DNA of 64,000 nucleotides from a virus (lineage: Duplodnaviria; Caudoviricetes), in IMG/VR virus record IMGVR_UViG_3300042431_000223, positions 1 to 64,000 of that record; one strand, written 5' to 3'. The translations under genes were made by a program, and so were the position numbers. Of this stretch, positions 1 to 64,000 are shown one piece after another. The notes under the pieces were generated by a model that was not told where the DNA came from, made no database searches, and worked only from the letters and a program-made list of their open reading frames with translations. Numbering within the stretch: position 1 is the stretch's first letter; every line of letters begins with the position of its first letter.

Positions 1-382
1 TCTCATATGCCTCAAGTAATCTCCACGCACCTCTGTTAAGTTTCTCGTGTTGTAAGATACAATTCAAGTAAGAGAAGGTCTGCCACAGAGTTTCTCTAGT
101 ACAGTTAAAGTCAGCTGCTGGTGCACAATGTCCTTTGTCCCATACATTTCCTTCGTAGTCTTTTCCGTCTGAGGTCTTAACACTATCGTTGGTGTAAAAG
201 TCCATTCCCTTACGAGGATAAGAACCTGTAGGGCATTGTACTGTGTACCACACACGTTTAGGTTGTTGGAGAACCTCTGAGTATACACAAGAGTATATTG
301 GGGTCTTGATTAGAACGCTATCTCTCTGGGCAAATAACTGACCAGACAAAAGAACAACTAGAGTTAATAATAAGTTTTTCAT
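1..382 (-). CDS. Secreted DNA/RNA non-specific endonuclease (NucA/EndA/EndoG beta-beta-alpha-Me family); 3' end runs off the window
   Basis: Not in the ORF track. Manual translation from ATG at 382: MKNLLLTLVVLLSGQLFA|QRDSVLIKTPIYSCVYSEVLQQPKRVWY...WDKGHCAPAADF...TFSYLNCILQHEKLNRGAWRLLEAYE, open to the edge. The DKGH motif (128-139), APAADF, TF.Y.N and LNRG.W..LE are family hallmarks. Sec signal peptide present. ATGA overlap with the upstream gene. Confidence 0.88.
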   Translation of the reverse strand, partial: MKNLLLTLVVLLSGQLFAQRDSVLIKTPIYSCVYSEVLQQPKRVWYTVQCPTGSYPRKGMDFYTNDSVKTSDGKDYEGNVWDKGHCAPAADFNCTRETLWQTFSYLNCILQHEKLNRGAWRLLEAYE

Positions 383-768
383 AAGATAAATCCAAGGATT
401 GCTAGGATAGACATACCTACAAAACCATACTTGTAAAGCTTCATCTCTGCATCCTTACGGTCAATGGTTCTATTAAGGTCATAGACTTCTTTTTTAGACA
501 CCTCAATCATCTGTTGATAACTAGGTACAATAGAGTCTTTGTAGAGACTGATTTGCTGACTGTCCAGGTGGATAACAGTCTTAAGAACAACTACACGTTC
601 TCTTGCTTTGATTCCCTTAAGGAATTCGTTATTCAACTCCTTTAGCGGTAAGCTGTCTAGAGATTGTGAGTAGATACTTGGTGCCGTCAATGTCAGGCAT
701 AGTATCAAGAGCAATCTGAATAGTGTCATACTTGAGGTTGATTTTTTCATAGTAACTAAATTGTTCAT
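379..768 (-). CDS. Spanin-like lysis accessory protein (signal peptide, coiled coil, C-terminal TM); true start probably 729 or 750
   Basis: Hydrophobic N-terminal segment (FRLLLILCLTLTAPSIYS|Q), helical middle, C-terminal TM (YGFVGMSILAILGFIL). Overlaps the upstream TM gene and lies two genes after the holin. Confidence 0.5.
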   Translation of the reverse strand: MNNLVTMKKSTSSMTLFRLLLILCLTLTAPSIYSQSLDSLPLKELNNEFLKGIKARERVVVLKTVIHLDSQQISLYKDSIVPSYQQMIEVSKKEVYDLNRTIDRKDAEMKLYKYGFVGMSILAILGFIL

Positions 769-949
769 GTTTAAGTGTAGATAAAGAATCTACCCTACTG
801 AGGAAACTTTCGTTGCGTTTCTCCATAGAGTCCATGTACGACATAAACTTCTCTTCACTACCGCTACTTAAACTTTGTCTTTCCCATAACAAAAAAACTA
901 TTGTGATTAGTAGTAGCCCTATAACAATAACTTCAATCTTGTTTTTCAT
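629..949 (-). CDS. i-spanin-like protein (N-terminal TM anchor, periplasmic coiled coil)
   Basis: IEVIVIGLLLITIVFLLW TM followed by an amphipathic helix; immediately downstream of the holin. Confidence 0.55.
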   Translation of the reverse strand: MKNKIEVIVIGLLLITIVFLLWERQSLSSGSEEKFMSYMDSMEKRNESFLSRVDSLSTLKHEQFSYYEKINLKYDTIQIALDTMPDIDGTKYLLTISRQLTAKGVE

Positions 950-1352
950 TTACTTTATGTTGGTCGATTTTATCTAAGATTAACTGCAGTAACTCATTCT
1001 TTATCAACCCTGCCCTAGCTGCGTTCTTGAGTGCACTTATAAGCTGAAAGAGAATAAAGGGAGCACAAATAGTCTCACTTAGCCAGAAAGTGCCCTCAAA
1101 GCCCTTCTCAATCATCAAGATACCTGTAAGCATAAATACCCACACCATTAAAGTTTTAAGCACGCTAAGAGCCTTATGCGTCTTAAAGCCTTCCATCTTA
1201 GTTCCTGCCCATACCCCAAAGAATCCATCTATAAACACAACAGCAACTACAGCTAAGTACTGTTCAGCATTATCTGCTCCTAGATTAAGGAAGTAAGCTC
1301 CTAAAAAAGCTAAGAGAGTTGTACTTGTGTATAAGAGAAAAGAGGTCTTCAT
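933..1352 (-). CDS. Phage holin (Phage_holin_4_1-like)
   Basis: 139 aa with 3-4 TM segments, a conserved-type 'VFIDGFFGVW' segment, 'FQLISALKNAARAGLI' and a charged C-terminus. Confidence 0.75.
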   Translation of the reverse strand: MKTSFLLYTSTTLLAFLGAYFLNLGADNAEQYLAVVAVVFIDGFFGVWAGTKMEGFKTHKALSVLKTLMVWVFMLTGILMIEKGFEGTFWLSETICAPFILFQLISALKNAARAGLIKNELLQLILDKIDQHKVNEKQD

Positions 1353-1391
1353 TTAACGGCCTATACCTATACCTATACCGATACCAATCAT
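1353..1391 (-). other. 12-codon mini-ORF MIGIGIGIGIGR*, possibly a relic N-terminus or a coupling peptide
   Basis: Its ATG overlaps the upstream stop (TAATG, 1393-1389). Its TAA (1355-1353) directly abuts, in frame, the holin ATG (1352). Contains a (CCTATA)3 repeat at 1360-1377. Confidence 0.5.
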
Positions 1392-1693
1392 TACTTGTAA
1401 GCAATTACACTACCTGAAGAGATAGCAAAACCAGTAATCACTCCTCCAGGAAGAAATGCTCCTTGCTTGAAGGTAATAGTACTCATACCATTGTTAGCCA
1501 ACTCAGAAACACCATTGACAAGAAATTCTGTGAATACAGTATCTTCTTGTACTACTAGTGCATTGTACCGTACGTTTGTTACAGTACCTGTGCTGTGGCG
1601 TTTAAAGCCTCCAGAGCCTACAGAAAGTCCTGTGTGTGCTGAAATCGCTCTTAAGCGTTTTGCTTGTTCGTTTACTTGTTGAAAATTATCCAT
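1391..1693 (-). CDS. Small beta-rich hypothetical protein, probably virion-associated
   Basis: 100 aa, Gly/Thr/Val-rich, ending SSGSVIAYK; first gene after the 1732-1761 promoter. Confidence 0.65.
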   Translation of the reverse strand: MDNFQQVNEQAKRLRAISAHTGLSVGSGGFKRHSTGTVTNVRYNALVVQEDTVFTEFLVNGVSELANNGMSTITFKQGAFLPGGVITGFAISSGSVIAYK

Positions 1694-1731
1694 TTTTTTT
1701 CGTTATTAAAACCGACTTGCGTCCGACATTA

Positions 1732-1761
1732 CAAATTTAACTTTAATTGTTCTTTTGTCAA
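1732..1761 (-). promoter_or_regulatory. Bacteroidota sigma70-type promoter for the lysis cassette
   Basis: Minus strand TTG(1761-1759)-N19-TAAATTTG(1739-1732), an exact match to the Flavobacterium-type consensus; intergenic. Confidence 0.8.
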
Positions 1762-1770
1762 GTATAAAAA

Positions 1771-4700
1771 TTAATCTATTGGTAATTGAGAAGTCTGTTC
1801 TTTTATTCTTGCGTCCTCTTCTTCTTTGTACGCCTTACGGATATCTGCATCTTTCTGTCCTATTTGTATTCCTCTTAGCTGTAAGTAAAGAGATGCTCTT
1901 GCTTCATTTTCATACAACTCTTGGCTTTTTTGAAATTTAGGCTTAGAGTATCCTGTAACACTTTCTGTCATAGAGTCAAAGAAATCTGATCTTGATTTAC
2001 CTATTGCTGCGGCTGCTCTCTTATTTTCTTCGTAGTTTCTTAAGTAAGCGTAACCTTCTTTTGAACTAAGTAATCTGTCTCTTTCTGCAGACAACAAAGA
2101 TACCTCTTGGAGGATTTTAGCTATTTCATCATTGTCAGCTAAGTTCATTTTATAGTTTAAAAGTGTTTCATTCGGAACTGCTGTTACTTTATCTTTTTTA
2201 GGATTGTAGTCATATCTTAAAATATTTTTTTCTACAGCCATAAGATCTTCTGCACTTAGTCTATTAAAGTTTTTCTCTAACTCATCTAATCTAGAAAGAA
2301 TAGTGTTCATTTGTCCGACAGGATTAGTTAATCCAGGAGCAGGAGTAAACGAAACTTGTTGAATTAGTTTAGTACCAAAGTCCATACTCTTAATACCAAC
2401 TTCAACACCACTCACTTTACTTAATCCTACTGCCCAAGCACTCTCACCTTCGTAGGCTTTAACTCTTGCATGTGGAAGAACATAACCGTATCCATCTCCG
2501 CTAATCTCTGCATAGGGTTCATCAAAGATATCTCCAAAGGTACCTTTACCTTCATACCATCTCTTAGCATCTCTTGGAATTGTTCCTATTGTTTTACCTA
2601 TTAAACCATAGCCGTCTAAGATTTTATCGATAGCATTTATTTGTTGTCCAAATAAAGCTGTGTAACCTACTCGAAACGCTTTAGAACCTAGACCCTCTTT
2701 TTCGTAACTCTTCTTTAATGGGTCAGTTTTAAACTTATTATACTGGATTAAAGGAGAATATACTGGGTTTAATGTACCTGCATATTCATTAAATGAACCA
2801 AGAAGAAGTATTGCTAATAAGTACTTTTCCCAATCTTGTTCATCATCGTCACCTGCTCCTTTTAGTGCAGCCATAGCAACATTAGCAAAGTAGTAAGAAA
2901 GCGTATACATAATAGTAGAAGCACCCATGTGTTGTATTACTCTGCTTGTAGCTTCTTTTTCTCTTTCACTCCATCTGTAATCCATAGACAGACTCTTTCC
3001 TTTTGTGTTTAATCCTAGTACACTACGACGAAGTGCTCCCATAAATACACCGTATGAACCTTCATCAAGTCTACCTGTAGTTACAGAGAACTTCTTACCT
3101 CCGTATAAGTTAGCTGCTTGTGGCCAAAACCAAGATTTCATAGTAAAGATAAGTTTCATCCAAACTATACTTTCATAATGTGCTCTACCTCTTCTGAAAT
3201 AGTTACCTTGAGTTGATGTATACAATTGGAAGACTTGGTCCCTTACATAGTTTTCTATCTGACGTAGTTTTTCTATTTTTTCTCCAATAGCTTTTTCTTC
3301 AGCTTTAATCTTCGCACCAAACTTAACATCAATCTCTTTGCTTAACTGTACTTGTTGTACTGGTTTTAACTTTTTGTAATCTGTTACATTATTCTTAAGG
3401 AGGTAATCAGCTATAAATTCATTTCTTTGTGTAACTAACTCGTTTAAACGTGCTCTGCTTATTCCAAGAACTCCATCTTTAGGAACAAGTACACCATCGA
3501 CATAATCATAAGCGTCTTTTAATTTTATCTGGTATCCAGGAGGAGTGTTAGGTCCTGTAAAATCTACATAAGTTTTAGCCATTATACCTTCATAAACTCC
3601 TAATGTAGATATGGCTTCGTTAGAAGAAAACCACTGAGCATTAAAATTATCTGCGTTTAGATATCTAGTTACAAATCCTGAATTGATAGAACGGTATAAG
3701 TTAGTAGGATCTGCTAAAGGAATTGCTCTAAAGTAGATTAGTTGAGCTAAATAAGGACTTAGTTTATCTATACCTTGCTCAAGTCCAATCAACTCTGATC
3801 TATGCTTTGCAGCTCTTGCCATACCCATAAGCATCTCTTGTTTACTTAAACCAAACTTGGATGAGTTACCTGTAGCATTAAGAATGTTTGCAACAACATT
3901 TTTAGGCATACGTAATGGGTTATATCTTAATACAAACTTTTGAAATCTATTAGTGATGTGGTTAATTGCTCTATTTACAACTCGTCCTATTGCACTGTTT
4001 CCTCCACCTCGTAAGGTTGCACCGTAAAAAAACTTTTCTATCTGGTCATCTATTTGGTCTAAGATAAGTTCTTTTTGAGTTGTGTTTCCTCCTGATTTAA
4101 ATTTATTCCAAACCGCTCTTATTTTACTTGTATCTTGAGCAGGCACTTCTTGAGCTTTTTCAGCAAAAGAGTCTCTCAACGCAAATATAGTAGGTAAGGC
4201 TTTTTGTAGTCCTTTAAACTCTGCTGTGTACGTAGAGAAAGCTGCAAGTGCTTGAAGAATGTTATCAGTAGAATCAATTGCCGACAAGGGTTCTTTGTAT
4301 CTTGTTTTAATCAGACGAACATTTTTACCTCTACCCTTTATTTGAGATTCTTTACGAGACTGTAGAATATCTTCTTCAATCTCTTCATCTCCCATACCTG
4401 GAACGTTGGCCTTTAAAAAAAGCTTTAAAGAACTAAATGCAGAGTAAAGTTTATAAAGAGGTCTTCTATAATCTGAAACTTCTTCCTTGTTGTCTTTAGT
4501 TACGTTAGGCATTACGTAACCTTTTAATCTCTGTCCTACTGGAAGCATACGTTGGTCGTCCTCATAGATATCTAAAATATCCTGCATGATAGACTTTTCT
4601 TCGTCGTCTAACTTATCGTAATCTTGGTTTACATACTTGCTATCTTTTGCATCTTTTCTTGGTCTTGCTTGTCCCGAGAATTTGTAGTTAGGATTTTTGT

Positions 4701-7700
4701 ACTCAGATCTAATACGAGGAGTTGACCAATCAAAACTAGGACTATCACGATTTATATACGTTTCATCGTTAGGTATAGTCTTTCTCCAAATATAGATAGG
4801 ACGAATCTCTGTAACTGTTCTTGTTCCAAAATCCCCATCCTTTACCTCATACGTAATAGCAATATGATTATCATTATACCAGTCTGTTTTTTTGACTCTA
4901 TTGTTTAACTCAATCTCAGTTAATAGGTTATTAAACTTATCTATGATAGCTTGTCTATCACTTTCTTGTGGAGGATAGTCTTCTCTATTTCTTCCTACAA
5001 AGAAATCGCCCTCAAGAAAGTTCTTAGAACTAAGAAGGGCGTCAAAGTAAGGCTCAAACGATTCTGGATTTGCTAAAAACAAATCTGCAAGGTCACTAGC
5101 TTTTTTATTGATTTGATTTCTTTCGTCCTGAGTCAACCTAGAGCGTAACTTGTCCTTAACAACTCTTATAGTTTCTCCGTAGTAAGGAGTAGTTACTTTA
5201 GATTGAAGAGAGTATAAACTTTTGAACAATCCATTTAACGCAGCTTGGTCGGCTTCCGAAATAGTAGTGCTCTCTTTAACTTCTTTCTTTAAGTCTTCTA
5301 TAGATTGCTCTATGTCTTTGATAGTCTTTCCTAATCCTGGATTAATTAAGTTACCTTGTATTGTTCCGTCTGAGTCTCTAAAGCCACGTACAGCACTAAA
5401 CAATCTTTCGTACTTCTCAGTAACTTCAGGATTACTATTATACTTAGACAGAATTGCTTTTATTTGCTCTGTAATGTTTTGTTGTTTTTCGAAGAACTGA
5501 GGTTTAATCTCAACTCTTGTGTTTGCTTCTAACCATTCCTGTTGTTTTTTAGTTTCTACTGCTAGTTGATGTTTCTTTTCACTAACTAAAGCTTGAAAAC
5601 TTTCTATACGGTTATAGTCGTTAGCTGCTTGAGCTAAGTCTATTTGGTCATTAAGTTCACTGATTTGAGCTTTGAGGTTTGAAATTGTTTTTTCAAATCT
5701 GTCTTTGATTTGAGTAAACTTAGTTAGTGCATCTTCGCCAATTACAAACTCAATTACATCTAACTCTTTTCTTGCTTTGTTATAAGCTAAGATAGATTCT
5801 GCAATCTGTCTTTCTTTACTTCCTACTGGTTTTTCTGTTCCATCCTCATTAAATATTGAACCTAGTCTTACGTAATCACGTCTTAACTTGGCTCTCATTT
5901 CTCTTACTGTAGGATTCTTTTCTGATGCGCTTCCTTGTACAGGGTTAGTAATCTCTGCGTCTAAATCGTCATCTCCAAATACACTACTATAAAGTTCTAT
6001 TTCTTTTAAGATTTCAGCACGAGCATTACGAGCATCATCAGTAAGAAGTTTTTCTGCCGTGTAATACTCATCTACAAATTCACGCTCTGCGTAATCCTCA
6101 ATGAATGTAGTTAAGTTTAGTTCTGCTTTATCTATTCTATCTTGGTCTCCAGATTTTCTGGCTAGAATAAGTTCATTTGTTAAGTCACCTAAATCATTTT
6201 GAAACTCAGCTTCCAACATAGGGGTGTTGTATACTTTCTGAGTAATAATTGTAACCTTACCGTTCTTGTCGTAATACTTAACAGGAACTAATCTAAAGAA
6301 TCCTTGAAACTTGTCCCTAGTATTAGAAGACTTAATACTAAAAGTACCTTTAGCACTTTGTAGTATACTTCTTCCAATTCCTTTTTTCTTGTTTCTTGTT
6401 TCTATTCTTTTTTGTATTTCACGAATCTTTGCGTCTTTCTTAAGACTTTCGTTAGTAGCAGCAACAACATGGTCATTAATAAAAGCGTTTATAATATCAG
6501 GTATTACAACTCCTGAATGTCCTCCTACATTTATATAACGACTAAATATTGTCTCAGCTCCCATAGCTTGATCGGTAGCAGAAGTAAGTAATCTTATTAT
6601 ATTTTCAGTAGTTGGAGTAAATGAAAGTGCTTTGTTAATATCAGCTATCTGCTTTTTAGTTTCCTCAACAAGTTTTTTGTTCCCAATAGTTTCAAATCTA
6701 GCTAACTCTTCCTCAAGAAAAGCTAATTCTTTTCTAATAGGATGATTAGGATCTTTCATTTGATCTGCAATCAACTGAAATTTTGCAGCAACTACTTCAG
6801 CTACTGGACTAATTACTTCTTTTTTAGCTATGCTTCTTAAGTTATTAAGATTTTCTGTTGCTTTTTGTAGATTTTCTTTATAGGTAGCAATGTAACTGTC
6901 TATTGTGAGAATTTCTTTTTGGAGCGCTAATCTTTTTTCTGCAATTTGTTCTTGTCTTTCTTTAGTAAGTCCTTTAAAACTATCTTCTAACAACTGCTGT
7001 ACTAAGTTTGTTTCTAAACTTTGAGCTTGGTCTAACAGAGTTTCTGCTAAAATAATTGCACTATTAAGTTTCTTTAAATAAACTTCAGGTTCATAATGAG
7101 ATTTACCTTGACTCAAAGTTTTAATGTCACTAACAAGTTTGTTGGTAAATGTCTTTAACTCTTCCGTGTATTGTAATGTGGCTACAAGACTATCGGCGAT
7201 ATCAGCTGTCGAAATCTTACCGAAGGTATCTTGCAAAGCATTAATAGCTCTTAACTCAAGAGTTTCTTTACCTGCTATTTCCCCAAGATTTTGTCTTAGT
7301 TGATTCCAAATACCACTATCAACATTTGAGTCGATGTAATCATAAAATCCTGTAAGTCGAGCAGAAATTTCAGACTTACTTTGTCTTTGTGCAAAGGGTT
7401 GACTAAATCGAATTTGATTTTCTGCAAGACTGTCTGGAAAGTCTTGTAGAGTCATTAAGTAATCAAAGTAATCATTAAGAGTTTCTTGTACTTGATCAAA
7501 CATGGTTTTACCCATATCCTTAAACAAGTACCGATTAAAGAAAGACTTAATGCTATTCCACATCCTATCTAAGAAACTAAACTGAGACTTTCTTTGGTAC
7601 TCAGCTTGTTGCATACGTTCTCTAAAATATGGGTTAGATAAAAACTCTGCTAAAAACTCTTCTATGTTTTTAAAGCCATACTCGTTTTGTAACTCTGGGT

Positions 7701-8598
7701 AATATGCTTGGTACGTAGTAAAGTACTTTTCCATCTCTTGTACAAATTGTACCTCCTGAGCATTTCTAGGATTGTTTAAGATAGATAAAGTAAATGCGTG
7801 AATAGTCTCGTGAATAATCTCTCTGGCTAAAAACTTATTATTAACTGGAGTAAAAGTAGACTTAGCAATGTGTATTGTATTTGTCTTTGGATCATAAAAT
7901 GATCTTTGATACTCATCAGTCAAATAGATGTCATCAAACAACGCTAACTTTAGTGTAGGGTTTGTTTCCATTAACGGAGACAACTTTCTAAGTATCTCTT
8001 GTTGAAATGGTTCTAGCTCTGCATTGTTTGCTAAGTTATCAATTAACTCTTTTAAAGTTGCATTGTTAAAATCTGCTACAGAGTCTATAACAAATTTAGG
8101 AAACTTAAATTTTTCTAATAAATCCTTACTTATTGGCTGTTGCCTTTTCTCTCCTACCTTTGGCTTTACTGCTAATTGATATCCTCCTGGTACGCTGATA
8201 ACTTCGTGGTCTATCATATCAAACTTAGGATTCATTTGAATCTCAAAGCCGATGTTATCAAAACCCTGTGGTGTCTCTAGAGTTACTCCTAAGTAACCCA
8301 ATCCACCTAACTCATCAATTTGTTCTGCTGCTTGTAATTGTTCTTCAGGTAAGTTTAATCTAAGATGTCTATTGATTTCTCGGATCTTAGGTTCCCCTGC
8401 ATAGTTTATTTTATTACTTGCTCCTATGTGGGGCTTAGTCCAGTCAAAACCTAAATTAGCTTTAAACGTATCTGAGGTAATAGCCTCATAAATTTTCTTA
8501 CCTTCCTCTTGTGGGTACAAAGAAGTAAGTTGATAATATGCAGAACTAACTACATCTTTCCCATTTACAGGGGATTTTATTTTCGCAATACAAGACAT
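1771..8598 (-). CDS. Giant ejected cargo protein (2275 aa) with an N-terminal zincin-like metallopeptidase domain
   Basis: REIIHETIHAF (HExxH, 7798-7812) plus downstream KNIEEFLAEF. Long coiled coils and a C-terminal hydrophobic segment. Third of three giant genes typical of crAss-like phages. Its only Cys is residue 3. Confidence 0.85.
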   Translation of the reverse strand: MSCIAKIKSPVNGKDVVSSAYYQLTSLYPQEEGKKIYEAITSDTFKANLGFDWTKPHIGASNKINYAGEPKIREINRHLRLNLPEEQLQAAEQIDELGGLGYLGVTLETPQGFDNIGFEIQMNPKFDMIDHEVISVPGGYQLAVKPKVGEKRQQPISKDLLEKFKFPKFVIDSVADFNNATLKELIDNLANNAELEPFQQEILRKLSPLMETNPTLKLALFDDIYLTDEYQRSFYDPKTNTIHIAKSTFTPVNNKFLAREIIHETIHAFTLSILNNPRNAQEVQFVQEMEKYFTTYQAYYPELQNEYGFKNIEEFLAEFLSNPYFRERMQQAEYQRKSQFSFLDRMWNSIKSFFNRYLFKDMGKTMFDQVQETLNDYFDYLMTLQDFPDSLAENQIRFSQPFAQRQSKSEISARLTGFYDYIDSNVDSGIWNQLRQNLGEIAGKETLELRAINALQDTFGKISTADIADSLVATLQYTEELKTFTNKLVSDIKTLSQGKSHYEPEVYLKKLNSAIILAETLLDQAQSLETNLVQQLLEDSFKGLTKERQEQIAEKRLALQKEILTIDSYIATYKENLQKATENLNNLRSIAKKEVISPVAEVVAAKFQLIADQMKDPNHPIRKELAFLEEELARFETIGNKKLVEETKKQIADINKALSFTPTTENIIRLLTSATDQAMGAETIFSRYINVGGHSGVVIPDIINAFINDHVVAATNESLKKDAKIREIQKRIETRNKKKGIGRSILQSAKGTFSIKSSNTRDKFQGFFRLVPVKYYDKNGKVTIITQKVYNTPMLEAEFQNDLGDLTNELILARKSGDQDRIDKAELNLTTFIEDYAEREFVDEYYTAEKLLTDDARNARAEILKEIELYSSVFGDDDLDAEITNPVQGSASEKNPTVREMRAKLRRDYVRLGSIFNEDGTEKPVGSKERQIAESILAYNKARKELDVIEFVIGEDALTKFTQIKDRFEKTISNLKAQISELNDQIDLAQAANDYNRIESFQALVSEKKHQLAVETKKQQEWLEANTRVEIKPQFFEKQQNITEQIKAILSKYNSNPEVTEKYERLFSAVRGFRDSDGTIQGNLINPGLGKTIKDIEQSIEDLKKEVKESTTISEADQAALNGLFKSLYSLQSKVTTPYYGETIRVVKDKLRSRLTQDERNQINKKASDLADLFLANPESFEPYFDALLSSKNFLEGDFFVGRNREDYPPQESDRQAIIDKFNNLLTEIELNNRVKKTDWYNDNHIAITYEVKDGDFGTRTVTEIRPIYIWRKTIPNDETYINRDSPSFDWSTPRIRSEYKNPNYKFSGQARPRKDAKDSKYVNQDYDKLDDEEKSIMQDILDIYEDDQRMLPVGQRLKGYVMPNVTKDNKEEVSDYRRPLYKLYSAFSSLKLFLKANVPGMGDEEIEEDILQSRKESQIKGRGKNVRLIKTRYKEPLSAIDSTDNILQALAAFSTYTAEFKGLQKALPTIFALRDSFAEKAQEVPAQDTSKIRAVWNKFKSGGNTTQKELILDQIDDQIEKFFYGATLRGGGNSAIGRVVNRAINHITNRFQKFVLRYNPLRMPKNVVANILNATGNSSKFGLSKQEMLMGMARAAKHRSELIGLEQGIDKLSPYLAQLIYFRAIPLADPTNLYRSINSGFVTRYLNADNFNAQWFSSNEAISTLGVYEGIMAKTYVDFTGPNTPPGYQIKLKDAYDYVDGVLVPKDGVLGISRARLNELVTQRNEFIADYLLKNNVTDYKKLKPVQQVQLSKEIDVKFGAKIKAEEKAIGEKIEKLRQIENYVRDQVFQLYTSTQGNYFRRGRAHYESIVWMKLIFTMKSWFWPQAANLYGGKKFSVTTGRLDEGSYGVFMGALRRSVLGLNTKGKSLSMDYRWSEREKEATSRVIQHMGASTIMYTLSYYFANVAMAALKGAGDDDEQDWEKYLLAILLLGSFNEYAGTLNPVYSPLIQYNKFKTDPLKKSYEKEGLGSKAFRVGYTALFGQQINAIDKILDGYGLIGKTIGTIPRDAKRWYEGKGTFGDIFDEPYAEISGDGYGYVLPHARVKAYEGESAWAVGLSKVSGVEVGIKSMDFGTKLIQQVSFTPAPGLTNPVGQMNTILSRLDELEKNFNRLSAEDLMAVEKNILRYDYNPKKDKVTAVPNETLLNYKMNLADNDEIAKILQEVSLLSAERDRLLSSKEGYAYLRNYEENKRAAAAIGKSRSDFFDSMTESVTGYSKPKFQKSQELYENEARASLYLQLRGIQIGQKDADIRKAYKEEEDARIKEQTSQLPID

Positions 8599-8604
8599 TT
8601 GTTA

Positions 8605-8634
8605 CAAATTTAATTGATTTTAGAAGTAAAGCAA
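8605..8634 (-). promoter_or_regulatory. Bacteroidota sigma70-type promoter, likely giving a near-leaderless mRNA
   Basis: TTG(8634-8632)-N19-TAAATTTG(8612-8605); only 6 nt (TAACAA) separate it from the ATG at 8598. Confidence 0.78.
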
Positions 8635-8640
8635 TTTATG

Positions 8641-11600
8641 TTATAATCCAAGAGAAAGTTGACAACTTACTTCGGTAAAGTTTAATGGACCCATGTTACC
8701 TTTATCATTTCCTTTATCAAGTCCGTTATCTACCTCAGGTGCTTTATTATCAGGAGGAGTAAGAGTAGGACCACTTGGAGGATCTGGAGTAACAGGAGGT
8801 TCATTGTTAAACATTTCATCTGCTAAAGAATTTGAATCCATCTTGGGAGTCCATCTAGAATATCCTGGAAGAACTTCTTCTTGATATCCTTTAAGTTTTA
8901 AATACTTCGCTATTAGCTCGTCAGAAAGATTACCTTTAGCATACTGATTGCCTACACGGAAAGATGCCCCTGCTTGCACAGCAAGTTCCAATAAAGGTTT
9001 GTACTTGTTAGTTAAAGTCTCTTTGATTTGAGCTTCAGTAACTCCTCTAAATAAACCGCTACCAGAAACCATCACAACATCACTAGCGCTGTACTTACCT
9101 GTATTAGCTTTGTTTCCCCACGCCTCTCTGTATTTATTGGTTGAACTTACTGTTGCCTGACCAGATTGGAATCCAATAAACTGTGTAGATTCAGCAGCCA
9201 TCTGTATATCTTTTGCTGCATTACCTGCCATATCAGTAGGCTTAACTCCTGCTAGTATTAATGGATTTGTCTGTTGAGGTTTTGTTGAAGTTGCACCTAA
9301 AGGATTTGTTGGCATTTCTTGAGTCAAAGGCATTACTCTTCTCATTGTAATAGTTACTCTGTATGAACCAGCTTCATAGTTCTTTCCGTCAATTTGTGTT
9401 GTAAGAGCAGGTAAAAAACTATCTTGGGGTTTAGGAAATGTTCTATGAAAAACTCCTCTATTTACTCCATTAACTCCAAATACATAAGCTGTACCTGCTT
9501 GTAAATTTAGTTGTTTAGGATCACCGTCTCTTGACTCAATTGAAAAGTTACCAGTACCTCCAAGATTAACTCCAATAACAGGATAACCTAAAGCAGAACT
9601 ACTTTCATCTACATCATTGTGAGAACTAATAAAAGTATCTGCTTCATATAAATTAATAATAGCTCCATCATAATAAGTCATATCTACTCCTGATGCTTTT
9701 TGCATCAACTCTTTAAATCTAGGAGTAATAGGAGCTAGGGCTTGTCCGTTTATTGACTCGGTATAATAACCATATTTAGTTTTATTTGCAGGACTAATAA
9801 CGTCTGGGATATTCATAGCTTGTCGACCAGTATTGTTAGACTTATAATCCCATCTTAAGCCTAGTCCAATCATTTTACTTGCAGATGCACCTTTATTAGT
9901 TTTAGCTGCTTGGCTTTCTAAATAAGGTTTTAAATAGTCAAATAATTCTAACTGTTCTTCTTTAGTAAGCGCACCTTGGTTTACATAGATGCCTTCTTTT
10001 ACTTCAGTTCCTTTTGGCGTAACACTAGTAGATGGTTGAGTAGAAACAACAGGTTTAACCTCTGTTGGTTTTTCTCCAGTTACTGCTTCACGTACTTTAT
10101 TTTCTAAAATCTGAACTTTACCTACTAGCTCTGGGTTTAAGATTCCCATCATATCAATACTTATTGGAGAGTAAGCAGATAGGAAAGATGGTAATGGTAA
10201 AAGCAAACTATCAGAACTGTTGACTTTTATAGACGTATTAAATCCAACTAAACTTAAGTACCTTCCAAATGTTTCTGGATTATTCTTTTTCATATCCATC
10301 AACTTGTTGTAAGCATCTGTAGTTAAATCTATGTAAGCTTCAAAAGGAACCACAGTAGAAACTTTACCTTGGTTAAAGTGTGCTCCGTTCTGCATAAACG
10401 AACCGAGAGCTAAGTCTTTAAAAAAGTTTCTTACTTTCTCATCAGCATGATTCATTCCTTCTAGAAACGCTTCTCTGTACTCTTTAGTGTACTCAGAAAT
10501 TTCAATATTCCTTATACCAAATACAACCTCACGAGACAAAGGATTAAGAGATTCTTCATCTATATAAAGATTACTAAATAAAAAGTTTGTTCTTAAGTCA
10601 GGGTTAGTTGCTAGTTCTTGATAACGGTCTAACATATTTCCTGATATTCCTTTTATGAACTGTCCTTTCTCACCTCTATAGTATTCTAAGTACGATGTTC
10701 CATCAGGGCGATTTCCAAACATTGCAACGTAAGTATATAAGATGTTATTCTTATACGTATCAATTGCTTTTCTCTTCTCTTCATCTTCAGTAATGTCTGC
10801 ATACTCTAACATTTTACCTAAACGTTCATGAACCTCTGGTGAATCTGTAAGAGGGAATATCTGAGTCATTACATCTAACGTAAAAGAACCTACGTTAAAT
10901 TGCGCTAATGCACTGTCCTTAAAGATAAACTCAATTGCTTCAGGATTAAATGCATCCTTTAGTCCTTCTTTCTTTTGCACTAGTTCTGTACTTTGAAAAG
11001 TAGTTCTGTAGTTTGCCGTGTTAAAGTCAGCTACACTAGTCAACTCACGTAAGCTTTCTTGCTGTGCAATAACTACTCCAAACTGTAACAAATAAGCTAT
11101 GTTGCGATAAGCTATGTCCTCAGAAGTAGCTAGTTGTTTGGTAGGGTCAAAGTTAGTTAAGTGTTCTTGGATTTTTGGATTTTGTATCAACAACTCTATA
11201 AACTGTTGTACAGACTCTTTCCCTTTTACTTTATTCTCTTTCTGTCCCTGTTGTAAATTTACTATTGCACTTTTTAATTCTATGTCTTTAATAGGATCTA
11301 TAGAAGCCAACAATAATTTTTTGATAGAAGAATACTTACTAGTGAATCTTTTGTTAATCTTGCTGTCAATCTTAGATCTATTTCCCATCTCAAGAACTAA
11401 CTGTACAGGACTAGATTTGATAAAGGCAATTACATCTTTTATAGGCGTTCCTGCAAGAATCATAGCATGAGCTAAAGGACTTGTCTCTTGGTTCATCCCT
11501 AAAAGAATAATCCAGTCTTCTTTAGCAATATCTACGTGGCCGTTAATAAATTCACTTAGTACCTTAGATATACGATTACCATCTTGTCCTTTCTTACCTC

Positions 11601-14600
11601 CTAAAGAAATATTACCGTCAGCATCTCTATTAGCTTTTAGGAAGTACATATTAAGTAGAGGGGATTTGTACTTAAGATTAGCTAACTGAAATTCTTTCTG
11701 CATAGTGTTAATCTTAGCATCGATACCTAAAGCATCTTTAGACAAGATATTCTCTGCATAAATCCTCCAAGAGGTCATAGGATTAAATACATTGGTAGTA
11801 GAGATAGTAACTCCGTTTCCTGCGTACTCGGTTAGAACGTTATTGTTGTTAGGAGCAACTAAGTAATCATACAACTGACCTATAGACAAAATCTCTTTTA
11901 AGGTAGATACTAAGTTATTAGTTATTCCTTTTTTGTAGTTTTCAATCTCGTTAATCTTTTGATTAATCTCTGCAAGATCACTTCGCACTTGTGAAATAAT
12001 TCCTAGAGACTTAAAATCTACAGATTGATTAGTTGCTTTTAAATCAGCAATTGCTCGCGATCTTGTTTCTACTTTTTCAGATAGTTTGTCTAAACCTGCA
12101 GCTTTATCTTCTGGAGTAATTTCGGACCTATCTAACAACTCATTAAGAGCCTTAACACTTTTATCAACTTCTTTATTAAGTTTTTTAAGTTCTTCCTTTA
12201 AATCTTTTCTACGAGCATAGGCTGGATTAGTTTCCAACTCTTCTCTCAGTAATCTACTTATAGAAACTAAACGTTGCTTTTCTCGTTTTAAGTCGCGTTG
12301 CTCTTCTAACTTACTTTTGTAGACTTCAAGATTAAACTCTTTACTTACTATCTTACCATTCTCATCATAAGCTGTTTCGAAGAAAGTTAACTTATCAATG
12401 TCATAGTCACCTCCAGACTTAACTACAATCTGCGCAGGAAGAATCATAACGGCCCCTGAAGACTCAGGTAAGAACTCTTTTATGATTACATGCTCCATAG
12501 ACTGAAAGCCTTGTACAGGAATACGTACTCCTGCCATAGTAATTAAGTCTTTATGTTTTTCTCTCCATAGTGCAGCTAAAGGACTATTAGATTTTAGAAT
12601 TTCGTTGAGTGTTTGTAGATTTCCAACAGGTTTATCTTTATAAGTTAGCTTAAGTAACCCTGCATGTTTTTCTGGATTAAATCCAATCTTTACCTCCATA
12701 GGTAAAGTCTTACCTGTAGCAGGATCAAATCGGTAGAACTGTAGTTCATTAGCACCGTACTCAGCAAGTTGTTCTGCTGTAGGTTTAGCAAATCTTCTTC
12801 GCTCAAACCCTACTCCTGCAACTTGGATATAACTTTCTCCATGAACCTTTTGATTAATAACTTTGTTATTGATGAAGTTCAGTAGAGTAGATTCAATTTG
12901 ACTTCTGTCTTTAATAGCGTCTAAAGGATATTTAAGATTTCCACTCTCATCTATTTGAATAAATTTACGTAAGGATTCTGGAACCTCATTCTTTTCAAAC
13001 TCCTTAGTAATATAACTAGCGAGTTGTAATTGATTTAAATTTGTTATGTTACCTTGAGCATCTCTAGTTATTCCTAACTTTCTTTCTAGTTTAACTTGTT
13101 CAAAAGCAACCATATCTTTAACGGTCTTTTTGAATGTGTCGTATAAATTAGATACTTGTGCTTGAGTTTCTTCACTAAAGTCCTCAGACAGTTGACCAAA
13201 CTCATAGAAATCTCCAAACACAAGTTTCATCATCTGTGTAGATAGAGTACTTGTTTCTTTAAATTTAGGAGCTTGATATTGTTGCTGCCTTAAGTTCTGT
13301 AGATGTATTGAAGTTACATTAGCATTTGACAATGCATCGTTAACTACTTTTATCTTACCATCAGGACTATCTACCTCTTTGTAGAAATCAAGCATTTCTC
13401 CAAAGTCTGCCATCTTAGAACCAGACTTAAAGGTATAGTAGTCTATTTGGTTTTTGTACATTAACTCTAGTTGTTTCTCTAATTGCTTTCCAAGTACAGC
13501 ACTGGGAACTATTGGAATTAACGAGTACTTATGTAATGCAATAAGTTTAGGATCTTCTACAATAGACCCATAATGCCCTAATTTTAATGGAGGAAAAGGA
13601 ACTATTCCCTGTTTGTTTATTAGACTGTTTCTTTCTTCTATTAACTCTTCAGCATTAGTTGGATTAGTTTTTAACTCAGAACCAATCTGAGCTATTCTAA
13701 CTTGATCGTTGTACGCAGCTTCTTGTTCGTCACTCCAGCCTTCAGTAGAGATTAAATAGTTTCTATAAAAGTCAAGAGTAATTAAACCTTGAGCATTGCC
13801 TTCTTCGTCACTTTTCTTTACATATGCGCTGTATTCAAACTTATCACTTTTTGCTAGTGAGTCCCATAAACCACTATCGTAGACTTCCTTGTAAGTAGCA
13901 AATTCTTCGTCAGTAAAAGTAAGTACGTCATTATAAACTACAGTTCTTACAACGGGGCTAAATTTGTGTTCTACTCCCGTCATTGCAATACTAATTGCAT
14001 CTTGGTTTATGTCTTCTTCAAAAAATTCCTCTAAAGCACTATCCCAGAAAGGAGGAATACCAGGAGAAGAAGTAAAAGGAATACGTTTAAATACCTCGCG
14101 TGCATCCTTTGCTAGTTTGTTAAAGTTACCCATGTTACCAACAAACATTTTCATAAACTCAACGTTGTGTATGAAACCGTTCTTAAGGTAAGTTTCTGCT
14201 AAATATTCAATGTTTTCTTTAGTTACTTTTGGCTTAACTCCTTTAGGCAAAAGCTGGGTATTAATAAACTTAAGTTTGTTTAAACTTGTTACAGCCTCAG
14301 ATAATCTTTCTGCTTGTGAAGCTATCTGGCCTTTAGAGTTTACAGGAAAAGATAAAGTCTTAACTAATTCTTTTGCTAGTTTCTTAGCCTCCTGACTAAA
14401 ATATGCATCTAATCTATCTGGTAAAATTTGAACAGCTTGGTCATATAGTCTTTGTATATCTTCTTTAGTCTGTGCGTCTTTTACAGCATTAGCTATTTCA
14501 GGAATTATAGAAGAAAAAATAAATAAGTTCTTACCTTGTTTATGGTACGTAGTATTCGCTCCTTGAGGATTCTCCATTAAATCTAGAACTCTACTAAACT

Positions 14601-17019
14601 CACCAGCTAGGTAGTTAGTCATAGTTTCTAGAAAAACTTTTCTAGCAGCTAAGTCTGCTTCGTCTCCTCCTATGCCTTCTAACTTACTGGGTACAATAGG
14701 TACGTATATCTTTTCTCCTAATACAGGATTACTAAAAGACATACTAAAAGAACTAGACTTATCACCAAAACGAATGTTTTCCATTTCGGTAGATTGAAAA
14801 AATCCTAAAAAGTCTTGAAGTACTTTATCTCCTGGATGTAAGTCTGTAGTAGTTTGTCCTACTTTACTTTCAAACTTTTTAATCTCTAATCCGTTATAAT
14901 CCCTTACTTCAATATCTACAGGCAAACCAAACTTCTTCCTCTTAGTGTACGAATTTAATGGGTTCGCTTCAATCTCTGCAAGTGTAGTAGGCAATCCAAA
15001 CAATCTATTTAACCAAAGAGAACCTATAACGTCAGGATTTCTTCTATAATCAAATCTTTCAAATCCTGGAGTATTAATTAACTCTTCGTAGTTTTTAGCC
15101 TCATTAATAGCTTTAGTAGTTTGAGTTAAGTAAAACCAAGGACCTCTTGTAAACTTCTTTTTGTCATCTGCTGTTAAGTACGAACTTGGTCTAAGTTCAA
15201 TATCAAAAGTACTTATGTATTCAATTAGTCGTTTAGCTTCTGTTTCTTTTTTAGCTAAGAATCCTTTAAAAGTATTTGCATCTCGGATTCCTTTTCCAGC
15301 AAGCTTATTCTGTGTAACAAAACTGTTTATAACTTCTTGTACGTCTTCAGAAAAGTTTTGCCCATCAGGAAATACTTGATTGTCTGAGTTAGCTATGTAC
15401 GTAAGAGGGCCTTTAATTACTATAGTAGGTTTTCCGTTTTTAGCTAATGCATTATTTATTTGATTAGTTAAAGTAAGTTTAAAGAAAACATTAGAGTAAG
15501 GCTTAAAGTTTTCTACAAACACCTCAATTGTCTTATCGATGTTTGATGGTAAAAAGTAATCTTTGTTTGAAAGTCCTGCACCAAGAGCATTAAGAAACTC
15601 AGAAAATTTATTAATGTAAAAGTCTTTCTTGTTTCCTGTAAACAATGCTTGTATTTTTTTTGCACTTTCTGCAGGAGTGTTTCTGCTAGACAAAGCATCA
15701 ATAACTGTACTATTACTTCCTCCGAACAAAGGAGTAAAATCAGAAACAAATTTAGCTAGGTTAAACTCAACTCCATTTTCTCCTTGGATTGCGTAATCTT
15801 GATTAAATGCAAAGTATTGTTTATCTAGCTGATTAAATAAATTTTTAATATTTCTATATCCTTTGATTTGTTGTGTTACTATTCCTAGGTTTTTTTCATT
15901 GTTAATGTTTACTGAGACGGCAATTGTTTCGGGATTACTAAAAATTCTCTTTAGTCCCATTGCAAACATAATTTGCTTAATAGTTTTCAAACTTCCTTTT
16001 ACTCTAGGATCAGGAAGACGTTTTATCAATAAGTTAAATTGAGGATGAGTTATTGCTAAGTCCTTAATTGCATCATACTGTTTTGTATAATCGGTAATTC
16101 CCGATAAAGCCGTACTAATTAAGTTCCAGTTTCTTTGGAAGTCTCCCGACTTAGGTAAGCCAAGTAATCCTCCTTTGATTAAAACTCTTTCATCGCTGTT
16201 ATAGGGTCTATTTGCATCAAAGTTAAACTCACCTGTAGCAGCTCTTCTGTATGAAGGTAAAGAAGTAACTAAACCTAAGATACGTTTACTTGATCTTTGT
16301 TTTTGTCCTTTGTTAGTCCAATCTTCTCCTTCTCCAATATCTGCGGCTCCTTCATCTACACCTACAACAGTATCTTGACTTAAGTACCATTCTTTAAATA
16401 ACTCAAAGTTATCTGCTATTTCAGTAAGAGCTTTAATTTGTTTTACTTGACTAGGTAAAACATTCTTAGGATCTAGTTGACTAACTAATGTATTTTTTTG
16501 GTCTAAAATAGCTTTTTGTGCTTCTGCCCAACTGTTAGTACTTCCCAACAAGTATTCAAAGGTTTCAAAAATCTCTTGTGACTCAGCTTCAGTAAAATGG
16601 ACTTCAACAGGAATACCCCCAATATTTGCATTATAAAAGTTGATTGCTCTGTTTGTAGGAATATTTACACTTTGAATTTTTTGAGATAAGATATCATCTT
16701 GGATACGTTGACGTTGCTCTATATAATCTAGTACTTGATTTAAGTTATAATTACCTGAATCGTTCTTATGGTACTTAGAAGTAAAGTCAGCAAAGAAAGT
16801 ATCAGCTATTATCTTTAGAGCCTCTATCCTATTTCCTTTAGTTATAGGATGAGCCATTAGCTCTTGGTATAATGGATTGTCGATTACTTCGTCTCCAACT
16901 TTAATCTTATCTAAAGGTTGTTCATTGTTTTTATTCCAAACAAATATTATTGAAGATGGCTTCAAGAAACCTTCGTATTCCTTTTCGTAAGGCGTACCTT
17001 TTATACTACAAGCGTTCAT
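8641..17019 (-). CDS. Virion-packaged DNA-dependent RNA polymerase (crAss-like, phi14:2 gp66-type) with C-terminal AlkB-like dioxygenase and an additional alpha/beta domain
   Basis: Catalytic KSGGDYDIDKL motif (DxDxD, 12394-12408) preceded by RIPVQGFQSM; 2792 aa; central of three giant genes. AlkB motifs HND (9613-9621), H (9445-9447) and RVTITMR. Confidence 0.92.
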   Translation of the reverse strand: MNACSIKGTPYEKEYEGFLKPSSIIFVWNKNNEQPLDKIKVGDEVIDNPLYQELMAHPITKGNRIEALKIIADTFFADFTSKYHKNDSGNYNLNQVLDYIEQRQRIQDDILSQKIQSVNIPTNRAINFYNANIGGIPVEVHFTEAESQEIFETFEYLLGSTNSWAEAQKAILDQKNTLVSQLDPKNVLPSQVKQIKALTEIADNFELFKEWYLSQDTVVGVDEGAADIGEGEDWTNKGQKQRSSKRILGLVTSLPSYRRAATGEFNFDANRPYNSDERVLIKGGLLGLPKSGDFQRNWNLISTALSGITDYTKQYDAIKDLAITHPQFNLLIKRLPDPRVKGSLKTIKQIMFAMGLKRIFSNPETIAVSVNINNEKNLGIVTQQIKGYRNIKNLFNQLDKQYFAFNQDYAIQGENGVEFNLAKFVSDFTPLFGGSNSTVIDALSSRNTPAESAKKIQALFTGNKKDFYINKFSEFLNALGAGLSNKDYFLPSNIDKTIEVFVENFKPYSNVFFKLTLTNQINNALAKNGKPTIVIKGPLTYIANSDNQVFPDGQNFSEDVQEVINSFVTQNKLAGKGIRDANTFKGFLAKKETEAKRLIEYISTFDIELRPSSYLTADDKKKFTRGPWFYLTQTTKAINEAKNYEELINTPGFERFDYRRNPDVIGSLWLNRLFGLPTTLAEIEANPLNSYTKRKKFGLPVDIEVRDYNGLEIKKFESKVGQTTTDLHPGDKVLQDFLGFFQSTEMENIRFGDKSSSFSMSFSNPVLGEKIYVPIVPSKLEGIGGDEADLAARKVFLETMTNYLAGEFSRVLDLMENPQGANTTYHKQGKNLFIFSSIIPEIANAVKDAQTKEDIQRLYDQAVQILPDRLDAYFSQEAKKLAKELVKTLSFPVNSKGQIASQAERLSEAVTSLNKLKFINTQLLPKGVKPKVTKENIEYLAETYLKNGFIHNVEFMKMFVGNMGNFNKLAKDAREVFKRIPFTSSPGIPPFWDSALEEFFEEDINQDAISIAMTGVEHKFSPVVRTVVYNDVLTFTDEEFATYKEVYDSGLWDSLAKSDKFEYSAYVKKSDEEGNAQGLITLDFYRNYLISTEGWSDEQEAAYNDQVRIAQIGSELKTNPTNAEELIEERNSLINKQGIVPFPPLKLGHYGSIVEDPKLIALHKYSLIPIVPSAVLGKQLEKQLELMYKNQIDYYTFKSGSKMADFGEMLDFYKEVDSPDGKIKVVNDALSNANVTSIHLQNLRQQQYQAPKFKETSTLSTQMMKLVFGDFYEFGQLSEDFSEETQAQVSNLYDTFKKTVKDMVAFEQVKLERKLGITRDAQGNITNLNQLQLASYITKEFEKNEVPESLRKFIQIDESGNLKYPLDAIKDRSQIESTLLNFINNKVINQKVHGESYIQVAGVGFERRRFAKPTAEQLAEYGANELQFYRFDPATGKTLPMEVKIGFNPEKHAGLLKLTYKDKPVGNLQTLNEILKSNSPLAALWREKHKDLITMAGVRIPVQGFQSMEHVIIKEFLPESSGAVMILPAQIVVKSGGDYDIDKLTFFETAYDENGKIVSKEFNLEVYKSKLEEQRDLKREKQRLVSISRLLREELETNPAYARRKDLKEELKKLNKEVDKSVKALNELLDRSEITPEDKAAGLDKLSEKVETRSRAIADLKATNQSVDFKSLGIISQVRSDLAEINQKINEIENYKKGITNNLVSTLKEILSIGQLYDYLVAPNNNNVLTEYAGNGVTISTTNVFNPMTSWRIYAENILSKDALGIDAKINTMQKEFQLANLKYKSPLLNMYFLKANRDADGNISLGGKKGQDGNRISKVLSEFINGHVDIAKEDWIILLGMNQETSPLAHAMILAGTPIKDVIAFIKSSPVQLVLEMGNRSKIDSKINKRFTSKYSSIKKLLLASIDPIKDIELKSAIVNLQQGQKENKVKGKESVQQFIELLIQNPKIQEHLTNFDPTKQLATSEDIAYRNIAYLLQFGVVIAQQESLRELTSVADFNTANYRTTFQSTELVQKKEGLKDAFNPEAIEFIFKDSALAQFNVGSFTLDVMTQIFPLTDSPEVHERLGKMLEYADITEDEEKRKAIDTYKNNILYTYVAMFGNRPDGTSYLEYYRGEKGQFIKGISGNMLDRYQELATNPDLRTNFLFSNLYIDEESLNPLSREVVFGIRNIEISEYTKEYREAFLEGMNHADEKVRNFFKDLALGSFMQNGAHFNQGKVSTVVPFEAYIDLTTDAYNKLMDMKKNNPETFGRYLSLVGFNTSIKVNSSDSLLLPLPSFLSAYSPISIDMMGILNPELVGKVQILENKVREAVTGEKPTEVKPVVSTQPSTSVTPKGTEVKEGIYVNQGALTKEEQLELFDYLKPYLESQAAKTNKGASASKMIGLGLRWDYKSNNTGRQAMNIPDVISPANKTKYGYYTESINGQALAPITPRFKELMQKASGVDMTYYDGAIINLYEADTFISSHNDVDESSSALGYPVIGVNLGGTGNFSIESRDGDPKQLNLQAGTAYVFGVNGVNRGVFHRTFPKPQDSFLPALTTQIDGKNYEAGSYRVTITMRRVMPLTQEMPTNPLGATSTKPQQTNPLILAGVKPTDMAGNAAKDIQMAAESTQFIGFQSGQATVSSTNKYREAWGNKANTGKYSASDVVMVSGSGLFRGVTEAQIKETLTNKYKPLLELAVQAGASFRVGNQYAKGNLSDELIAKYLKLKGYQEEVLPGYSRWTPKMDSNSLADEMFNNEPPVTPDPPSGPTLTPPDNKAPEVDNGLDKGNDKGNMGPLNFTEVSCQLSLGL

Positions 17020-20000
17020 TAGTTACAGGGTGGTGGGTTTTTAGTTTCTGGGGTGTGATCTCTCTCATCTAAATCTTTTGTATCACCTAAAGTTAGACCT
17101 AGCGAATTTAATATAAGTAACGCATTTTTAGCTTCACTGTCAGTAAATTCTTTGTTAGATTCTTTAATTTGATTAATCTGATTTTCACTAATATTTATAG
17201 GCTGACTTGCTTTAGGATTAGCTGTCCGAAGGTCTAACTGAGTCATAACGTTCTTGTCGTATGTCAGCTTAATAACTGCATCAGATATGTCACTTTTGTT
17301 CTGAGGTAATACAGGAACTCGGTTTGCAGCTTGCGTCAACATGTTAATTGTGATAACGCCATCATTTACTTCGTACTGAGAAGCGTAAGCATAGATATTA
17401 ATACTAACTACAGGCAAGTCAAAGTCTTCTGATAGTATAGCATAGGTAGTCTGTTGACTTCCCCATTTCTTAATGTTTGAAGGTATTTTATCTGTAGAGA
17501 TATAAAGACCATTCTTAAAGTGCTGTTCATTTCTAAACTTCTTATTTTTAAAGTCGATAATATGAACTCCTCCATCAGCATCTACTGCTACAATATCCAT
17601 AGCACCTGCTACACCAGCATAACCAGTTGCTAGTTTTTCTGCATCAGTAAACTTACGGTAAACTACAAGTCCTTCGGTAAATAGCTGATATCCGTTGCGG
17701 TTTAGTTCTTTCTTAAATTCCTGAAGTTCTTTTACAGCTGCGTCAAACTGTTCTTGAGTTAGTTCTAGTTTATAACCTTTACCGTCTCTAAGAACTTTAC
17801 CCATACCTTCTGCTTCTTTAATGTACTCTTCTCTAGATTTTAAAGTACGCCCTCCAAGAACGTCACGGCCAATAATATCAAGTAAGTTACCGACAGCAGC
17901 ACCTAACTCCATTAACTCTTTATTTTCTGTAGGCTCTCCAGTTTCAACTCCATTAGTATCTGCGTCTCCTAAAGTTCTCTTAGTAAATCCAGATTGACGC
18001 TCATACTTCTCCCCATCAATAATGTAACCTACTTTATCAGGATCAGGTATAGTTTTAGCTTTAGCAACTAATTTGTTAAGCGATTCTATTGTTTTGTTTT
18101 GGCTATCCGCATTAACAATAACTCTAGTTACTTTTTCTGACTTTTTAGTTTCTACAGGAGAAAGACTTTCTGTTACAGGAATCATTTCATCTGTAAAGAA
18201 TTCGTAGACAAGACTTCGTGTTATTGTTCCATCTTTATCCTGCTTCTTATCAACTCTAGGTCTTCCATTTAATTGAACTCCTTTATTAACTCTCTCCCCT
18301 TCTTTTACTTTTCCTCTTAAACCGTCCATTGCTTTTTGTTGTGAAGTAACTTCACCTTTACCTTGTTTACTTGTAGGTAAATAAACTAGCAAAGCTTGAT
18401 TACCATTATTTGTTTTATTACCCTCACTATCAAACTTTTGAACACGTCCCTCAGTATCAACTGCTGTAAATGTCAAAGCATTTAAATCTTTAAAGTCAAT
18501 ACCTTCTGAAGCTATTATAGGGAAAGTTAAAACTGTTTCAGGATCTTTAACATCAAGGAAAGGAAACCATTGTTTATCGAACATTTCATTTCCTTTACTA
18601 TCAAGCATAGGATTTCCTTCTGCGTCAAGAATAGGAGTTTTCTTCAAAAATAAAATCCTATCATTCTTAGAAAGAACTTCTACGTCTCTTACAACTCTTC
18701 CGTCTTTTAAATTAATTTGAGCTACTGTCTTAGGTTCCCATTCTCCTTTTGCATTTTTCCTTGCTTTGTTAAGAGCAAAGATTTCAGCTTGAGTTGCATT
18801 TTTATTGATTTGAGTTTGTTGATTAACGTCTACTCGAGAAACATTTCCAATCATCTGAGAGTCAAACATATAGTTCAATGCAGATGCTTTCATAAATCCT
18901 TCTGGAAACAATCCCATAAACTCTAATTTAAGCTGAGCTAAACGTTCAGGAGTTGGCTTAGATTTAACTTCGTTAAAGATAGTTTCCATCTGCTGTAAAG
19001 TAGATTCACCAAGAACTTGTTCAATAACAGTAAACAAATCAACAATACTAGTATTAGTAGTTCTATGTTCTTTATCTATAGTTCTAGTTATTTTCTCTTG
19101 TACCCCAGCATGTTTTGCGTCCTTGTGATTTTCGCTATTTGGTATAAATACAGGACTAGTTTCCATTAACTGAGTTTGATTGTTAACTTGACTTACCTGC
19201 TCTTCATTCTTAGGAGGCTCAGGATTAGTTTCAGCATTAGATGCTTTGTAATTTACTTCAGTTGTACCTACGTTAAAGTCGGTATCAAAAGGAGACACAG
19301 GGGCTTCTATGATTGTTTTAGCTTTTTTGCTTTTCTTTGCTCTAGCGTCTTTTTTCTTTTTAGCAATTAAATCTCTTATACTACTATACCTAGGATCAGT
19401 ATCAGGATTCATAGATCCGTAGAAAGTAGTTGGAGATTTAGATGTAACTCCTCCTATCCCTCCTGGGTACTGTAGTATGAAATCTATAAGATCTTGTGGG
19501 CTTATCTCTTGACCTCCATTTAAATCAGTTGCACGTTGTGCTATTCTATCTAAACTAAATCCTTCTCCTTTCTTACCAAGATAGCCAAAGATAATTGCTT
19601 TACCTTCTCTACCCTGTAAGTTTGCTTTATCTGAAAATGCAACAAAAGAATCTCTAGTTACTCGCATCTCATCTAAAGCTTGGGCAATGGGAGGCAAGTC
19701 TCCTACACCAGATAAGAAAGCTTCTTTCTCCATTTGATACTCCATGTACAGCTGTTCGTCAGCAATAGCATCTTGTAACTCTTCTTCCCTACGTCGAGCG
19801 TCTTCTTCTCTTTGTATTCTTTCTTGCTCTTCTCTAGCTGCTAATTCTTCTGGAGTTAACCTAGGTTGATTCTCAAGTAAATTTAATTGTCTCCCTCCAG
19901 CACTTCTAGGTTTTTCTATAGCAGCTACATCATCTGTAGAAGCAGCAGTAGATTCTTCTAAATCAACTATTGGATCTTCTATAATAGGCTCTACAACTCT

Positions 20001-23000
20001 AGGTGCAAACTTCAGTTTGCTTGTATCCATGTTTGCTTTAATTAAAAGCATCTCAAACATGTGTGTGTAGTCTTCTTCAAACAGTGGCTTGTCGTTAGCC
20101 ATTGCCTCCATTAACTCAAGAGTCTTAACAATGTCTTCGGGAGTAGAACCTGCAGCTTCCATAACAACACGCATTTTAGCTTGTGCGGCTTCTAAAGAAT
20201 CAGACTCTAATATATCTCCTAACAAGTTAGCTATTATAACAGCTCGTTCTTTACTATACTCTTCAGTAGTTACTAACTCTGCTTCAGTTTCATTTTGTGT
20301 AGTAACCACTTCAGTCTCAGGCATAGATTCTAGCATCTCAACTGCCTCAGTAAATTCTGGAGTAACGTCACTAGGTAAAAGTTCTGGACTAGTTACTTCT
20401 ATTGTTTTACCTGTTTCAGAATCTATTTCTTCGGTAGTTACTGTTTCTCTTGCCTCGGTACTAGTATCCGTAGGTTGTGCTGCTTCTCTTCTCTGCCTTC
20501 TTTCTTCTACCTTCTTATCTATGTCTTTTCTGTTTCCGTCTGTAAAGTCTAAGAAACTTCCAGTATCATAAAATACACTTTGAGGAAAACTATCTGCATT
20601 CTCAATTACCTCAGTTAAAGCAATACCTAAATCATTAGATTGATTAACAATTCCTTGCCACCACTCTGTTTGTTTTTGGTCTCTTTCTTCTTGGTCTTCA
20701 ATTTCCAATAATTCTCTTGGAATTACTTTAGTAATTGCTTTTTTAAGAATACCGTCTACCTCTGTTTTTCTATTTGCTATGTCTTCAAATTGATCACTAT
20801 ACTCTTTAACTATTGCTTCTAGTTCAGCATTTTGCTCGTCGTTTAATTGTTCTATTGCCTCGTCTCTATCATAAGAAGAGTTTTCATCTACTCCTTGTTC
20901 CGCAGTTTGGTTTATGGTATTATAATTTTCTCCTAAAACCGTTTGCAGATACGCGTCTATATGTCTTTCTTGTTCAACTTCTAGTGCTTCAAGTTGTTGG
21001 TCAAAATAACCATTCAAAAAAGATATTAAATCTTTTCCTCTGTCAGGAGCCAAGTAAGCTTGAGCTAAAGCATTTATTAACTCTTCTTCGCTACTTATAC
21101 TCTCTAGGTTAGTTGTAGTATTTGTATTTTCTATATGATCTACAATAGGATTGTAAGTACCTGCTTGTATAGCATTTTCCTCTGCTTGTTTACGTTCTTG
21201 TATCAGAGTAGACAGACTGTCTCTGTACTCCCTCATACTGTCTACAAAGTACTGAGGTCTTTCCTCAGCAATAGCTAATGCAGTAAAGTCATCTACTTCT
21301 TTTTCTACACTTTCTAGATTTGAAGTAGTACTTAATCTTCCTAGTCCTAATTTCTTTTTTACATTATCGTCAAGAACAGCTTTCTTATCTTCGTCTGTCA
21401 TTTGACTATAAAAGTCTGCTCTTTCCTTGTACTCAGAGATTTTTTTGCTAGCCTCTTCTGCTTGTTTTAAAAGTTCTTCTTTTTGTTCTGGAGTGTATGT
21501 ATTCTTTTCTAATCCTGTTAACTTTTCTTCTATAGACTTTTGTTTAAGTACATTCTTAAAGTAATCAAACTGAAAGTTAGGATCTTCCATTAAGTCTACT
21601 AACTGAGTTACTTTACCTGCTCTTGCATTTCTCAGTTTACTTATTCCATACTCTTTTTCTACAGATTCAAGTTCTTGGATTTTGCTAATAACTTGAGCAG
21701 CTTTATCTTGTGACATCTCACCAGCTTTAACTGCCTCTTGTACTTTGTTTTTGTAGTACTGAGAGTTAAGCATAATGTCATACATCTCACCATACTTTCT
21801 ATTCTCTTTATATTGCTTAAGTTGGTTTTTTACACCAAAAGGAAAACTAACAAATGCTCCTGCAAATGCACTCTCGATACCTTCTAAAGTAAGTTCTTCT
21901 TTAGGTTTTGCTTGTAGGTTAGCTAGTCCTAAATTACTAGCTGCTACATTTAAGATTTCTGCCGTAACCTCTTCTAATCCTTCTTCTGCTCCTCGACTAA
22001 TCATAAGTCTGCCAACAGCTCCTCCTTTTCCTGCTAGGGCTAAAGAGCGAGTTGCTAAATAATCTAACGCTTTGGGAGAAAAAGCATCTCCAAAAACATT
22101 TCCATATAATGTTCTATACTGTTGAAAACTTCCTCTCCACGCTTTGCCTAAAACACCTGCTTCTGCAAAATCATCTAAGTAACGCATTTCTGGGAAAACG
22201 TTTTCTGTAAATACTTCAATAGATGTAGTAATACCTGCAACTGCATGTGCTTTTGCACTTGCATTTTCTACACCTCGTTCATACAAATCATTGTAAGTAC
22301 TTACGTATGTTTGAGGATAAATTATAGATCCCATAGCTATTGCACCAGGAACCCTTTGACTTAATAGATTAACTAATGGATTTTTACTTGCAGCAGTTAC
22401 AGTTTGAAATGCTTTAGAGTAACTGTTGGTAGCTCCTAATATCTGAGTAAATTGTTTTGCTCTGGTAGCAGACATCAAACCTTTACCAATTAGGGTAGTC
22501 ATTCCTGCACTTAATCCTCTTCCTGCTAAAGCAGTTATTCCTGTACCTCCAACTAAAGTTGATATAACCAACGGAGTCATTTGTGCTCCTTGATATAATA
22601 AAGTACTTGGTTGGTAGTGTTTTTCTCCTGATTCATCTATAAATGTATAATCAGCAGTTGTTTGAAATTGTCCTTTTTTGTTTACTCTTTCAAAGTTTAC
22701 AAGTTCGTCAACAGTAACCATATTGTTGAATCTTCTTGACTTAGTTTCGAGCCAATCCCATCCTGTCATTTTTCCAACTGCCTCTACCATTTGTCCTGGA
22801 ATTAAAGCAGCTCCAGAAAAAAGATGCTGCCCTGTTCTCCAAGTAGTAAATCCTGCTTTCTTCCAATTTGTTTCTCCAAATTGAATCTCAGCTTTTGCTT
22901 GCTTTTTATCTTCTAAGTCTAGGTACGAAGTGAGGAATCCTTTTAACTCAGAATTACTTCTATAGTTTTTAGGATCATGAATTTCTGCAACTTTGGTAAT

Positions 23001-24407
23001 TAGCTTCTTGTTAAAATCTACTTCCTTACTTAACAAAGCAAATTGATTTTGCAACTCTTCTGCCTGTTCATCTGTTAAGTTTGGATTCTTACTTTGTTTA
23101 ATTAAAGCTTCTTGTTTTTTTACAGAAGAGATAATATCGTTAGTTAACTCATTTATAATGTTTCCGCCAATCTTAGCATGAGACTCAATCAAGTGACCTT
23201 TAACTTGATTATATCTAGTTTCATCTTCTTCATCTCCTGTTAAAGCAGTTCCTTGAAGAAAACGATTTAAAGCCATTTCGTTTAAAACTTGTGGTCCTCC
23301 TCTTTCTATATCTTTTTGAGTTAATGGTTTATCTAAATACTCTTCTTTATAAACATTTTTAAGTAAAGTTGAGATATCGCTATTAACTACTCCTAACCCA
23401 CCAGCTTTATTTTTATATCCATCTAGAGATTTTAAAAACTCATCGTCATTTGTATATTGACCTCTTAATGCTTTAATGTTTGCAGTGCTTTTCTTTGCCT
23501 CAAAAGCATTTGCTTTCTCAAGATAAGTATCCTCAATACCTCTTTTTATCTTTTGCAGTTCTGCTATTTGAGTTGTTGTTTGAGGTCGCACTTTAAGATT
23601 ATATTCTATAGCCTCATTTGCACTCTCTTTGTCTTGTGATCTACCTGCCGCACCTTCATAATAGACTATATCTTCGTTTAACCTTTTTAGTTTGTTGTTT
23701 ACTTCTTCTAATAAAAGGTTTTTACTTTTTTGTAAAGTTTCAGGGTCTTGAGCAGTTAAGAAATTTTTAGTCATATTTTCTAATGACTTAGTTCTTTCTT
23801 TACTTTGTAAATCAGCTTGGGCTTTTTGTTCTGGACTTGTATATTGAGAAAAATCAACAACTTTTCCTACTTTAACTATAGGGCTATCTAAATTCTTGAC
23901 TGTGTGAAGTATAGCTTGGTCTAAAGGTTTTACATCACTTTTTAGTCCCCAACCACCATTATATAATTTTTTATCTATGTAGTTTGTATTATCAATAGGA
24001 GTAATTGCTTCTTGTTGAGCTAGCTCTGCTTTAGTGGGCATAAACTTATCATCAAAGAAAGTTTTAAGTTTCTTTGGTCTAGGAGGCCCAACTAAATTAC
24101 TTGGCGCAGTACCTTGAGGAGCCTCAGGCATAGCCATCATATTCTTCAAGTAACTTCCATCTCCTGTGTTACGTGTGTATGTTCCAGCCTGAATACCACT
24201 ACTTAAACTAGGCACAGGACCAACTTGCGTTGAAGGACTAGGTAAGGGAGCCGCACTATAACCTCCTTCTAAAGCTTGTTTATTGTAGAAGTTTATTCTA
24301 GTTTGAGCTGCTTGTATATCTACTTTGTCGGCCTCTGAAAATGCTGCACTAGTGCTAACACCTTTTGACATCAAGCCAATAGCTTTAATTGTTCCTGGAG
24401 TGTACAT
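17019..24407 (-). CDS. Giant ejected cargo protein (2462 aa) with a hydrophobic helical region and a C-terminal PD-(D/E)xK nuclease-like domain
   Basis: Gly/Ala-rich hydrophobic helices at about 21830-22590, an acidic central linker, and AGAMDIVAVDADGGVHIIDFKNK (D 17595-17597; DFK 17547-17555). Its only Cys is the penultimate residue. Confidence 0.85.
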   Translation of the reverse strand: MYTPGTIKAIGLMSKGVSTSAAFSEADKVDIQAAQTRINFYNKQALEGGYSAAPLPSPSTQVGPVPSLSSGIQAGTYTRNTGDGSYLKNMMAMPEAPQGTAPSNLVGPPRPKKLKTFFDDKFMPTKAELAQQEAITPIDNTNYIDKKLYNGGWGLKSDVKPLDQAILHTVKNLDSPIVKVGKVVDFSQYTSPEQKAQADLQSKERTKSLENMTKNFLTAQDPETLQKSKNLLLEEVNNKLKRLNEDIVYYEGAAGRSQDKESANEAIEYNLKVRPQTTTQIAELQKIKRGIEDTYLEKANAFEAKKSTANIKALRGQYTNDDEFLKSLDGYKNKAGGLGVVNSDISTLLKNVYKEEYLDKPLTQKDIERGGPQVLNEMALNRFLQGTALTGDEEDETRYNQVKGHLIESHAKIGGNIINELTNDIISSVKKQEALIKQSKNPNLTDEQAEELQNQFALLSKEVDFNKKLITKVAEIHDPKNYRSNSELKGFLTSYLDLEDKKQAKAEIQFGETNWKKAGFTTWRTGQHLFSGAALIPGQMVEAVGKMTGWDWLETKSRRFNNMVTVDELVNFERVNKKGQFQTTADYTFIDESGEKHYQPSTLLYQGAQMTPLVISTLVGGTGITALAGRGLSAGMTTLIGKGLMSATRAKQFTQILGATNSYSKAFQTVTAASKNPLVNLLSQRVPGAIAMGSIIYPQTYVSTYNDLYERGVENASAKAHAVAGITTSIEVFTENVFPEMRYLDDFAEAGVLGKAWRGSFQQYRTLYGNVFGDAFSPKALDYLATRSLALAGKGGAVGRLMISRGAEEGLEEVTAEILNVAASNLGLANLQAKPKEELTLEGIESAFAGAFVSFPFGVKNQLKQYKENRKYGEMYDIMLNSQYYKNKVQEAVKAGEMSQDKAAQVISKIQELESVEKEYGISKLRNARAGKVTQLVDLMEDPNFQFDYFKNVLKQKSIEEKLTGLEKNTYTPEQKEELLKQAEEASKKISEYKERADFYSQMTDEDKKAVLDDNVKKKLGLGRLSTTSNLESVEKEVDDFTALAIAEERPQYFVDSMREYRDSLSTLIQERKQAEENAIQAGTYNPIVDHIENTNTTTNLESISSEEELINALAQAYLAPDRGKDLISFLNGYFDQQLEALEVEQERHIDAYLQTVLGENYNTINQTAEQGVDENSSYDRDEAIEQLNDEQNAELEAIVKEYSDQFEDIANRKTEVDGILKKAITKVIPRELLEIEDQEERDQKQTEWWQGIVNQSNDLGIALTEVIENADSFPQSVFYDTGSFLDFTDGNRKDIDKKVEERRQRREAAQPTDTSTEARETVTTEEIDSETGKTIEVTSPELLPSDVTPEFTEAVEMLESMPETEVVTTQNETEAELVTTEEYSKERAVIIANLLGDILESDSLEAAQAKMRVVMEAAGSTPEDIVKTLELMEAMANDKPLFEEDYTHMFEMLLIKANMDTSKLKFAPRVVEPIIEDPIVDLEESTAASTDDVAAIEKPRSAGGRQLNLLENQPRLTPEELAAREEQERIQREEDARRREEELQDAIADEQLYMEYQMEKEAFLSGVGDLPPIAQALDEMRVTRDSFVAFSDKANLQGREGKAIIFGYLGKKGEGFSLDRIAQRATDLNGGQEISPQDLIDFILQYPGGIGGVTSKSPTTFYGSMNPDTDPRYSSIRDLIAKKKKDARAKKSKKAKTIIEAPVSPFDTDFNVGTTEVNYKASNAETNPEPPKNEEQVSQVNNQTQLMETSPVFIPNSENHKDAKHAGVQEKITRTIDKEHRTTNTSIVDLFTVIEQVLGESTLQQMETIFNEVKSKPTPERLAQLKLEFMGLFPEGFMKASALNYMFDSQMIGNVSRVDVNQQTQINKNATQAEIFALNKARKNAKGEWEPKTVAQINLKDGRVVRDVEVLSKNDRILFLKKTPILDAEGNPMLDSKGNEMFDKQWFPFLDVKDPETVLTFPIIASEGIDFKDLNALTFTAVDTEGRVQKFDSEGNKTNNGNQALLVYLPTSKQGKGEVTSQQKAMDGLRGKVKEGERVNKGVQLNGRPRVDKKQDKDGTITRSLVYEFFTDEMIPVTESLSPVETKKSEKVTRVIVNADSQNKTIESLNKLVAKAKTIPDPDKVGYIIDGEKYERQSGFTKRTLGDADTNGVETGEPTENKELMELGAAVGNLLDIIGRDVLGGRTLKSREEYIKEAEGMGKVLRDGKGYKLELTQEQFDAAVKELQEFKKELNRNGYQLFTEGLVVYRKFTDAEKLATGYAGVAGAMDIVAVDADGGVHIIDFKNKKFRNEQHFKNGLYISTDKIPSNIKKWGSQQTTYAILSEDFDLPVVSINIYAYASQYEVNDGVITINMLTQAANRVPVLPQNKSDISDAVIKLTYDKNVMTQLDLRTANPKASQPINISENQINQIKESNKEFTDSEAKNALLILNSLGLTLGDTKDLDERDHTPETKNPPPCN

Positions 24408-24420
24408 TCTTTAATTTTAG

Positions 24421-26151
24421 TTAACCTCTTCCTGTTGTATCTGAAGTGCTTGGATTATAGGAACCTGTTGTTGTAGGCTTATATCCACTTGTTCCTGTTC
24501 CTGTTCCTGTTGTAGTAACTTCTAGTCCAGCTTTTAATTTTTCTTTAGCTTTCTTTGTAGCTTCTTCTTCACTTAACCCTCCTGCTACTCCTTCTGATAT
24601 TAAATCTTTTAGTTTTTTCTGTCCGCTGTTATCAGAAGACTTTCCTCTAGGAGAATACTTCATAGCATCTACAGTCATACCTGACTTAAATATGTCGGTT
24701 ATAGGAGCAGACAAGAAATCTTTTACAGAAGTCTGAGTTTGTCCAAGTCCGTTTGCCTTATCAAAGATAATCACATCTTGACTATTTGGATTACTTTCAT
24801 AACTCTGATAAATCTTTTGTAAAGTCGTAAGATTATCTATGTAACGTCTTTTGTTAATATCCGCAACTTTATCGTTCTTGCTAATAGCTGCAATAAGAGA
24901 ATTAATCTGTTCAGACTTGCTAGCTTTAGTATCTAACTTAAAGTCTTTAGGAAGTACAGTAGTACTCATAACATTCTTTAAATTGTACAAAGATGCTTGC
25001 ATTTCAGGTACAAAGTTTTCTTGTTGGAACTCAAACTGTGCAGTTAATCTTGCTTCTCGTCCAGTAGCACTAATTTGAGCCATTCTGTTTCTATGTTCTA
25101 GATTAGTCATAAAGACTTCATCTTTCTTCAAGTCACTCTTAACTTTTTCTACAGTTAAATTAGCAGCTATACCATTAATGAATCTTCTAGAAAAGAAAGG
25201 CAAGTATTCTTCCATATCAAATTCATCAGGATTCATATTTGCGTTTTGAGTAGCCGCAGTTATTACCGCATCACTCTCTTGAATGATTTTATCAAGATCG
25301 TTAAGCTCTTGTGTTTGCTCTGCTGTCCTATTCTTTAAAGCGGATAACTCACTCTTTCTGTACATAGCTTTCTTTTTAGTATCTTCAAACATAAGCTTTT
25401 CTTGCTTGTTTGCTCCCACCCAAGTTTGATATAGTACATCTGGACCCAGGCGATACATTTGTGCTTGAGCATGAATTTGTAATTGGTTTTGTTCTTCAGG
25501 ACTTAAACTAGCTTCAATACGTCTAGAAATCTCTTCTTGGGTTTTTCTTTCTATCTCTACTTTTTCTATGTACCCTGCTGGGCCTTGACGATAGATAGTT
25601 TGCATTTGTGCTTGTACATCTTTTTCAATCTTACTCACTTTGTCTTTAACATCTATGTACTGCTGATAGGTCTTACCTTTAGCTACTTTAGTATCTAACC
25701 CTCCTTTCTCAATGTATTGGTTCATGTCGTACATATAAACTAAATCGTTATCTGTACTTCTTAAAGACTTATCCATACCTTCTAGCTCTTTTGCTCGTCT
25801 TTGATACTCTAACCCATTGTCCAAAGCATTTTTAATGTATTGGTCATTTTCAAAAGGTTTACCTAAGTTAATAACAGCTTCTACGTTATTTAAGTTAGAA
25901 AAATCTAACCCTGCATTCTCTTGAACATTCTTAACAAGTTTGTTAAGTTCTTGGTCAAAATAATTTCGGGCATTCTCATTTACTATAGTGCTGCGAAGTT
26001 TCCCATAGTTATCTAGGTTTTGTTTAATTTGCTTACGTCCCTCATCAAACATCTCCTGCTTTTTCATGGCGACTTTAATAAAGTCGTCTGCAGGTAATGC
26101 ATTTACGTATTCATTAGTAACAAATCTATTATGTTGTGCTGCGATAGCCAT
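24421..26151 (-). CDS. Putative internal virion cargo/ejection protein
   Basis: 576 aa, alpha-helical, Cys-free; syntenic position directly upstream of the giant genes as in crAss-like phages. Confidence 0.7.
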   Translation of the reverse strand: MAIAAQHNRFVTNEYVNALPADDFIKVAMKKQEMFDEGRKQIKQNLDNYGKLRSTIVNENARNYFDQELNKLVKNVQENAGLDFSNLNNVEAVINLGKPFENDQYIKNALDNGLEYQRRAKELEGMDKSLRSTDNDLVYMYDMNQYIEKGGLDTKVAKGKTYQQYIDVKDKVSKIEKDVQAQMQTIYRQGPAGYIEKVEIERKTQEEISRRIEASLSPEEQNQLQIHAQAQMYRLGPDVLYQTWVGANKQEKLMFEDTKKKAMYRKSELSALKNRTAEQTQELNDLDKIIQESDAVITAATQNANMNPDEFDMEEYLPFFSRRFINGIAANLTVEKVKSDLKKDEVFMTNLEHRNRMAQISATGREARLTAQFEFQQENFVPEMQASLYNLKNVMSTTVLPKDFKLDTKASKSEQINSLIAAISKNDKVADINKRRYIDNLTTLQKIYQSYESNPNSQDVIIFDKANGLGQTQTSVKDFLSAPITDIFKSGMTVDAMKYSPRGKSSDNSGQKKLKDLISEGVAGGLSEEEATKKAKEKLKAGLEVTTTGTGTGTSGYKPTTTGSYNPSTSDTTGRG

Positions 26152-26154
26152 AGC

Positions 26155-29100
26155 TTATTTAGTTGATTTTTTAGGAGTGGTAGTTGTGGTTGCTTTTTTC
26201 TTAGCCGTAGTTGCAGGTTTTTTAGCTGCAGTTGCTTTGGTAGTCGTAGAGTTAGTTTTAGTAACTGAAGTAGTACTACCAGGAGCAGGGCTAGACGTAG
26301 TAGAAGTAGTTGTAGTAGTTGCGGCAGGAGTTGTTTTTTCAGTTGTAGTAGTTTTAGTTCCTGTCTGCTCGTTCTTTGTTGTTGTTTTTGTACTACTTGT
26401 ATTACTTGTTGTCTTAGTTGCATTGTCTACTTCAGGTAAACCGTTGTATCCATACTGAGCAAGTTGATCTGCAAACTCTTTAGAAGCATTGTCACTGACT
26501 TTAAATGACCTAGTATTAGCATCATAATCAAAATTTCTAACAAAGTTGTTATACCAAAACTGCTTTCTTGCTTCTTCTTGTCTCCACACAGCTCTCTTCT
26601 GAGAAGCAGACGCAATCAAAGCTTGACGTTGTGCAGTTACCGCATCATCTGCAGATGCAATAAGGGTATTGTATACTCTATCCAAAGCCTGCATATCGTA
26701 TATGTCTTCTTGGAATCTGTTTTGATTATTTACTTGATCTGCAGATGCTCTTTGCTGTGCATCAAAGTTTTGTTTCTCTGCATAAATTCTTTGCTTAGCC
26801 CCAAGAGTAGCAATAAATGCATTGTTAGGATCTGCTCCAGAATTAAGAGCAGCTACATAAGAGTTATCAATGTCTTGAAGTTGAGGTTGAATATTCAACG
26901 TCTGAGGCATTAAATAAGGAGCATTATAATCAGGAATAGCATAAGGGAACATTTGACTTGATGCCATACCATAAATCTCAGGAGCTAATTGAGGATAATC
27001 AAAAGCTTCAGGTTCAAACTTACCTGTACCTGCTCCTTGCAATTTAGTGTTATACTGTTTTCCTTTATCCTTATCTTTAACTACAGTTTCTCCTGGCTTA
27101 GTTCTTTCAGGTAAAGGTTCGTCTTCAAACCCAAGAACTTGTCCTAAATGAGTATTACCAGCTCGTCTATCGTCATCAGATATAGGCATGCCCAAAAAAA
27201 CTTGGTCTGCTAAACCTTCAGGAGCAACTCTAAATCCTCTAAGTCTGTCTTTGTCTTTTCCTCTTTTACTTTCTGCTTTCTTTAAAGATGCAATTCCTTT
27301 GTAGGCACTTTGATACTTTTCTATAGCATCTAAGTCTACTTCTGGATTCTCAATTTTATATCTAGTATTTCCTTGAGCGTCTTTATAAGCAACAGGTTTG
27401 TTCTTTAAAAAGAATATACCATCGGGATTAATTTTTCCTTTCGCTACGTCTTCTGCAAATTGGGTAGATTCTATCCAAGTCTTATATTTCTCTGCTGCTT
27501 TTTGTCTCTGAATATTAGGATCATAACCTTTGTCTAATTGAACATCAAACAACTCTTCTTCTCTATTTATGCTTTTATAAAAATTACGTAAAGCAGTTAA
27601 TTCATTATTTCCATTAGATAATAAACTAATTACTTCGTTACCGTCAGATACTCGCAACTCTGGTCTATTTACCTCAGTGTTATACGAGTCTATTAACAAA
27701 GGATTTAACTCTTCGTAAAACTCGTTGTATCTGTTTACTAATAGATTAGTTGGATCATTGCCATACTGATCTGCTAGTTTCTTATTTGCAAAATCTCCTT
27801 GTCCTTCTACATAAAAGGTTCTACCGTTAGGTGCTTTTTTTCTATAAATTGAAGTTGGATCAGTAGCATTAGTTTTAGAAACATTTCCTGTTTCGTCAGC
27901 TAAAACTTGCTTGTTTTGATTAGTTGCTGTATTTAACTCAGGTTGTGCAGTTGCTCCTAAATTTCCTGGTCCATCTAATCCTTGAGGAGCAGCTGGGTTA
28001 GGAGCTTGAGAAGCAGCTAAATTTTTCTCTGCTTGTACAGTTCTTTCTTGTATCTGTTTAGTTAAAGCCTCGGCTTCGTCTGCTTTAACACTTAAGTTTT
28101 CTTCATTCCAACTAGAGTAAAGTGTAGGAAAATCTTTAGCCATTCTATTTTCGTACATATAACTGGGATTACTAAACATCCCTTGATTCCTCTGAAATTG
28201 TTTTTGTTGTTCTGGAGTCAAAACTACAGAAGCAGGTGTCTGTGTAGAATTTTCATTAAGTAGTCCTGTTTGTCCGACACGTTTTTCTTGCTCTTTGAAC
28301 TCTCCGTTAGAGTTTCCATTCATAGCTTGTTGAATCTGAAATAACTGTTGTAGTTTTTTCATGTTCCTATCCATCATAACTTCTGCAGTAGTTCTATCTA
28401 CTGCTTTAGCATGTGGGTTATCAAGAGTTTCTTTGTACTTAGTTATGTCGTATTTTTTAGCTTCTTGAGAAAAAGTCTTACCTACTCCTGGGACTTTTAA
28501 ATGGTCTGAGAATACAATAGTGCCTTCAGGGAGTACAAAGTCTTCTCCGCCTTGTGAGTGTTTTTTACCTCCTACTAAGTACGTGTCGAGGTTAGGGAGC
28601 ATAAACATTTCCCCACGTTCTAACTCAGCTTCTTCTGCTCCTGAACTAGTTCCTGTACGTATCTCTGCACCATCCTTAGCATAAATTACAGATTGACTTC
28701 CTGGCCTTCCCATAAACTCATATTCGTTAGGCATGTATCTAGGACGGTCATTTAAGTTTTGAATACGTCCTGCTAAGTCTTCTCTAGTTTGAGCATCGTC
28801 GTAAACACCTTTAGCAGCAGAAACTAATCCTGTTCCTGTACGAACATAATCTTGCCAAGTTGCTGCATTAGGATTTTTACCTGTTCTAGGTTTTTTTTCT
28901 ACACTACCTAAAGCTTGTTCTGAAGCAGCCTTTACTTCTTGATTAAACTCATCATTCTGGAAATTTCTTAATGAGTTAGGAGTAGAGGTAATAACTTCTG
29001 TTTCTCCAAGAATCTGATCTTGAGTACGAATATCATTAACATCTTGTCCTGCTGTTAAATCAGGAATTCCTGTGATGCCGTAAGCATTAGTTGTTTGAAA

Positions 29101-29373
29101 ATCTTCCGCAGACATTGGGAAGTTTTTCTTCATCTTAGCAATCTCTTTCTCAGTATATTGTCTAGTAGCAGGAGATCTTAAAGGAAATTGTTTTCTATAT
29201 GCTTGCTCAGCAGCAAATCGTGCCTCAAAATCTCCTGTAAGGTCTGTTACAACTGCTGTTAAATCTCGGCCTTTTAATTCTTCTGTAGGATTTGAAACTA
29301 CAGGATTAGTCTGATACTTCTTTTTAAAAAGCTCAGTTTTTAACCCCTTAACTCTATTTTTTCCAGTATTCAT
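26155..29373 (-). CDS. Putative internal cargo protein (crAss-type AELERGE...GGKKHSQGG motif) with a Thr/Lys-rich tail
   Basis: 1072 aa, Cys-free; contains EAELERGEMFMLPN...VGGKKHSQGGEDFVLPEGTIVFSDHLK; C-terminal low-complexity T/K/A tail. Confidence 0.72.
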   Translation of the reverse strand: MNTGKNRVKGLKTELFKKKYQTNPVVSNPTEELKGRDLTAVVTDLTGDFEARFAAEQAYRKQFPLRSPATRQYTEKEIAKMKKNFPMSAEDFQTTNAYGITGIPDLTAGQDVNDIRTQDQILGETEVITSTPNSLRNFQNDEFNQEVKAASEQALGSVEKKPRTGKNPNAATWQDYVRTGTGLVSAAKGVYDDAQTREDLAGRIQNLNDRPRYMPNEYEFMGRPGSQSVIYAKDGAEIRTGTSSGAEEAELERGEMFMLPNLDTYLVGGKKHSQGGEDFVLPEGTIVFSDHLKVPGVGKTFSQEAKKYDITKYKETLDNPHAKAVDRTTAEVMMDRNMKKLQQLFQIQQAMNGNSNGEFKEQEKRVGQTGLLNENSTQTPASVVLTPEQQKQFQRNQGMFSNPSYMYENRMAKDFPTLYSSWNEENLSVKADEAEALTKQIQERTVQAEKNLAASQAPNPAAPQGLDGPGNLGATAQPELNTATNQNKQVLADETGNVSKTNATDPTSIYRKKAPNGRTFYVEGQGDFANKKLADQYGNDPTNLLVNRYNEFYEELNPLLIDSYNTEVNRPELRVSDGNEVISLLSNGNNELTALRNFYKSINREEELFDVQLDKGYDPNIQRQKAAEKYKTWIESTQFAEDVAKGKINPDGIFFLKNKPVAYKDAQGNTRYKIENPEVDLDAIEKYQSAYKGIASLKKAESKRGKDKDRLRGFRVAPEGLADQVFLGMPISDDDRRAGNTHLGQVLGFEDEPLPERTKPGETVVKDKDKGKQYNTKLQGAGTGKFEPEAFDYPQLAPEIYGMASSQMFPYAIPDYNAPYLMPQTLNIQPQLQDIDNSYVAALNSGADPNNAFIATLGAKQRIYAEKQNFDAQQRASADQVNNQNRFQEDIYDMQALDRVYNTLIASADDAVTAQRQALIASASQKRAVWRQEEARKQFWYNNFVRNFDYDANTRSFKVSDNASKEFADQLAQYGYNGLPEVDNATKTTSNTSSTKTTTKNEQTGTKTTTTEKTTPAATTTTTSTTSSPAPGSTTSVTKTNSTTTKATAAKKPATTAKKKATTTTTPKKSTK
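26158..26430 (-). repeat. Low-complexity Thr/Lys/Ala coding tract (GTA/GTT/GCA triplets on the + strand)
   Basis: Encodes TKTTSNTSSTKTTTK...TAAKKPATTAKKKATTTTTPKKSTK. Confidence 0.8.
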
Positions 29374-29434
29374 TAACTTTAAATATTAATTAACTTTATA
29401 AGTTAAGTATACTTGAACTTAAAAAGTGTAAGTA

Positions 29435-29464
29435 CAAATATACTCTATTACCAATAAAAATCAA
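29435..29464 (-). promoter_or_regulatory. Bacteroidota sigma70-type promoter for the cargo/giant gene operon
   Basis: TTG(29464-29462)-N19-TATATTTG(29442-29435); intergenic. Confidence 0.8.
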
Positions 29465-29468
29465 GAGT

Positions 29469-29618
29469 TTACTTACCTTGACCTCTGTACGCCTTCTGAT
29501 AATTCTTGCTCTGTTTTAACTTAGAAGATTTAGTCTTAGCGTGTACGCCAGGACGATTTACCTTTGGTTTTTCTTTATGCAGAGAAGAACTTGATGTAGT
29601 TTTACTTTTAGTTGCCAT
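29469..29618 (-). CDS. 49-aa highly basic microprotein (below the ORF track cutoff)
   Basis: MATKSKTTSSSSLHKEKPKVNRPGVHAKTKSSKLKQSKNYQKAYRGQGK*; fills the gap exactly, has an AT-rich leader and no acidic residue except one Glu. Confidence 0.75.
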   Translation of the reverse strand: MATKSKTTSSSSLHKEKPKVNRPGVHAKTKSSKLKQSKNYQKAYRGQGK

Positions 29619-29640
29619 CTTATTAATTATGAATCAATAA

Positions 29641-31755
29641 TTACCACTTAACTTTATTAGCCCAGTACGCAGCGGAAGATTTTCCTTTAGCTATATTCTT
29701 TGCGTGACGTGCTTTAAATGCTTTGTTACGAGCAGAACCATCTGGAGAACCTGATACTCCCTTCTGTCCGAAACGAATTAACTTATAGTTACCATCAACC
29801 TTAGTTACTACGGCATGACTTTTGCCGCCACTAGTAGTTCTCTTTGGTTTGTCTACACCAGAGAATCCCATCTTCTTGTATCGTTTAGGAAACTGTCCTC
29901 CATTTTTCATGTAGTACATTTCTTTCAAACCACCATTACCAAAAGCAGTAGTAGGTGGAGGAGTATAAGCAGGTGTTCCATACATAGGACTTACGTTATG
30001 TACAATAGCATGCTCTCCAGCACCAATACCTTGTTTAATAGCCTGATTAGAACCTACTTGTAAACCACGAGCAGTACCTGAGATTGCTTGTTGTGCTGCA
30101 TTACTCTCAGCATTTAATAGCATAGGCATTGCTTTATTTCTGATTGCTTTACTAGTAGCTCCTGTTAAACCATGTTCTAAACCATGAAGTTTACTTCCAA
30201 TTCCTTTACCTAACCCAAAAGAAATTCCAGCTGCACCTAAACCTTTCATAGCATCTCCAATATTTCCATCAGTAGATTGAGCTTCTTCAACACCACGCAT
30301 ACCCGATGCTGCCATAGTCTCGGCATAAACCAAGGGATTCATGTAACTATCTACAAAAGATTTGCTTGTAGGTGAAGCTAATCCTGCTGTAACCAAAGGA
30401 GAACGAGTACTAAACAAACCAAGACGATTTCCTGAATTGGCATAGTTAGCATCAACTTGTTCTTTAGTTAACTTACTTGCATCGTAAGTATCGGTATCAT
30501 AACCTGTACGAATTCTAGAACCTGTTTGGGTTTTATCTAGATTATACATTGCATCAAGTTCAGATGCTCTTGCATCTGATTTATTAAAAGCACCTACGTA
30601 GTCAGATATCTTAGCATCATCTCCTAGACCTCCCATAATATCTGCATTGGAACTTTTGATTTGTCTTTGTTTTTCTGCCTCAATTTTAGCTTCGGCTTGT
30701 TTAGCCATACTCTCAGTAACTCTTGCTTTGGTAGCTCGTAACTCAGCTTGACCCGCAGCAGTTTTACTTTTAGCAATCATAGCTTGGTTTTTAGCAATTG
30801 TTTTTCTGTCTACTACATTAGATTGTACTCTAGTGTTATCACCATAAGAACGGTTATCTACTGTAGGGGGAATATATTTAGGAGCTGCTTTAGCTGGAGT
30901 TGGTTGCTGACGTACACTAGCTGCAGATGCTTGTGCAAAATTAAAACCAGGTTTGCTAGAGTCCATTTGAACAGGATTAAACCTTACAGCTCCATTTTGC
31001 ATTTTATAACCATACCTAGATGCAGTTTCTTTAGCTTGACCTACGTTACCTTTAGCAGCAGCCATGAAACGAGCACGTGCTATATCAGCTGGCATTTTAC
31101 CACCTGACTGCATTTTCTTTTTCTCGTTAAGACTGTTTCTAAGATTGCTAATTCTATATGCTTCCTCTACTCTACTGTCCATTTCACTACGTGTATTTCC
31201 TACTTCATTTCCAAGCTCATCTATATAAGGTTTACCTAAATCTTGGTTTAACATTTGTTGATGTAACCTATAAGATAAATCTGTATCCATTTGTTTATTT
31301 AAATAGAACTGATTTTTATTTTTAGGATTTAAAACAATCGGAGCATCTTTTCTATTTGTTCGATTAAACATTCTATTGTACTCACCTCCTGACTGCATTG
31401 TACTCATTGTCATAGCTTCCTGAAGTACGGACTGTCCAGCAGAACTTTGAGGCATCATACCTCCTACTTGCATCATTGCAGGTTGAGCAGATTGATTAAT
31501 CATATCTACTACAGGAGATCCTGACATTCCCCCCATCTGCATGTTAGACCGAATCTTTGCTTGTACGTAACTAGGTAATGCCCTAAAACCTGGATTGTTT
31601 ACTCCTCCATCAGCCATGTTTGATTTAATCTTTTTTTCTTGTTTAAGCATTTCAGCAGTAGGTTTTTTACCGCTACCTCGATTGGCCCGAATGTTGTCCC
31701 AAAGACCTCGTTGTGAGTAAGAGCCATCCTTACGTTTTATCATTTCTTTTTTCAT
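29641..31755 (-). CDS. Modular cargo protein with repeated [MF]xxG[GA] motifs and small basic N- and C-terminal domains
   Basis: 704 aa; MADGG, MQMGG, MQVGG, MQSGG x2, MQNGA, FGNGG, MKNGG. The C-terminal LIRFGQKG...KAFKARH...SAAYWANKVKW resembles a widespread small basic phage domain (DUF6321-like, from memory). Confidence 0.75.
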   Translation of the reverse strand: MKKEMIKRKDGSYSQRGLWDNIRANRGSGKKPTAEMLKQEKKIKSNMADGGVNNPGFRALPSYVQAKIRSNMQMGGMSGSPVVDMINQSAQPAMMQVGGMMPQSSAGQSVLQEAMTMSTMQSGGEYNRMFNRTNRKDAPIVLNPKNKNQFYLNKQMDTDLSYRLHQQMLNQDLGKPYIDELGNEVGNTRSEMDSRVEEAYRISNLRNSLNEKKKMQSGGKMPADIARARFMAAAKGNVGQAKETASRYGYKMQNGAVRFNPVQMDSSKPGFNFAQASAASVRQQPTPAKAAPKYIPPTVDNRSYGDNTRVQSNVVDRKTIAKNQAMIAKSKTAAGQAELRATKARVTESMAKQAEAKIEAEKQRQIKSSNADIMGGLGDDAKISDYVGAFNKSDARASELDAMYNLDKTQTGSRIRTGYDTDTYDASKLTKEQVDANYANSGNRLGLFSTRSPLVTAGLASPTSKSFVDSYMNPLVYAETMAASGMRGVEEAQSTDGNIGDAMKGLGAAGISFGLGKGIGSKLHGLEHGLTGATSKAIRNKAMPMLLNAESNAAQQAISGTARGLQVGSNQAIKQGIGAGEHAIVHNVSPMYGTPAYTPPPTTAFGNGGLKEMYYMKNGGQFPKRYKKMGFSGVDKPKRTTSGGKSHAVVTKVDGNYKLIRFGQKGVSGSPDGSARNKAFKARHAKNIAKGKSSAAYWANKVKW

Positions 31756-33005
31756 TTTTTCTTTTTCTTTTTATAAGCGTCTCTGATAGTACTAGGCATA
31801 GAACTAACTACAGTTCCGTTAACTCCTGGAATTGACATTCCTCCTCCTTGAAAAGCTTTATTATAACTAAAGCCTACATTATAGGAACCTGGTTGATCTT
31901 TAGACTTGCTGTATCCTGCTTTCACACTAAGACCTTTTGCAAGTCTTGCTGTTGCCTCTGCTGATAAGGATTGCAGACCAGCTTCTTTACTGCCTGAAAC
32001 ATCACCTCTAAGATTTAAACGATTTTTAAGTAAGGATAACTCTGCATCTGCATTATAACGATATCCTGTTTCTGGATTGTAGTTTCCTCTTACATTATAA
32101 TTAACAGGTCCAACTTCACCACGAACTCCTGCTTGAATATTATACTCAGGGTTTATTCCTTCTAATGAGTATGGTTTTTTTCTATTTATACCAGGAAGGT
32201 CTCCTAATCCTTCAAAGGTTCCTCTACCATAAACATTCAAAGCTTGACCTATAGGACTTAAAGAAAATGCTAATTCATTAATTGTTTCCTCGTCGGTAAC
32301 GTTTCTTTTTAACTTTAGTTGGTTTCCTTTTCCTTTCAGAGTTATTTCTTGTTCTTGTGGACTTAATCGTATTCCTAAATTTGGAGAATTATTTTGATAA
32401 GTAAGTCCTGAGTAAAGGCTCTCTAAACTATTTGTTCCAAAAGGATTGTAATTCCCTTCGGTACTAACTCTACCTAAACTACCAAGATCACCCTCAAGTG
32501 AATAATCAAGTCCTCTTTCAAATGCACTTTTTACATCTTTTGAAATATCGCCAGGCATTCTACTTAATTCCTCAGTTTCCATGTTATTAAATCTTCGTGC
32601 AAAACGAGTGGCTCCTGAAGATAAATTCAACCATTCTGGAGTTTGTATTGTTGAATTTGAATTCTCTGCCATGTAAGCGTTAAACCTAGCTTGTTGTTCT
32701 GGGGTCATTTGGCTAGGTTTAGCTTTAGCTCCCATTTGCATTTTCTTTTCTAAAACGGCTTCGTCTTCAGAGAAAAAATAATCCTCTCCTGGCAGCATTA
32801 CTTGGCTTTGTCCTGATTGCAAACCAATACCCATAATAGGAGAGTCAAAGTAATCTTTCTCTCCTTCGGGTCCTTTCATAGTTATCTCATTAGAAGGAAC
32901 TACTACGTCTCCATCTTGATACCACATACCAGTTTTACGCACAGGAACTTTTTTACCTCCAGAAGCATACTTCTTTTTGTAGTGTTCAAATAAACTAGAC
33001 TTCAT
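31752..33005 (-). CDS. Cargo protein with a central amphipathic beta-strand (barrel-like) region between GG motifs
   Basis: 417 aa; YASGG, MQMGA and FQGGG motifs; alternating-pattern strands such as YNIQAGVRGEVGPVNYNVRGNY, LSVKAGYSKS and YNVGFSYNKAF. Confidence 0.7.
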   Translation of the reverse strand: MKSSLFEHYKKKYASGGKKVPVRKTGMWYQDGDVVVPSNEITMKGPEGEKDYFDSPIMGIGLQSGQSQVMLPGEDYFFSEDEAVLEKKMQMGAKAKPSQMTPEQQARFNAYMAENSNSTIQTPEWLNLSSGATRFARRFNNMETEELSRMPGDISKDVKSAFERGLDYSLEGDLGSLGRVSTEGNYNPFGTNSLESLYSGLTYQNNSPNLGIRLSPQEQEITLKGKGNQLKLKRNVTDEETINELAFSLSPIGQALNVYGRGTFEGLGDLPGINRKKPYSLEGINPEYNIQAGVRGEVGPVNYNVRGNYNPETGYRYNADAELSLLKNRLNLRGDVSGSKEAGLQSLSAEATARLAKGLSVKAGYSKSKDQPGSYNVGFSYNKAFQGGGMSIPGVNGTVVSSMPSTIRDAYKKKKKK

Positions 33006-33244
33006 TACTTCTTCATTTTGGAGAGTGTCTTAGCAAGGTTAGCTCTTTTAACTGTAGTTGATGAAAACTTTTCTTTGTTAGACAATACTTTATCGCGAAA
33101 TGCCGATGTAGACATTCCTGCTTTTTTTGCTTGAGCTGTAAATGATCCTGGTTTTTTAATAGCTTTTTGGATCCACTTACCGCCCTTCTTCATCTTCATG
33201 CCTTTTTTGGCATAGTACATTTCTTGTAAACTAGAATTATTCAT
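33005..33244 (-). CDS. Small basic protein (WIQKAIKKPG...RANLAKTL type)
   Basis: 79 aa, Lys-rich, with a MKKGG motif; translationally coupled to the next gene. Confidence 0.7.
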   Translation of the reverse strand: MNNSSLQEMYYAKKGMKMKKGGKWIQKAIKKPGSFTAQAKKAGMSTSAFRDKVLSNKEKFSSTTVKRANLAKTLSKMKK

Positions 33245-33257
33245 CGCAAACTAAAGA

Positions 33258-33635
33258 TTAACTTAAGGTAAGCAAATATAATGTCTTATTAATCAAAGCG
33301 ATTATTTCATCTAAAATATTTTGGATATCTGTGCGATCTAAACCTAAAACATTTCTATGTTTTTTAACATACTCTTTGAACTGTTTAAGGTGTGTTTCAG
33401 CATTGATATAATCTGATGCAGGTATTTTAATGTTTACTCTTTTTCCAATGCATCCGAAGTAAGACTCAAGCATGCTATCTAACAAATCTAGTAGACCGTC
33501 GTAATAGCCATTTAAAGCCTTATGCTCAGCATAAGAAGTTGTTTGTAAGTGTGCAAGATGAATGATATCTCTTGATTGGAAAAACTGCCCTAAATACACT
33601 TCTGGTTTTATAGAGCTGATTACTTCTGGTGTCAT
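33258..33635 (-). CDS. Ferritin/Dps-like four-helix protein (DUF5856-type)
   Basis: IIHLAHLQTTSYAEHKALNGYYDGLLDLLDSMLESYFG pattern; usual position after the muzzle gene in crAss-like phages. Confidence 0.78.
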   Translation of the reverse strand: MTPEVISSIKPEVYLGQFFQSRDIIHLAHLQTTSYAEHKALNGYYDGLLDLLDSMLESYFGCIGKRVNIKIPASDYINAETHLKQFKEYVKKHRNVLGLDRTDIQNILDEIIALINKTLYLLTLS

Positions 33636-36600
33636 ATTATTGAGTTAGTGGTTTGTGTCATTTGTAAGTTATTAATGAATTTGTATCGATTAAACTTATC
33701 TTGAATTAATCTTACCTTACAAAAAGTAGAACGAAGTTTTTGTTTTCCAGTAAGTCTAGTAGTTGTAATTACTGACTTAGGATTAATTACTTTGTCTATT
33801 GGATATTGAGAACTAATGTCTTCCCACTTTGTACTGAACAAAGTTTGGAAGTTTTCTTTGTTGTTAGTAGCATCCCAAAATCCATTAAAGGTATTTTTTA
33901 AGTCCCGTTTAGTTACTAAAACCTCAGTACCAAATCTACTTATTCTAGGATACAACAATTTTTGACGAGCATCATTAGGTAATTGAGGAATCAAATTAAC
34001 TAATCCTGAAGTTTGTTCTTTGTTGTATATAATTGCTTTAGTAAAGTTTGGTGTATTCTTATCGTTGTACGAGCCTAAAGAATAATAATCATTCCTGTTA
34101 TAATACTTGTGAATGTCCTGATGATAAGTAACAGCATTAACTGTACTTGTACTAGGAGAAGTATTTACAGTATACTCAAGAATATAAGGATAGAAACGAC
34201 CATAATAAGTCTGATAAGTTAATGGAGACAAGTTATGATTCCATGTCCCTGTAGGTGTAGCTGTTTGGAAATGGTCTATAAATCCAAGATAGGCACTAGG
34301 TAAGAAAGAGTGGAATGAAATCCATGCTTTCAACAATACACTATAAGAAAGAGTAAACGAGTGGTTCTCAAAATAAGTTAAGTCCCCAAACTGAATTTCA
34401 GTATCGTTATAGTAGAGCTTTTTATTCTCATAGGTAACAGAACCTCTGTATTGTTCTTTTAATCTATAATCTAGTTTAGTTAAAAGCAGTCTATGGAAAC
34501 GTTCATCCCAACCTAAAGAAATACCAATTCCTTTAAATGTATTGTCTACAGGAAAGTTAGGAAAGTCTTTAAGAATCTTAAATGGTAGATTTTCTTTAAA
34601 CCATTGCATAGATCCTCTTAGAGAAATTTCATCTATACCTCCACTAGTTACTTGGTACACGTGTCCTCTACGTGCATCTACCCAAAATCCTCCGTGTGTA
34701 GTTTTAACAAATGCTTTATGCTGTGTACCAAGATATCCAATGTCTGCTGTAGACATCTCAATAGGCTTTTGATTAAACATACTAGCATTTCCTATTTCCA
34801 TAGCAATAGGATTGTTACTGTCTAGTGTGATAATAGCATTGTATACCTTAGTGTTGTTCTCAAAACGAGCATATACTTTACCATTCTCAACACCGTTAAG
34901 TGCAATTAGTTTACCTGTAGTTTTAGGAAAGTCATAGAAATTACCTCTTCTAAAGTTTAACCAAGGGTCTTCTTTACCATAACGTCCTGCTGGATCAGAA
35001 TAAATTACTCTGTTATATAAATCAGTTTCACAATACAACTCAGGATAAACCTCGTTATATGGGAAGTTAGGATTAATTATATTTTGTACAGAGTATGTAG
35101 GATTGTAATGATAGAAGTTATCAAACTTAATTGGTACGTTTACTTCTTGTAGCCACTGGTCAGGAACTTCTCCAAGTTCTTTGGCACCATAAAAATTCTC
35201 TTCACGATCATTACGGCCATGACGAAAATCTACGTTTACATCTGACTCAACAAAGAAGATAGGAATACCATAAGAGAATAAATAAATCTTCCCTTTAAAG
35301 TAAAAGAATGTATCTCCAGTTACATCATCATCAAGGAATAAATAAGGAGTTAATCCTCCTAGCAAATCATTAATAGTATCTAACAACGAGATTTTAGCAG
35401 CAGCTGTAGCTAATTCTAAAGCAGATTCATATCCAAAATCACCACTTCCAAAATATGCAAGAATTGCTCCTGCAAGTACAGCAGCACTTATCCAAACAGT
35501 AATTTGAAGAAGTTCTGCCTTTAAAGTTGCTTCAATGTCTTGTACCTTTTGTTGATATCCGTAGAAGTATGCAGGATAACCTAAGTTAGGAAACAAGTAA
35601 TAGTTGAAAGGAATATCGTCTGGCTTACCTGCTAGATTTTGACGGAAGAAAGCATGCTTACGTTTAAGAGCAAAAGCATTGATAAAAGTATCTCCCCCAA
35701 AAGCAGGGTAGTAAGTTTCAATCATTTCTCCTAAACCATTATTAGGATTAATTCTGATATCTATAGAATAGCCAGTAGACAAATACCTTAGGTTGCTTAT
35801 AGGTCCATACTGATTTGGTCTTAGGTTTTTTATAGCCCCATAGTAGGCTCTAGTTGTTTTACTATCGTCTATATCAGTTCTATTAGAATGACTGTGATTA
35901 CTTGCCTTGTACCTAGAGTTGTCTATAACTGAGGGATGGTGATGAGCAAAATCGTTATCTAAGGATAAGTAAACACTAGACTCTCTGAATCTATTATGGA
36001 AAGGTTTCTCTCCTTGTCCAAAATTTAAAATTTCACTAGGAGCATAATTACCAAACCTAATACTTCTTCTTTTGTTTCCTGAGTTAGGAATAGTTAAGTA
36101 TCCATTATACTTAGCCATTCCATTGTATTGCCATGCAAAATTTACTTTTGGAGTAAATCTTTCAATAAGCAAAGCAAACATTTCCTTGTCTTGAAAAAAG
36201 TTTGAAGTGTCTAAACCCGAACCACTCATTCCCATTAACACAGAAATTAATCCCGAAATTAAATTAACTTTATCTGTATAGAGTTTTAAAGAACTGTGTT
36301 CTTCTACTTCTACGAAGTGCCCTAATACGCGACCAATTTCAAGTGTTTCTATTTTAAGTTCGCTACCTATTCTAGGGTAGGAAAAGTGCGTATCGGGGGA
36401 ATGAAAAGTAAATCTTTTGTGTTTGTAGGTAATGATATTATTATCAACAAAACCGTGATGTATAAAGTTGTTACTATTTATACTCATAGCTTTATTGTAC
36501 CACTCGCTATCTGTTTTAAGATAGGGATCTACATCAACTCCTGAACCTCTCCAGTTAATATCATTGAATGGATAATTTGGATAGTGGTATTCTTTAGTAC

Positions 36601-39178
36601 CATCGTTTGTTTTATATAAACCGACATCGTAAAGCAATCCCTTGGCAACAACTGATTTGTGTCCTACTCTGCTAGCATAAACTAACTCAAAGCCACAAAT
36701 AAAATCTTTTGCATACAAAGGTTTATCAGGGTCAGCTGGATTAGCAATCTCTAAAGTATTGATAAGATTGTTAAACGTATCTGCATCTATTCTAACTCCG
36801 ATTGGGTAAATATGACTTTGTTGGTCAAACTTAGGATAGACATTTCCTTGAGAGTATAACCCATCATGAATATGATTAACTAAAGAATCAGGAAATTTAT
36901 GAAATCTAATTGGGCTTCCAGCTAGTTTGTTGCCCCAAGCGTCTGTGTCCCAAATATCCTCATTACATGGATATAGCTCAGTAGATTCCCAGTAAGCAAA
37001 CTCTCCACGTTTATCATTAAAAATAGCACAAGAGAATTGTTTTTCTAATTCACTAGGTTCGTTTGGTATAACGGTTTGTCCTAATCCTGCTGTATTATAA
37101 ACTTTCCATCTTTCTTTTGGAAGCAAAGGATCTAAACAATCACCTTCTTCAATAAAGTAATCTGTATTAGCTGAAGTTATAGAATCAATATCTCCTAATG
37201 CTGGAAGTTTAGCTCTTCCTGGAATATGAAATACTTCAGTGTATTTACCTGACTTTAGTTTAAACTTAATACCAAAGGCATATACTTCATCACGTTGGTA
37301 AGTACGGAACATATAAGCAATTTCTGGATTGCTATAGTCCCACTTATCTCCATAAGGCATTTTTACGGTTTCCCACTGTAACTTAAGTTTATTAGCTAGG
37401 GGTTGAAAATTATACTGGTATTCTTTTTCAAGATCTGCCAACATTAAAATGTCGTTTTGATTCTCGACTATACCTGCAGTATTATAATAAGGAGTTCTTA
37501 CTAAAGGAGAAATAGAACTAAACGTAGATTTATACTCACCTGTGTAGACTATTACATCTTTTAAAAACTGCTGCTGTACTCGATAAGTTCCTATTAAGTA
37601 ATAGTTAGTGGTAACTCCTTGAATAGTTTCAGCTACAATTAAGTTAAAAAATTCAAAAATATTAACCTTATGATCAATCTGTACGGTGATTGCATTGTTG
37701 GTTACATAGTCTGTAAGATTTGTAAGCTTCTTCTCAAAAATTGGAATAGGTTGGCTAAAGTCAAAGTAATCGGTTAACTCTGCTCCCTCTTCATCTGTGT
37801 ACGCGATAGCAAATTGGTAAGTTCCTGCTTTAAGTTGGCCTCCGTTAGAAACTCTTATAGGACTAATCTTTGGGTGACAAGTATCAGGAAATATGTTAAG
37901 TTCCTTGCAACTCTTTTTAGTTACAAGTTTTTTGCCATCACAGTCCTGAGCCTCTCCACACGCATCTCTGTTTAAAGGAAACTCTAAAGAAAGATATCTT
38001 GGAGCATTCTTTCTATCTACAAAGTATACTCTAGTTTCACACTGATCTACTCGGTACGTAGCAAAGATTGGATTCTCAATATCAAAATTAAGACAACAAT
38101 TTTCAGGAGCAGGGTTTAAACAAGGGTTACAATTTCCTGTAGAAAATAAATTTTCTGAATAAACTTTAACATCAACTCCTGGTTTTCCTTTGCTAATAAT
38201 TCTCCAAGAATCCTTAACCATGTTAAAAGATCCATATCCCTCAAAAGTATTTTCAGGAGTTTCAATACCTCTAACTATCCCGTTACAATCTGTATACTCA
38301 ATTACAACTTGACCAGTAGAACCGCCTGGAGGAATTGTAGGATTAATTGTTTCAAGAACTACTGTATAACAATCTTGACAACAATCCTGACAACACTCAT
38401 CAATAAGAACAGGTTCATATGTACAACATGTCTTTTCTACAACTAAACTAGAACAAGGAAAAGTATCATTAACTGTAGGATCAGGATGTTGTAAAAAACT
38501 AAGAGGATTATTACCTCCACCTAATTCATTTAACCAATCACTAGTTTCACCAGGATTGTAACATACTACGTGGATTAAATCATCTAATCCATTTGTTTCT
38601 ATGTAGTTAGGAAATCCTAGGTCTATATACCACTGCCTACGAGTTTTAAATTCAACACTACTTGTATTAACAGTCAGTCTATTGCCATTACAATCTACAT
38701 AACGAAACGTATAGTTTTCAATCATGTTTCCTGTACCATCATCAATTCTTTTTTCTACACGACCATAAAAACAATTTGTAGAGTTTGATGTTATAGTAGT
38801 GGTTGCTTTAACTACTATATCTTTAATTACTTTACCTCCAACACAACCGCAGTCTGTTTCTACAGAATCTAATTCAATGCAATCTTCCCCATTGTTAGTA
38901 ATTACACCAATTTCTCCTTTACCGTCGGGGCCTAATAAGAATACAACTACTTTGTTCTGCTCAATAATATTTAATAGTCCAACTATGCGGTATCCGTTTT
39001 TAATAGTACTAAAATCGACGCAGATTTGATTGGACATTTCGTTAGTATAGGTAAACGTATTACCGTCATGGGACATTATGTTTGCATTTAACGCCCAAGT
39101 CAACTGACTACCATCTACTTGCCAGTTTATAGAATCTAGGTTTAACCCTTTGGTATTTTGATTACCTTTAATCTCCAT
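33632..39178 (-). CDS. Tail stabilization/muzzle protein (crAss001 gp44 / P22 gp10-like position) with a Cys-rich insert
   Basis: 1848 aa; N-terminal KGLNLD...LTWALNAN; beta-propeller-like repeats (GGFWVDARRG, WISFHSFLP); follows the ring protein gene. Confidence 0.82.
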   Translation of the reverse strand: MEIKGNQNTKGLNLDSINWQVDGSQLTWALNANIMSHDGNTFTYTNEMSNQICVDFSTIKNGYRIVGLLNIIEQNKVVVFLLGPDGKGEIGVITNNGEDCIELDSVETDCGCVGGKVIKDIVVKATTTITSNSTNCFYGRVEKRIDDGTGNMIENYTFRYVDCNGNRLTVNTSSVEFKTRRQWYIDLGFPNYIETNGLDDLIHVVCYNPGETSDWLNELGGGNNPLSFLQHPDPTVNDTFPCSSLVVEKTCCTYEPVLIDECCQDCCQDCYTVVLETINPTIPPGGSTGQVVIEYTDCNGIVRGIETPENTFEGYGSFNMVKDSWRIISKGKPGVDVKVYSENLFSTGNCNPCLNPAPENCCLNFDIENPIFATYRVDQCETRVYFVDRKNAPRYLSLEFPLNRDACGEAQDCDGKKLVTKKSCKELNIFPDTCHPKISPIRVSNGGQLKAGTYQFAIAYTDEEGAELTDYFDFSQPIPIFEKKLTNLTDYVTNNAITVQIDHKVNIFEFFNLIVAETIQGVTTNYYLIGTYRVQQQFLKDVIVYTGEYKSTFSSISPLVRTPYYNTAGIVENQNDILMLADLEKEYQYNFQPLANKLKLQWETVKMPYGDKWDYSNPEIAYMFRTYQRDEVYAFGIKFKLKSGKYTEVFHIPGRAKLPALGDIDSITSANTDYFIEEGDCLDPLLPKERWKVYNTAGLGQTVIPNEPSELEKQFSCAIFNDKRGEFAYWESTELYPCNEDIWDTDAWGNKLAGSPIRFHKFPDSLVNHIHDGLYSQGNVYPKFDQQSHIYPIGVRIDADTFNNLINTLEIANPADPDKPLYAKDFICGFELVYASRVGHKSVVAKGLLYDVGLYKTNDGTKEYHYPNYPFNDINWRGSGVDVDPYLKTDSEWYNKAMSINSNNFIHHGFVDNNIITYKHKRFTFHSPDTHFSYPRIGSELKIETLEIGRVLGHFVEVEEHSSLKLYTDKVNLISGLISVLMGMSGSGLDTSNFFQDKEMFALLIERFTPKVNFAWQYNGMAKYNGYLTIPNSGNKRRSIRFGNYAPSEILNFGQGEKPFHNRFRESSVYLSLDNDFAHHHPSVIDNSRYKASNHSHSNRTDIDDSKTTRAYYGAIKNLRPNQYGPISNLRYLSTGYSIDIRINPNNGLGEMIETYYPAFGGDTFINAFALKRKHAFFRQNLAGKPDDIPFNYYLFPNLGYPAYFYGYQQKVQDIEATLKAELLQITVWISAAVLAGAILAYFGSGDFGYESALELATAAAKISLLDTINDLLGGLTPYLFLDDDVTGDTFFYFKGKIYLFSYGIPIFFVESDVNVDFRHGRNDREENFYGAKELGEVPDQWLQEVNVPIKFDNFYHYNPTYSVQNIINPNFPYNEVYPELYCETDLYNRVIYSDPAGRYGKEDPWLNFRRGNFYDFPKTTGKLIALNGVENGKVYARFENNTKVYNAIITLDSNNPIAMEIGNASMFNQKPIEMSTADIGYLGTQHKAFVKTTHGGFWVDARRGHVYQVTSGGIDEISLRGSMQWFKENLPFKILKDFPNFPVDNTFKGIGISLGWDERFHRLLLTKLDYRLKEQYRGSVTYENKKLYYNDTEIQFGDLTYFENHSFTLSYSVLLKAWISFHSFLPSAYLGFIDHFQTATPTGTWNHNLSPLTYQTYYGRFYPYILEYTVNTSPSTSTVNAVTYHQDIHKYYNRNDYYSLGSYNDKNTPNFTKAIIYNKEQTSGLVNLIPQLPNDARQKLLYPRISRFGTEVLVTKRDLKNTFNGFWDATNNKENFQTLFSTKWEDISSQYPIDKVINPKSVITTTRLTGKQKLRSTFCKVRLIQDKFNRYKFINNLQMTQTTNSII

Positions 39179-39180
39179 GA

Positions 39181-40011
39181 TTATTTAATATGGAATTTAA
39201 CAAAACGTTTACGAGTACGTACAATAGCATCTGCCATTTGTTGCTTTGATTTAGTCATCAAATAGTTAAACGCTGCTTGTAGTTTTTCTAACTGTTCTCT
39301 CTTGTAGTACATTAACTTTTCTCCTACCTGCTTAGACGACTCATCCATTACAGAGTGCCACATTTGTTCAAAAAATTTGTACTTTAAGTAAGACTTTATA
39401 TATTCTTCTACTTCTTCTACTTCAGGAATCATAGGAATACCGTAATCATCTACAGGTCTAGAAAAGTATTTAACATATACGCAGCCTTCTTGAAAACTAG
39501 CACTTACTTTTTTGTGTTGGTTTATCTTGATGATATCTGTACTGCTTGATTTAAGGTTAGGGCAATTCTCAGTACAAAGAGACGTAGAGTCTGTATAAAC
39601 GCGAATCCATTTCGGTTCTTTCATTGAAATACGAAAACCTGGAGTAGGTATACTTAAAGTTTCATAAATCTCCATGTTATTACTAGTAACACAAGGATCT
39701 CCTTGAACACTCTTATACCAATAACCCTGCATTGAAGTAACTCCATTATTCCAAAAAACCTCAGAAGAATACATGATTGCGTAATCAAGCAAGTAAAAAT
39801 CATAAGGCATTTCCGACTTATAATTCTCAAATCTAATTACAGCTTCTTCTGGTCTAAGAGCTAATACTTTTAATTTACGTAAAGCTTGGTCTATAAACGA
39901 AGGAATAAGTACTTCACTAACAGCACCTGCTTCAAAGTAAGTCTTTAACTCTTGTTTTACTTCAGCAATTAAAGGTTCTGAGGTTATATACTCTATGTTA
40001 TCGTATTTCAT
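39181..40011 (-). CDS. Tail tubular/ring protein 1 (crAss001 gp43-like by synteny)
   Basis: 276 aa; YVKYFSRPVDDYGIPMIPEVEEVEEYIKSYLKYK, a typical crAss ring motif; lies between the IHF-like and muzzle genes. Confidence 0.72.
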   Translation of the reverse strand: MKYDNIEYITSEPLIAEVKQELKTYFEAGAVSEVLIPSFIDQALRKLKVLALRPEEAVIRFENYKSEMPYDFYLLDYAIMYSSEVFWNNGVTSMQGYWYKSVQGDPCVTSNNMEIYETLSIPTPGFRISMKEPKWIRVYTDSTSLCTENCPNLKSSSTDIIKINQHKKVSASFQEGCVYVKYFSRPVDDYGIPMIPEVEEVEEYIKSYLKYKFFEQMWHSVMDESSKQVGEKLMYYKREQLEKLQAAFNYLMTKSKQQMADAIVRTRKRFVKFHIK

Positions 40012-40438
40012 TGTTTTTAATTTTTTGTCCTAACATTACTTGATTAGGTTTACTTAACTTAAAATTATAGAATCCAAAGTAAGGATACTTTCTTTCGTAC
40101 AGATAGAAGAATATTCGGTACATCATTCCTTCTGTGTGATAATTTTTAAAAGTAGTATAAACCCCATCTTTGCGATATCTCCCCCAATCAATCTTTTTAA
40201 AGAGTTTAGTGGGGGTTACTCTAATTAAAGATAACAGTCCTAGTTTAGGAAACCTTACTTTATATCTACCTGTAATAACTTTCTCAAGTACCTTCTCATT
40301 GACTTTTAAGATAATGCTTCTAAATGCCTCATAGGAAATATCAGTACGACCAGTCTCCTTAACAAACTTAGTATAAGCTGTTTTAGAAGATGGATTAACA
40401 TCTGATTTTAGATTAACCCTTGATTTAGATTGCATCAT
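39998..40438 (-). CDS. IHF/HU-like DNA-binding protein
   Basis: SIILKVNEKVLEKVITGRYKVRFPKLGLLSL resembles the HU/IHF core; basic; conserved position in the crAss tail module. Confidence 0.68.
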   Translation of the reverse strand: MMQSKSRVNLKSDVNPSSKTAYTKFVKETGRTDISYEAFRSIILKVNEKVLEKVITGRYKVRFPKLGLLSLIRVTPTKLFKKIDWGRYRKDGVYTTFKNYHTEGMMYRIFFYLYERKYPYFGFYNFKLSKPNQVMLGQKIKNNEIR

Positions 40439-41054
40439 CTTTGTTGTCGCTGAATGGTTCGTTAGGAAGTTTGTGGAAGTTAATTAAACTTTGGTTAGTC
40501 ATTTCAAACAGATTATCTAAAAGATATTCTGGAAACTTAAACTCTTGTTCGTACATACTCATGCAAGGGCTTGCACTTATAGGTTCTGTGAAGTAGGCAT
40601 ACATATTAACTACCTCAACGTCGGGATTTAATACATAAAGATAACCATTCCTAATAGTATAGTAGGAACGATTAGTCTTTACTCTTAATCTTGTGTGGTT
40701 AATAAAATCCCTAATTGTGGTGGGAAAAATTTCTTCTGAATTAGACGTATTAAATACCCCTTGAATAAAATAAGAATACAATCCTTCTTCTATTTTCGGT
40801 AATTTTTTCTTCGTTCTTCTAATGTCACAGTTCAAATCACACTCAGCACCAGGAGCTAATATTAGCTCAACGCACTCATAAGCACTATATACATTGTCTG
40901 AATTTAATAACTTACGAAGATTAATTTCCCTGCGAAGAAGCGCACTGGCCTTAGTTTTTAAGGTATTATAAATAAATCTATCAGACATGAAATCATCATC
41001 GCTAATAAATTTATTAGAAACTCTAATTCTGGATATTACATCTGATATGGTCAT
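40425..41054 (-). CDS. Tail ring protein (crAss ring-3-like by synteny)
   Basis: 209 aa; YYTIRNGYLYV and EFKFPEYL ring-type motifs. Confidence 0.65.
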   Translation of the reverse strand: MTISDVISRIRVSNKFISDDDFMSDRFIYNTLKTKASALLRREINLRKLLNSDNVYSAYECVELILAPGAECDLNCDIRRTKKKLPKIEEGLYSYFIQGVFNTSNSEEIFPTTIRDFINHTRLRVKTNRSYYTIRNGYLYVLNPDVEVVNMYAYFTEPISASPCMSMYEQEFKFPEYLLDNLFEMTNQSLINFHKLPNEPFSDNKDDAI

Positions 41055-41078
41055 GGATTACTTTAAGTTACTTTTATA

Positions 41079-41109
41079 CAAATATAATTTAAACTATTAC
41101 TATTGTCAA
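41079..41109 (-). promoter_or_regulatory. Bacteroidota sigma70-type promoter for the tail operon
   Basis: TTG(41109-41107)-N20-TATATTTG(41086-41079), just downstream of a terminator. Confidence 0.7.
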
Positions 41110-41120
41110 TTACTTTTAGT

Positions 41121-41152
41121 TAAACCAAAAGAGCCTAGTTGCCTAGGCTCTT
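41121..41152 (-). terminator. Intrinsic terminator
   Basis: Minus strand AAGAGCCTAG-GCAA-CTAGGCTCTT-TTGGTTT: a 10-bp stem with a GNRA loop, followed by U-rich sequence. Confidence 0.8.
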
Positions 41153-41196
41153 GTTGGGGTTTTGACAGACAACCAACCCAAGTAACTGTCAAGGTC

Positions 41197-43122
41197 TTAT
41201 AACATCACAGAGTACTGAATCTGTGAAAGGTCAATCTCTGCTCTCATAGAAGCAGTAAATAAACTACTTGCTGGAGGGAATATAGGATATGGTATAAGTA
41301 TAACAGTTCCACCAGTATCAATTGTAATTCTACCAATAATAGGAGCAGAATCAGGGTCTTGGTATGGTGCAGTTTTTTTACTAAATATTGTTACCAAAAA
41401 ACTCAAAGTACCAGCAGGGGGTCTATAACCTGCAGGTAATGTAGCTAAAGGTATTTGAACTCCATTAGTTAAAGAAAAACTTCCAGTTGACACTAGCTCG
41501 ACACTACCTTGAATACTTACTAAAATTCCCTGTTTAGTAGCAACTGGATATCCAGAGCCAGGTAAAGCAGGATAGAGAGGATTAAAAGTATTGTTAGCAC
41601 CAATAATAGACAAAGGAGTTAAAGTGACTCTACTAGGTGTATTAGCTGCTACACTTAAATCAAAGTTTACATTACCTGAAGTTGTACTTGGTGTTATTGT
41701 TACAGAACTATCGGCACTACTTAAAGTAACTAAGGCATTAATGTTTTTATTTACCCAGTTAGTACCATTGTAGTACAAAACATGAGGATCTGAAGGAGTT
41801 GTGATTATCACATCACCTAAAGAATCTATAGAGCAAGAAGCTAAAGAACTACAAGAAAACGCAGCACTTGGAGCCAACGCAACTACCTTAGATCCACAAG
41901 CTGCAGTACTTACCGTAAAGTCTGCAGAGTAAGAAGTTTTTTCTGCATTAAGTACAGTTACTATCCTTTGCAGCTGAGTTTGAATGCTTGTAGCTGTGTT
42001 AGAAAAACTATAAGGAGCTGAACCAAAACAACCTACCCAATTCAGAGAAACACTATCGGTCTTAATGTAAGAAGGAATAGCATTTACAGTGGTGTCAACA
42101 GAACATAATTTGGTAGTAAGATATCCAATAGTTGCGTGAACAGAATCAGTAGCGGTACCTCCTAAAGCAGTTAAACAGTTTGCACTGTTATTAAAACGAG
42201 TTGTACTTCCTAAGAAAGTACTAATAGTACTTATGTTAGTGTTCGTAGTAGTAAGAGATCCATTAAGTGCAGTTGTTATAGAACAGAAGTTATCTACTAC
42301 CCAATCAAACCAAGTACCAATAGAAGCACTAGAGGAAGGTTGAGCAGTCATAGTACAAGACCCAGGAACTGTAACTCCTGTAATTGTAATTCCTCCTGTA
42401 CCACTTGCAATGGCACAAAGTTTACTTCCGTACTCAGTTAATATTGCACCTAAGGTAGATACACCAGAAGTCAATCCAGTTACACAAGAAGGTACGGTAA
42501 ATGTAGGAGTCTCTACAGTCTTTAAACGAGTGTTTAAAGCACACATAGCTGCAGAAGCACTTTCTGCAAATCCTTGTGCAGTTGTAATAGACGCACCTAC
42601 AGACTCTAAATTACCTCCTTGACGAAGACATGCGTAGTTAAATCCACTATACAAAAGTCCAGTTGGAGTTAAGTTACAAATACGATCATGTAAGTTTTTA
42701 ATTGCAGCATCTACCGAGTAAGTACTGTCAATAATAGCAGACAGTGTAGTTACGCTAATTGCAATATTGTTTGCAGGAGAAGTTCCTCCTACTGCTGTAC
42801 CAGCAATAGTTAAAGTATCTCCTACTGCATATCCACTACCTCTATTTACAACAATAATAGTGTATGATGTAGACGAAGGACCACGCGTTACACTAAACGT
42901 AGCTCCTGTACCTGAGCCTCCTGTAGCACTAACTACTACGGTGACTTCAGAAACTATAGCAACAGCTGTACCTGAATAGGTAAAGGTGTTAATGGGACCT
43001 AAAGAACAAAATAGACTTGCTCCTGAGTAAGTAACGCATTTTCCAAAATTCGTGGAAATGCATCCTACTTCAGCACAAGGCTCTATGTTATTAACTCCGT
43101 AGCAATCAAGACAAGTACTCAT
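41197..43122 (-). CDS. Fibre/spike-like virion protein (Cys-rich N-terminus, Gly/Thr beta-repeat, C-terminal LATLPAGYRP head domain)
   Basis: 641 aa; GTGATFSVT...GSGYAVGDTLTIAG fibre motif; Ser/Thr-rich; C-terminal receptor-binding-type domain. Confidence 0.65.
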   Translation of the reverse strand: MSTCLDCYGVNNIEPCAEVGCISTNFGKCVTYSGASLFCSLGPINTFTYSGTAVAIVSEVTVVVSATGGSGTGATFSVTRGPSSTSYTIIVVNRGSGYAVGDTLTIAGTAVGGTSPANNIAISVTTLSAIIDSTYSVDAAIKNLHDRICNLTPTGLLYSGFNYACLRQGGNLESVGASITTAQGFAESASAAMCALNTRLKTVETPTFTVPSCVTGLTSGVSTLGAILTEYGSKLCAIASGTGGITITGVTVPGSCTMTAQPSSSASIGTWFDWVVDNFCSITTALNGSLTTTNTNISTISTFLGSTTRFNNSANCLTALGGTATDSVHATIGYLTTKLCSVDTTVNAIPSYIKTDSVSLNWVGCFGSAPYSFSNTATSIQTQLQRIVTVLNAEKTSYSADFTVSTAACGSKVVALAPSAAFSCSSLASCSIDSLGDVIITTPSDPHVLYYNGTNWVNKNINALVTLSSADSSVTITPSTTSGNVNFDLSVAANTPSRVTLTPLSIIGANNTFNPLYPALPGSGYPVATKQGILVSIQGSVELVSTGSFSLTNGVQIPLATLPAGYRPPAGTLSFLVTIFSKKTAPYQDPDSAPIIGRITIDTGGTVILIPYPIFPPASSLFTASMRAEIDLSQIQYSVML

Positions 43123-43137
43123 TATAGTTTAAATTAA

Positions 43138-43695
43138 TTATGGGCAACAAGAACAAATTTTAGTTATCATAGCTTGCAATAAACCACGTAAAGTAGTAAT
43201 GCCTCCAGCAGGTACACAAGGTTCAGTCAAAATACATTGGCCATTTACAGTTAACCAAGTTTTAAAATCTTGATCTAGTGGCAAATCCATCCAGAATACA
43301 TTACCAGAGTCTGTATTTGTGTTTTCATTCTTCAAGTAATTTACTTGTTTCTGTAATGCACAAACTACATTTAACAATTGTATTACTACTTCACTCTGAA
43401 CATAGCGATTATCATTGACTTCGTATGTACTAAGAGAAGCAGTATTAACCAAATTAAGACCGCAAGATGCGTTAGCGTTATCAAGCGCAGTTTTGTTAAT
43501 ACCGATTTTTGCAACAATATCTTTAAGATTATCATCGAATAAGTGGATAACATCGTTTAAGTACGGAGTACAGGTAAACTCTGTATCTATTGGGCCTCCG
43601 TCAGTTGGAGTGCCTGTATACTTAACACACTTAGAAGGAATAATCTCCCCACAGTTGTTAGGCTCACAGCAAGGTTTATGTGCTTTATTTGTCAT
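43138..43695 (-). CDS. Cys-rich putative virion protein
   Basis: 185 aa; PCCEPNNC...KCVKYTG N-terminus resembles the KCVTYSG of the downstream fibre gene; ends ICSCCP. Confidence 0.65.
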   Translation of the reverse strand: MTNKAHKPCCEPNNCGEIIPSKCVKYTGTPTDGGPIDTEFTCTPYLNDVIHLFDDNLKDIVAKIGINKTALDNANASCGLNLVNTASLSTYEVNDNRYVQSEVVIQLLNVVCALQKQVNYLKNENTNTDSGNVFWMDLPLDQDFKTWLTVNGQCILTEPCVPAGGITTLRGLLQAMITKICSCCP

Positions 43696-43698
43696 TGG

Positions 43699-43887
43699 TT
43701 ATAGTTTAATTTTAAGGTTGAGGGTATCCGTACAATCTAAGCAATGAGCTAATTTTAAAAAACGCATATACTTTCTTGACTTTTTATAATAGGGCTTTGT
43801 GAGATACTTAATATGTTGCATCTCTTTTATAGCGGCTTTTGCTAACTTTTCTTTAACAGTCAAGTTCAAATCTTCTGAGTAAGTCAT
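43699..43887 (-). CDS. Small hypothetical protein (start likely MTYSED at 43887)
   Basis: Basic 62-aa ORF with HCLDC; overlaps the end of the upstream gene. Confidence 0.55.
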   Translation of the reverse strand: MTYSEDLNLTVKEKLAKAAIKEMQHIKYLTKPYYKKSRKYMRFLKLAHCLDCTDTLNLKIKL

Positions 43888-44362
43888 CGGCTTTTCTATA
43901 AAGTTCAATTGCTTTTTCGGGGTTACATAAGTCAGCATTAGCTTCTGCTCCCCTTAGCAAAAACTCGATTTTATCTAGGTAGTAAAGAATCTTTTCATCT
44001 TCACAGTCCTGCGCATATTTAGCCCATTGTAAAGCTAGTCTGCAATCTATTCTACAAGTTCTTAAGTGATGTCTTGTGCACACACCTGTATCAGGACAAG
44101 TAGTTAGATTTAAAGTGTACAAACCATCGGGCAATTCTACAAAATCGGCAGTCTCACTGGTAGTTAGCCCAAATGAATATGAGTTAAATACATTCACTTC
44201 ATTTAATATGAAGGGAAACTCAAAGGGTATGTCGTAGCCAGGGGCACTAATTTGAATGTTTGCCTCATCTAAAGTTTCAGGATAGTATGAGGTATCTAGG
44301 ATTGACATATAAGCACAATCCTTAGCTTTTAAAACTTCTATATTTCTTTGTAAGTTAGCCAT
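43853..44362 (-). CDS. Putative virion protein (Ig-like N-terminal part plus helical C-terminus)
   Basis: 169 aa; ELPDGLYTLNLTTCP beta-sandwich pattern; lies in the structural module. Confidence 0.65.
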   Translation of the reverse strand: MANLQRNIEVLKAKDCAYMSILDTSYYPETLDEANIQISAPGYDIPFEFPFILNEVNVFNSYSFGLTTSETADFVELPDGLYTLNLTTCPDTGVCTRHHLRTCRIDCRLALQWAKYAQDCEDEKILYYLDKIEFLLRGAEANADLCNPEKAIELYRKADDLLRRFELDC

Positions 44363-44375
44363 GTGGTTTTAGTAT

Positions 44376-44398
44376 AAAAGGGGAGATTTCTCTCCCCT
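44376..44398 (-). terminator. Intrinsic terminator
   Basis: Minus strand AGGGGAGA-GAAA-TCTCCCCT-TTTA. Confidence 0.8.
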
Positions 44399-44403
44399 GT
44401 TAA

Positions 44404-44868
44404 TTACATTATTGCGAATCCAATAGTTACGATTCCGTTAAGAGCAGCTGCTGTATCAATGTTACGAACAGTAATCTTAAATGAACCTGCAACAACATCA
44501 TCTACAAGAATTGCTGGAAAACCAGTACTTCCTGTATAGTCTAAAATGTTAGCAAGAACAACAGAATCTGCTTTAACAAAGATATTGTTTACTGTAAACT
44601 GACCTGCGGTAGTTGATAGTGCTGTAGTTAAACTTACAGTAACAACATCACCTGCTGGTTGGTTTAAAGTAACAGCTGTAGTTATGCTAGATGCTTGAGT
44701 TACAATTCCTTTAGTAAGGGTTACAAACTTAGCACAGCATGTAGGAGTCTTAAGCAAGTTAACAACGAACTTCTCAAGAGACGCACCAGGAACTTTACCA
44801 CCAATAGTATCTTTATTAGTGACAGTTTCATAGTACGTACCTGTTTTTAAAATTAAATCTTTTCCCAT
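44404..44868 (-). CDS. Putative capsid decoration/structural protein
   Basis: 154 aa, all-beta (VTQASSITTAVTLN...FTVNN...GSFKITVRN...ALNGIVTIGF); flanked by terminators, suggesting high expression. Confidence 0.6.
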   Translation of the reverse strand: MGKDLILKTGTYYETVTNKDTIGGKVPGASLEKFVVNLLKTPTCCAKFVTLTKGIVTQASSITTAVTLNQPAGDVVTVSLTTALSTTAGQFTVNNIFVKADSVVLANILDYTGSTGFPAILVDDVVAGSFKITVRNIDTAAALNGIVTIGFAIM

Positions 44869-44896
44869 GAGTGTTTTTATTTATTTTTTGTTGATT

Positions 44897-44921
44897 AAAA
44901 AGGGGGAGGGTTACTCCCCCT
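44897..44921 (-). terminator. Intrinsic terminator
   Basis: Minus strand AGGGGGAG-TAACC-CTCCCCCT-TTTT. Confidence 0.82.
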
Positions 44922-44942
44922 ATTCGTTATTCTTTACTCAGA

Positions 44943-46349
44943 TTAGATCTGGAAGTAGTTGAAGAACGCTGCAATGTTAGCACTACTAATAACGGTGTTT
45001 GCAGTTTCGTTAGCAGTATCTACCATAATCAACAACTCATGACTATTGATTGATTTCTTCTCAAATCCTACTGGAGAGTCATCCAAGAATTTGATAGAAA
45101 GTACGTTGTATAACAAAGTACTGTTCACATACAAATATTGGTTTACATCCTCGTTGTAGATAGGATTCCAGTAGTAAACAGACTCAGCCACGTTAGGCAA
45201 GTTGTTACGGAAGAAATGACGCTCCAACTCAGCCATTGCACTACCCACACCAATTGGGTACTTAATGTCTTGAGTTTTAGTTACAGCCCAAGGACCAATA
45301 ATATCTTCGATATCAAAGTCTTGAGTAGTAAACGGTGCTTTAGCTACTAGTACGTTGAAACGAACCAAGTTGAATACATAAGGAACTGCATCAGGAACAC
45401 AAGCGTTTCCAAAAGCGTCCAAAGCTTTACCTTCCAATTTGATACCACAAGCAGTTACTGAACTAGCAGTTACTAACTGTCTTTCCCACGCAATACCGTT
45501 GAAAGTAGGCATGTCGTTTACGTTTGCAATCAAAGGAGTTGCAATCTCGAACATGGTGTTACCAGTAGTGTTTGCATCATCAGCACCGTCAGCATCAGCA
45601 GTCACGGTGATAGTACCGTAAGTACCTGATGGGTAGTAAGGTTGCAAAGTAGAACTAATGTAAGTTGCAGCAGCACCCGAAGCAAAAGTATCAGGAACAG
45701 TCAAAGTGTATTTGAAAGTAGGAGCACTACCTTTAAATACATGAGTTGCAGTTACATACTTACTCAACAAAGGGTTAGCATTTACTTTTCTAACTAACTC
45801 TTGGATATAGTCGTAGCAGTTTAAAGCATCACAACCACCACCGCACTCGGTACATTTAACAGTTTTAACTGAAACTGATTCTTGAATCATTGGTTGGTAT
45901 ACACCTTTAGACCAATATTCGTCAATCTTCAAAGTTAAAACATACTCTTCGTCACAAGCAAAAGTAGGTGATTTAAAGTCGTTAACTTCATCAAAACCTA
46001 CGTAAGTAATTTGCTGTCTAGTTACAGAAGGATTTTCTGCAGCTACATAAGACACTTGAGTTACTTTACCTTTACGGATAGTAGGAGACTTAAAGCTACC
46101 AAATTTAGAAGCAACACCAACTGCTGAGGTACCCATAGCAACGATAACCTCTTTAAAAGGTTGAGTTGCAGATGGAGTAGGAGCACCAGCAGTATAGTTT
46201 ACTGATTGCCATCCTGCTAATTGGTCAGTACCTGACACATAAGTAGGAGTAAAAACGCCAAGGATACGAGCACCTAATTGGTCGAATCCGTTTCCAGTTG
46301 TAGTGTATTTGTTAGTAGGAACAAATACTTGGGTGAAATCGTAGTTCAT
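44943..46349 (-). CDS. Conserved crAss-like structural protein (auxiliary capsid protein, crAss001 gp36-like by synteny)
   Basis: 468 aa, beta-rich, with a CTECGGGC motif; third gene after MCP; followed by a terminator. Confidence 0.65.
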   Translation of the reverse strand: MNYDFTQVFVPTNKYTTTGNGFDQLGARILGVFTPTYVSGTDQLAGWQSVNYTAGAPTPSATQPFKEVIVAMGTSAVGVASKFGSFKSPTIRKGKVTQVSYVAAENPSVTRQQITYVGFDEVNDFKSPTFACDEEYVLTLKIDEYWSKGVYQPMIQESVSVKTVKCTECGGGCDALNCYDYIQELVRKVNANPLLSKYVTATHVFKGSAPTFKYTLTVPDTFASGAAATYISSTLQPYYPSGTYGTITVTADADGADDANTTGNTMFEIATPLIANVNDMPTFNGIAWERQLVTASSVTACGIKLEGKALDAFGNACVPDAVPYVFNLVRFNVLVAKAPFTTQDFDIEDIIGPWAVTKTQDIKYPIGVGSAMAELERHFFRNNLPNVAESVYYWNPIYNEDVNQYLYVNSTLLYNVLSIKFLDDSPVGFEKKSINSHELLIMVDTANETANTVISSANIAAFFNYFQI

Positions 46350-46366
46350 TTTTTTATATTTTTAGT

Positions 46367-47083
46367 TTATTCTGAGTTTTTAACACTTCTGTCCTCTGCA
46401 AAAACTGCTTGAGCTTGATTGTCTAATGATTGCGCAGCAAATTTACTAGCTAAATTCAGGATGTCTGGTTTAGCGTAGTACGGCAGTTCACAGTCTTGCT
46501 TACTAGAATCCATTCCATCTAGTTTGATGTAGCCTTCTGAATCGATTAGCTTTGGATACCTTAGATAAGTCAAGTAAAGATTTTCAAGTTCAAACGTGTC
46601 GTCAGTATATACCGTGATGTTATCTTGGCCTATTGTTGCAAATGTGTTTCTCCATTCAAAGGAGGGGCTAAAGTTTGCATCAAAGTATAGTGTCGACAGA
46701 TCGTTTTGTCTTATCAAATCTACTGATAAACCTGTTTTGCATTCTCCCTTCCTAGCTCCTGCATGAGACATTACGTACATCATGTAGTCAGGAAGAGTTT
46801 TTAAATCAGCTTTATAGCCTTTGTGAAGAACGTCTGTTGTTTTAATTAATGGTAAAGAAGCATCATCGACTTTCAAAGTTTGAAGATCGTCAATCCTCTT
46901 TCTAGTTCCCTCGTACCCGTCTCTAAAAATGTTGTTTTCTCCTATCTTAGATTTAATCCATGAGAGTTGCCCCTGGTTCAAGAAAACCAAAATATCTTCC
47001 AATGGAATCTGCACGTTATCTTGGCGATCCATTTTATTTAAGTTTAACTTAAACTCGTATATCAACTCTTCTACTGGTATCAT
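46367..47083 (-). CDS. Head-tail ring/adaptor protein
   Basis: 238 aa; FLNQGQ...GYEGTRKRIDDL and YLTYLRYPKLI...CELP crAss ring-type motifs. Confidence 0.72.
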   Translation of the reverse strand: MIPVEELIYEFKLNLNKMDRQDNVQIPLEDILVFLNQGQLSWIKSKIGENNIFRDGYEGTRKRIDDLQTLKVDDASLPLIKTTDVLHKGYKADLKTLPDYMMYVMSHAGARKGECKTGLSVDLIRQNDLSTLYFDANFSPSFEWRNTFATIGQDNITVYTDDTFELENLYLTYLRYPKLIDSEGYIKLDGMDSSKQDCELPYYAKPDILNLASKFAAQSLDNQAQAVFAEDRSVKNSE

Positions 47084-47084
47084 C

Positions 47085-48026
47085 TTACAATACGGTTAAC
47101 TTCATTTTATTTTTTACTTTATCTTTAAAGGCATCGTACACATCAGAGTTCTTAGGGTCAGCTAAAATCAACTCAAGTTCTTCAATTGATTTAGCCCACA
47201 CATGCTCTCCTTCATATACAATAGAACCTTTAACTCTAACTACGTTGTAGTCAATCAAATCACGGATAAGAGTTTTGATTGCCAAAATCTCTTCACTGTA
47301 ATTGGTGATTTTCGTAAACGCAGCAATTGGGTCCTGTTCAAGTGCTGTTGCAGGAATTCTCAAATATTCATCAAGAGCATTGTAGATTTCCTCCTCGCTT
47401 GCATCTCCTGGTAATCCTAAGCCAAGCAACTTTTGAACTTTCTTACGTTTAACTGCTGTCATTTTATCTAATGCAGCAATCGCACTGTTAATTTTCTTTT
47501 TGCGTTCAAAAGCACTCTTAGATTCAACTTCTCCATCATGTACATAGAAACGTACAATAGAGCCGTCAGACTTTCCAGTTTCAATGTCTTCAATATTACG
47601 AGCAACCATATCAGTTTCCATTAACCAAAAGAAGTTAACAGCATCTCTAGGATTCTCTAGGTTAAAAACATTGTCACCATCTTCTAAGGTAAAACCATTG
47701 TCTTTTATTTCGTCATAGAACGTACTTGTGGGATCAAGAGATTCATCTAGGATAGATTCGTAGTAAGTCTTCAAAAACTTAATCCGTTGAATTTCTTGTT
47801 CTCTCACTTCAGGGTCTTCAATCGCACGCAACTTCATTGCGTTCTCATCAAGTCCTGTTCTTATTACTCCACGTGAGTCAACACGAGGGTAAAATTTTTT
47901 TGATGTACCTGGGATGAAATTAAATCCCTCCCTGTACAGTGATCCTTCTAAACTTCTTTCGTTAGCAGGTTCTTTGCGGTAAGGTTTAATAATTTTCGTA
48001 CCGCGTGCAATTTGTTGGCCTTTCAT
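47085..48026 (-). CDS. Conserved crAss-like protein downstream of MCP, function unknown
   Basis: 313-aa intact ORF with its own upstream AACCAACC motif; syntenic position. Confidence 0.7.
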   Translation of the reverse strand: MKGQQIARGTKIIKPYRKEPANERSLEGSLYREGFNFIPGTSKKFYPRVDSRGVIRTGLDENAMKLRAIEDPEVREQEIQRIKFLKTYYESILDESLDPTSTFYDEIKDNGFTLEDGDNVFNLENPRDAVNFFWLMETDMVARNIEDIETGKSDGSIVRFYVHDGEVESKSAFERKKKINSAIAALDKMTAVKRKKVQKLLGLGLPGDASEEEIYNALDEYLRIPATALEQDPIAAFTKITNYSEEILAIKTLIRDLIDYNVVRVKGSIVYEGEHVWAKSIEELELILADPKNSDVYDAFKDKVKNKMKLTVL

Positions 48027-48061
48027 TTTTTTGGTTGGTTTGTTTTAGTTAATCTTATATC

Positions 48062-48089
48062 TTTAAAGGGGGAGTTTTAAGGCTCCCCC
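48062..48089 (-). terminator. Probable terminator/attenuator after MCP
   Basis: Minus strand GGGGGAG-CCTTAAAA-CTCCCCC-TTT; the U-tract is short. Confidence 0.62.
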
Positions 48090-48106
48090 GTCAAAGACCG
48101 CTTAGA

Positions 48107-49636
48107 TTACAAGCGTGGGTATTCTTTAATGATTACAGTTCTAGTTGGATCTTCCAAGAAGATACCTGCAAAATCCTTCATAATGTAAGTGCTATAAGGA
48201 TCCTTATTTGCAATTACAGTTTGTTGGCTTCCGAATCCTACTGAACCTGGGATGTACTGATAGTACATGTTAGGACGAGTAGACAATTTCACCTCACGGA
48301 TACCTGAATCTTCTTGACCTGATACGTCAAGTACGATAAAGATTGGAGGAGTTTTCTTATTAGGACCAAGCTCCAAGAAAGTAGCATGCATGTTCAACTG
48401 TTCCAATTCTACGAACTCAACAGGACCAGTTTCGGTAGTCATGTAGTGGTCAAATTGGAAAGCATAACCTTGCTTCAAACGATCTTTACCGTCCAAGAAT
48501 TTGTCAGCAGATACCATAAAGTTTGCACTGTTGAAATCCTTTTTGATAGCAGTAGAAGCCAATTCCATACCTGCACGGTTGGTATAAACTTTTACGCTAC
48601 GGTCTTTTACAAGTACACGGTTGTAGAACAAATCTCCAATTGCAGTACGAATTAAGTTTAAGCTGAACTGACCACGGTCGTATTGGATTACGTTACCAAG
48701 GTGCAATTGCTGCCACAAACCTTGCTTCATACGAGTTGAGCGGCCTTTTTCGTCTTTGGTTTGACCTTGACGACCCCACATCAACATGTTTGCTTTCATG
48801 CGCATCATTTCCATACGCAACAAACGAGATACAGTTGGTTCCCAACCTACAATCTTTGTCTTCTCTGCTTCAGCAGTAGGATCAGTCAAAGTGTAGTAAG
48901 TCAAGTCCATAGGATTACCAGTTGCGTCAGTCTGCATACCAAGTTTAGTAGCATCAGCCCAGTCAGTAATAGTGTGTTCTACACCATATTGACTCAATAC
49001 GTCAGCCATAACTTCCAAGTGACCGTCAAACAATCCTAAGCTAGAGAACGAAGTGGTATACTCGCCCAATACGTTACCTACTTTGAAGTACTCAGTACCT
49101 ACTACTAAGAAACGTTGGTTAACAAAATCAGTGCTGTTAGCAGCAACTGCACGGCAACGATACTTGAAACCGTTCTGGTAACGCTCAGCTTCACCTACGA
49201 TTTGTACCAAAGTTTCTTGCTCGTAACGGTGTGCAGAAATGATATCGTTTACAACAAAACCTTGTTTGTCAAATACGATCTCAAACTCCTGGCCATCAAT
49301 ACCTGGTCTTGCTTGAGCAGTAGCCAAGTTGATAATAACTTTAGGAAGTTCTGCACGCTTCTTGATTTTGTAGGTAAAGATACCGTTAGGATCGTTCACC
49401 ATGAATGGCTTACCATTCTTCATCACCAAGTCTAACAAATCGTTAGAATACAAGCGAGTGTCAGTGAAAAGACGCAACATGATTTTGTCATACTGGTCAG
49501 GCTTAGTTTTTAACATAGACTCGACAAAGTTCTTGTCAGTCAGTTTACCCAAACTATTCTTAGAATAGTATGAGCTTGTAACGTGCGCATTCGCTATGAC
49601 GCGACCGTTAACTCTTGGAATGTTTTGATTAGGCAT
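48107..49636 (-). CDS. Major capsid protein (crAss-like HK97 fold)
   Basis: 509 aa; MLMWGRQG...QGLWQQL...KVYTNRAG...AGIFLEDPTR pattern; located after portal and the acidic scaffold-like gene; high-expression codon bias; terminator downstream. Confidence 0.88.
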   Translation of the reverse strand: MPNQNIPRVNGRVIANAHVTSSYYSKNSLGKLTDKNFVESMLKTKPDQYDKIMLRLFTDTRLYSNDLLDLVMKNGKPFMVNDPNGIFTYKIKKRAELPKVIINLATAQARPGIDGQEFEIVFDKQGFVVNDIISAHRYEQETLVQIVGEAERYQNGFKYRCRAVAANSTDFVNQRFLVVGTEYFKVGNVLGEYTTSFSSLGLFDGHLEVMADVLSQYGVEHTITDWADATKLGMQTDATGNPMDLTYYTLTDPTAEAEKTKIVGWEPTVSRLLRMEMMRMKANMLMWGRQGQTKDEKGRSTRMKQGLWQQLHLGNVIQYDRGQFSLNLIRTAIGDLFYNRVLVKDRSVKVYTNRAGMELASTAIKKDFNSANFMVSADKFLDGKDRLKQGYAFQFDHYMTTETGPVEFVELEQLNMHATFLELGPNKKTPPIFIVLDVSGQEDSGIREVKLSTRPNMYYQYIPGSVGFGSQQTVIANKDPYSTYIMKDFAGIFLEDPTRTVIIKEYPRL

Positions 49637-49660
49637 TGTATTTTAGTTTATGTGTCTTAT

Positions 49661-50884
49661 TTATCTACCGAAGAAATTATTAAAGAGTTGGGTCTCTTTT
49701 CTAGGTTCTCCTTTGGTTCCTTTTTTAGACTTGTTTTGTAGTTCCTTGAAGATTGAGTTAGTCTCTTCGCTGATTCCTTTTTTCTTAACTGGAGTTAAGT
49801 CTAAGTCAGCTTGAACTAATCTCGCTACTGCTAAAAACTTTTGAGGATCTTCTTGACGCATCTTAGCTAGAGTATATTCAAACTCACTGATTTTTTGTCC
49901 GTTAGGCAACTGATAACTTCTATTAGTTACATAATCAAACAATTCAGAAGCTTGGTTTTGATTAATAGGATATCCATTAATCTCTCCTGCTTTAATTGCT
50001 CCTTCAAGAGTTTTAATGTAAGACTCTTGTCGTACATTTTCTCTCTCCATGTTTTCTCTTTGACGTTGAGCACTTTGTTCTGCCATAACTTCTCTTTCTT
50101 GGCGACTACGTTCTAATAGTTTAGTGTAGTATCTTTCTGAGAAATTCTCAAGTTTATTAGTCTTGACAGCATACTCTAGTTGCTCTTCGATTTCATCGGC
50201 ATCTAAACCTGTACGGCTTAGGTACTCTCTGAAGATAGCTTCTTGGTTTTGCGGATTTGTTAAGTCTACATTTTCAAGGGCTATCTGCTCGCTGTACTTC
50301 GCTAAGTACTGCTGTACGGGAACTTTGTTAATGAAAAGGTCTTTAACCAATTCAATACCTTCTTGCCCGTAAGCTTCTAAAGCAATGTCCTCAAGTTGTT
50401 TCCACGCTTTGTTCTCTACAGTAGTAGACATCATCTCCAAAAAGGTTTCTTCTGTCCACTCTAATTGGTCGGGATCTACATCTGCACCTAAGTCAAAATG
50501 ACCTGAGCGAAGTAATCCTTTACCAAATGCCTCATAGTAGTTAATGTCATCTGAATCATCATCATCGGCTAAATCATCTGCTGGTGCAGGAGAGTCGTCT
50601 GAGTCATCATTGTCATCACTATCATCTGCATTACCATCATCGTCATCGTCTGTCGAAACTGGTGCAGGTGCAGGTGCAGGTGCAGGTGGATTAGGTTCAG
50701 ACTTCTTGTTTTTCATTGGCAAGTCGTCATCCTCTAAATCCATCTTGTCGCCTCCTAAAATATCAGGCGCAAGATTAGCGTTAGGATCAAACTGAGGATC
50801 TGAAATCGGATCGTCAGCAGCAAAATTTTCAAAGAACTCTAGGTTGTCTAAACCTAGTTGGTCATCGTTTGGGTTGTTATTCAT
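49661..50884 (-). CDS. Acidic scaffold-like protein (crAss gene adjacent to MCP)
   Basis: 407 aa; very acidic N-terminal half with a PAPAPAPAP linker, followed by coiled coil; lies between portal and MCP. Confidence 0.72.
   Translation of the reverse strand: MNNNPNDDQLGLDNLEFFENFAADDPISDPQFDPNANLAPDILGGDKMDLEDDDLPMKNKKSEPNPPAPAPAPAPVSTDDDDDGNADDSDDNDDSDDSPAPADDLADDDDSDDINYYEAFGKGLLRSGHFDLGADVDPDQLEWTEETFLEMMSTTVENKAWKQLEDIALEAYGQEGIELVKDLFINKVPVQQYLAKYSEQIALENVDLTNPQNQEAIFREYLSRTGLDADEIEEQLEYAVKTNKLENFSERYYTKLLERSRQEREVMAEQSAQRQRENMERENVRQESYIKTLEGAIKAGEINGYPINQNQASELFDYVTNRSYQLPNGQKISEFEYTLAKMRQEDPQKFLAVARLVQADLDLTPVKKKGISEETNSIFKELQNKSKKGTKGEPRKETQLFNNFFGR
50661..50687. repeat. (GGTGCA)4 hexamer tandem repeat encoding Pro-Ala
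   Basis: ggtgcaggtgcaggtgcaggtgcaggt seen directly. Confidence 0.85.
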
Positions 50885-50913
50885 GACAATTAGTTGGTTG
50901 GTTTGTCTGGTTT

Positions 50914-50943
50914 CAAAGTTATAGTATTAAAAAATTAACACAA
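50914..50943 (-). promoter_or_regulatory. Bacteroidota sigma70-type promoter for the scaffold/MCP operon
   Basis: TTG(50943-50941)-N19-TAACTTTG(50921-50914); followed by CAGACAAACCAACC in the 5' UTR. Confidence 0.8.
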
Positions 50944-50987
50944 TAGGTTAAAAAAAGTGAGTGTGTGAATATAGATAAAAGAGAATC

Positions 50988-53438
50988 TTATTTCTTTTTA
51001 TCGTACTTATTCTTGTTTTGTTTAGCTATCTGAAGCTTAGTATCTATGTCTTTTTCCTTTAAGTCTAATTCTCTATTCTTAAGTTTAACCTGCTCGTCAT
51101 TCTTCATCTGTTCAAAACGCATCTTAGATTGTTCTTTAGCTACGTTGGTTTGTTGGATAAGTAAGGGAGTCAAATCTTTTTCTTGTGAGAATGAACCTTC
51201 GTTAGCAATACCACGTAAACGTTCTACGTCAAGTCTATTCTGACGGTCAAGTTCCTTATTCATATCCTCACGACGAGCTTCTTCTGCTTTCTGTTGAGCG
51301 TCCATTTGCATCTTAGCTTGGAACTGCTGATTCTGCATTTCCATTTGTTGCTGTTGTTGTTGCATTTGTTGTTGCTGCATAGAAGACTTACGCTCTTGCA
51401 CTCCTTCTAGAACTTTACGTAAAGAACGTTCTGACGCTGCTGTGTACAGGTCAAAGATTTCTAAAAGCTCTGCTCCATTCTGAAGGGCAGGTTGTGCTAA
51501 ACTACGAAGTTGCTCTAAAGTAACTCTGTCCTCAGCATAAGAAGTCACAAACACGAAAAGTTCGCGAAGTAACTCATTCTTAGTTATACGTAAGAATACA
51601 GTTTCTAACTCTGAGTTTAGATAATTTAAAGTTGAAGTAGGTTTCTGTAACTCTGTGTATTGAGCCATCTCAAGCATTGTTTGGTAGACTTGTTGCATTA
51701 CATTATCATGCCAAGCAAACCAAGTTTCTGTTTGAGAAAATGATTGGGTTAAACCTTCTTTAGTTGCAGTTGCAGTTTCAGAAGGAGTAATAGAACCTAA
51801 ACGCTGACGAGTCACACCAATCAACTCATAAGCTTCTGTACGAAGAGCTTGTGCTAGTTGGATACGAGATTGAATCTCAGCAGTTCTAGTTAAGTCTACA
51901 CGAGACAACTGGTTAAATTGAACTGCACCTCCTGTGTTCTCTGGGGATGTATCAATAAACAATGTACCTCTGTTCTTAGCGTTCCATAACATTGTTTCAA
52001 TAGGATCTTGAGAGTCTTTTTTAGGAACTACTTTCATATCTCCTAAGAATACTACCCCAATCTCTTTCTCTAGTAATTCCCATAATTGGTTCATACAAAT
52101 GTTGTAGAGTACTTGGTACGGCTTAAGAAGGTCAAGCAAAGATTTACCTTGAGTATTACGAGTTGTATTAACTATACCTACAATCGGAGGCGTTTGACTA
52201 TACTCTAAAGGTTCTACGTCAATGTAAATGTCGGCACCAATCTTAATGCCTTTCCACCACTCGTTAATCCATAACTCATCCAAGGCAATATCTCCCATTG
52301 TCTTGTCGTACTTGTAATCTTCAGAAACAAACTGTTCTTGTAAGTATCCCTCTTCGTCAATGTATTGACGTTTGTAGATTTTCTTTTTAGACTGCCAGTA
52401 ACAAGTAACTACTGTATATGCATGCTGTGAGTTAAACGAAAATACGTTATGGTCAATACCGCCATTAGCAAAGTCACCTACGTTCTCAAATGTTAATTGC
52501 CACAAGGGATCATTAGGATCTGGAAGTGCAGGAGACAATGGAGAGTATTCGTTGTTACGAAGATTCTGTAAAGAACGACTATTCAAGTGTTTTACTTCTT
52601 CACCTGAAAGATTATATCTTTCTACAATCTCACTCATAGACAGTACTTCAATAGTACCTAATGCCCAACAATCTGATGTATACATAGCGTTACGATTTGC
52701 TAAGTACCATACGTTAGAAGGGTTTTCTACTTTATAGTTAAAACCTATACGTGAGTTGTCTGGGTAAAAATGATGAAATTCTTGTCCTGTAATTAAAAAG
52801 TCTAAAAAAGCTTGACTAGACTTTTCTTTTAGTCTGAAGGCATACTTCAAAGCATTAAGAACTTTGTTGCCCCATTCTTCTGCAGTTGATGTGTAATCCA
52901 AAATCTTATTTTGAATTTCAGTCATCATCTCAGCTTGAATTTGTTCTACCTGTTCAGGAGGCATTCCTTCTAAACTAGCCATCATCTTGTTCATAAAGAA
53001 CTCTTTAATCAAGTCCGTTCTGAAGTCGATGTTCTCATCTATACTAGCATCATCAACCGCTTTTACTTTATACTTAAAAGGTCTATTAATTAACTCTCCT
53101 TTTAGTTGATTAATAGGAGGATTGACAATTGGATAGTGTCTTAAATGCTGTGGGATATCTGGCTCTTGGTCAGGAGTATCTGTTAAGTAATTTAAGATTT
53201 CTTGAATCTGAGGTTCGTTATTGTAATCGTCAAAGTTAAACTCTCCGTTAAACAGACGGTAGTTTTTGCGGAACTTAACATTTTGACGGTACTGTGCAAA
53301 AGCAATATTTGCAAAATAATCTAAGGTCGATTTAATCCACTGAGGCTTCTTTTTTCTAGAACTAGAAACAAATTGTTCTGGGTAAAAGTATGCGTGGTTA
53401 AGTGGATCTGTGTACTCTTTGAGTGCTTCTATAATCAT
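50988..53438 (-). CDS. Portal protein
   Basis: 816 aa; HYPIVNPPINQLKGE; directly after TerL; C-terminal Gln-rich coiled coil typical of podophage/crAss portals. Confidence 0.88.
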   Translation of the reverse strand: MIIEALKEYTDPLNHAYFYPEQFVSSSRKKKPQWIKSTLDYFANIAFAQYRQNVKFRKNYRLFNGEFNFDDYNNEPQIQEILNYLTDTPDQEPDIPQHLRHYPIVNPPINQLKGELINRPFKYKVKAVDDASIDENIDFRTDLIKEFFMNKMMASLEGMPPEQVEQIQAEMMTEIQNKILDYTSTAEEWGNKVLNALKYAFRLKEKSSQAFLDFLITGQEFHHFYPDNSRIGFNYKVENPSNVWYLANRNAMYTSDCWALGTIEVLSMSEIVERYNLSGEEVKHLNSRSLQNLRNNEYSPLSPALPDPNDPLWQLTFENVGDFANGGIDHNVFSFNSQHAYTVVTCYWQSKKKIYKRQYIDEEGYLQEQFVSEDYKYDKTMGDIALDELWINEWWKGIKIGADIYIDVEPLEYSQTPPIVGIVNTTRNTQGKSLLDLLKPYQVLYNICMNQLWELLEKEIGVVFLGDMKVVPKKDSQDPIETMLWNAKNRGTLFIDTSPENTGGAVQFNQLSRVDLTRTAEIQSRIQLAQALRTEAYELIGVTRQRLGSITPSETATATKEGLTQSFSQTETWFAWHDNVMQQVYQTMLEMAQYTELQKPTSTLNYLNSELETVFLRITKNELLRELFVFVTSYAEDRVTLEQLRSLAQPALQNGAELLEIFDLYTAASERSLRKVLEGVQERKSSMQQQQMQQQQQQMEMQNQQFQAKMQMDAQQKAEEARREDMNKELDRQNRLDVERLRGIANEGSFSQEKDLTPLLIQQTNVAKEQSKMRFEQMKNDEQVKLKNRELDLKEKDIDTKLQIAKQNKNKYDKKK

Positions 53439-53537
53439 AACAATGGATGTTAATGTATTAACTTGTAAAGTATAACTAGCGGTAAAAATAATACCAAATC
53501 TTAATTTTGGTACTCAAAATTTTAAAATAACTATACT

Positions 53538-55547
53538 TTAGCGTCGGAATGGGCTACCGCTAGTCCTAAAAAGTTGTCTAGATTTCGTTGTTTTAAAGTA
53601 ATCTTTCATACGAGCGTCTTCTGTAGAGGACACTAATACAGACTTACTGTTTAAAGACTTTGCCATAGCTAGGGTAAGGCCAAAGGAAATAACTCGGTCG
53701 ACGTTTAACTTGGGAGTAAACTTAATTAATTCTTTTAAAAGTAAAGGATCTAAAATTCTAGTAACTCCAAGTCTTTCTTTAATTACGTTTCCTGCCTCAT
53801 CTGTCTCTCGGTCTATTACCTCAGTAATGTATTCTATAATCAAAGAGTTTAAGTAATCCTTAATGTCAGTAGTCATGTGAATTCCATACTCACGATTTAC
53901 CGCACTATTAGGGTGAATGTCGTTTAAGAATGAAGGTGTACGCTCTAAGTAAAATGCAGACTCATTCTTTTCAATACAATGCTGAATAAATCCCATATCC
54001 ATGTTTTCACAAAGAGTCTTTGCATTGTAGTACTTAAGAAGCATTTTAGTTGTTTCATACCAAGTTTCTATTTTCTTAGGACGACCTGTGTAGGCAGCCA
54101 CTACAATGTTAGACCAACCTTCCCCAGCAATATCATGTACTCTCTTATATATGTAAGTAGAGCCTAATGAGGTAGAGTACTTGGCTTGAGATTGTTTGTA
54201 TGGGTCAGTTCCTGCTGTGTACAGTCCGTAGGGTGCACCTAATATAGGATACTCCCAAATCTGTATGCAACCCTCAAGATTGTCTGTTGGTTTAGAAGGA
54301 AAATTGTTTACAGGTTTTTTGTCCGTAAACTTGTGGGCAATAGTTCCATCAGACTTTTTAACTAACTCTACATAGTCTGGGTTAGCGTCCAAAGAAGTTA
54401 TCTTTTGTAACTGTTCTTGTAACAGATCTACAGGAAAGATGTTTTGAGAAAGTTCTAAAAAGCATTCTTCATGATTTAATGGATAATACATTACCTCTTT
54501 AAGATATGCCTCTAAACCACTTGACTTCTTAATTTGCTCTCTAGACTTTAAAATTAGTTCCTTTCCTTTTTGCTCATCAGATACCCATATTGTTATATTG
54601 TCTAATTCCGATGAATCTGGACTTTGCAAGTAAAGACCAAAAGGTTTAGGTTCTTTAGGAACCTTCAAAGACTTAGTACCTGGAATAAATAAACCGTAAG
54701 ATTTACCTGAATCTAATGACTCAACAGGAAGAAAGTTATACGCTTCAGGGTTATTGAAGAGTTCTTCAAGATCCCCTGCTTTAGTCATATCTCCCGAAGT
54801 CCCAATGACAAAAGGAGAACAACGCCATCCATATGGGCTGTCAAAACAAGGAGTAGTTGCCGCCAAACAATTGAGAATCTTTCCTTTTCCTCCTTCCTCC
54901 AAGAGAAAAGAAGATAAAGTAAGACCAGCAGCTGCTTCCGTATTGTTGCCCTCATCGAAGTTTCGGATGTGAAATTTGGACCATTCATGTCTTACGTTTT
55001 GTTTGTCTTTGTATCCAAGAGTTACTTGTCGTTTCCAGTCGTCTTCAATACGTGGAAACTTAAAGTACTCGGGTAAATTCCGTAAACCTAAGTCTACGTA
55101 TTCTGTTATGATTTTTAAGTCAGGTCCGTTAAGTGCAGAGATTAAATTGTCGCTACCTTTTTGAGTAACTGATTTATGGGTAATATACGATGAAGTCAAT
55201 ACCGACTTGGATATACGTCGACTACCTACCATCACAACTCCTTTCTTACCGTCAGGATGATTTTCTGCTTTATGGATAGCTTCGTCTACTGCTAGGTACG
55301 TATCCCAAAGCTGAGGACGGTCAAGTTTTCGAACCTGCCGTTTACCTACTATAGTATCTACGTAGATAGACCAATAATTTAAGTGCCAATAAATAAAAGG
55401 AGAAAAGTAAAAACCATTTATAGTTATTCCTTCAGTTATCTTTTTGTCCTCTGCTTCCCAAAAAGAAACATACTCTGACGATTCTTTGTCAGGGACAGAT
55501 TTCATATTAACAAAAAACTCTGGACTGTCCGTATACATATTAACCAA
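53538..55547 (-). CDS. terL: Terminase large subunit
   Basis: Walker A-like GSRRISKS, Walker B FLLEEGGK, coupling motif VIGTSGD, and nuclease domain AGTDPY...NVDRVISF. Confidence 0.92.
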   Translation of the reverse strand: MVNMYTDSPEFFVNMKSVPDKESSEYVSFWEAEDKKITEGITINGFYFSPFIYWHLNYWSIYVDTIVGKRQVRKLDRPQLWDTYLAVDEAIHKAENHPDGKKGVVMVGSRRISKSVLTSSYITHKSVTQKGSDNLISALNGPDLKIITEYVDLGLRNLPEYFKFPRIEDDWKRQVTLGYKDKQNVRHEWSKFHIRNFDEGNNTEAAAGLTLSSFLLEEGGKGKILNCLAATTPCFDSPYGWRCSPFVIGTSGDMTKAGDLEELFNNPEAYNFLPVESLDSGKSYGLFIPGTKSLKVPKEPKPFGLYLQSPDSSELDNITIWVSDEQKGKELILKSREQIKKSSGLEAYLKEVMYYPLNHEECFLELSQNIFPVDLLQEQLQKITSLDANPDYVELVKKSDGTIAHKFTDKKPVNNFPSKPTDNLEGCIQIWEYPILGAPYGLYTAGTDPYKQSQAKYSTSLGSTYIYKRVHDIAGEGWSNIVVAAYTGRPKKIETWYETTKMLLKYYNAKTLCENMDMGFIQHCIEKNESAFYLERTPSFLNDIHPNSAVNREYGIHMTTDIKDYLNSLIIEYITEVIDRETDEAGNVIKERLGVTRILDPLLLKELIKFTPKLNVDRVISFGLTLAMAKSLNSKSVLVSSTEDARMKDYFKTTKSRQLFRTSGSPFRR

Positions 55548-55857
55548 ATTTACTCATCTTACCATTTACTTCTTGAGAACCTCTTATCTCAAGCTTGGCT
55601 TCTTCTTTTTCACGTAATTTGTCTACTACGTCTAACAACGCAAGATACTCTTTCATTGTATCTCGGATAGATTTTATTTGCTGTTCAATGGAAGCAATTA
55701 CCATTGGGATAGAACCTCCTTTAGAAGTCGGCTTCCATTCCACACGGTCTTTCAAAGAATTAAGAGGATTCTTATCTACATACTCTCTCCACTCTCCTAA
55801 TTTTTCTTCTGCCCAGTCTAACTCAGCAGAAATATAAGATTGTTTTTTCTGTGCCAT
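55540..55857 (-). CDS. Candidate terminase small subunit (start likely MAQKK at 55857)
   Basis: Helical protein of about 105 aa overlapping the TerL start; assignment rests on position only. Confidence 0.5.
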   Translation of the reverse strand: MAQKKQSYISAELDWAEEKLGEWREYVDKNPLNSLKDRVEWKPTSKGGSIPMVIASIEQQIKSIRDTMKEYLALLDVVDKLREKEEAKLEIRGSQEVNGKMSKFG

Positions 55858-55861
55858 ACTA

Positions 55862-56062
55862 TTAACTATCGTACTTTGCAATAAACTCAGCTATAGGAAG
55901 ATTACCAAAGTCTTCTAGAACGCGAGCATAAAAATCATCGTTGCGTCCTGTTTTACCATACGAGTATCCTACCTTCCAAAAAATCTTAGTTACAGTAAAT
56001 AAGTTATCTTGAAAAGTAGGATTACTCTCAGGCTTGGTTTGTTTGGTTGGTTGTTTTGTCAT
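55862..56062 (-). CDS. Hypothetical protein
   Basis: 66-aa ORF tightly packed between its neighbours. Confidence 0.6.
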   Translation of the reverse strand: MTKQPTKQTKPESNPTFQDNLFTVTKIFWKVGYSYGKTGRNDDFYARVLEDFGNLPIAEFIAKYDS

Positions 56063-56065
56063 AGA

Positions 56066-56221
56066 TTAAGATTTAATCTCTTCTAGCTTAGTGTCAGCTG
56101 GAAGATAATAAACTTCTACCCCACACTTGGTGCCTTTGTTTCCTCCGCAACCGTTAAGAATACGAAGTGATTTCTTCAGGTTAGAAATACCTGTTTTTGA
56201 TTTTAAAAATGGTTTTTTCAT
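56066..56221 (-). CDS. 51-aa hypothetical protein (below the ORF track cutoff)
   Basis: MKKPFLKSKTGISNLKKSLRILNGCGGNKGTKCGVEVYYLPADTKLEEIKS* fills the 56063-56232 gap. Confidence 0.6.
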   Translation of the reverse strand: MKKPFLKSKTGISNLKKSLRILNGCGGNKGTKCGVEVYYLPADTKLEEIKS

Positions 56222-56232
56222 ATAATATAGTT

Positions 56233-56607
56233 TTAAGGTTTCTTAATCCACTTTAGCTCTAGTTTCTTTTGAGAGTTTTTAGAGTTCCAGTCTTTAATAC
56301 CACAGTCACAAGTAAGACAAGCAGTCTTTAACTCGATAACACAACCACATAACGAACAATGAAAGTCGGATCTTCCTGTCGAGTATGGCTTGCCGTTGAG
56401 AGAATGATATTCGGGAGATACTGTTGCATTTCTTGAATTGTAGGGACAGTTAAGACATATATCCATTCTTTCACTAATACGTTCCTTATCATCATCATTT
56501 AGTAAATTGAATTCTTTCAATGTCTTGTTGCTGATGCCTTCCACTATCTTGTCCGCGTTCTTTACTCCCTGCTTCAGCAAGTTCATGTAATTTGCAAATG
56601 GATTCAT
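56233..56607 (-). CDS. Zn-finger-like protein (CxxC...CxxCxC...CxxCxC)
   Basis: ERMDICLNCP...HCSLCGCVIELKTACLTCDCG. Confidence 0.72.
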   Translation of the reverse strand: MNPFANYMNLLKQGVKNADKIVEGISNKTLKEFNLLNDDDKERISERMDICLNCPYNSRNATVSPEYHSLNGKPYSTGRSDFHCSLCGCVIELKTACLTCDCGIKDWNSKNSQKKLELKWIKKP

Positions 56608-57058
56608 ATAATTGGTCTAATCGGGTTTGTTGAAAATCTATTAATCTTTGCCTCTGTTTATAGTACATTGGCTTATCAAATATAGGCTCTTTTAAAAGTA
56701 TTTCGATTTTCTCTAAGCCTTCTTCGTATAACTTTTTGTAGTTGTCATAAATATCATTCATAAAACGCGCTCTGGTTTTAGTATGATACTTAGGAAACTT
56801 AACCATAAACTGAGCCATCTCTCGGTACCGTACTATGTTATAGTACAAGATGTTTGGAATGCATGCTGGGTTTGCTCTAAACATTCCAAGTCCTTTAAGA
56901 TATACTTGTTTAGTTTCGGTTTTCTTCAAAGAGTCTACTATCTCAGCTATGTACCAAGAATATACTTCATCTACATCTGCACTTTTGCATTCTAGTTCGC
57001 GTGCTACTGTGCTGTAGAGTCCAAATACTTTTAACTCTATTTGAAGATCTTTCCTCAT
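56495..57058 (-). CDS. HU/IHF-like DNA-binding protein with a C-terminal helical extension
   Basis: VARELECKSADVDEVYSWYIAEIVDSLKK..KQVYLKGLGMF matches the HU N-terminal pattern; its 3' end overlaps the next gene by 113 nt. Confidence 0.6.
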   Translation of the reverse strand: MRKDLQIELKVFGLYSTVARELECKSADVDEVYSWYIAEIVDSLKKTETKQVYLKGLGMFRANPACIPNILYYNIVRYREMAQFMVKFPKYHTKTRARFMNDIYDNYKKLYEEGLEKIEILLKEPIFDKPMYYKQRQRLIDFQQTRLDQLYESICKLHELAEAGSKERGQDSGRHQQQDIERIQFTK

Positions 57059-57435
57059 ACAGGAGTGTTCTCTGTTACACTAGGTTCTTCAGTTGTTGCT
57101 TTTTTAAATTTTCCTTTAGCTTCTAAAACAAAGTAAATAGTTAACCCAGCTTGAGTATCACTTTCAGGTTTCAATTTAGGATTGACGTTGTTCTTTAAAA
57201 GCAACTGCTGCTTTCTAAGTTTAGTAATAGTGTTTGAAATAACTTGTGTGCTTGTGCCAAACTTGTCTGCAATTTCTTTTTTAGTTTCGGAAGTTAAAGC
57301 TTTTCGATAACTAGAGTATGCCAAGATTGTTACAGATAAATCTGACAATCGGTATCCTGCAAGTCTTAATAATACGTCAATGTAATCCTTGTGAATGTAA
57401 ATAGGGTCGGGATATTTCCGCAAAAGTTTTTTCAT
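57055..57435 (-). CDS. Winged-HTH DNA-binding protein (RepL-like position in crAss-like phages)
   Basis: TKKEIADKFGTSTQVISNTITKLRKQQLL HTH motif. Confidence 0.7.
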   Translation of the reverse strand: MKKLLRKYPDPIYIHKDYIDVLLRLAGYRLSDLSVTILAYSSYRKALTSETKKEIADKFGTSTQVISNTITKLRKQQLLLKNNVNPKLKPESDTQAGLTIYFVLEAKGKFKKATTEEPSVTENTPV

Positions 57436-57465
57436 ACTGTGGTTGGTTGTCTGTTACAACTAATG

Positions 57466-57495
57466 CAAATATACCACTACAATATAAAAAGTCAA
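57466..57495 (-). promoter_or_regulatory. Bacteroidota sigma70-type promoter for the packaging operon
   Basis: TTG(57495-57493)-N19-TATATTTG(57473-57466); followed by CAGACAACCAACC in the 5' UTR. Confidence 0.82.
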
Positions 57496-57584
57496 GTCAT
57501 AAGTTATAACTAATTAAGTTAAAACAAAAACTTAACACAAAAAGTTAAGATACTGTTAATCTGGGAGAACCCAGTAAATACGGG

Positions 57585-58025
57585 CTACAGCTCCTTAATC
57601 AAATCAATTAAGCACTTCTCTACAGCTCTAGAATATGCTTTTTTATTGTGAGGAATTTCTTCAACCGTTAAGAACATTGCATTAACATATACAGTCTTTA
57701 CGTTCCTAGAATAATGTGTAATGTTATTAGCTGTGATAGACATATTGACTACATAATCCCTTTTTAATAACTGTATTCCTATAATGTTTATAAGCCGTTG
57801 GGGTAATGCAATTGTATTAATTGCTAGTTCTACTTTAATGCCTGTGTCACACAAAGCATATTTATTTGCAATTAATTGTTCTGCCGTAGCTACTACTCCA
57901 AAATCAACAGGTCTACCTGCTATAGTACGTAGGTGGGTGTGGTTGCGCACAGTGTCAATCTTATAACATTGAGCGTTTAGTGTAACTGCAAATGCAGTCA
58001 GTAGGATTATAATTAGTTTTTTCAT
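57585..58025 (-). CDS. Secreted protein, possibly a minimal CsgG/TolB_N-like fold
   Basis: Signal peptide MKKLIIILLTAFAVTLNA|Q; helix-strand order and C-terminal helix (KAYSRAVEKCLIDLIKEL) loosely parallel the CsgG-like gene. Confidence 0.65.
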   Translation of the reverse strand: MKKLIIILLTAFAVTLNAQCYKIDTVRNHTHLRTIAGRPVDFGVVATAEQLIANKYALCDTGIKVELAINTIALPQRLINIIGIQLLKRDYVVNMSITANNITHYSRNVKTVYVNAMFLTVEEIPHNKKAYSRAVEKCLIDLIKEL

Positions 58026-58027
58026 GG

Positions 58028-59011
58028 TTAATAAGTTACTTGTCCTGAGTATCCTGGAGCAATAAGATATAGATTTAGTGTGCCTCCTGTAGTAAGGGTT
58101 GAAGTCGTAAATGTACTTACTCCAGGATAAGTTGTGCGTACATTTACTTTAGATGCAACTATGGCATTATATTGAGCAAGTGTAAAGATTCTTACATCAG
58201 GCGCACTTCTCCATCGATTAAATCTTCCTGACTTTCTAGCAGATAAATAATACTTGTCTGCTATGTTTATTCTTCCATCATCATTAAGATCAAATCTATG
58301 ATAGGAAAGACCGTTAATTGTAGTCTTACCTAAGATAATATTAGAAATGCTTTGTATGTCTGTATTGGTGTAAGCCTGAACTCTAGTAGGAGCGTCTACC
58401 TCAATGTAATACTCTTTGGAGGGGTCGTAGGCTTCTGAGATAGAGTAATACCCTGCAGAGTTAGTGTAGATTGTTTTGTAAAGTGTCCACGAAGAAGTAG
58501 TTACTACATAATTAAATTCTAATACATAGGGAAGACTAACATTGTTAGGTAAGTCATTCCATCTACCATTAGATACAAACTGTACGTAGTCTTCGTTACC
58601 TGCGTTGTTTGGTTCTCCAGAGTTCCAGTTTTTATAAGAGTAAGTTTCTCCTGTTACCCATCTCCAAGTTCCCTCAGTTACTTCGTCTGTAAGTCCTATC
58701 CATCCTGAAGGCCAAATATTAAATATAAAACTTTGTTCTGCTGCACTAGTAATAGTTACTAAATAACCACCCATAGCTGCGCAGTTAGCCCTAGCAGTAG
58801 TCCAAGTAGCACTACCTGTAGAACGATAGTAAGAGTGTCCGTTATAATTTTGTTGGTTAGTAAATCCTGCAATAGTAGAGTTTGTTCTTCTGTAGAGTTT
58901 AACAGGTACGTTAGCTGCTCCAGAACCATTTGCATTATAGAGATACCCCGAATAATTAAATTGGGCTATTAGGGGAGTCGAGAATAAAAAAAGAACAATC
59001 AGCCATCTCAT
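58028..59011 (-). CDS. Secreted C-type lectin domain protein with a dockerin-like domain
   Basis: Signal peptide ...TPLIA|Q; CTLD (YNGHSY, GGYLVTITS, WIGLTD, W.SGEPNN, WND); dockerin-like DLNDDGRINIAD. Confidence 0.88.
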   Translation of the reverse strand: MRWLIVLFLFSTPLIAQFNYSGYLYNANGSGAANVPVKLYRRTNSTIAGFTNQQNYNGHSYYRSTGSATWTTARANCAAMGGYLVTITSAAEQSFIFNIWPSGWIGLTDEVTEGTWRWVTGETYSYKNWNSGEPNNAGNEDYVQFVSNGRWNDLPNNVSLPYVLEFNYVVTTSSWTLYKTIYTNSAGYYSISEAYDPSKEYYIEVDAPTRVQAYTNTDIQSISNIILGKTTINGLSYHRFDLNDDGRINIADKYYLSARKSGRFNRWRSAPDVRIFTLAQYNAIVASKVNVRTTYPGVSTFTTSTLTTGGTLNLYLIAPGYSGQVTY

Positions 59012-60393
59012 ATCTTTAATTTACCTCCCATTAAGATTTGATAGTTTACTATATCTTGATTTGCGATATATGTACCTCCCGCAGTCAAGCCAAATTTAAA
59101 AGTCTTAGTTATAGAGTAATTAATGTTTAGGAACGGAACTATAATAGGCTGAGACTCAAATAAACTTTCAGTGTAGTATTTTGTGTATGGTGCGTACACA
59201 CTAGCTGCGATAATGGTAGCATCAATATGTTTAGTTAGTTGTCCTTTATACATAAAACCACCAATTAATAAAGTAGAGATTACTTCTTCTTTAAATAACT
59301 CTCCATAAGAAGCGGCTGCTCCATACAGAGCTGTAAAGTTCTTTAACGAATTTACTCTTACAAAGAGCAGTGAGCCGTTGTAAGACCGAGGCATTAAGTT
59401 AATTCCAGCAGATAATACGTTAATGTGCTTATGCCCTTTTTTGTTAACGCCCATCCAAGATTGCATAGCATTAAAGTTTCCAATCTTTGCATTAACCATA
59501 TAGTCAGCAGACAATCCAATTGAAGCTGTGCCATCTCCTTTAACACGAGTGAAAGACATAGTACCACGTGCATCTTGTGCTTGGTCTTTGACTGTCTGAA
59601 CACCAACAATGTCTCCTGTAACTAGGATAGCTGGTTTCTGTGTTTCTACTTTACCTTTTGCTGCTGACTTTGCAGATGCACTTCCACCTGCTTGTTGTGT
59701 TTCAGATTTTTGTTCTTCTATTTTTTCAGGGGTTTTTTCTTCGGCTGGAGTTTCGCCTTCTCCTCCACTTCCACCACTTCCACTAGAACCTCCTTTAGAT
59801 TTGCTTCCAACACTTACTTGTCCTTGCGACGTATTGGACCCTTGTCCAGATGATTCCCCACCTTGACCAGAGTTATCCCCAGAATTACCAGTAGAATTAT
59901 TACCTCCATTACTACTAGACTTGTCGTTCGAACCTTCATTTTTACTGTCTGTTGTATTTGTTGTTCCTGAAGATGTTGTACTACCTATAGAAGTACTTGA
60001 TCCCATAGAAGTTGAAGATAAATCTAAACTAGATATTGAGTTTAAATTCATCACACTACTAACTAAAGATGTTACTGTATTAGTTGAAGTAGTGGTTGTA
60101 GTTGTTGAAAATACTCCTTCGCAGGGTTTAGAGTTCCGAAAATTCAAGTAGGTAGTATTTAACCAGTTGTCAAATGTACCGTCTTGAAGTTCTGCGTAAC
60201 TAAAACTTCTAACTTGCCTATAGTAACTAATCACTATAGGAGAGTTCATATCTGCGAATATAAACTTTAGCTCTTTTGTACACGGATCTGTGTACGAATA
60301 TGTAAAGGACTGAGCGTTTAAACCCAGTCCTATACACATAAACAAGATTAATATGTTAACTCTTAAAGACACCGTTTCTAATAAGGTTTTCAA
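59008..60393 (-). CDS. Secreted protein: small N-terminal domain, Ser/Gly/Asn linker, C-terminal outer-membrane beta-barrel-like domain
   Basis: Signal peptide ...GLGLNA|Q; two-Cys N-terminal domain; long low-complexity linker; amphipathic strands through to YQILMGGKLKI. Start codon uncertain (TTG 60393 or GTG 60372). Confidence 0.72.
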   Translation of the reverse strand: MKTLLETVSLRVNILILFMCIGLGLNAQSFTYSYTDPCTKELKFIFADMNSPIVISYYRQVRSFSYAELQDGTFDNWLNTTYLNFRNSKPCEGVFSTTTTTTSTNTVTSLVSSVMNLNSISSLDLSSTSMGSSTSIGSTTSSGTTNTTDSKNEGSNDKSSSNGGNNSTGNSGDNSGQGGESSGQGSNTSQGQVSVGSKSKGGSSGSGGSGGEGETPAEEKTPEKIEEQKSETQQAGGSASAKSAAKGKVETQKPAILVTGDIVGVQTVKDQAQDARGTMSFTRVKGDGTASIGLSADYMVNAKIGNFNAMQSWMGVNKKGHKHINVLSAGINLMPRSYNGSLLFVRVNSLKNFTALYGAAASYGELFKEEVISTLLIGGFMYKGQLTKHIDATIIAASVYAPYTKYYTESLFESQPIIVPFLNINYSITKTFKFGLTAGGTYIANQDIVNYQILMGGKLKI

Positions 60394-61045
60394 TCACTTT
60401 GGTAGTTGCTGTTTCAAGCGACTTTCGTGTTGCCTTACCTACGGTACTTTGAGAAAACTTCATATCGTCTAGAGATTTTAAGAATGACTCTCCTACTTTT
60501 ATAGATTCGCCTTCACCAGAACCAATGTAAATTTGTCCTGTTTTAGCGTCTACAAATCGAACTTGCAAACGGATAAAAGTAGTTACCACTACTTTAGCTT
60601 TTCCACCTTGTACGGTCTCGTCCTCGTCTACTGCAAAATCAGCAACGGTTACATAAACAAAGTAGTGAGCAGCTTTAATTTTTCCTTTGCCGTCAATAGG
60701 TTCTTCAAAGACTCCTTTTTTAGAAGCTTTGAACTGAGTTACCATCCTTTCCTTGATTTCACCCTTCTCTTCAGTAAATACAAAACGATTTGTCTCATCT
60801 AAATAATCTAATACGGATTCTGCAAAACCTAAACCTACATTCTTCTCTTGAAGACTTGGGTACATAGCCAACACTTTAGTCATGTCCATGCTAATTACTT
60901 GTACGTTCTTCTTAATAGAATCAGTATATCCAGACACGCTAGAAATATCTTTTTTCTCAATAACCTCATCCTCGGTTGTGGTCTTCATAGAACCACAACC
61001 ATAGATAAGGATTATTAACAGTAGGCTACCAAGGATCTTCTTCAT
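60356..61045 (-). CDS. CsgG/HfaB-family lipoprotein (start MKKIL at 61045)
   Basis: Lipoprotein signal MKKILGSLLLIILIYG|C; NVGLGFAESVLDYL...NRFVF..E; AAHYFVYVTVADF; IRLQVRFVDAKTGQI..GSGEG; FSQSTVGKATRKSLETA. Confidence 0.8.
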   Translation of the reverse strand: MKKILGSLLLIILIYGCGSMKTTTEDEVIEKKDISSVSGYTDSIKKNVQVISMDMTKVLAMYPSLQEKNVGLGFAESVLDYLDETNRFVFTEEKGEIKERMVTQFKASKKGVFEEPIDGKGKIKAAHYFVYVTVADFAVDEDETVQGGKAKVVVTTFIRLQVRFVDAKTGQIYIGSGEGESIKVGESFLKSLDDMKFSQSTVGKATRKSLETATTKVIENLIRNGVFKS

Positions 61046-61343
61046 CAGCTTGGGGTTTAGCGGCAGGAGTTGGAGCAGGAGCAGCTGCAGGTGCAGCTTT
61101 TTCTTTGATGATAATGGTTTTACCTCCACCATCAGTGTTTGCTTGTTGCTTCTGTTCGTTGTTCGTAGTGATGTTAATCACAGGTGCAGGGGCTGATACA
61201 GCAGTAGGAGTCTCAGCTTTTTCTTCGCCTCCACCTAAGTGAGTAGCAAACCAAGCACCACCTGCAGTAATTGCAGTAGTGATTGCTCCAATAATGGCTT
61301 TTTTAGCAGCGGACATACCGCCTTCTTCTTTTTCTTCTGACAT
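61026..61343 (-). CDS. Single-pass membrane protein with a Pro/Ala-rich tail (start MSEEK at 61343)
   Basis: AIIGAITTAITAGGAWFA TM followed by APAPVINITTNN and APAAAPAPTPAAKP. Confidence 0.7.
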   Translation of the reverse strand: MSEEKEEGGMSAAKKAIIGAITTAITAGGAWFATHLGGGEEKAETPTAVSAPAPVINITTNNEQKQQANTDGGGKTIIIKEKAAPAAAPAPTPAAKPQADEEDPW

Positions 61344-61347
61344 AATA

Positions 61348-61698
61348 TTATGGATTAGTTGTGTTTGACAAAGATACACCATCTTCCTCATCTACTTTTT
61401 GGATAAGCATTTTGTCTCTGTCTTCAGAATTGAACCAGTAGTCAACTACTTTGTTCAAGTTACCGACAAATGCTCCTAAGAGGATAAGCAACATTTCTTT
61501 CCAGTCTTCTCCAATAGATGCTCCCAAGAAGACAGCAGCATTAATACCGACAATGATTAGGGTAAACAAGCCTAACACAATGGCAGTGATTCTCCAACGG
61601 TTAGCTTGCATTTGTTGTAGCATGTAGTAGAAACGATTGTTATCTGGTACTGCTACGGGCTCTGCTTGGCCAAAACCAAGTTTGTCTTTTAGTTTCAT
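61348..61698 (-). CDS. Two-TM membrane protein
   Basis: ITAIVLGLFTLIIVGINAAVFL and MLLILLGAFVGNL segments; ATGA overlap with the upstream gene. Confidence 0.72.
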   Translation of the reverse strand: MKLKDKLGFGQAEPVAVPDNNRFYYMLQQMQANRWRITAIVLGLFTLIIVGINAAVFLGASIGEDWKEMLLILLGAFVGNLNKVVDYWFNSEDRDKMLIQKVDEEDGVSLSNTTNP

Positions 61699-63584
61699 AT
61701 GATTAATAGTTTAGAATCTAGGACTTGTTTTTCTGTTTTAAGAGTTAAGATATAAACTCCGTCAGGTAATCTTTCCAAATCTACACTGTATCTATAACTT
61801 CCTACAGGCATGTGCTTGTCTAGAATATTTTGGACTAACTGACCTATTTCATTGTACAAAGACAAGTTTACGTCAGACTCTTCAGCTATCTTGAATTGTA
61901 CTTGAATGGCACCTTCAGAAGGATTTGGAAAAGCAATTAAATCACTTACTTGGTTCATGGATACAGTTCCTTTTCTACGAACCTCAATGATACCCATAGT
62001 AGGCGTAATTACCATGTCTCTTGCTTTGTCATCACCTACGTATTTTTCAGATGTCCAGATAGCTGCAGTAGCCCAAGAGTCTTGAGGTTTCTTAGCAATA
62101 AACTGAAGCGTAAATACAGCCTCTCCGTCATTCAATAGATTAGAATTGGTTAAGTCTGCGCCGCCCCAAGAAACAATTCCATTAGAACGGTTAGTGTAAG
62201 AAGTCCATTTCATAATCTTTTCAGTTACTTCTACGTTCTTAAATTCTAAGTAAGCAGTGTCGTACTTAAGATCTAACTGAAGAGCACCCAAAGATTTTCC
62301 ATTTGTAAGAACTTTAACTGGTACGTTTACTAAGTTTCCACTCTCAACGGTAATTTTCGGCATGTTAATTTCTACTTTATCTAAAGTAGGATTGTCGTAA
62401 GATACTGTTTGGTCAATAATGTATTTCTTAGCATTTGCTTGGTTGACAATCTTAATAGGAGTCAAACGAGCCATCTTAAATCCAGTAGAGTTTGCATCCC
62501 CTTTTACTGCTACGTAATAGGTGATAGAGTCTCTACCATCAATAGTGTAATTAAAGTTATTTACTGTAGCATAAGTTGAAGTTAAGTTAGATGTAGCTCC
62601 GTTAATTGAGTTGTACTCAGCAACAGTAAAGAACATTACATCTTTCTTAGAGTTAGGCCAAGAAGTAAATCTACCTGCTAATCTTCCGTATACTGAGTAT
62701 ACGTCGGCAATATTAATGTCTCCAGTAGTTCCGTTTACGTCCATTGTATAGTAGTCAAATCCTGTTGGAGTGTATTGCCCTAAAATAGATTGGTTAATCT
62801 TCTGTGCATCCGCAGTAGAGAATACGTTACCTGGAGTCATTGTGTCTCCTTTAACGACCATGCGGACATCCCAATATGTAGTATCTAAAAATTCTCTAAA
62901 CACAACATGTCCTACAGAGTTAGTTGCTTTAGCATCTACTTGAGTCCAAGACCCAGTTGGTGCTTTCTTTTCTAAAGACACCCACAAGTTCTTAGCATCA
63001 GAACCTGTTACGTTCTTAAATTTAGCAGCAAAGCGAAGAACCTTCTGATTGAAACGACCACCATAAGAATAAACTACTAACGTAGTATCGTTACCCCAGT
63101 TAGTAGCAGCTTTGTTTGCAAATGATTTCACACCTGCAACTTTCATAGTTTTGATAGAATCTAAGTTGTTCCATACAGCACTACTAGCATGCGTAAATGT
63201 CAAGTCAAAAGTTGCTCCGTTAGAATAGTTAAAAGTAGCACTAGAACCTGTGTACGCTAAAGTTACAGTTAAGAATCCTTGTGCGTTACTATCTACATAC
63301 TGAAGATATTGGTCTGAAGTAGAAATTTTCAAGGAAGGTACTACAGCAGTAAATGCAGTGTTATCGTAGAATATACGAAACTGCATACCTGTGATCTTTT
63401 CAGAAGTAGAAGTGTTATAGAAGTGAAGGGGTGCTACAGTCTGTCCTACAGTAGTTGTAGCCACTTGATAACCTGAGTCAATAACAACCCAATGTCCCGT
63501 ACCTGGAGAAGTGTTTGCACTTTGTGCAAATAAGTCAGTAGCCAAGGTTATTACCCCGACTACAAATAGAATTAATTTTTTCAT
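61695..63584 (-). CDS. T9SS cargo protein: signal peptide, cohesin-like, Cna-B-like, dockerin-like, cohesin, type A CTD
   Basis: SP ...TDLFA|Q; ITGMQFRIFYDNTAF and LGALQLDLKYDTAYLEF cohesin patterns; STADAQKINQSILG...DVNGTTGDINIAD dockerin-like segment; CTD AFPNPS...SLYNEIGQLV...LPDGVYILTL...KLLII. Confidence 0.88.
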   Translation of the reverse strand: MKKLILFVVGVITLATDLFAQSANTSPGTGHWVVIDSGYQVATTTVGQTVAPLHFYNTSTSEKITGMQFRIFYDNTAFTAVVPSLKISTSDQYLQYVDSNAQGFLTVTLAYTGSSATFNYSNGATFDLTFTHASSAVWNNLDSIKTMKVAGVKSFANKAATNWGNDTTLVVYSYGGRFNQKVLRFAAKFKNVTGSDAKNLWVSLEKKAPTGSWTQVDAKATNSVGHVVFREFLDTTYWDVRMVVKGDTMTPGNVFSTADAQKINQSILGQYTPTGFDYYTMDVNGTTGDINIADVYSVYGRLAGRFTSWPNSKKDVMFFTVAEYNSINGATSNLTSTYATVNNFNYTIDGRDSITYYVAVKGDANSTGFKMARLTPIKIVNQANAKKYIIDQTVSYDNPTLDKVEINMPKITVESGNLVNVPVKVLTNGKSLGALQLDLKYDTAYLEFKNVEVTEKIMKWTSYTNRSNGIVSWGGADLTNSNLLNDGEAVFTLQFIAKKPQDSWATAAIWTSEKYVGDDKARDMVITPTMGIIEVRRKGTVSMNQVSDLIAFPNPSEGAIQVQFKIAEESDVNLSLYNEIGQLVQNILDKHMPVGSYRYSVDLERLPDGVYILTLKTEKQVLDSKLLII

Positions 63585-64000
63585 TGTCTATATTTTTGCA
63601 GTTTTTCATAAAGATTTGTCAGTAACCATGACTCAGGGGTTGGAATTTTTTGGATGAAGGATAACTCGTACATGTAGCATTTATATTCTTCTTCCGCTTC
63701 ACTCATGACAATGCCTTCTTTTGCGTAGAAAAGATGTTGACTCTCATGAACTAAAACGCAAGCTAAGTTGTTAATTGAATTTAACTTAATGTCTGCGTCT
63801 GCTACAAGTATGGTATAGCGACCTTCAACTATACCTGTGGAAGAAAAAGAACTGTTCCAAAAATCAATCCGCTCACATACTTCAGTAAAAACTATGTACT
63901 TATCGATATCATAGTTTTTAATTAGGCTGATTGCCGAATCAATTTTTAAGTCCCAGCCATCCCCTGCCTTTGACAATGTTTGACAAAAGCAGGAGTTGAC
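63581..64000 (-). CDS. Putative secreted zinc metallopeptidase; 5' end lies outside the window
   Basis: The frame stays open to base 64000 (VNSCFC|QTLSKAGDGW...), consistent with the tail of a signal peptide; LVHESQH (HExxH) plus downstream EEYKCY. Confidence 0.65.
   Translation of the reverse strand, partial: VNSCFCQTLSKAGDGWDLKIDSAISLIKNYDIDKYIVFTEVCERIDFWNSSFSSTGIVEGRYTILVADADIKLNSINNLACVLVHESQHLFYAKEGIVMSEAEEEYKCYMYELSFIQKIPTPESWLLTNLYEKLQKYRQ

Follow-up and report, generated by a model that had tools for sequence, protein, structure and literature searches.

No phages are more abundant in the human gut than crassviruses, which have to pass some 700-840 kDa of polymerase-associated protein down a narrow tail. 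The locus described here lies in a 64,000-nucleotide stretch of viral DNA (the whole stretch analysed, hereafter the window) and encodes three consecutive giant proteins, P1, RNAP and P3, whose very few cysteines all sit at facing protein ends. It raises the question of whether these ends hold the three proteins together. The proteins, their cysteine codons and the neighbouring cargo genes lie as follows:

17019..24407, minus strand: P1, first member of the putative chain, 2462 aa; sole cysteine at residue 2461, none at the N-terminus
17025..17027, minus strand: Cys2461 codon of P1, in the tail ...KNPPPCN (translation)
8641..17019, minus strand: virion-type RNA polymerase (RNAP), middle member, 2792 aa; cysteines only at residues 4 and 2786
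17008..17010, minus strand: Cys4 codon of RNAP, MNAC (translation)
8662..8664, minus strand: Cys2786 codon of RNAP, VSCQLSLGL (translation)
1771..8598, minus strand: P3, last member, 2275 aa; sole cysteine at residue 3, none at the C-terminal end
8590..8592, minus strand: Cys3 codon of P3, MSC (translation)
24421..33005, minus strand: four upstream cysteine-free cargo genes (576, 1072, 704 and 417 aa), outside the cysteine chain

Re-translation of these minus-strand ORFs reproduced exactly the four cysteine positions reported by the first-pass annotation and agreed with it that P1 has no N-terminal cysteine, that P3 has no C-terminal one (the cysteine of P1 being penultimate) and that the upstream cargo ORFs of 576, 1072, 704, 417 and 79 aa contain none; counterparts of the four listed cargo genes also have 0 Cys in all relatives. 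All four terminal codons are TGT. At the cysteine rate of the other minus-strand ORFs of the window (1.22%), about 92 cysteines would be expected in the 7529 aa of P1, RNAP and P3, against the 4 seen (Poisson P ~3e-34), and the location of all four inside the four facing 7-residue end zones has a probability of ~2e-10 under uniform placement. The P1 stop and the RNAP start overlap in TAATG, while a gap of 42 nt separates RNAP from P3. The portal and other virion proteins do contain cysteine.

The identity of the three proteins is indicated by their relatives and by the following elements:

12394..12408, minus strand: DYDID catalytic motif of a two-barrel RNAP, residues 1538-1542 (alignment A1 and motif scan)
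9340..9993, minus strand: AlkB-like 2OG-Fe(II) oxygenase domain in the C-terminal extension of RNAP, residues 2343-2560 (Pfam PF13532, 51.9 bits against a gathering cut-off of 31.2)
8644..8712, minus strand: C-terminal tail of RNAP with the junction motif L-x-F-x-E-x-x-C, here LNFTEVSC (alignment A3, with F79, E81 and C84 conserved)
8350..8598, minus strand: N-terminal module of P3, residues 1-83, starting MSCIAKIKSP (alignment A6, with C3, A5, I7, S9, P10 and G13 invariant)
7798..7812, minus strand: HExxH (zincin-type) motif of P3, residues 263-267 (motif scan)

P1 is a distant relative of crAss001 gp47 (BLASTP E 4e-7), RNAP matches phi14:2 gp66 (E 4e-13) and crAss001 gp50 (E 1e-9), and P3 is related to phi14:2 gp65 (E 1e-16); the RNAP core has tblastn matches in 38 crassvirus records at 21-27% identity. 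The trios phi14:2 gp67-gp66-gp65 (gp66 being PDB 6VR4) and crAss001 gp47-gp50-gp49 are homologous to that of the window and, like it, follow the muzzle and cargo genes, but identity is only ~22-28%, the window RNAP bears the AlkB-like domain and crAss001 gp47 lies on the opposite strand. The DxDxD motif of Crassvirales virion RNAPs, with Ile or Val at its fourth position, appears in the window RNAP as DYDID, which is invariant in alignments A1 and A2 (D1538, D1540 and D1542 in A1). The gene also lies where such an enzyme is expected, in a structural module and downstream of genes for terminase, portal, capsid, a muzzle-like protein and cargo, and genes upstream match PHROG terminase, portal, major head and virion structural protein. 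The three giants themselves had no match in PHROGs, nor in a phmmer search of PDB sequences. Both reference trios have been detected in virions by proteomics, and virion packaging and ejection of such cargo are known for phi14:2 and crAss001 only; P1, RNAP and P3 are most likely packed and injected cargo of a divergent crAss-like phage.

The N-terminal module of P3 is predicted to resemble residues 2-95 of phi14:2 gp66 in fold (Z 7.1, rmsd 2.5 A; hhalign probability 81%). A sequence search with the profile of this module did not retrieve 6VR4, and the N-terminal module of the window RNAP has no similarity to those of P3, gp65 or gp66. The best VIA match of the P3 model is a PhiM1 ejectosome protein (Z 8.0); Foldseek returned no significant match for it, those to HExxH enzymes being weak (E 0.2 and above). 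Around the HExxH of P3, I262, H263 and E264 are invariant in alignment A4, and His267 is conserved in the consensus and absent from the invariant list. The phi14:2 gp65 protein, termed zincin-like in the literature, has an HExxH at residue 245 (motif scan).

The cysteine layout recurs in both reference phages. In phi14:2, the sole cysteine of gp67 is its last residue, those of gp66 stand at positions 3 and -2, and gp65 has one at residue 3. For crAss001 the positions are -3 in gp47, 5 and -9 in gp50 (which also has an internal cysteine) and 5 in gp49. The first-pass annotation had proposed a Crassvirales-wide survey of terminal cysteines and had named their lack of conservation in homologs as evidence against its reading. 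All 29 close loci retain the 1/2/1 pattern. Across 93 non-redundant related loci, a C-terminal cysteine faces an N-terminal one at 187-188 gene junctions, a complementarity that follows gene order; the outer ends of the chains, which have two to five members, are always free of cysteine (64 clean ends upstream, 33 downstream). Three apparent orphans are all explained, leaving no true one, and internal cysteines amount to 27 in 634,021 residues (0.004%). Control gene pairs outside the chain are cysteine-paired in only 3/91 cases. The window itself shows the same arrangement, a sole cysteine a few residues from one C-terminus and a cysteine within the first six residues of the next protein. Small link proteins of 165-216 aa, with cysteine at both ends, obey the rule too, and it is seen in 14 named crassvirus genomes, namely crAss001, phi14:2, Kolpuevirus and eleven uncultured gut crassviruses, one of the 14 records stopping short of the partner's C-terminus. 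One exception, L040, has an unpaired junction between RNAP and an 836-aa helicase-like protein.

Among 150 RNAP representatives, mutually less than 50% identical, 95 have cysteine at both ends, mostly with two cysteines in total. Most of those lacking an N-terminal cysteine are either truncated ORFs or fusions of P1 with RNAP; about ten have an intermediate extra N-terminal length of 70-850 residues. In an alignment at 19% identity, the N-terminal cysteine is invariant, as is the catalytic DxDxD. Mis-called start codons were rejected as the cause of the pattern, the N-terminal cysteine being invariant and lying 3-6 residues from conserved Met starts; the over-long ORF calls cr110_1 and L012 resolve to MSC and MASC. 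The cysteine-free P0120 is uninformative: under table 11 every frame downstream of its stop is interrupted by stops, and its contig breaks off ~1.4 kb beyond. The terminal-cysteine pattern is real, conserved and beyond chance.

The presence of a pair depends on whether the genes are split or fused. Fusions lose exactly the cysteine pair of the junction concerned, that between P1 and RNAP in Suoliviridae and that between RNAP and P3 in Intestiviridae. These fused 'polyprotein' blocks contain the same modules in the same order, joined covalently head-to-tail, with a peptide bond as the join and no junction cysteine pair; the literature supposes that they are cleaved into parts. Conversely, neither a P1 gene on the opposite strand (crAss001 gp47, Kolpuevirus) nor the insertion of homing endonuclease genes between the partners (L098) removes the pair. 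Because the pair survives strand inversion and gene insertion, the signal lies in the protein and not in the DNA, and a nucleotide-level cause, such as translational coupling or junction signals, was discarded in view of P1 inversion, 550-nt gaps and endonuclease insertions. The tail before P3 (L.F.E..C) is carried by RNAP in the window and by a small link protein in some relatives; judged from its motif, it tracks the junction and not its carrier protein. L085 and L104 do not form a simple fusion pair, only their last 64 residues (the tail) matching. The pairing in gene order put forward in the first-pass annotation, of the C-terminal end of P1 with the N-terminal end of RNAP and of the C-terminal end of RNAP with the N-terminal end of P3, is what these comparative data predict.

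A structural precedent exists outside crassviruses. Cryo-EM of the pre-ejectosome of cyanopodophage A4 (A-4L) shows a Cys1715-Cys5 disulfide in the virion, where gp27 docks into gp26 by its C-terminal helix (PMC12002296, PNAS 2025). The two genes are adjacent, and the sole cysteines lie at -3 in gp27 (1717 aa) and at 5 in gp26 (1114 aa). The A4 case differs: a single bond joins two ejection proteins of the channel type in a T7-like podophage, there is no multi-link chain including an RNAP, and the authors treat the bond as a local stabiliser and not as a general rule (PMC12002296). The precedent is an analogy, since no homology was detected between the window proteins and gp26/gp27 (hhalign probability 0.1%; best BLASTP E 0.13); as far as can be judged from sequence, the system of the window may work like the A4 pair without belonging to it by descent. 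The first-pass annotation knew of no description of such a mechanism. For crassviruses this stands, no description of an end-to-end tether and no mention of these cysteines having been found in their literature; it does not hold for phages at large, given the A4 bond between adjacent ejection proteins (PMC12002296). Other ejected proteins share the depletion alone. The vRNAP of N4-like phages (Schitoviridae) is likewise giant, ejected and extremely poor in cysteine, which has been explained as evading periplasmic disulfide catalysts, but it belongs to a different polymerase family and, being a single polypeptide, has nothing to tether; Schitoviridae-type ejection proteins have no cysteine at all, whereas four conserved terminal ones are found here. 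The T7 internal core proteins gp14, gp15 and gp16 are also ejected through the tail and almost free of cysteine, but they lack facing terminal pairs, gp14 having Cys2 and gp15 and gp16 none.

The conserved facing cysteines probably mark an end-to-end tether, and we infer that its link is, by analogy with A4, a disulfide, and that it forms in the virion; we put at roughly two in three the probability that P1, RNAP and P3 are joined head-to-tail by inter-protein disulfides in the particle. The C-terminal tail of each member would dock onto the N-terminal module of the next, and the docked thiols would then bond as an inter-protein disulfide inside the particle. The three proteins would form one thread, P1-SS-RNAP-SS-P3, of ~840 kDa, equivalent to the gene fusions that occur naturally in other crassviruses and to the vRNAP of N4-like phages, a single giant polypeptide. 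Counted against a disulfide is that the hosts are reducing in their cytoplasm and that many are gut anaerobes. In its favour, inter-subunit disulfides are present elsewhere in the crAss001 virion. A search of the 75-kb record to which the window belongs revealed neither a thioredoxin nor an Erv1-type gene, an absence that is uninformative because the record is 64% complete and the Erv1 control matched nowhere.

The terminal cysteines might instead act separately, as portal or capsid anchors, as acylation or other modification sites, or as redox sensors. Cysteines at N-terminal positions 3-6 could be modification sites, and the portal and other cysteine-containing virion proteins fit the idea of separate roles; we nevertheless consider it unlikely, as strict complementarity would be unexpected (~188 paired junctions and essentially no orphans, against 3/91 in controls), as would the loss of both cysteines of a pair together in fusions. 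It is also improbable that the facing pairs are joined otherwise, the thiols, together perhaps with a neighbouring Glu, Asp or His, bridging a metal ion or engaging in other thiol chemistry. A metal bridge needs no oxidising step, which suits phages of strict anaerobes, and the tail before P3 has an invariant Glu three residues before its cysteine (alignment A3); against it, each end offers one conserved cysteine with no conserved His or second Cys beside it, and the sole solved analogue, A4, has a disulfide.

The cysteine counts alone would fit equally well a wiring in which internal members close on themselves, N-terminal to C-terminal cysteine, with the outer proteins paired, and homodimers would be possible because each protein is present in ~six copies in a virion. 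Such wirings seem to us quite unlikely: two-member systems resulting from fusion leave the gene-order pair only, every split would demand complete rewiring, the tail motif stays with its junction regardless of carrier, and the A4 bond joins adjacent gene products, while homodimers leave the 64 and 33 cysteine-less outer ends unexplained. The conserved HExxH of P3, with H263 and E264 invariant, and the zincin-like gp65 suggest one more role, a cysteine switch in which the incoming tail thiol or Cys3 of P3 caps the HExxH zinc of a latent protease, as in matrix metalloprotease pro-peptides. This is very improbable. An HExxH occurs in the first 600 residues of the downstream protein at only 55/188 junctions and at 0/76 junctions leading into RNAPs, and the small link proteins inspected contain none; as a general cause the switch was rejected, the rule largely holding without a zincin domain.

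What a disulfide tether would do is more speculative: it may serve ordered N-to-C ejection or equal co-packaging and be dissolved in the reducing cytoplasm. The first-pass annotation had suggested that oxidation after lysis could form the links. Tentatively, and with some doubt, one can envisage a redox-reversible 'polyprotein by disulfide' in crassviruses, in which two to five docked, disulfide-locked cargo proteins, in equal numbers, would be threaded N-to-C as one strand and dismantled by the host cytoplasm, which may time the release and activation of RNAP. A 2026 structural paper lists the crassvirus ejection proteins as unresolved, and, according to a suggestion in a 2026 N4 paper, the three of them may be counterparts of the NTD, core and CTD of vRNAP. 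In practice, the terminal-cysteine rule offers annotators a simple aid for spotting chain members and true start codons. If the tether is real, a conserved covalent link would explain how ejection order and stoichiometry are set, the known 'polyprotein' fusions would represent the same solution by another bond, and crassviruses would gain a conceptual link to N4-like phages, whose vRNAP is one giant protein.

Of a 75-kb IMG/VR virus record, 64% complete, the window takes in 64 kb. PHROG matches on the minus strand identify a structural module of crassvirus type, with genes for the large terminase, the portal, the major head protein and a large virion structural protein; several cargo ORFs come next, and after them three giant ORFs. 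These three, in gene order, and a domain found in the second are as follows:

17019-24407, minus strand: P1, 2462 aa
8641-17019, minus strand: RNAP, 2792 aa
1771-8598, minus strand: P3, 2275 aa
9340-9993, minus strand: AlkB-like 2OG-Fe(II) oxygenase domain in the C-terminal extension of the RNAP, residues 2343-2560 (PF13532, 51.9 bits)

The middle giant protein is, as predicted from sequence, a virion-type two-barrel RNA polymerase. Its DYDID (residues 1538-1542) is invariant, its core shares 21-27% identity with 38 Crassvirales records in tblastn, and BLASTP relates it to phi14:2 gp66 (E 4e-13) and crAss001 gp50 (E 1e-9). The RNAPs of relatives carry other C-terminal extensions, of variable length, in place of the AlkB-like domain. 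P1 has a distant relative in crAss001 gp47 (E 4e-7), and P3 is related to phi14:2 gp65 (E 1e-16). A conserved HExxH occupies residues 263-267 of P3, with H263 and E264 invariant. At one compared locus, L039, the region downstream of the RNAP representative P0120 (24544-25921) is full of stops in all three frames, one of which encodes an HExxH (HEILGH).

The first-pass annotation had assigned only four cysteines to the three giant proteins, and their translations agree with it exactly: P1 has one at 2461, RNAP has two at 4 and 2786, P3 has one at 3, and there are no others. At the cysteine content of the remaining minus-strand ORFs of the window (1.22%), 92 would be expected per 7529 residues, versus 4 seen, and under uniform placement the chance that all four lie inside the four facing end zones is about 2e-10. 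The two junctions, each made of the C-terminal end of one protein and the N-terminal end of the next, differ in their tails (..KNPPPCN versus ..LNFTEVSC..) and in their N-terminal ends (MNACSIKG versus MSCIAKIK), so mis-pairing would be prevented. The upstream cargo ORFs of 576, 1072, 704, 417 and 79 aa contain no cysteine, also as first described, and the four longest of them (24421-33005, minus strand) have cysteine-free counterparts in all relatives. These four seem to be devoid of cysteine in the manner of N4-type ejection proteins, and not to be chain members.

The cysteine pattern is very strongly conserved. At all 29 loci with 34-66% identity to the RNAP, found in two scans of viral contigs, P1 has one cysteine in its last 1-4 residues, RNAP has two, at residue 4-6 and in the last 1-4, and P3 has one at residue 3; only three stray internal cysteines occur across this set. 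A HMMER search with the RNAP core yielded 150 representatives of less than 50% mutual identity, 95 of which have a cysteine at both ends, mostly as the sole two in 2300-4800 residues. Representatives without the N-terminal cysteine are mostly N-truncated ORFs or P1+RNAP fusions, the latter with at least 1500 extra N-terminal residues; about ten, in which the N-terminal extra is of intermediate length (70-850 residues), were left unassigned. The C-terminal cysteine is absent from nine, most of which look truncated. In an alignment of 24 RNAPs with a mean column identity of 19%, the N-terminal cysteine is invariant, as are the catalytic aspartates.

A third scan provided 79 further loci, and a census was taken over 93 non-redundant loci, with ORFs called from the first ATG and an end zone of 10 residues as the only criteria. 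Conservation in homologs, on which the disulfide chain proposed in the first-pass annotation depended, is borne out here: a C-terminal cysteine faces an N-terminal one at 187-188 junctions, the former within the last 1-4 residues in 171/188 and the latter at residue 3-6 in 187/188. Clean ends number 64 upstream and 33 downstream. Internal cysteines amount to 27 in 634,021 residues of chain proteins (0.004%), and among adjacent non-chain ORF pairs of the same loci, taken as a control, 3 of 91 have both terminal cysteines. Three apparent orphans were each explained on inspection, namely a small ORF with an over-extended start (the true start being MASC), a pair of partners separated by inserted homing endonuclease genes, and an unrelated GIY-YIG gene.

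Chains comprise two to five members. One layout, at locus L095, reads 1196 or more, 1326, 3837, 209 and 1953 aa; L063 has a link of 165 aa, and L082 and L085 have an additional member of 655-782 aa. At these four loci, internal members have cysteines at both ends, the first member lacks the N-terminal one and the last lacks the C-terminal one. Small genes lie between chain members at two other loci (L098:11711-13050 and L041:17428-19606), where the terminal cysteines of the partners are undisturbed; one of those at L098 has, by eye, a GIY-YIG-like N-terminus, and L041 has a Pfam GIY-YIG gene downstream of the block (25496-25846). One exception was encountered, at L040:10001-26897, where an RNAP of 3656 aa has Cys5 and lacks the C-terminal cysteine. 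The next ORF, in another frame, encodes 836 aa with PIF1/AAA_30 helicase matches, no N-terminal cysteine and a cysteine as last residue; the protein after it, of 1124 aa, has Cys3. Either one junction here lacks its pair or a frameshift has gone unnoticed.

Named crassviruses follow the same rule. In phi14:2, the sole cysteine of gp67 is its last residue, gp66 has cysteines only at 3 and -2 (counted from the C-terminus), and gp65 has one, at 3. In crAss001, gp47 has a sole cysteine at -3, gp50 has three (5, 1334 and -9) and gp49 a sole one at 5; the facing ends read ..RCNS (gp47) and MSKRC.. (gp50) at the first junction and ..ICGANTLYEL (gp50) and MAKKC.. (gp49) at the second. The pattern of Kolpuevirus is identical in kind. 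In crAss001 and Kolpuevirus the gene for the P1 homologue does not abut the RNAP start and is read from the other strand, yet the C-terminal cysteine is kept, which excludes a nucleotide effect at the gene junction. Natural fusions are informative as well. P1 and RNAP form a single protein of 4460-5801 aa in eight Suoliviridae genomes; it lacks the N-terminal cysteine and has one 2-11 residues before its end, and the protein that follows has a cysteine at residue 3-5 (in cr10_1, one of the eight, the record stops short of the C-terminus of this following protein). In two Intestiviridae genomes RNAP is fused to P3; the fusion starts with MSC (from the second Met in cr110_1) and lacks a C-terminal cysteine, and P1 keeps its own. 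The cysteine pair is therefore found only where the polypeptide is broken. In two-member systems, pairing in gene order is the sole possible pairing.

Many close relatives have a link protein of 165-216 aa, with a cysteine at both ends, between RNAP and P3:

L002:16977-17573, link protein
L004:18626-19276, link protein
L005:17016-17534, link protein
L021:17679-18290, link protein

The window has no link protein, and its RNAP-P3 gap is 42 nt. The last 40-70 residues of the link protein are homologous to the RNAP C-terminal tail of the link-less loci L001, L019, L020 and L024 (BLASTP, E 2e-8 to 5e-4). BLASTP gave no match between the link tail and the window's own RNAP, whose tail is grouped with the link-type tails only through an alignment of tails preceding P3, at 14-40% identity. 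On either carrier the motif L-x-F-x-E-x-x-C is conserved and always precedes P3, whose start MSCxAxIKSP is invariant, and a comparison of L085 with L104 gives the same behaviour. Since the motif is kept whichever protein carries it, the tail belongs to the junction and not to the protein, as would be expected if it docks on the next member. The two cysteines of an internal member could instead be joined to each other, but such self-closure is hard to fit with a tail that follows the junction.

P3 residues 1-450 were modelled with AlphaFold at a mean pLDDT of 77, falling to 56 over the first ten residues, ahead of a hairpin at 6-17. Among 48,161 chains searched, the top two structural matches of the model are a PhiM1 pre-ejectosome protein and phi14:2 gp66. 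The best match, between P3 177-379 (window ~7462-8070, minus strand) and the PhiM1 pre-infection ejectosome protein 8vb2_A, has a Z of 8.0 over 147 residues, a value within the range of unrelated helical folds, and would agree with an ejection-protein role of P3. The second match concerns the N-terminal modules:

8350-8598, minus strand: first ~80 residues of P3
L122:10808-11137: first ~95 residues of gp66

P3 residues 3-83 superpose on gp66 residues 2-95 with Z 7.1 (rmsd 2.5 A, 77 residues, 23% identity), and profile comparison with hhalign gives a probability of 81% (E 1.2e-5); the resemblance was missed by a sequence search of the whole database, and the N-terminal end of the window's RNAP is unrelated to the module. 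It is suggestive only, but different chain members may carry a shared N-terminal cysteine module in different lineages.

The corresponding proteins of N4-like phages contain no cysteine, consistent with what the first-pass annotation stated of the N4 virion RNAP and in contrast to the terminal cysteines of the crassvirus chain. T7 gp15 and gp16 also have none, and T7 gp14 (L127:1729-2319) has a single one at residue 2 that no neighbouring terminus faces; ejection proteins of podophages therefore do not all obey the pair rule. No mention of terminal chain cysteines was found in the crAss001 structural atlas, where the disulfides described are confined to gp57, the hubs and the tail barrel, and where packing and interactions are held to be the probable determinants of ejection order. 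Nor was one found in the phi14:2 RNAP preprint, which notes fusions and supposes cleavage, in the 2026 N4 paper, which calls crassvirus ejection proteins unresolved, or in texts from further literature searches. The earlier statement that no such mechanism is described agrees with these texts for crassviruses, but needs qualifying in view of cyanopodophage A4. In its genome, gp27 (1717 aa) has its sole cysteine at -3 and gp26 (1114 aa), the product of the next gene, at 5; in the cryo-EM map the C-terminal helix of gp27 docks into gp26, and Cys1715 is disulfide-bonded to Cys5 (PMC12002296). The signature is identical to that of the window's junctions, and in A4 the bond is seen directly. The A4 proteins showed no detectable homology to those of the window, which makes A4 an analogue.

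The rule is also kept in gut/faecal crassviruses, where internal cysteines reach 103 in 72,052 residues, about 30 times the metagenome set. By locus, chain proteins of faecal crassviruses (L030-L038, L124-L125) have ~0.14% internal cysteine, with up to 32 in cr130_1, metagenome loci (L001-L121) have 0.004%, and the window and marine phi14:2 have none; terminal pairs are kept in all. Read with table 11, the annotated giant genes of four faecal genomes (cr4_1, cr53_1, cr115_1 and cr130_1; L032, L033, L035 and L037) are interrupted by 18-80 in-frame stops, and these genomes seem to recode stop codons. The extra internal cysteines fit a weaker selection against stray thiols in oxygen-poor surroundings, and would also bear on how a link could form in such a setting. 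Neither a thioredoxin nor an Erv1 gene turned up in the 75-kb record (64% complete).

Judged from sequence, a tether in gene order is the best explanation of the terminal cysteine pairs. We give a probability of about 0.65 to this tether being a disulfide chain, and it is plausible that the chain would function as an ejection train. The crassvirus chain is a variant of an arrangement seen once, in A4.

Follow-up and report, generated by a model that had tools for sequence, protein, structure and literature searches.

An AlkB-type dioxygenase domain as a probable exchangeable cassette on the virion-type RNA polymerase of a lake-water crAss-like phage

The window analysed here is a stretch of 64,000 nucleotides (positions 1 to 64,000 of the IMG/VR record IMGVR_UViG_3300042431_000223) from a crAss-like phage of lake water; the scanned record is 64% complete. 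Coordinates are those of the window, and all features described lie on its minus strand. We detected Crass_capsid, crAss_MUZ, portal and TerL, and thus a crAss structural block with a block of giant genes next to it. Past the capsid, portal and muzzle genes lies one open frame (8641-17019; 2792 amino acids and a stop) that appears to encode a virion-type RNA polymerase (RNAP) followed by a C-terminal array of add-on domains. GC content is even along this ORF (0.31-0.39). It is flanked by two other giant genes, one upstream (17019-24407, 2462 amino acids), in the position of the gp65/gp47-type RNAP-associated cargo, and one downstream (1771-8598, 2275 amino acids). This layout of three giant genes is repeated in the relatives L003, L004 and L005. 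By analogy with phi14:2 and crAss001, the product of the upstream gene would be present in the virion. None of the three giant proteins has a match in PHROGs, and a phmmer search with the whole 2792-residue protein gave no match among PDB sequences.

The RNAP body (10090-17019, residues 1 to approximately 2310) was delimited using tblastn to crAss RNAPs and the ends of relatives. Residues 1140-1603, approximately, match RNAP genes of crAss-like phages in 99 phage records (tblastn, E down to 7e-19), and several of the matched genes are annotated as "putative RNA polymerase" or "RNAP catalytic subunit". The catalytic motif DYDID (12394-12408, D1538-D1542) is the counterpart of 1361-DFDID-1365 in gp66 of phage phi14:2, where every Asp is required for activity. 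As in phi14:2 gp66 and crAss001 gp47/49/50, the fourth residue of the DxDxD motif is not a glycine, the lengths on either side are similar, and the RNAP stands between two giant genes past the structural block, with crAss capsid, muzzle, portal and terminase neighbours. The chain ends 770-800 residues past the DxDxD motif in the shortest relatives and 815 residues past its own motif in gp66. The latter ends where the RNAP body ends in our phage, whereas here about 480 more residues follow, made up of an AlkB domain, a domain X and a tail. With a DxDxD site in a giant protein and sequence similarity to crAss RNAPs, the ORF is most likely a crAss-type virion RNA polymerase, which agrees with the carrier named in a preliminary description of this DNA.

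At 9340-9993 (residues 2343-2560) we identified an AlkB-type 2-oxoglutarate (2OG)/Fe(II) dioxygenase domain using Pfam, AF2, Foldseek and VIA-align. The preliminary description had placed an AlkB-family domain at 9335-9997 on the strength of short motifs, and each of these is present in the minus-strand ORF (DGAIINLY at residue 2451, ISSHNDVDE at 2464, PVIGVNLG at 2480, GTAYVFG at 2509, RGVFHRT at 2521 and YRVTITMRR at 2553; window 9337-9669). The family assignment was borne out by the HMM comparison it had proposed. The match to PF13532 (2OG-FeII_Oxy_2) spans all 194 positions of the profile (51.9 bits, with the cut-off at 31.2; E 1.5e-13), and a six-frame search of the record with the AlkB profile gave 57.4 bits (E 7.6e-17); the match is far above chance. 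The AF2 model of the domain (pLDDT 92.8, pTM 0.90) is predicted to conform to the double-stranded beta-helix on which the assignment had been made to depend beforehand, with this core accompanied by an N-terminal nucleotide-recognition part. The top Foldseek matches of the model are to E. coli AlkB (E approximately 1e-11). VIA-align superposed 193 of 207 residues on E. coli AlkB (residues 11-215, lid included) with Z 22.6 and an rmsd of 2.2 Å; rice ALKBH1 gave Z 21.4, with ABH2 and ABH3 behind at about 16. The fold is common to E. coli AlkB (PDB 3khc, 3i3q and 2fd8), plant ALKBH1 (5xoi and 5xeg) and the phage domain over nearly the whole enzyme, at about 22% identity. The motif GLG-x-x-WD is shared with ALKBH1, and a profile of the phage family reaches only OsALKBH1 in PDB at E<=1e-3. 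In contrast to these free enzymes, the phage version is a domain within a 2792-residue virion-type protein, and it is 20-40 residues longer, approximately, with the extra length on the lid side, towards the N-terminus.

Alignment to E. coli AlkB places the iron ligands at H2467-x-D2469 (9613-9621; E. coli H131 and D133) and H2525 (9445-9447; H187), and the 2-oxoglutarate-binding RxxxxxR at R2554 to R2560, together with T2558 (9340-9360; R204, R210 and T208). N2456 and Y2458 correspond to the 2OG ligands N120 and Y122. After H2467-x-D2469, D2471 and E2472 correspond to D135 and E136, the base-reading acidic pair. The equivalents of N120, Y122, H131, D133, E136, H187, R204, T208 and R210 are invariant in all 104 homologous modules, and the HxD...H triad and RxxxxxR read earlier in the E. 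coli AlkB layout are among them; the D135-equivalent position is D in 93 modules, E in 9 and S in 2. The ligand set is complete and the active site intact, and the module is a self-contained, putatively catalytic cassette.

The domain scores far under the cut-offs of the NCBIfam AlkB equivalogs (TIGR00568, 33.9 versus 231 bits; NF011930, 22.4 versus 267 bits), and it is a member of the AlkB family rather than an orthologue of bacterial AlkB. Approximately 20 extra residues were found in the lid, in the presumed nucleotide-recognition part, although the N-terminal half of the alignment is unreliable. Because the domain falls below the equivalog cut-offs and carries this extra stretch, it may act on a different substrate from E. 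coli AlkB. An equivalence between W2390 and W69 was dropped for the same reason, the MAFFT alignment with E. coli AlkB not being reliable in the N-terminal half. Among 1.84 billion representatives, phmmer detected only 209 relatives of the AlkB domain; nearly all are giant phage proteins or fragments of them, and the domain therefore forms a phage clade of its own.

The domain is enclosed by two linkers recognised in the ORF sequence. Linker 1 (9994-10089) is rich in Pro, Thr, Ser and Val and contains STQPSTSV, then TPKG; PKG stands ahead of the AlkB domain in 96 of the 121 homologues. Linker 2 (9271-9339), in which TNPL is present twice, leads to domain X (8848-9270, residues 2584-2724). This second conserved add-on module is found with 61-71% identity in three other RNAPs, placed there before or after AlkB. 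Its AF2 model (pLDDT 82) is Rossmann-like alpha/beta, but domain X has no match in Pfam even at E 10, no usable match in the Atlas and a best Foldseek E of 0.03. We rejected its annotation as a methyltransferase, the best VIA-align Z being 5.4 (methyltransferases and HAD phosphatases), under the noise guide of 7-8. The low-complexity tail (8644-8847) ends in VSCQLSLGL and includes Cys2786 (8662-8664), and 118 of 120 homologues have a Cys among their 12 final residues. Past residue 2310, approximately, the modelled C-terminal architecture thus consists of flexible linkers that join AlkB, a Rossmann-like domain X and a Cys-bearing tail.

We found the AlkB-RNAP fusion in 138 metagenomic protein clusters and 48 IMG/VR loci, and the DYDID-type motif in 107 of the 121 AlkB-carrying giant proteins. 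No AlkB domain of this kind was detected by tblastn at E<=1e-3 in 50,697 deposited phage genomes, gut crAss and Cellulophaga phages included, and a pattern scan for the AlkB subfamily across 185,579 prokaryote genomes gave no confirmed relative. Such proteins already bear the label AlkB in the automatic annotation of JGI; in the literature on crAss-like phages (Crassvirales) and virion RNAPs, we found no paper on an AlkB fusion. The preliminary description had suggested mapping the domain across crAss RNAPs, and the resulting map is patchy: of the 120 RNAP relatives that are nearest, only about 6 have AlkB and the rest lack it.

DNA comparison with the relative P0273 delimits an AlkB cassette of 759 nucleotides (9268-10026), in place of which P0273 has an unrelated 396 nucleotides. 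The two genes are 96.1% identical over gene nucleotides 1-6993 and 94.6% identical over nucleotides 7753-8379 (blastn), while the middle is unalignable; the left breakpoint (window 10026) lies within linker 1. The replacement module in P0273 looks NADAR-like by eye, but this annotation was rejected because it has no Pfam match. Similarly, in a soil-metagenome contig (one contig, of low depth) 9252-10021 is missing and 426 other letters are present instead. In other relatives, the AlkB slot contains NADAR, ART-PolyVal or an AAA_33/Zeta-toxin-like kinase, and its content differs between close RNAP relatives. Since close relatives carry other modules or none in the slot, AlkB is an optional, swappable cassette and not part of the polymerase itself, which is the new point about AlkB on a crAss-type RNAP. 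Early transcription probably does not need AlkB, because it is absent from most near RNAP relatives. The earlier idea of the de-alkylase as a working partner of the polymerase was not upheld, near-identical RNAPs being found without AlkB or with an unrelated module in the slot.

Mean pairwise identity is 70% for the AlkB modules versus 30% for the RNAP catalytic cores, and the two are uncorrelated. Discordant pairs include cores that are 22% identical with AlkB modules that are 93% identical, and cores that are 94% identical with AlkB modules that are 51% identical. The cassette has probably been gained, lost and exchanged at the linkers among phages of this group; no GC-content signal was found for a recent foreign origin. 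In a partial list of natural variants over the AlkB and X regions, eight of ten are synonymous, and the high identity and mostly synonymous variants are counted in favour of selection on the AlkB module.

The arrays of homologues include NADAR (14 of 120) and a RecD/PIF1-type helicase (17 of 120), and the domains that accompany AlkB in relatives are NADAR, AAA_30/PIF1, DUF7831, HATPase_c, ART-PolyVal, Kinase-PolyVal and RNase H. Unrelated enzyme and effector domains are therefore found in variable combinations in one giant phage protein, as in the polyvalent proteins (Iyer et al. 2017, PMC5512222), giant delivered proteins that string together varied effector enzymes, and the name-giving ART-PolyVal and Kinase-PolyVal are themselves present in the arrays of RNAP relatives. 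The carrier differs, being here a crAss-type RNAP (two-barrel type); AlkB, dioxygenase, NADAR and crAss are unmentioned in the text of PMC5512222.

In phi14:2, the virion contains gp66 together with the products of the neighbouring genes; these proteins pass into the cell, where they transcribe the early genes, and gp66 uses single-stranded or denatured DNA as template in vitro. The RNAP proteins of crAss001 are packed as cargo and unfold for ejection. As the best overall explanation, we lean somewhat towards an injected direct-reversal dealkylase of the m1A/m3C type that would act on single-stranded DNA or RNA near the polymerase. The polymerase would be carried within the capsid, pass into the cell as a threaded chain before the DNA or together with it, and refold inside, where the tethered AlkB would take host Fe(II) and 2-oxoglutarate and oxidatively strip 1-methyladenine/3-methylcytosine-type N-alkyl groups from single-stranded nucleic acid by the polymerase. 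It would act on the phage template where this is melted and on the nascent early RNA, ahead of any phage gene expression, and the lesions could stem from chemical damage during virion drift or be placed by the host. The analysis shows the identity of the domain, its intact active site, the fusion and its recurrence, and the cassette behaviour; packaging and injection we infer from phi14:2 and crAss001, and substrate and timing are proposed. N1-A and N3-C are poorly alkylated in packaged dsDNA, and pure repair of virion damage is a weaker reading for that reason. Template repair, RNA editing and erasure of defence marks are indistinguishable by sequence data.

It is possible, though somewhat unlikely, that AlkB instead serves counter-defence or takeover, removing host-placed alkyl marks on phage DNA or RNA, or stripping methyl marks from host tRNA, rRNA, mRNA or DNA. 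Such an eraser would fit the sporadic presence of the domain even among near-identical RNAPs, the trading of whole cassettes between distant backbones (as in the pair with 22%-identical cores), the conflict-type modules ART-PolyVal, NADAR and AAA_33/Zeta-toxin-like kinase in the slot, and the Kinase-PolyVal and RNase H of other AlkB carriers. It would also fit the subtypes that vary at the D135-equivalent position (HNDVDE, HSDLEE, HPDIDE and HTDTSE). In E. coli AlkB, the D135 position contributes to base preference; PDB 4nii and 4nig are D135 mutants of the enzyme. For the stand-alone AlkB of jumbo phages, Iyer et al. proposed methyl-mark resetting, not repair (PMC7824862); these are likewise phage-encoded and sporadic in distribution, but are free genes expressed post-infection. 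On the other hand, the 70% conservation of the module suits a fixed chemical substrate under repair equally well, and in the scanned parts of the 64%-complete record we found no methyltransferase, DNA-modification gene or related partner gene. We also know of no host defence that places methyl groups on N1-A/N3-C of phage nucleic acid, and none was found in the literature searched.

A substrate other than nucleic acid (protein hydroxylation, as in ALKBH4/7, or a small molecule) or a mainly structural or packaging role is decidedly unlikely. Proteins are the substrates of some members of the AlkB family, the structural matches include ALKBH7 (Z approximately 15) and the lid region contains a family-specific insert. 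However, E. coli AlkB and ALKBH1 are clearly the best structural matches, the E. coli lid is aligned, and the D135/E136 pair, the reader of the exocyclic amine, is retained. The cofactor ligands are all invariant, which speaks against a role that is structural alone.

In a third alternative, AlkB would not be delivered with the polymerase: it would be cleaved off before or during packaging, or the array would act late in the producing cell, for example by cleaning progeny DNA ahead of packaging. The long flexible flanking linkers are possible protease sites, and the activation of gp66 may involve proteolysis. We nevertheless consider non-delivery very improbable. The conserved Cys tail lies C-terminal to the add-ons in nearly all homologues, which suggests that the whole chain is kept, and in three proteins AlkB precedes the RNAP core within the chain. 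The RNAP gene of phi14:2 is middle/late expressed and its product is virion-bound.

The reading frame runs unbroken from the polymerase part into AlkB, with no stop or frameshift. All words sampled from 4 kb including the junction were present in at least 12 lake-water metagenome runs, and among the listed public runs carrying this region there was no RNA dataset. A second-strain contig covers 9224-10041 at approximately 98% identity and crosses both cassette borders. In 98 of 121 proteins a single chain contains both parts, with the RNAP motif upstream of AlkB, and the two share a single open frame in 37 of the 48 IMG/VR loci. Because of the continuous frame, the runs with the junction and the second-strain contig, the general risk of metagenomic contigs leaves a practically negligible chance that two separate genes were wrongly joined by assembly or gene calling.

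Replicases of plant RNA viruses (Flexiviridae and others) are among the structural matches of the AlkB model and also carry an AlkB domain on a viral polymerase polyprotein. Their AlkB domains were shown to demethylate m1A/m3C, with RNA and ssDNA preferred (PMC2553587, PMC544882). In these viruses the infected cell produces the AlkB, which protects an RNA genome, whereas here the carrier is the DNA-dependent RNAP of a dsDNA phage and would be packed beforehand; we saw no close sequence relationship between the phage and plant virus domains.

Few known viruses are as abundant as the crAss-like phages, and the polymerase that they inject acts in the cell before any other phage activity. Our results suggest that this polymerase may also serve to deliver a varying set of tools, with AlkB, ADP-ribose-related and kinase modules. 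A broader and rather doubtful proposition is that the C-terminus of crAss-type injected RNAPs is a linker-delimited cassette exchange site at which environmental phages trade first-minute effectors. The widespread, highly conserved AlkB cassette would then be kept because early RNA or single-stranded phage DNA is alkylated by hosts, or by their chemical surroundings, and infection is hindered in this way. If true, this would point to a base-alkylation defence that has yet to be described, a counterpart to ADP-ribosylation by DarT and to the NADAR antidote in the slot of relatives; NADAR reverses ADP-ribosylation on DNA bases and is used by phages against DarTG (PMC11543638, PMC11825919). Since the cassette is the most conserved part of fast-evolving proteins, the AlkB substrate probably matters to many freshwater and environmental phages. 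The natural pair of genes with and without the cassette, 96% identical in DNA, offers a ready comparison, and the AlkB domain is small, well predicted and easily expressed, so that its substrate could be found by standard oligonucleotide assays. Finally, a distant stand-alone AlkB was detected as a 304-residue ORF on a 391-kb contig (L053), with 28% identity.

In P0001, the putative crAss-type virion RNA polymerase (RNAP) encoded on the minus strand (8641-17019, 2792 aa), we detected a full-profile match to Pfam 2OG-FeII_Oxy_2 at residues 2343-2560 (window 9340-9993; E 1.5e-13; bit score 51.9, cut-off 31.2). Searching all six frames of the record gave 57.4 bits for the same family, and the AlkB motifs quoted in the preliminary description were all found, at residues 2451-2561. 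The AlphaFold2 model of the domain, predicted with 20 homologous AlkB modules as input, reached a mean pLDDT of 92.8 and a pTM of 0.90. Its top Foldseek matches are E. coli AlkB structures (E about 1e-11), and VIA-align superposed it on E. coli AlkB with Z 22.6 and an rmsd of 2.2 A over 193 residues; other AlkB-family structures gave Z 21.4 (rice ALKBH1) and about 15-16 (human ABH2, ABH3, ALKBH5, 6 and 7). Alignment of P0001 to the AlkB sequence of E. coli MG1655 paired the active-site residues N120, Y122, H131, D133, D135, E136, H187, R204, T208 and R210 with N2456, Y2458, H2467, D2469, D2471, E2472, H2525, R2554, T2558 and R2560, respectively. These ten positions are invariant in 104 of 104 homologous modules, save the D135 equivalent, where 93 modules have D, 9 have E and 2 have S. 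The Pfam match, the predicted structure and the conserved active site thus point to a true AlkB-family enzyme that appears to be active. Its scores, far below the NCBIfam equivalog cut-offs, show that it is not orthologous to bacterial AlkB proper. Relatives are few: a phmmer search of 1.84 billion cluster representatives yielded only 209 at E<=1e-3, and nearly every one is a giant protein or a fragment of one. Subtypes of the homologues can be told apart by their iron-site motif (HNDVDE, HSDLEE, HPDIDE and HTDTSE), in which the D135-equivalent position varies; the differing residue may confer different base preferences.

The proposed fusion to a virion RNAP was borne out. By tblastn, the segment spanning residues about 1140-1603 is similar to RNAP genes in 99 records of crAss-like phages (best E 7e-19), and the annotation of some of these genes reads putative RNAP catalytic subunit. 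The DYDID motif at residues 1538-1542 is the counterpart of DFDID 1361-1365 in gp66, the virion RNAP of Cellulophaga phage phi14:2, where every aspartate is essential. Judged from its sequence, P0001 is a virion RNA polymerase of the crAss type. The AlkB domain starts 805 residues past DYDID, whereas gp66 terminates 815 residues past its DFDID and the shortest relatives of P0001 terminate 770-800 residues past their motif; these end points argue that the add-ons are appended to a complete polymerase body.

Querying a word index with the AlkB region identified the module in 138 clusters of giant proteins (1.5-4.9 thousand residues) at 49-82% identity. The crAss-type DxDxD motif is present in 107 of 121 AlkB proteins (P0001 included), with AlkB downstream of it in 98 and, rarely, upstream (3). 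Module and motif share one open frame in 37 of the 48 IMG/VR loci carrying the module, and several of the remaining loci are truncated by contig ends. Short stand-alone AlkB matches are mostly gene fragments on contigs of 1-5 kb. The domain had no match in INPHARED phage genomes, and a pattern scan of GTDB species genomes found no confirmed relative of the subfamily. AlkB, the crAss virion RNAP, polyvalent proteins and AlkB on plant-virus replicases are already known, and JGI automatic annotation labels several of the giant proteins as AlkB; our literature search found no paper on the pairing of AlkB with the RNAP, on how widely it occurs in environmental crAss-like phages or on its cassette dynamics.

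After the body, P0001 continues with linker 1, AlkB, linker 2, a second add-on module (domain X) and a tail. Linker 1 is rich in Pro, Thr, Ser and Val (STQPSTSV, then TPKG), linker 2, between AlkB and domain X, contains TNPL twice, and the low-complexity tail ends in VSCQLSLGL. Domain X (residues 2584-2724, 140 residues; window 8848-9270, minus strand) has counterparts of 61-71% identity in three other RNAPs, where it is placed before or after AlkB, and can also directly succeed the RNAP body without AlkB. Its predicted fold is Rossmann-like alpha/beta (pLDDT 82); it matched no Pfam family, and structural comparison gave weak, non-diagnostic matches only. A cysteine lies at most 12 residues from the C-terminal end in 118 of 120 AlkB-carrying giant proteins (in P0001 at window 8662-8664, minus strand), as well as in almost every listed RNAP relative, with tails such as ...SIC, ...KLC, ...SCEV and ...DPFKC; the pattern is also found at window 17025-17027 and 8590-8592. 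This cysteine may serve in disulfide linking or as a packaging or ejection signal.

The AlkB module is a cassette, since identity decoupling, variable slot content and a direct gene comparison agree. Across 5356 protein pairs, mean identity is 69.6% for AlkB modules versus 30.4% for RNAP catalytic cores, with virtually no correlation between the two identities (Spearman 0.08), and AlkB is more similar than the core in 98% of pairs. The giant proteins P0060 and P0109 have cores 94% identical and AlkB modules 51% identical; P0085 and P0088 have 22% and 93%, respectively. Of the 120 relatives closest in RNAP core, only about six carry AlkB. In other relatives the same slot holds ART-PolyVal (P0279), NADAR (P0278) or an AAA_33/Zeta-toxin-like kinase (P0316), the body is joined directly to domain X (P0274, P0280), or, in several, the tail stands alone. 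The gene of P0273, a homologous giant protein, shares 96.1% identity with the P0001 gene across nt 1-6993 and 94.6% across the final 627 nt, and between these parts it has 396 unrelated nt versus the 759-nt AlkB cassette of P0001 (window 9268-10026). The 12-nt word CTACTAGTGTTA, encoding part of the STSV/TSV linker, marks the left edge of the AlkB cassette (window 10009-10020) and, in P0273, the right edge of the alternative cassette (locus L056, about nt 7827-7838), and STQPSTSV-like linkers flank AlkB on either side in other proteins. This suggests, from few cases, cassette exchange via recombination within linkers, with CTACTAGTGTTA a possible recombination site. Nothing in the GC content suggests that the cassette arrived recently from a foreign source. 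The P0273 replacement module (about 120 aa, residues about 2332-2463; L056 nt 7454-7849) has no Pfam match, is also present in seven further giant proteins or pieces of them (53-98% identity) and sometimes adjoins AlkB (P0064, P0050). In a single low-depth contig from a soil metagenome (run X20), 426 other letters link domain X to the body end in place of the 768-nt AlkB region (window 9252-10021).

AlkB enzymes remove m1A/m3C-type lesions and prefer single strands. Once injected, phi14:2 gp66 transcribes early genes, and in vitro it works with single-stranded or denatured DNA; the RNAP proteins of crAss001 are capsid cargo that must partially unfold to exit. The AlkB domains of plant RNA viruses remove m1A/m3C-type lesions on RNA (PMC2553587). 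By analogy with these systems, we infer that the AlkB enzyme would enter the cell together with the polymerase, refold there, load host iron and 2-oxoglutarate, and rid the melted template or new transcripts of blocking N-alkyl bases. Counter-defence must be taken seriously as an alternative role, because the cassette behaviour and the slot neighbours, including NADAR, ADP-ribosyltransferase and kinase modules, are typical of conflict systems; NADAR is a known antidote to DarT DNA ADP-ribosylation (PMC11543638, PMC11825919). The strong conservation of the module is equally compatible with repair and with counter-defence, because both target a fixed chemical group, and the sequence data cannot choose between them.

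The IMG/VR record is 75 kb long and 64% complete (CheckV), and the window covers 64 kb. Pfam and PHROGs identified the Crassvirus major capsid protein (48107-49636) and the muzzle protein (33632-39178), and also recognised the portal and the large terminase (53538-55547, minus strand); the phage is therefore crAss-like. Among deposited terminases, the closest belongs to the cyanobacterial Leptolyngbya phage Lbo-JY46 (39% identity), with those of the gut crAss phages and Cellulophaga phages behind it at about 30%. The record is from lake water, and many lake-water metagenome runs contain the AlkB-region stretch. The structural genes are followed downstream by three giant minus-strand ORFs (2462, 2792 and 2275 aa, the middle one encoding P0001), the same layout as phi14:2 gp65/66/67 and crAss001 gp47/49/50, the products of which are virion cargo. 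Downstream of the giant genes, we also detected a holin (933-1352, minus strand; Phage_holin_4_1) and a DNA/RNA non-specific endonuclease fragment truncated by the window edge (2-382, minus strand; Pfam Endonuclease_NS, E 1.2e-16). Past the window end, the locus L054 has a gene (2739-4553, minus strand) whose 604-aa product contains an F5/8 type C (discoidin) carbohydrate-binding domain.

Follow-up and report, generated by a model that had tools for sequence, protein, structure and literature searches.

Organization of the locus

The window, a 64,000-nt stretch comprising positions 1 to 64,000 of IMG/VR record IMGVR_UViG_3300042431_000223, comes from an uncultured crAss-like phage that infects Flavobacterium-type bacteria. 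Eight tightly packed, co-oriented genes on the minus strand (P1 to P8, Table 1) extend from 57585 to contig position 64039, between the tail-fiber genes and the terminase gene, in a region of even GC content. The P1/P2, P2/P3 and P6/P7 junctions are 4-nt overlaps, and P4 and P5 overlap by 20 nt. The P6 ORF was listed from a TTG at 60393, but its likely start is the GTG at 60372; with this GTG, which relatives also use, the P5/P6 junction is about 17 nt, and the remaining junctions are 2–4-nt spacers.

All eight products carry a signal peptide, a lipobox or a TM segment. Based on the translations and a loose heuristic of our own, P1, P2, P6, P7 and P8 begin with an SPI-like leader followed by Gln, P5 has the lipobox IYGC, P3 has two hydrophobic segments, of which one is strong and the other weaker, and P4 has a single, moderately hydrophobic one. 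Contig-wide, this heuristic flagged 17 of 63 genes as export or membrane genes, with all eight cassette genes consecutive among them; this run, together with the recurrence of the same gene order in 85 sequence variants (see below), is more than chance.

Table 1. Genes and promoter-like motifs of the cassette region
Feature	Position (strand)	Description
P1	63581..64000 (-), cut by the window end; full gene contig 63581-64039	152 aa, signal peptide
P2	61695..63584 (-)	629 aa; cohesins and type A T9SS C-terminal domain (CTD)
P3	61348..61698 (-)	116-aa predicted inner-membrane protein, two hydrophobic segments, acidic C-tail
P4	61026..61343 (-)	105-aa predicted single-pass anchor, N-terminus inside
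P5	60356..61045 (-)	229-aa predicted outer-membrane lipoprotein, CsgG/LpoB/PelC/LptE fold superfamily
P6	59008..60372 (-)	Signal peptide, 65-aa two-Cys N-domain, linker, outer-membrane beta-barrel (aa 247-461)
P7	58028..59011 (-)	327 aa; signal peptide, C-type lectin head, beta-sandwich and dockerin-like module
P8	57585..58025 (-)	146-aa secreted protein, non-lipidated
Endolysin	contig 64040-64690	Directly upstream of P1; phrog_3000 (1e-35), phrog_33083 (2e-13)
Holin-like gene	contig 64693-64941	2-TM product; upstream of endolysin
Promoter-like motif	contig 64965-64994	Just upstream of holin-like gene
Promoter-like motif	57466..57495 (-)	TTGAC-N17-TATATTTG, Bacteroidota type, TAnnTTTG at -7

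Five promoter-like sites occur on the contig, against about 0.9 expected; all are intergenic and on the coding strand, and their positions are kept in a complete relative, G5. The motif at 57466..57495 sits in the 150-nt gap after P8 and starts the next unit, which leads from an HTH gene to the terminase. No such motif occurs between this one and that of the holin-like gene, and P8 is the last gene of its unit. The cassette is therefore predicted to continue the holin-like/endolysin transcription unit on a single transcript rather than to form a free-standing operon; of the cell-envelope operon proposed in an earlier note, the recurring eight-gene unit stands, whereas its independence does not. 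A canonical spanin was not seen in this lysis operon in PHROG searches.

Predicted envelope proteins

P5 has a CsgG-like fold, as indicated by three routes. The P5 sequence itself does not reach Pfam CsgG; among its 39 remote homologs, 16 match that family (best 1.9e-25) and seven match LpoB. The P5 profile matches PDB CsgG at 2.9e-5, and the AF2 model (pLDDT 83.8) retrieves CsgG as its top Foldseek match (2e-7), followed by FlgT, GNA1162, PelC and LptE. Two membrane hairpins make CsgG a pore. In P5, the segments aligned to them span only 19 and about 22 residues, and these segments are rich in charge in P5 and in all 38 relatives, which makes a curli-type secretion pore doubtful; the original description of P5 as a CsgG/HfaB-like lipoprotein thus holds for its fold and lipobox but not readily for a secretion role. 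A cellular relative, P0251, has a CsgG-like domain fused to an outer-membrane barrel domain. Compared directly, the P8 and P5 family profiles do not match (probability 0.7%), but the 170-aa protein at the P8 position of a distant relative, L167, links both families, matching that of P5 with a probability of 97.7% (E 1.5e-12) and that of P8 over its full length with 91.3% (E 1e-6). P8 is therefore a miniature CsgG-like paralog of P5.

The linker of P6 combines poly-Thr with a variable Ser/Gly/Asn stretch. AF2 places 12 strands at residues 255–459 (core pLDDT 70–82), the VIA matches are all membrane barrels (Z 11–14.6, including PelBC at Z 13.7), and the Foldseek matches include TamA, EspP, FapF and NanC. 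Residues 247–461 are accordingly predicted to form a 12-strand outer-membrane barrel, in line with the signal peptide, linker and barrel read from the sequence earlier.

P3 has a holin-like topology, is 72–97% identical across the two phage lineages described below and is also present in the marine relatives L169 and L170; its PHROG search gave a weak match to phrog_38564, a family of unknown function. Both P3 and P5 are more conserved than TerL. P4 has a Pro/Ala-rich periplasmic stalk and, in alignments, a conserved C-terminal DPW, and matched no family in domain and PHROG searches. At the P4 position, the L167 product has a TM segment and a coiled coil and weakly matches an Rz-like spanin (5.7e-4, 21 bits), and L170 encodes a hybrid form. 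In P1, H98-E99-S100-x-H102 is invariant in 23 homologs. No Pfam, NCBIfam or PDB match was obtained for P1, and an Atlas search returned DUF6647 and PF13699 as leads only, leaving the HExxH motif as the sole basis for its initial designation as a peptidase.

Cohesin and lectin proteins

The predicted order of elements in P2 is a signal peptide (LFA|Q), a first cohesin (about aa 43-162, E 3e-5), a beta-sandwich with a dockerin-like calcium loop, a second cohesin (aa 405-522, E 1.5e-9) and the T9SS CTD, which matches Por_Secre_tail (1.2e-10) and TIGR04183 (6e-9) over the cut-off. P2 210-341 is paralogous to P7 172-298 (36% identity, E 2e-17). The P7 head matches Lectin_C at 3.3e-18 and contains one Cys along with EPN and WND motifs, both of which are present in 46/46 lectin heads. 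The cohesins, type A CTD and C-type lectin named in the earlier note were thus recovered, whereas its dockerin falls below threshold, P7 matching Dockerin_1 at E 0.011-0.028 with 15–16 bits against a cut-off of 22.9. In relatives the P7 head is a lectin, GEVED (2.7e-14), PA14 (4.4e-6) or a 241-aa domain without a known family, and swapping among these four types is seen in both lineages. Head type does not track tail-fiber type in the few comparable loci, so the idea of receptor masking gains no help from it. The only export signal of P7 is for Sec, which does not account for transport to the surface.

Distribution of the cassette

The cassette occurs in the same gene order in 85 sequence variants from two lineages, one crAss-like and one Immutovirus-like, which share no TerL; the expectation that these genes would co-occur elsewhere as a unit was borne out in many viral contigs. 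Lysis genes lie within 3 kb of the cassette in 78/85 variants and beside it in all 48 with both flanks readable, on either side and with two different endolysin families. In the Immutovirus-like lineage the cassette lies among replication and lysis genes. Marine contigs retain a core of P2-P3-P4-P5-P6-P8, with P5 identity as low as 33%. Cellular genomes essentially lack the cassette: of 185,579 species genomes, a single one gave a match, which lay on a MAG contig of 16.5 kb. The module is exchanged between unrelated phages, which probably share hosts.

Flavobacterium phage vB_FspM_immuto (NC_055915, gp013-gp019) is the only cultured phage found with the cassette. It encodes a lectin protein 50% identical to P7, a P5 homolog (44%), a cohesin/CTD protein, P6-like and P8-like proteins and, at the anchor position, the short ORF gp016, all annotated by domain name only. 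It differs in its rearranged order, with P7 first, and in the splitting of P2 into two ORFs; P1 and P3 were not detected in the immuto cassette. Here the cassette (10.5–16.4 kb) and the endolysin/holin pair (43.7–44.8 kb) are 28 kb apart.

Relationship to known systems

PelC pairs with PelB, and LptE with LptD, as lipoprotein-barrel pairs. The cassette is similar in that a lipoprotein gene of the same superfamily adjoins an outer-membrane barrel gene, with both structures among the fold matches; it differs in that its proteins lack sequence-level membership, polysaccharide or LPS pathway genes are missing, and P6 has a small barrel of 12 strands with a tethered N-domain. As in lambda Rz/Rz1-type spanins, a lysis operon contains overlapping genes for a type II inner-membrane protein and an outer-membrane lipoprotein, and the coiled-coil anchor of the distant relative looks Rz-like; in contrast to Rz/Rz1, the stalk of P4 is of the Pro/Ala type without a coiled coil, P5 is large and globular with a CsgG fold, and there are extra conserved partners (barrel, paralog and cohesin protein).

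Parts of the cassette have published precedents. Pelagimyophages and the Methylophilales phage Melnitz encode CsgG/CsgF, and gene position there suggested a link to lysis (Buchholz et al. 2022, PMC9004378). Like the cassette, these phages encode an outer-membrane lipoprotein of the CsgG fold but no curli subunits. The cassette, in Bacteroidota hosts, has no CsgF, its P5 is devoid of the membrane hairpins, and its lipoprotein is accompanied by a barrel, a lectin, a T9SS cohesin protein, a further CsgG-like protein and an anchor in the inner membrane. T9SS cargo genes also occur in the flexible islands of 'Cryophage' (Bellas et al. 2020, PMC7468147), with type A sorting domains and highly variable binding or enzymatic modules including PA14. 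That cargo consists of single variable genes (endoglucanase, GH39, PA14 protein), whereas the cassette has a conserved cohesin scaffold in a fixed multi-gene set and places the variable head on a CTD-less partner. With these precedents and the annotated immuto version, the earlier statement that no characterized equivalent is known in phages was too strong.

Possible functions

We tentatively favor the interpretation that the locus is a horizontally mobile phage cassette for the host envelope, combining an envelope-spanning anchor with a glycan-binding arm and made late in infection. Late synthesis is suggested by predicted co-transcription with the holin-like and endolysin genes, and the export signals suggest that the products are destined for the envelope and not for the virion, as originally proposed. 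The presence of PelC and LptE among the fold matches of P5, and of PelBC among those of P6, would by analogy support the anchor, as would the P0251 fusion. The domains and folds, the block bracketed by conserved promoter-like motifs, its recurrence across lineages, core retention, head swapping, the module common to P2 and P7 and the near-absence of the cassette from cells also argue for this reading. Against it are the sub-threshold dockerin, the Sec-only export signal of P7 and the mismatch between heads and tail fibers, while the strict lysis-gene linkage in close relatives and the spanin-like P4/P5 layout point to lysis.

The main rival, which we consider rather unlikely, is that P3, P4, P5, P6 and P8 substitute for a spanin in the outer-membrane lysis step of Bacteroidota phages: the inner-membrane anchor, tied to a lipoprotein-barrel complex, would break or open the outer membrane after the endolysin cuts the wall, with P2 and P7 as accessories. 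The shared predicted transcript, the lysis-gene neighbors on either side, the overlap of the P4 and P5 genes, the L167 anchor, the lack of a canonical spanin in the lysis operon and the conservation of P5 and P3 are consistent with such a role. However, the cassette and lysis genes are far apart in immuto, P5 is a globular protein of 212 aa whereas o-spanins of the usual type are short and Pro-rich, P4 lacks a coiled coil, and the Rz-like match is weak. A T9SS-exported cohesin protein belongs to the conserved core even of distant relatives, and it is not obvious what membrane rupture would gain from swappable lectin heads.

Two further readings appear improbable. P5 could be a curli-type (type VIII) channel exporting P6, P7 or P8, or a gated pore or pinholin timing lysis. 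Beyond its fold and profile similarity, P5 Y62-P63 lines up with the Tyr-Pro in the constriction loop of CsgG, P63 being almost invariant across the family, the best match in BFVD is a phage protein that bears the name CsgG, and a lysis-timing hypothesis has been published for CsgG/CsgF of Melnitz and pelagimyophages (PMC9004378); the short, charged hairpin equivalents, the failure of P5 itself to reach Pfam CsgG and the lack of CsgE, CsgF, CsgA and CsgB in family and PHROG searches argue against it. Equally improbable is superinfection exclusion or defense, in which surface and periplasmic proteins would block competing phages from entering the infected cell. The predicted envelope location of all products, the variable binding head, the exchange of the module between unrelated phages that probably share hosts and the occurrence of further small secreted proteins and lipoproteins in the early regions of these phage genomes fit this idea, but the late expression implied by lysis co-transcription would be poor timing in a virulent phage, and eight genes are far above known exclusion systems. 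A chimeric host fragment or passenger, or a set of virion structural proteins, is highly improbable despite the position between tail-fiber and terminase genes, being contradicted by the even GC content, the recurrence of the same junctions in dozens of independent contigs (that on the terminase side in >30) including complete genomes with terminal repeats, the near-absence from cells, the export signal on every product and the setting among replication and lysis genes in the second lineage.

The domains and folds described above, along with the synteny, the mobility and the swapping of heads, are observations, whereas the localization, all pairings and the role of the envelope cassette that we favor are our inference. 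Four host routes would deliver the products, among them Sec with signal peptidase I, exposing a new N-terminal Gln, the lipoprotein pathway, and BAM for the barrel. Inner-membrane P4, with P3, would reach the outer-membrane lipoprotein P5, which may pair with P6 in the manner of PelC-PelB or LptE-LptD, with P8 as a soluble P5 paralog in the assembly. In the surface arm, T9SS-exported P2 would offer two cohesins, and P7, which has the dockerin-like calcium module in common with P2, would contribute the exchangeable head for glycan binding, in this phage a C-type lectin of the EPN type. Such a swappable head fits the surface glycan-binding complex envisaged in the earlier note, and the most likely role of the complex would be in adhesion or receptor masking, through binding to a variable glycan at the surface of infected cells and of their debris.

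Organization and predicted transcription of the gene block

The IMG/VR record of which the window forms the first 64 kb is 75,005 bp long, with a CheckV completeness of 64%. Its large terminase matches phrog_6681 (1e-96) and its portal protein phrog_6547 (1e-97), and the nearest terminase and portal proteins are those of crAss-like and Cellulophaga phages. The genes discussed here all lie on the minus strand and, in transcription order, open with three tail-fibre-like genes. The earlier note described eight contiguous, mostly overlapping genes (P1 to P8), each with an export signal or membrane segment, and this description stands: the ORFs are real and either overlap, by 4-20 nt, or stand 2-4 nt apart; leaders are present in P1 (an HExxH protein), P2 (cohesins and a T9SS tail), P6 (a barrel), P7 (a lectin head and dockerin-like module) and P8 (a small secreted protein); P5 carries a lipobox; and P3 and P4 contain hydrophobic segments. 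In all five leaders cleavage is read just ahead of a Gln, in agreement with the Gln rule that the note had invoked. No tRNA was found in the cassette region. The closest cultured relative by TerL is Leptolyngbya phage Lbo-JY46 (PP438436, 39% identity), which has a large tRNA array at the position where the present phage has the cassette; it was reported on a cyanobacterium, and its kin are crAss-like phages of Bacteroidota. Genes for small predicted lipoprotein or secreted proteins also lie beyond the window in a divergently transcribed, presumably early, region, and similar small lipoproteins occur in the complete relative G5.

Positions of the gene block, promoter-like motifs and associated features (contig, full record; window, its first 64 kb)
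Feature	Position	Strand	Remarks
Nonspecific DNA/RNA endonuclease	window 2-382	-	1e-16
129-aa protein with signal peptide	window 379-768	-	same locus as Phage_holin_4_1 holin
Phage_holin_4_1 holin	window 933-1352	-	E 3e-5
TTGAC-N15-22-TAnnTTTG sites	contig 1732, 41079, 57466, 64965, 70505	-	all coding-strand, intergenic
150-nt gap, then HTH gene, small genes, terminase		-	downstream of P8
Hairpin of 5 bp	contig 57561-57574		after P8, without T-run
P1 to P8	contig 64039 down to 57585	-	after endolysin
Endolysin	contig 64040-64690	-	phrog_3000 1e-35, phrog_33083 2e-13
Holin-like gene, 82 aa, two TM	contig 64693-64941	-	after tail-fibre-like genes
Small predicted lipoprotein / secreted protein genes	contig 72989-73156, 74411-74695	+	beyond window

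Five sites with the sequence TTGAC-N15-22-TAnnTTTG occur on the contig, against about 0.9 expected; this sequence agrees with the -33 TTG and -7 TAnnTTTG elements known from Bacteroidota promoters. The holin-like start codon has one of them 23 nt upstream, and the following one stands just past P8. A single transcription unit of ten genes is therefore predicted, extending from the holin-like gene through the endolysin to P8. The five sites together appear to split the late region into five such units. The motif recurs at the equivalent positions in G5; it was not found in the genomes of the second cassette-bearing lineage described below. A scan of the contig with sigma-70 and terminator consensus sequences returned hits at or below the shuffled expectation.

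Distribution and exchange of the cassette

Searches with P5 and P6 each yielded many IMG/VR contigs, and the loci were collapsed to 85 variants with distinct P5 nucleotide sequences. The dedicated system envisaged in the earlier note does have a conserved gene neighbourhood, as the P1 to P8 order is kept in every long locus of the tblastn map. When one genome per species was searched across 185,579 species, a single match was returned, on a 16.5-kb MAG contig; from this near-absence the cassette is taken to be viral rather than cellular. The matching contig (RFPL01000028.1, P5 identity 85%) comes from a MAG labelled Sphingomonadaceae; it probably belongs to a phage and was misassigned during binning.

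The cassette occurs in two lineages. The first consists of crAss-like genomes of 110-122 kb with TerL proteins 72-92% identical to that of the present phage. Complete genomes of the second measure 165-180 kb and encode a helicase 63% identical to that of the cultured Flavobacterium phage vB_FspM_immuto (hereafter immuto); neither a homologue of the present TerL nor Terminase_6C was found in them. Between the lineages, identity is 82-88% in P5, 72-79% in P3, 57-74% in P2 and 33-40% in P8. Among the crAss-like genomes, TerL is often less conserved than the holin-like gene, the endolysin, P2, P3 and P5 (in locus L010, TerL is 73% identical, P5 92% and P3 96%), a pattern suggesting that phages have exchanged the module. 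More distant marine contigs, at 33-38% P5 identity, keep the cohesin/CTD protein, P3, the anchor, the lipoprotein, the barrel and the small paralogue. Immuto encodes P7 (50%), a split P2, P5 (44%), P6 and P8 at 10.5-16.4 kb. The P2 homologue there occupies two adjacent ORFs, gp014 and gp015 (L164 4805-6620), covering residues 1-370 and 384-627, a split that could be genuine or stem from a frameshift or sequencing error. The 307-kb JGI contig Ga0620987_00323 contains the cassette twice (L144 and L146), 183 kb apart with identical neighbours, and is probably a concatemer assembly of a phage genome of roughly 183 kb.

Lysis genes and the P4 anchor

In lineage 2 the gene order is helicase, ribonucleotide reductase, P1 to P8, a homologous holin-like gene and a different endolysin (PG_binding_1 plus GH19; phrog_181, 1.5e-64), all tightly packed. 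A holin or endolysin homologue lies within 3 kb of the cassette in 78 of the 85 variants (32 upstream, 46 downstream), the loci of the remaining seven being too short to judge; in the 48 variants where each flank is readable for 3 kb or more, such a homologue is always present. The link is not universal, because in immuto the endolysin and holin stand at 43.7-44.8 kb, 28 kb away from the cassette. The present phage has a further holin, of the Phage_holin_4_1 type, in a locus (window 2-1761) that sits behind the promoter-like motif copy at 1732-1761 and is possibly a second lysis or exit locus. Secreted nucleases of the family encoded at its far end are found inside or beside the envelope cassette in the loci L169 and L070 and in immuto (gp012).

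The near-universal lysis neighbourhood among close relatives and the predicted co-transcription with the holin-like gene and endolysin argue for a spanin-like role of the core cassette genes in lysis, which is the main rival to the reading favoured below and which we regard as rather doubtful. The anchor-lipoprotein layout of P4 and P5 also speaks for it: the P4 gene overlaps the start of P5 by 20 nt, and the overlapping pair follows the holin-like gene and endolysin within a single block, a spanin-type arrangement. The proteins themselves are of a non-spanin nature, however. P4 has a conserved acidic N terminus, a Gly/Ala/Thr-rich membrane segment and a C-terminal DPW, and its stalk is Pro/Ala-rich, with no PHROG match and without the coiled coil of a spanin; mature P5 is a globular protein of about 212 aa rather than a short Pro-rich o-spanin. 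This, and the separation of cassette and lysis genes in immuto, weighs against the rival. In the marine relatives the P4 position is variously filled. The L169 protein matches P4 over the first 35 residues of the latter (80% probability). The L170 form is intermediate, its short coiled coil leading into a Pro/Ala tail, and L167 encodes a TM and coiled-coil protein that weakly resembles an Rz-like family of spanins (5.7e-4, 21 bits). The last was considered as a P4 homologue and rejected: it has no detectable homology to P4 and is a replacement at the same position. Taken together, these anchors indicate that a type II inner-membrane protein reaching towards the lipoprotein is a constant of the system.

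The CsgG-like lipoprotein, its paralogue and the barrel

The leader of P5 ends in IYGC followed by GS, and the family consensus is L-x-x-G-C. P5 itself has no Pfam match at E<0.1. An exhaustive search gathered relatives in 155 clusters at E<=0.001; among 39 full-length remote relatives, 16 match Pfam CsgG (best E 1.9e-25) and seven LpoB. The family profile finds E. coli CsgG in the PDB at 2.9e-5. Foldseek searches with the AF2 model (pLDDT 83.8) return CsgG structures 4uv2, 4uv3 and 6l7a as the best matches (E 2e-7, probability 1.0), followed by FlgT, GNA1162, PelC and LptE. The earlier designation of P5 as a CsgG-like lipoprotein thus holds for the lipobox and the CsgG alpha/beta core fold, but not for the two membrane hairpins, which are absent. 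In CsgG, two amphipathic membrane hairpins per subunit build a 36-strand barrel. The first-hairpin segment, bracketed by well-aligned blocks in the HMMER alignment to CsgG, is fixed at 19 residues in P5 and all 38 relatives and visibly longer in E. coli CsgG; it is charged in P5 (6 residues) and in most relatives. The region past the last shared strand of P5 comprises about 22 residues, 8 of them charged. Because of these short charged segments P5 is not thought to build a CsgG-type barrel, and it looks like the superfamily's non-pore members that partner with a barrel. A curli-type secretion pore, for which the fold would speak, is unlikely with the hairpins missing; searches of Pfam, PHROGs and NCBIfam found no match to CsgE/CsgF or CsgA/CsgB among the eight products.

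Direct profile-profile comparison gave no match between P8 and the P5 family (probability 0.7%). A 170-aa secreted protein at the P8 position of L167 is linked with 97.7% probability (E 1.5e-12) to the P5 family and, along its full length, with 91.3% to the P8 family; since it matches both, P8 is regarded as a small non-lipidated paralogue of P5. Outside the cassette, the remote homologues P0151, P0177, P0184 and P0248 have a CsgG-like domain fused to a caspase (Peptidase_C14) or a Ser/Thr kinase, which suggests a further use of the fold in signalling or cell-death proteins, as a module of the periplasm or envelope.

In the P6 alignment, a conserved 65-aa N-terminal domain with two invariant Cys is followed by a poly-Thr run, a hypervariable Ser/Gly/Asn linker and a highly conserved C-terminal domain. 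The barrel previously ascribed to P6 is recovered by AF2 as 12 predicted strands in residues 255-459. Its strong structural matches are all membrane barrels (VIA Z 11-14.6; PelBC 13.7); Foldseek lists TamA, EspP, FapF, NanC and KdgM, and the Atlas models include autotransporter, KdgM, DUF481 and YaiO barrels. P6 was also compared with type Va autotransporters (PF03797), in which a 12-strand barrel at the C terminus holds an alpha-helical plug. Both its Atlas and its VIA matches include autotransporter barrels; it has no Pfam match, and no pre-barrel helix is predicted. A cellular P5 relative, P0251, has its CsgG-like domain fused to an OMP barrel domain, an architecture that fits a putative P5-P6 partnership.

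Predicted surface proteins and P1

P2 is a candidate T9SS type A cargo, having a Sec leader (cleavage read LFA|Q) and a C-terminal sorting domain. Pfam and NCBIfam agree on the type A tail and two cohesins that had been proposed for it: the tail scores 42 bits with PF18962 (cut-off 27) and 35.7 bits with TIGR04183 (cut-off 23), and the cohesins score 24.6 and 38.6 bits against a cut-off of 24.1. Flavobacterium, the host genus of immuto, is known to have a T9SS. The suggested cohesin-dockerin pair is borne out on the cohesin side, but Dockerin_1 stays below its cut-off (15-16 bits against 22.9, in P7 only). One canonical dockerin-like calcium loop (DLNDDGRINIAD) is present in P7 and one with an insertion in P2, and paralogous modules of about 130 aa occur in both proteins (36% identity, E 2e-17).

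The C-type lectin assignment of P7 is confirmed by PF00059 (3.3e-18), and its EPN and WND motifs are both kept in 46 of 46 lectin-type heads, EPN predicting ligands of the mannose or GlcNAc type; the translation contains one Cys only and hence lacks the conserved disulfide framework of C-type lectins. Among 91 distinct P7 proteins, the head is a C-type lectin in 55, an unassigned 241-aa domain in 21, GEVED (2.7e-14) in 14 and PA14 (4.4e-6) in one, the tblastn count by head type giving more for the last. Each of the two gene arrangements includes loci with lectin, PA14 and unassigned heads, from which it follows that the head has been exchanged repeatedly while the dockerin-like module was retained. 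No link was found between head type and upstream tail-fibre type, each locus forming its own fibre cluster, too diverse for a fair test; PA14 heads co-occur with four tail-fibre types. The peptidase once read in P1 survives as an H-E-S-x-H motif invariant in 23 homologues, but no family or solved structure matches it: the Atlas gave leads only, and the P1 and P8 profiles returned nothing usable against PDB sequences.

Function and significance of the cassette

The anatomy of the cassette is firm. Its core is P2, P3, P4, P5, P6 and P8, P1 is optional and the P7 head is swappable; every product is addressed to the envelope, and the whole set is made with the lysis genes in one predicted unit. 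The reading we favour, tentatively, is that the products would form an envelope-spanning anchor carrying a surface glycan-binding arm, because the T9SS cohesin protein is a core member in distant relatives too, and the exchange of P7 heads points to a variable external ligand. This surface arm and the spanin-like role could both be true. A bolder combination, which we think improbable, is that phages of Flavobacteriia possess a mobile multi-route envelope machine that jointly replaces spanins and serves exit and spread. The inner-membrane anchor, the two CsgG-fold proteins and the tethered barrel would then be an outer-membrane breaching device, and the T9SS-exported cohesin scaffold with interchangeable lectin heads would keep progeny off debris or capture neighbouring hosts. 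That the cassette is an artefact, or its products virion proteins, is contradicted by the data.

To our knowledge, little has been established about how phages of Bacteroidota pass the outer membrane or alter the host surface in late infection. Single elements of the cassette have precedents: T9SS cargo was reported for 'Cryophage' (PMC7468147), CsgG/CsgF with a proposed lysis-timing role in phage Melnitz and in pelagimyophages (PMC9004378), and Gln-rule signal peptides in Porphyromonas phages (PMC10367356). A literature search found no paper on the combined cassette. The cassette is abundant among aquatic viromes, P5 alone giving over 800 protein matches (E <= 0.001). It passes between phage lineages that are unrelated and is strongly constrained, and in a single operon it appears, as judged from its sequence, to combine four host export routes. 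As a version of the cassette is found in a cultured phage-host pair, immuto and Flavobacterium sp. LMO8, its role is directly testable. A combined exit-and-spread system, if true, would have no described counterpart. A cassette acting in lysis would stand for a new means of passing the outer membrane, and one acting as a lectin scaffold at the surface would give virulent phages a new way to change host adhesion or shield their progeny.
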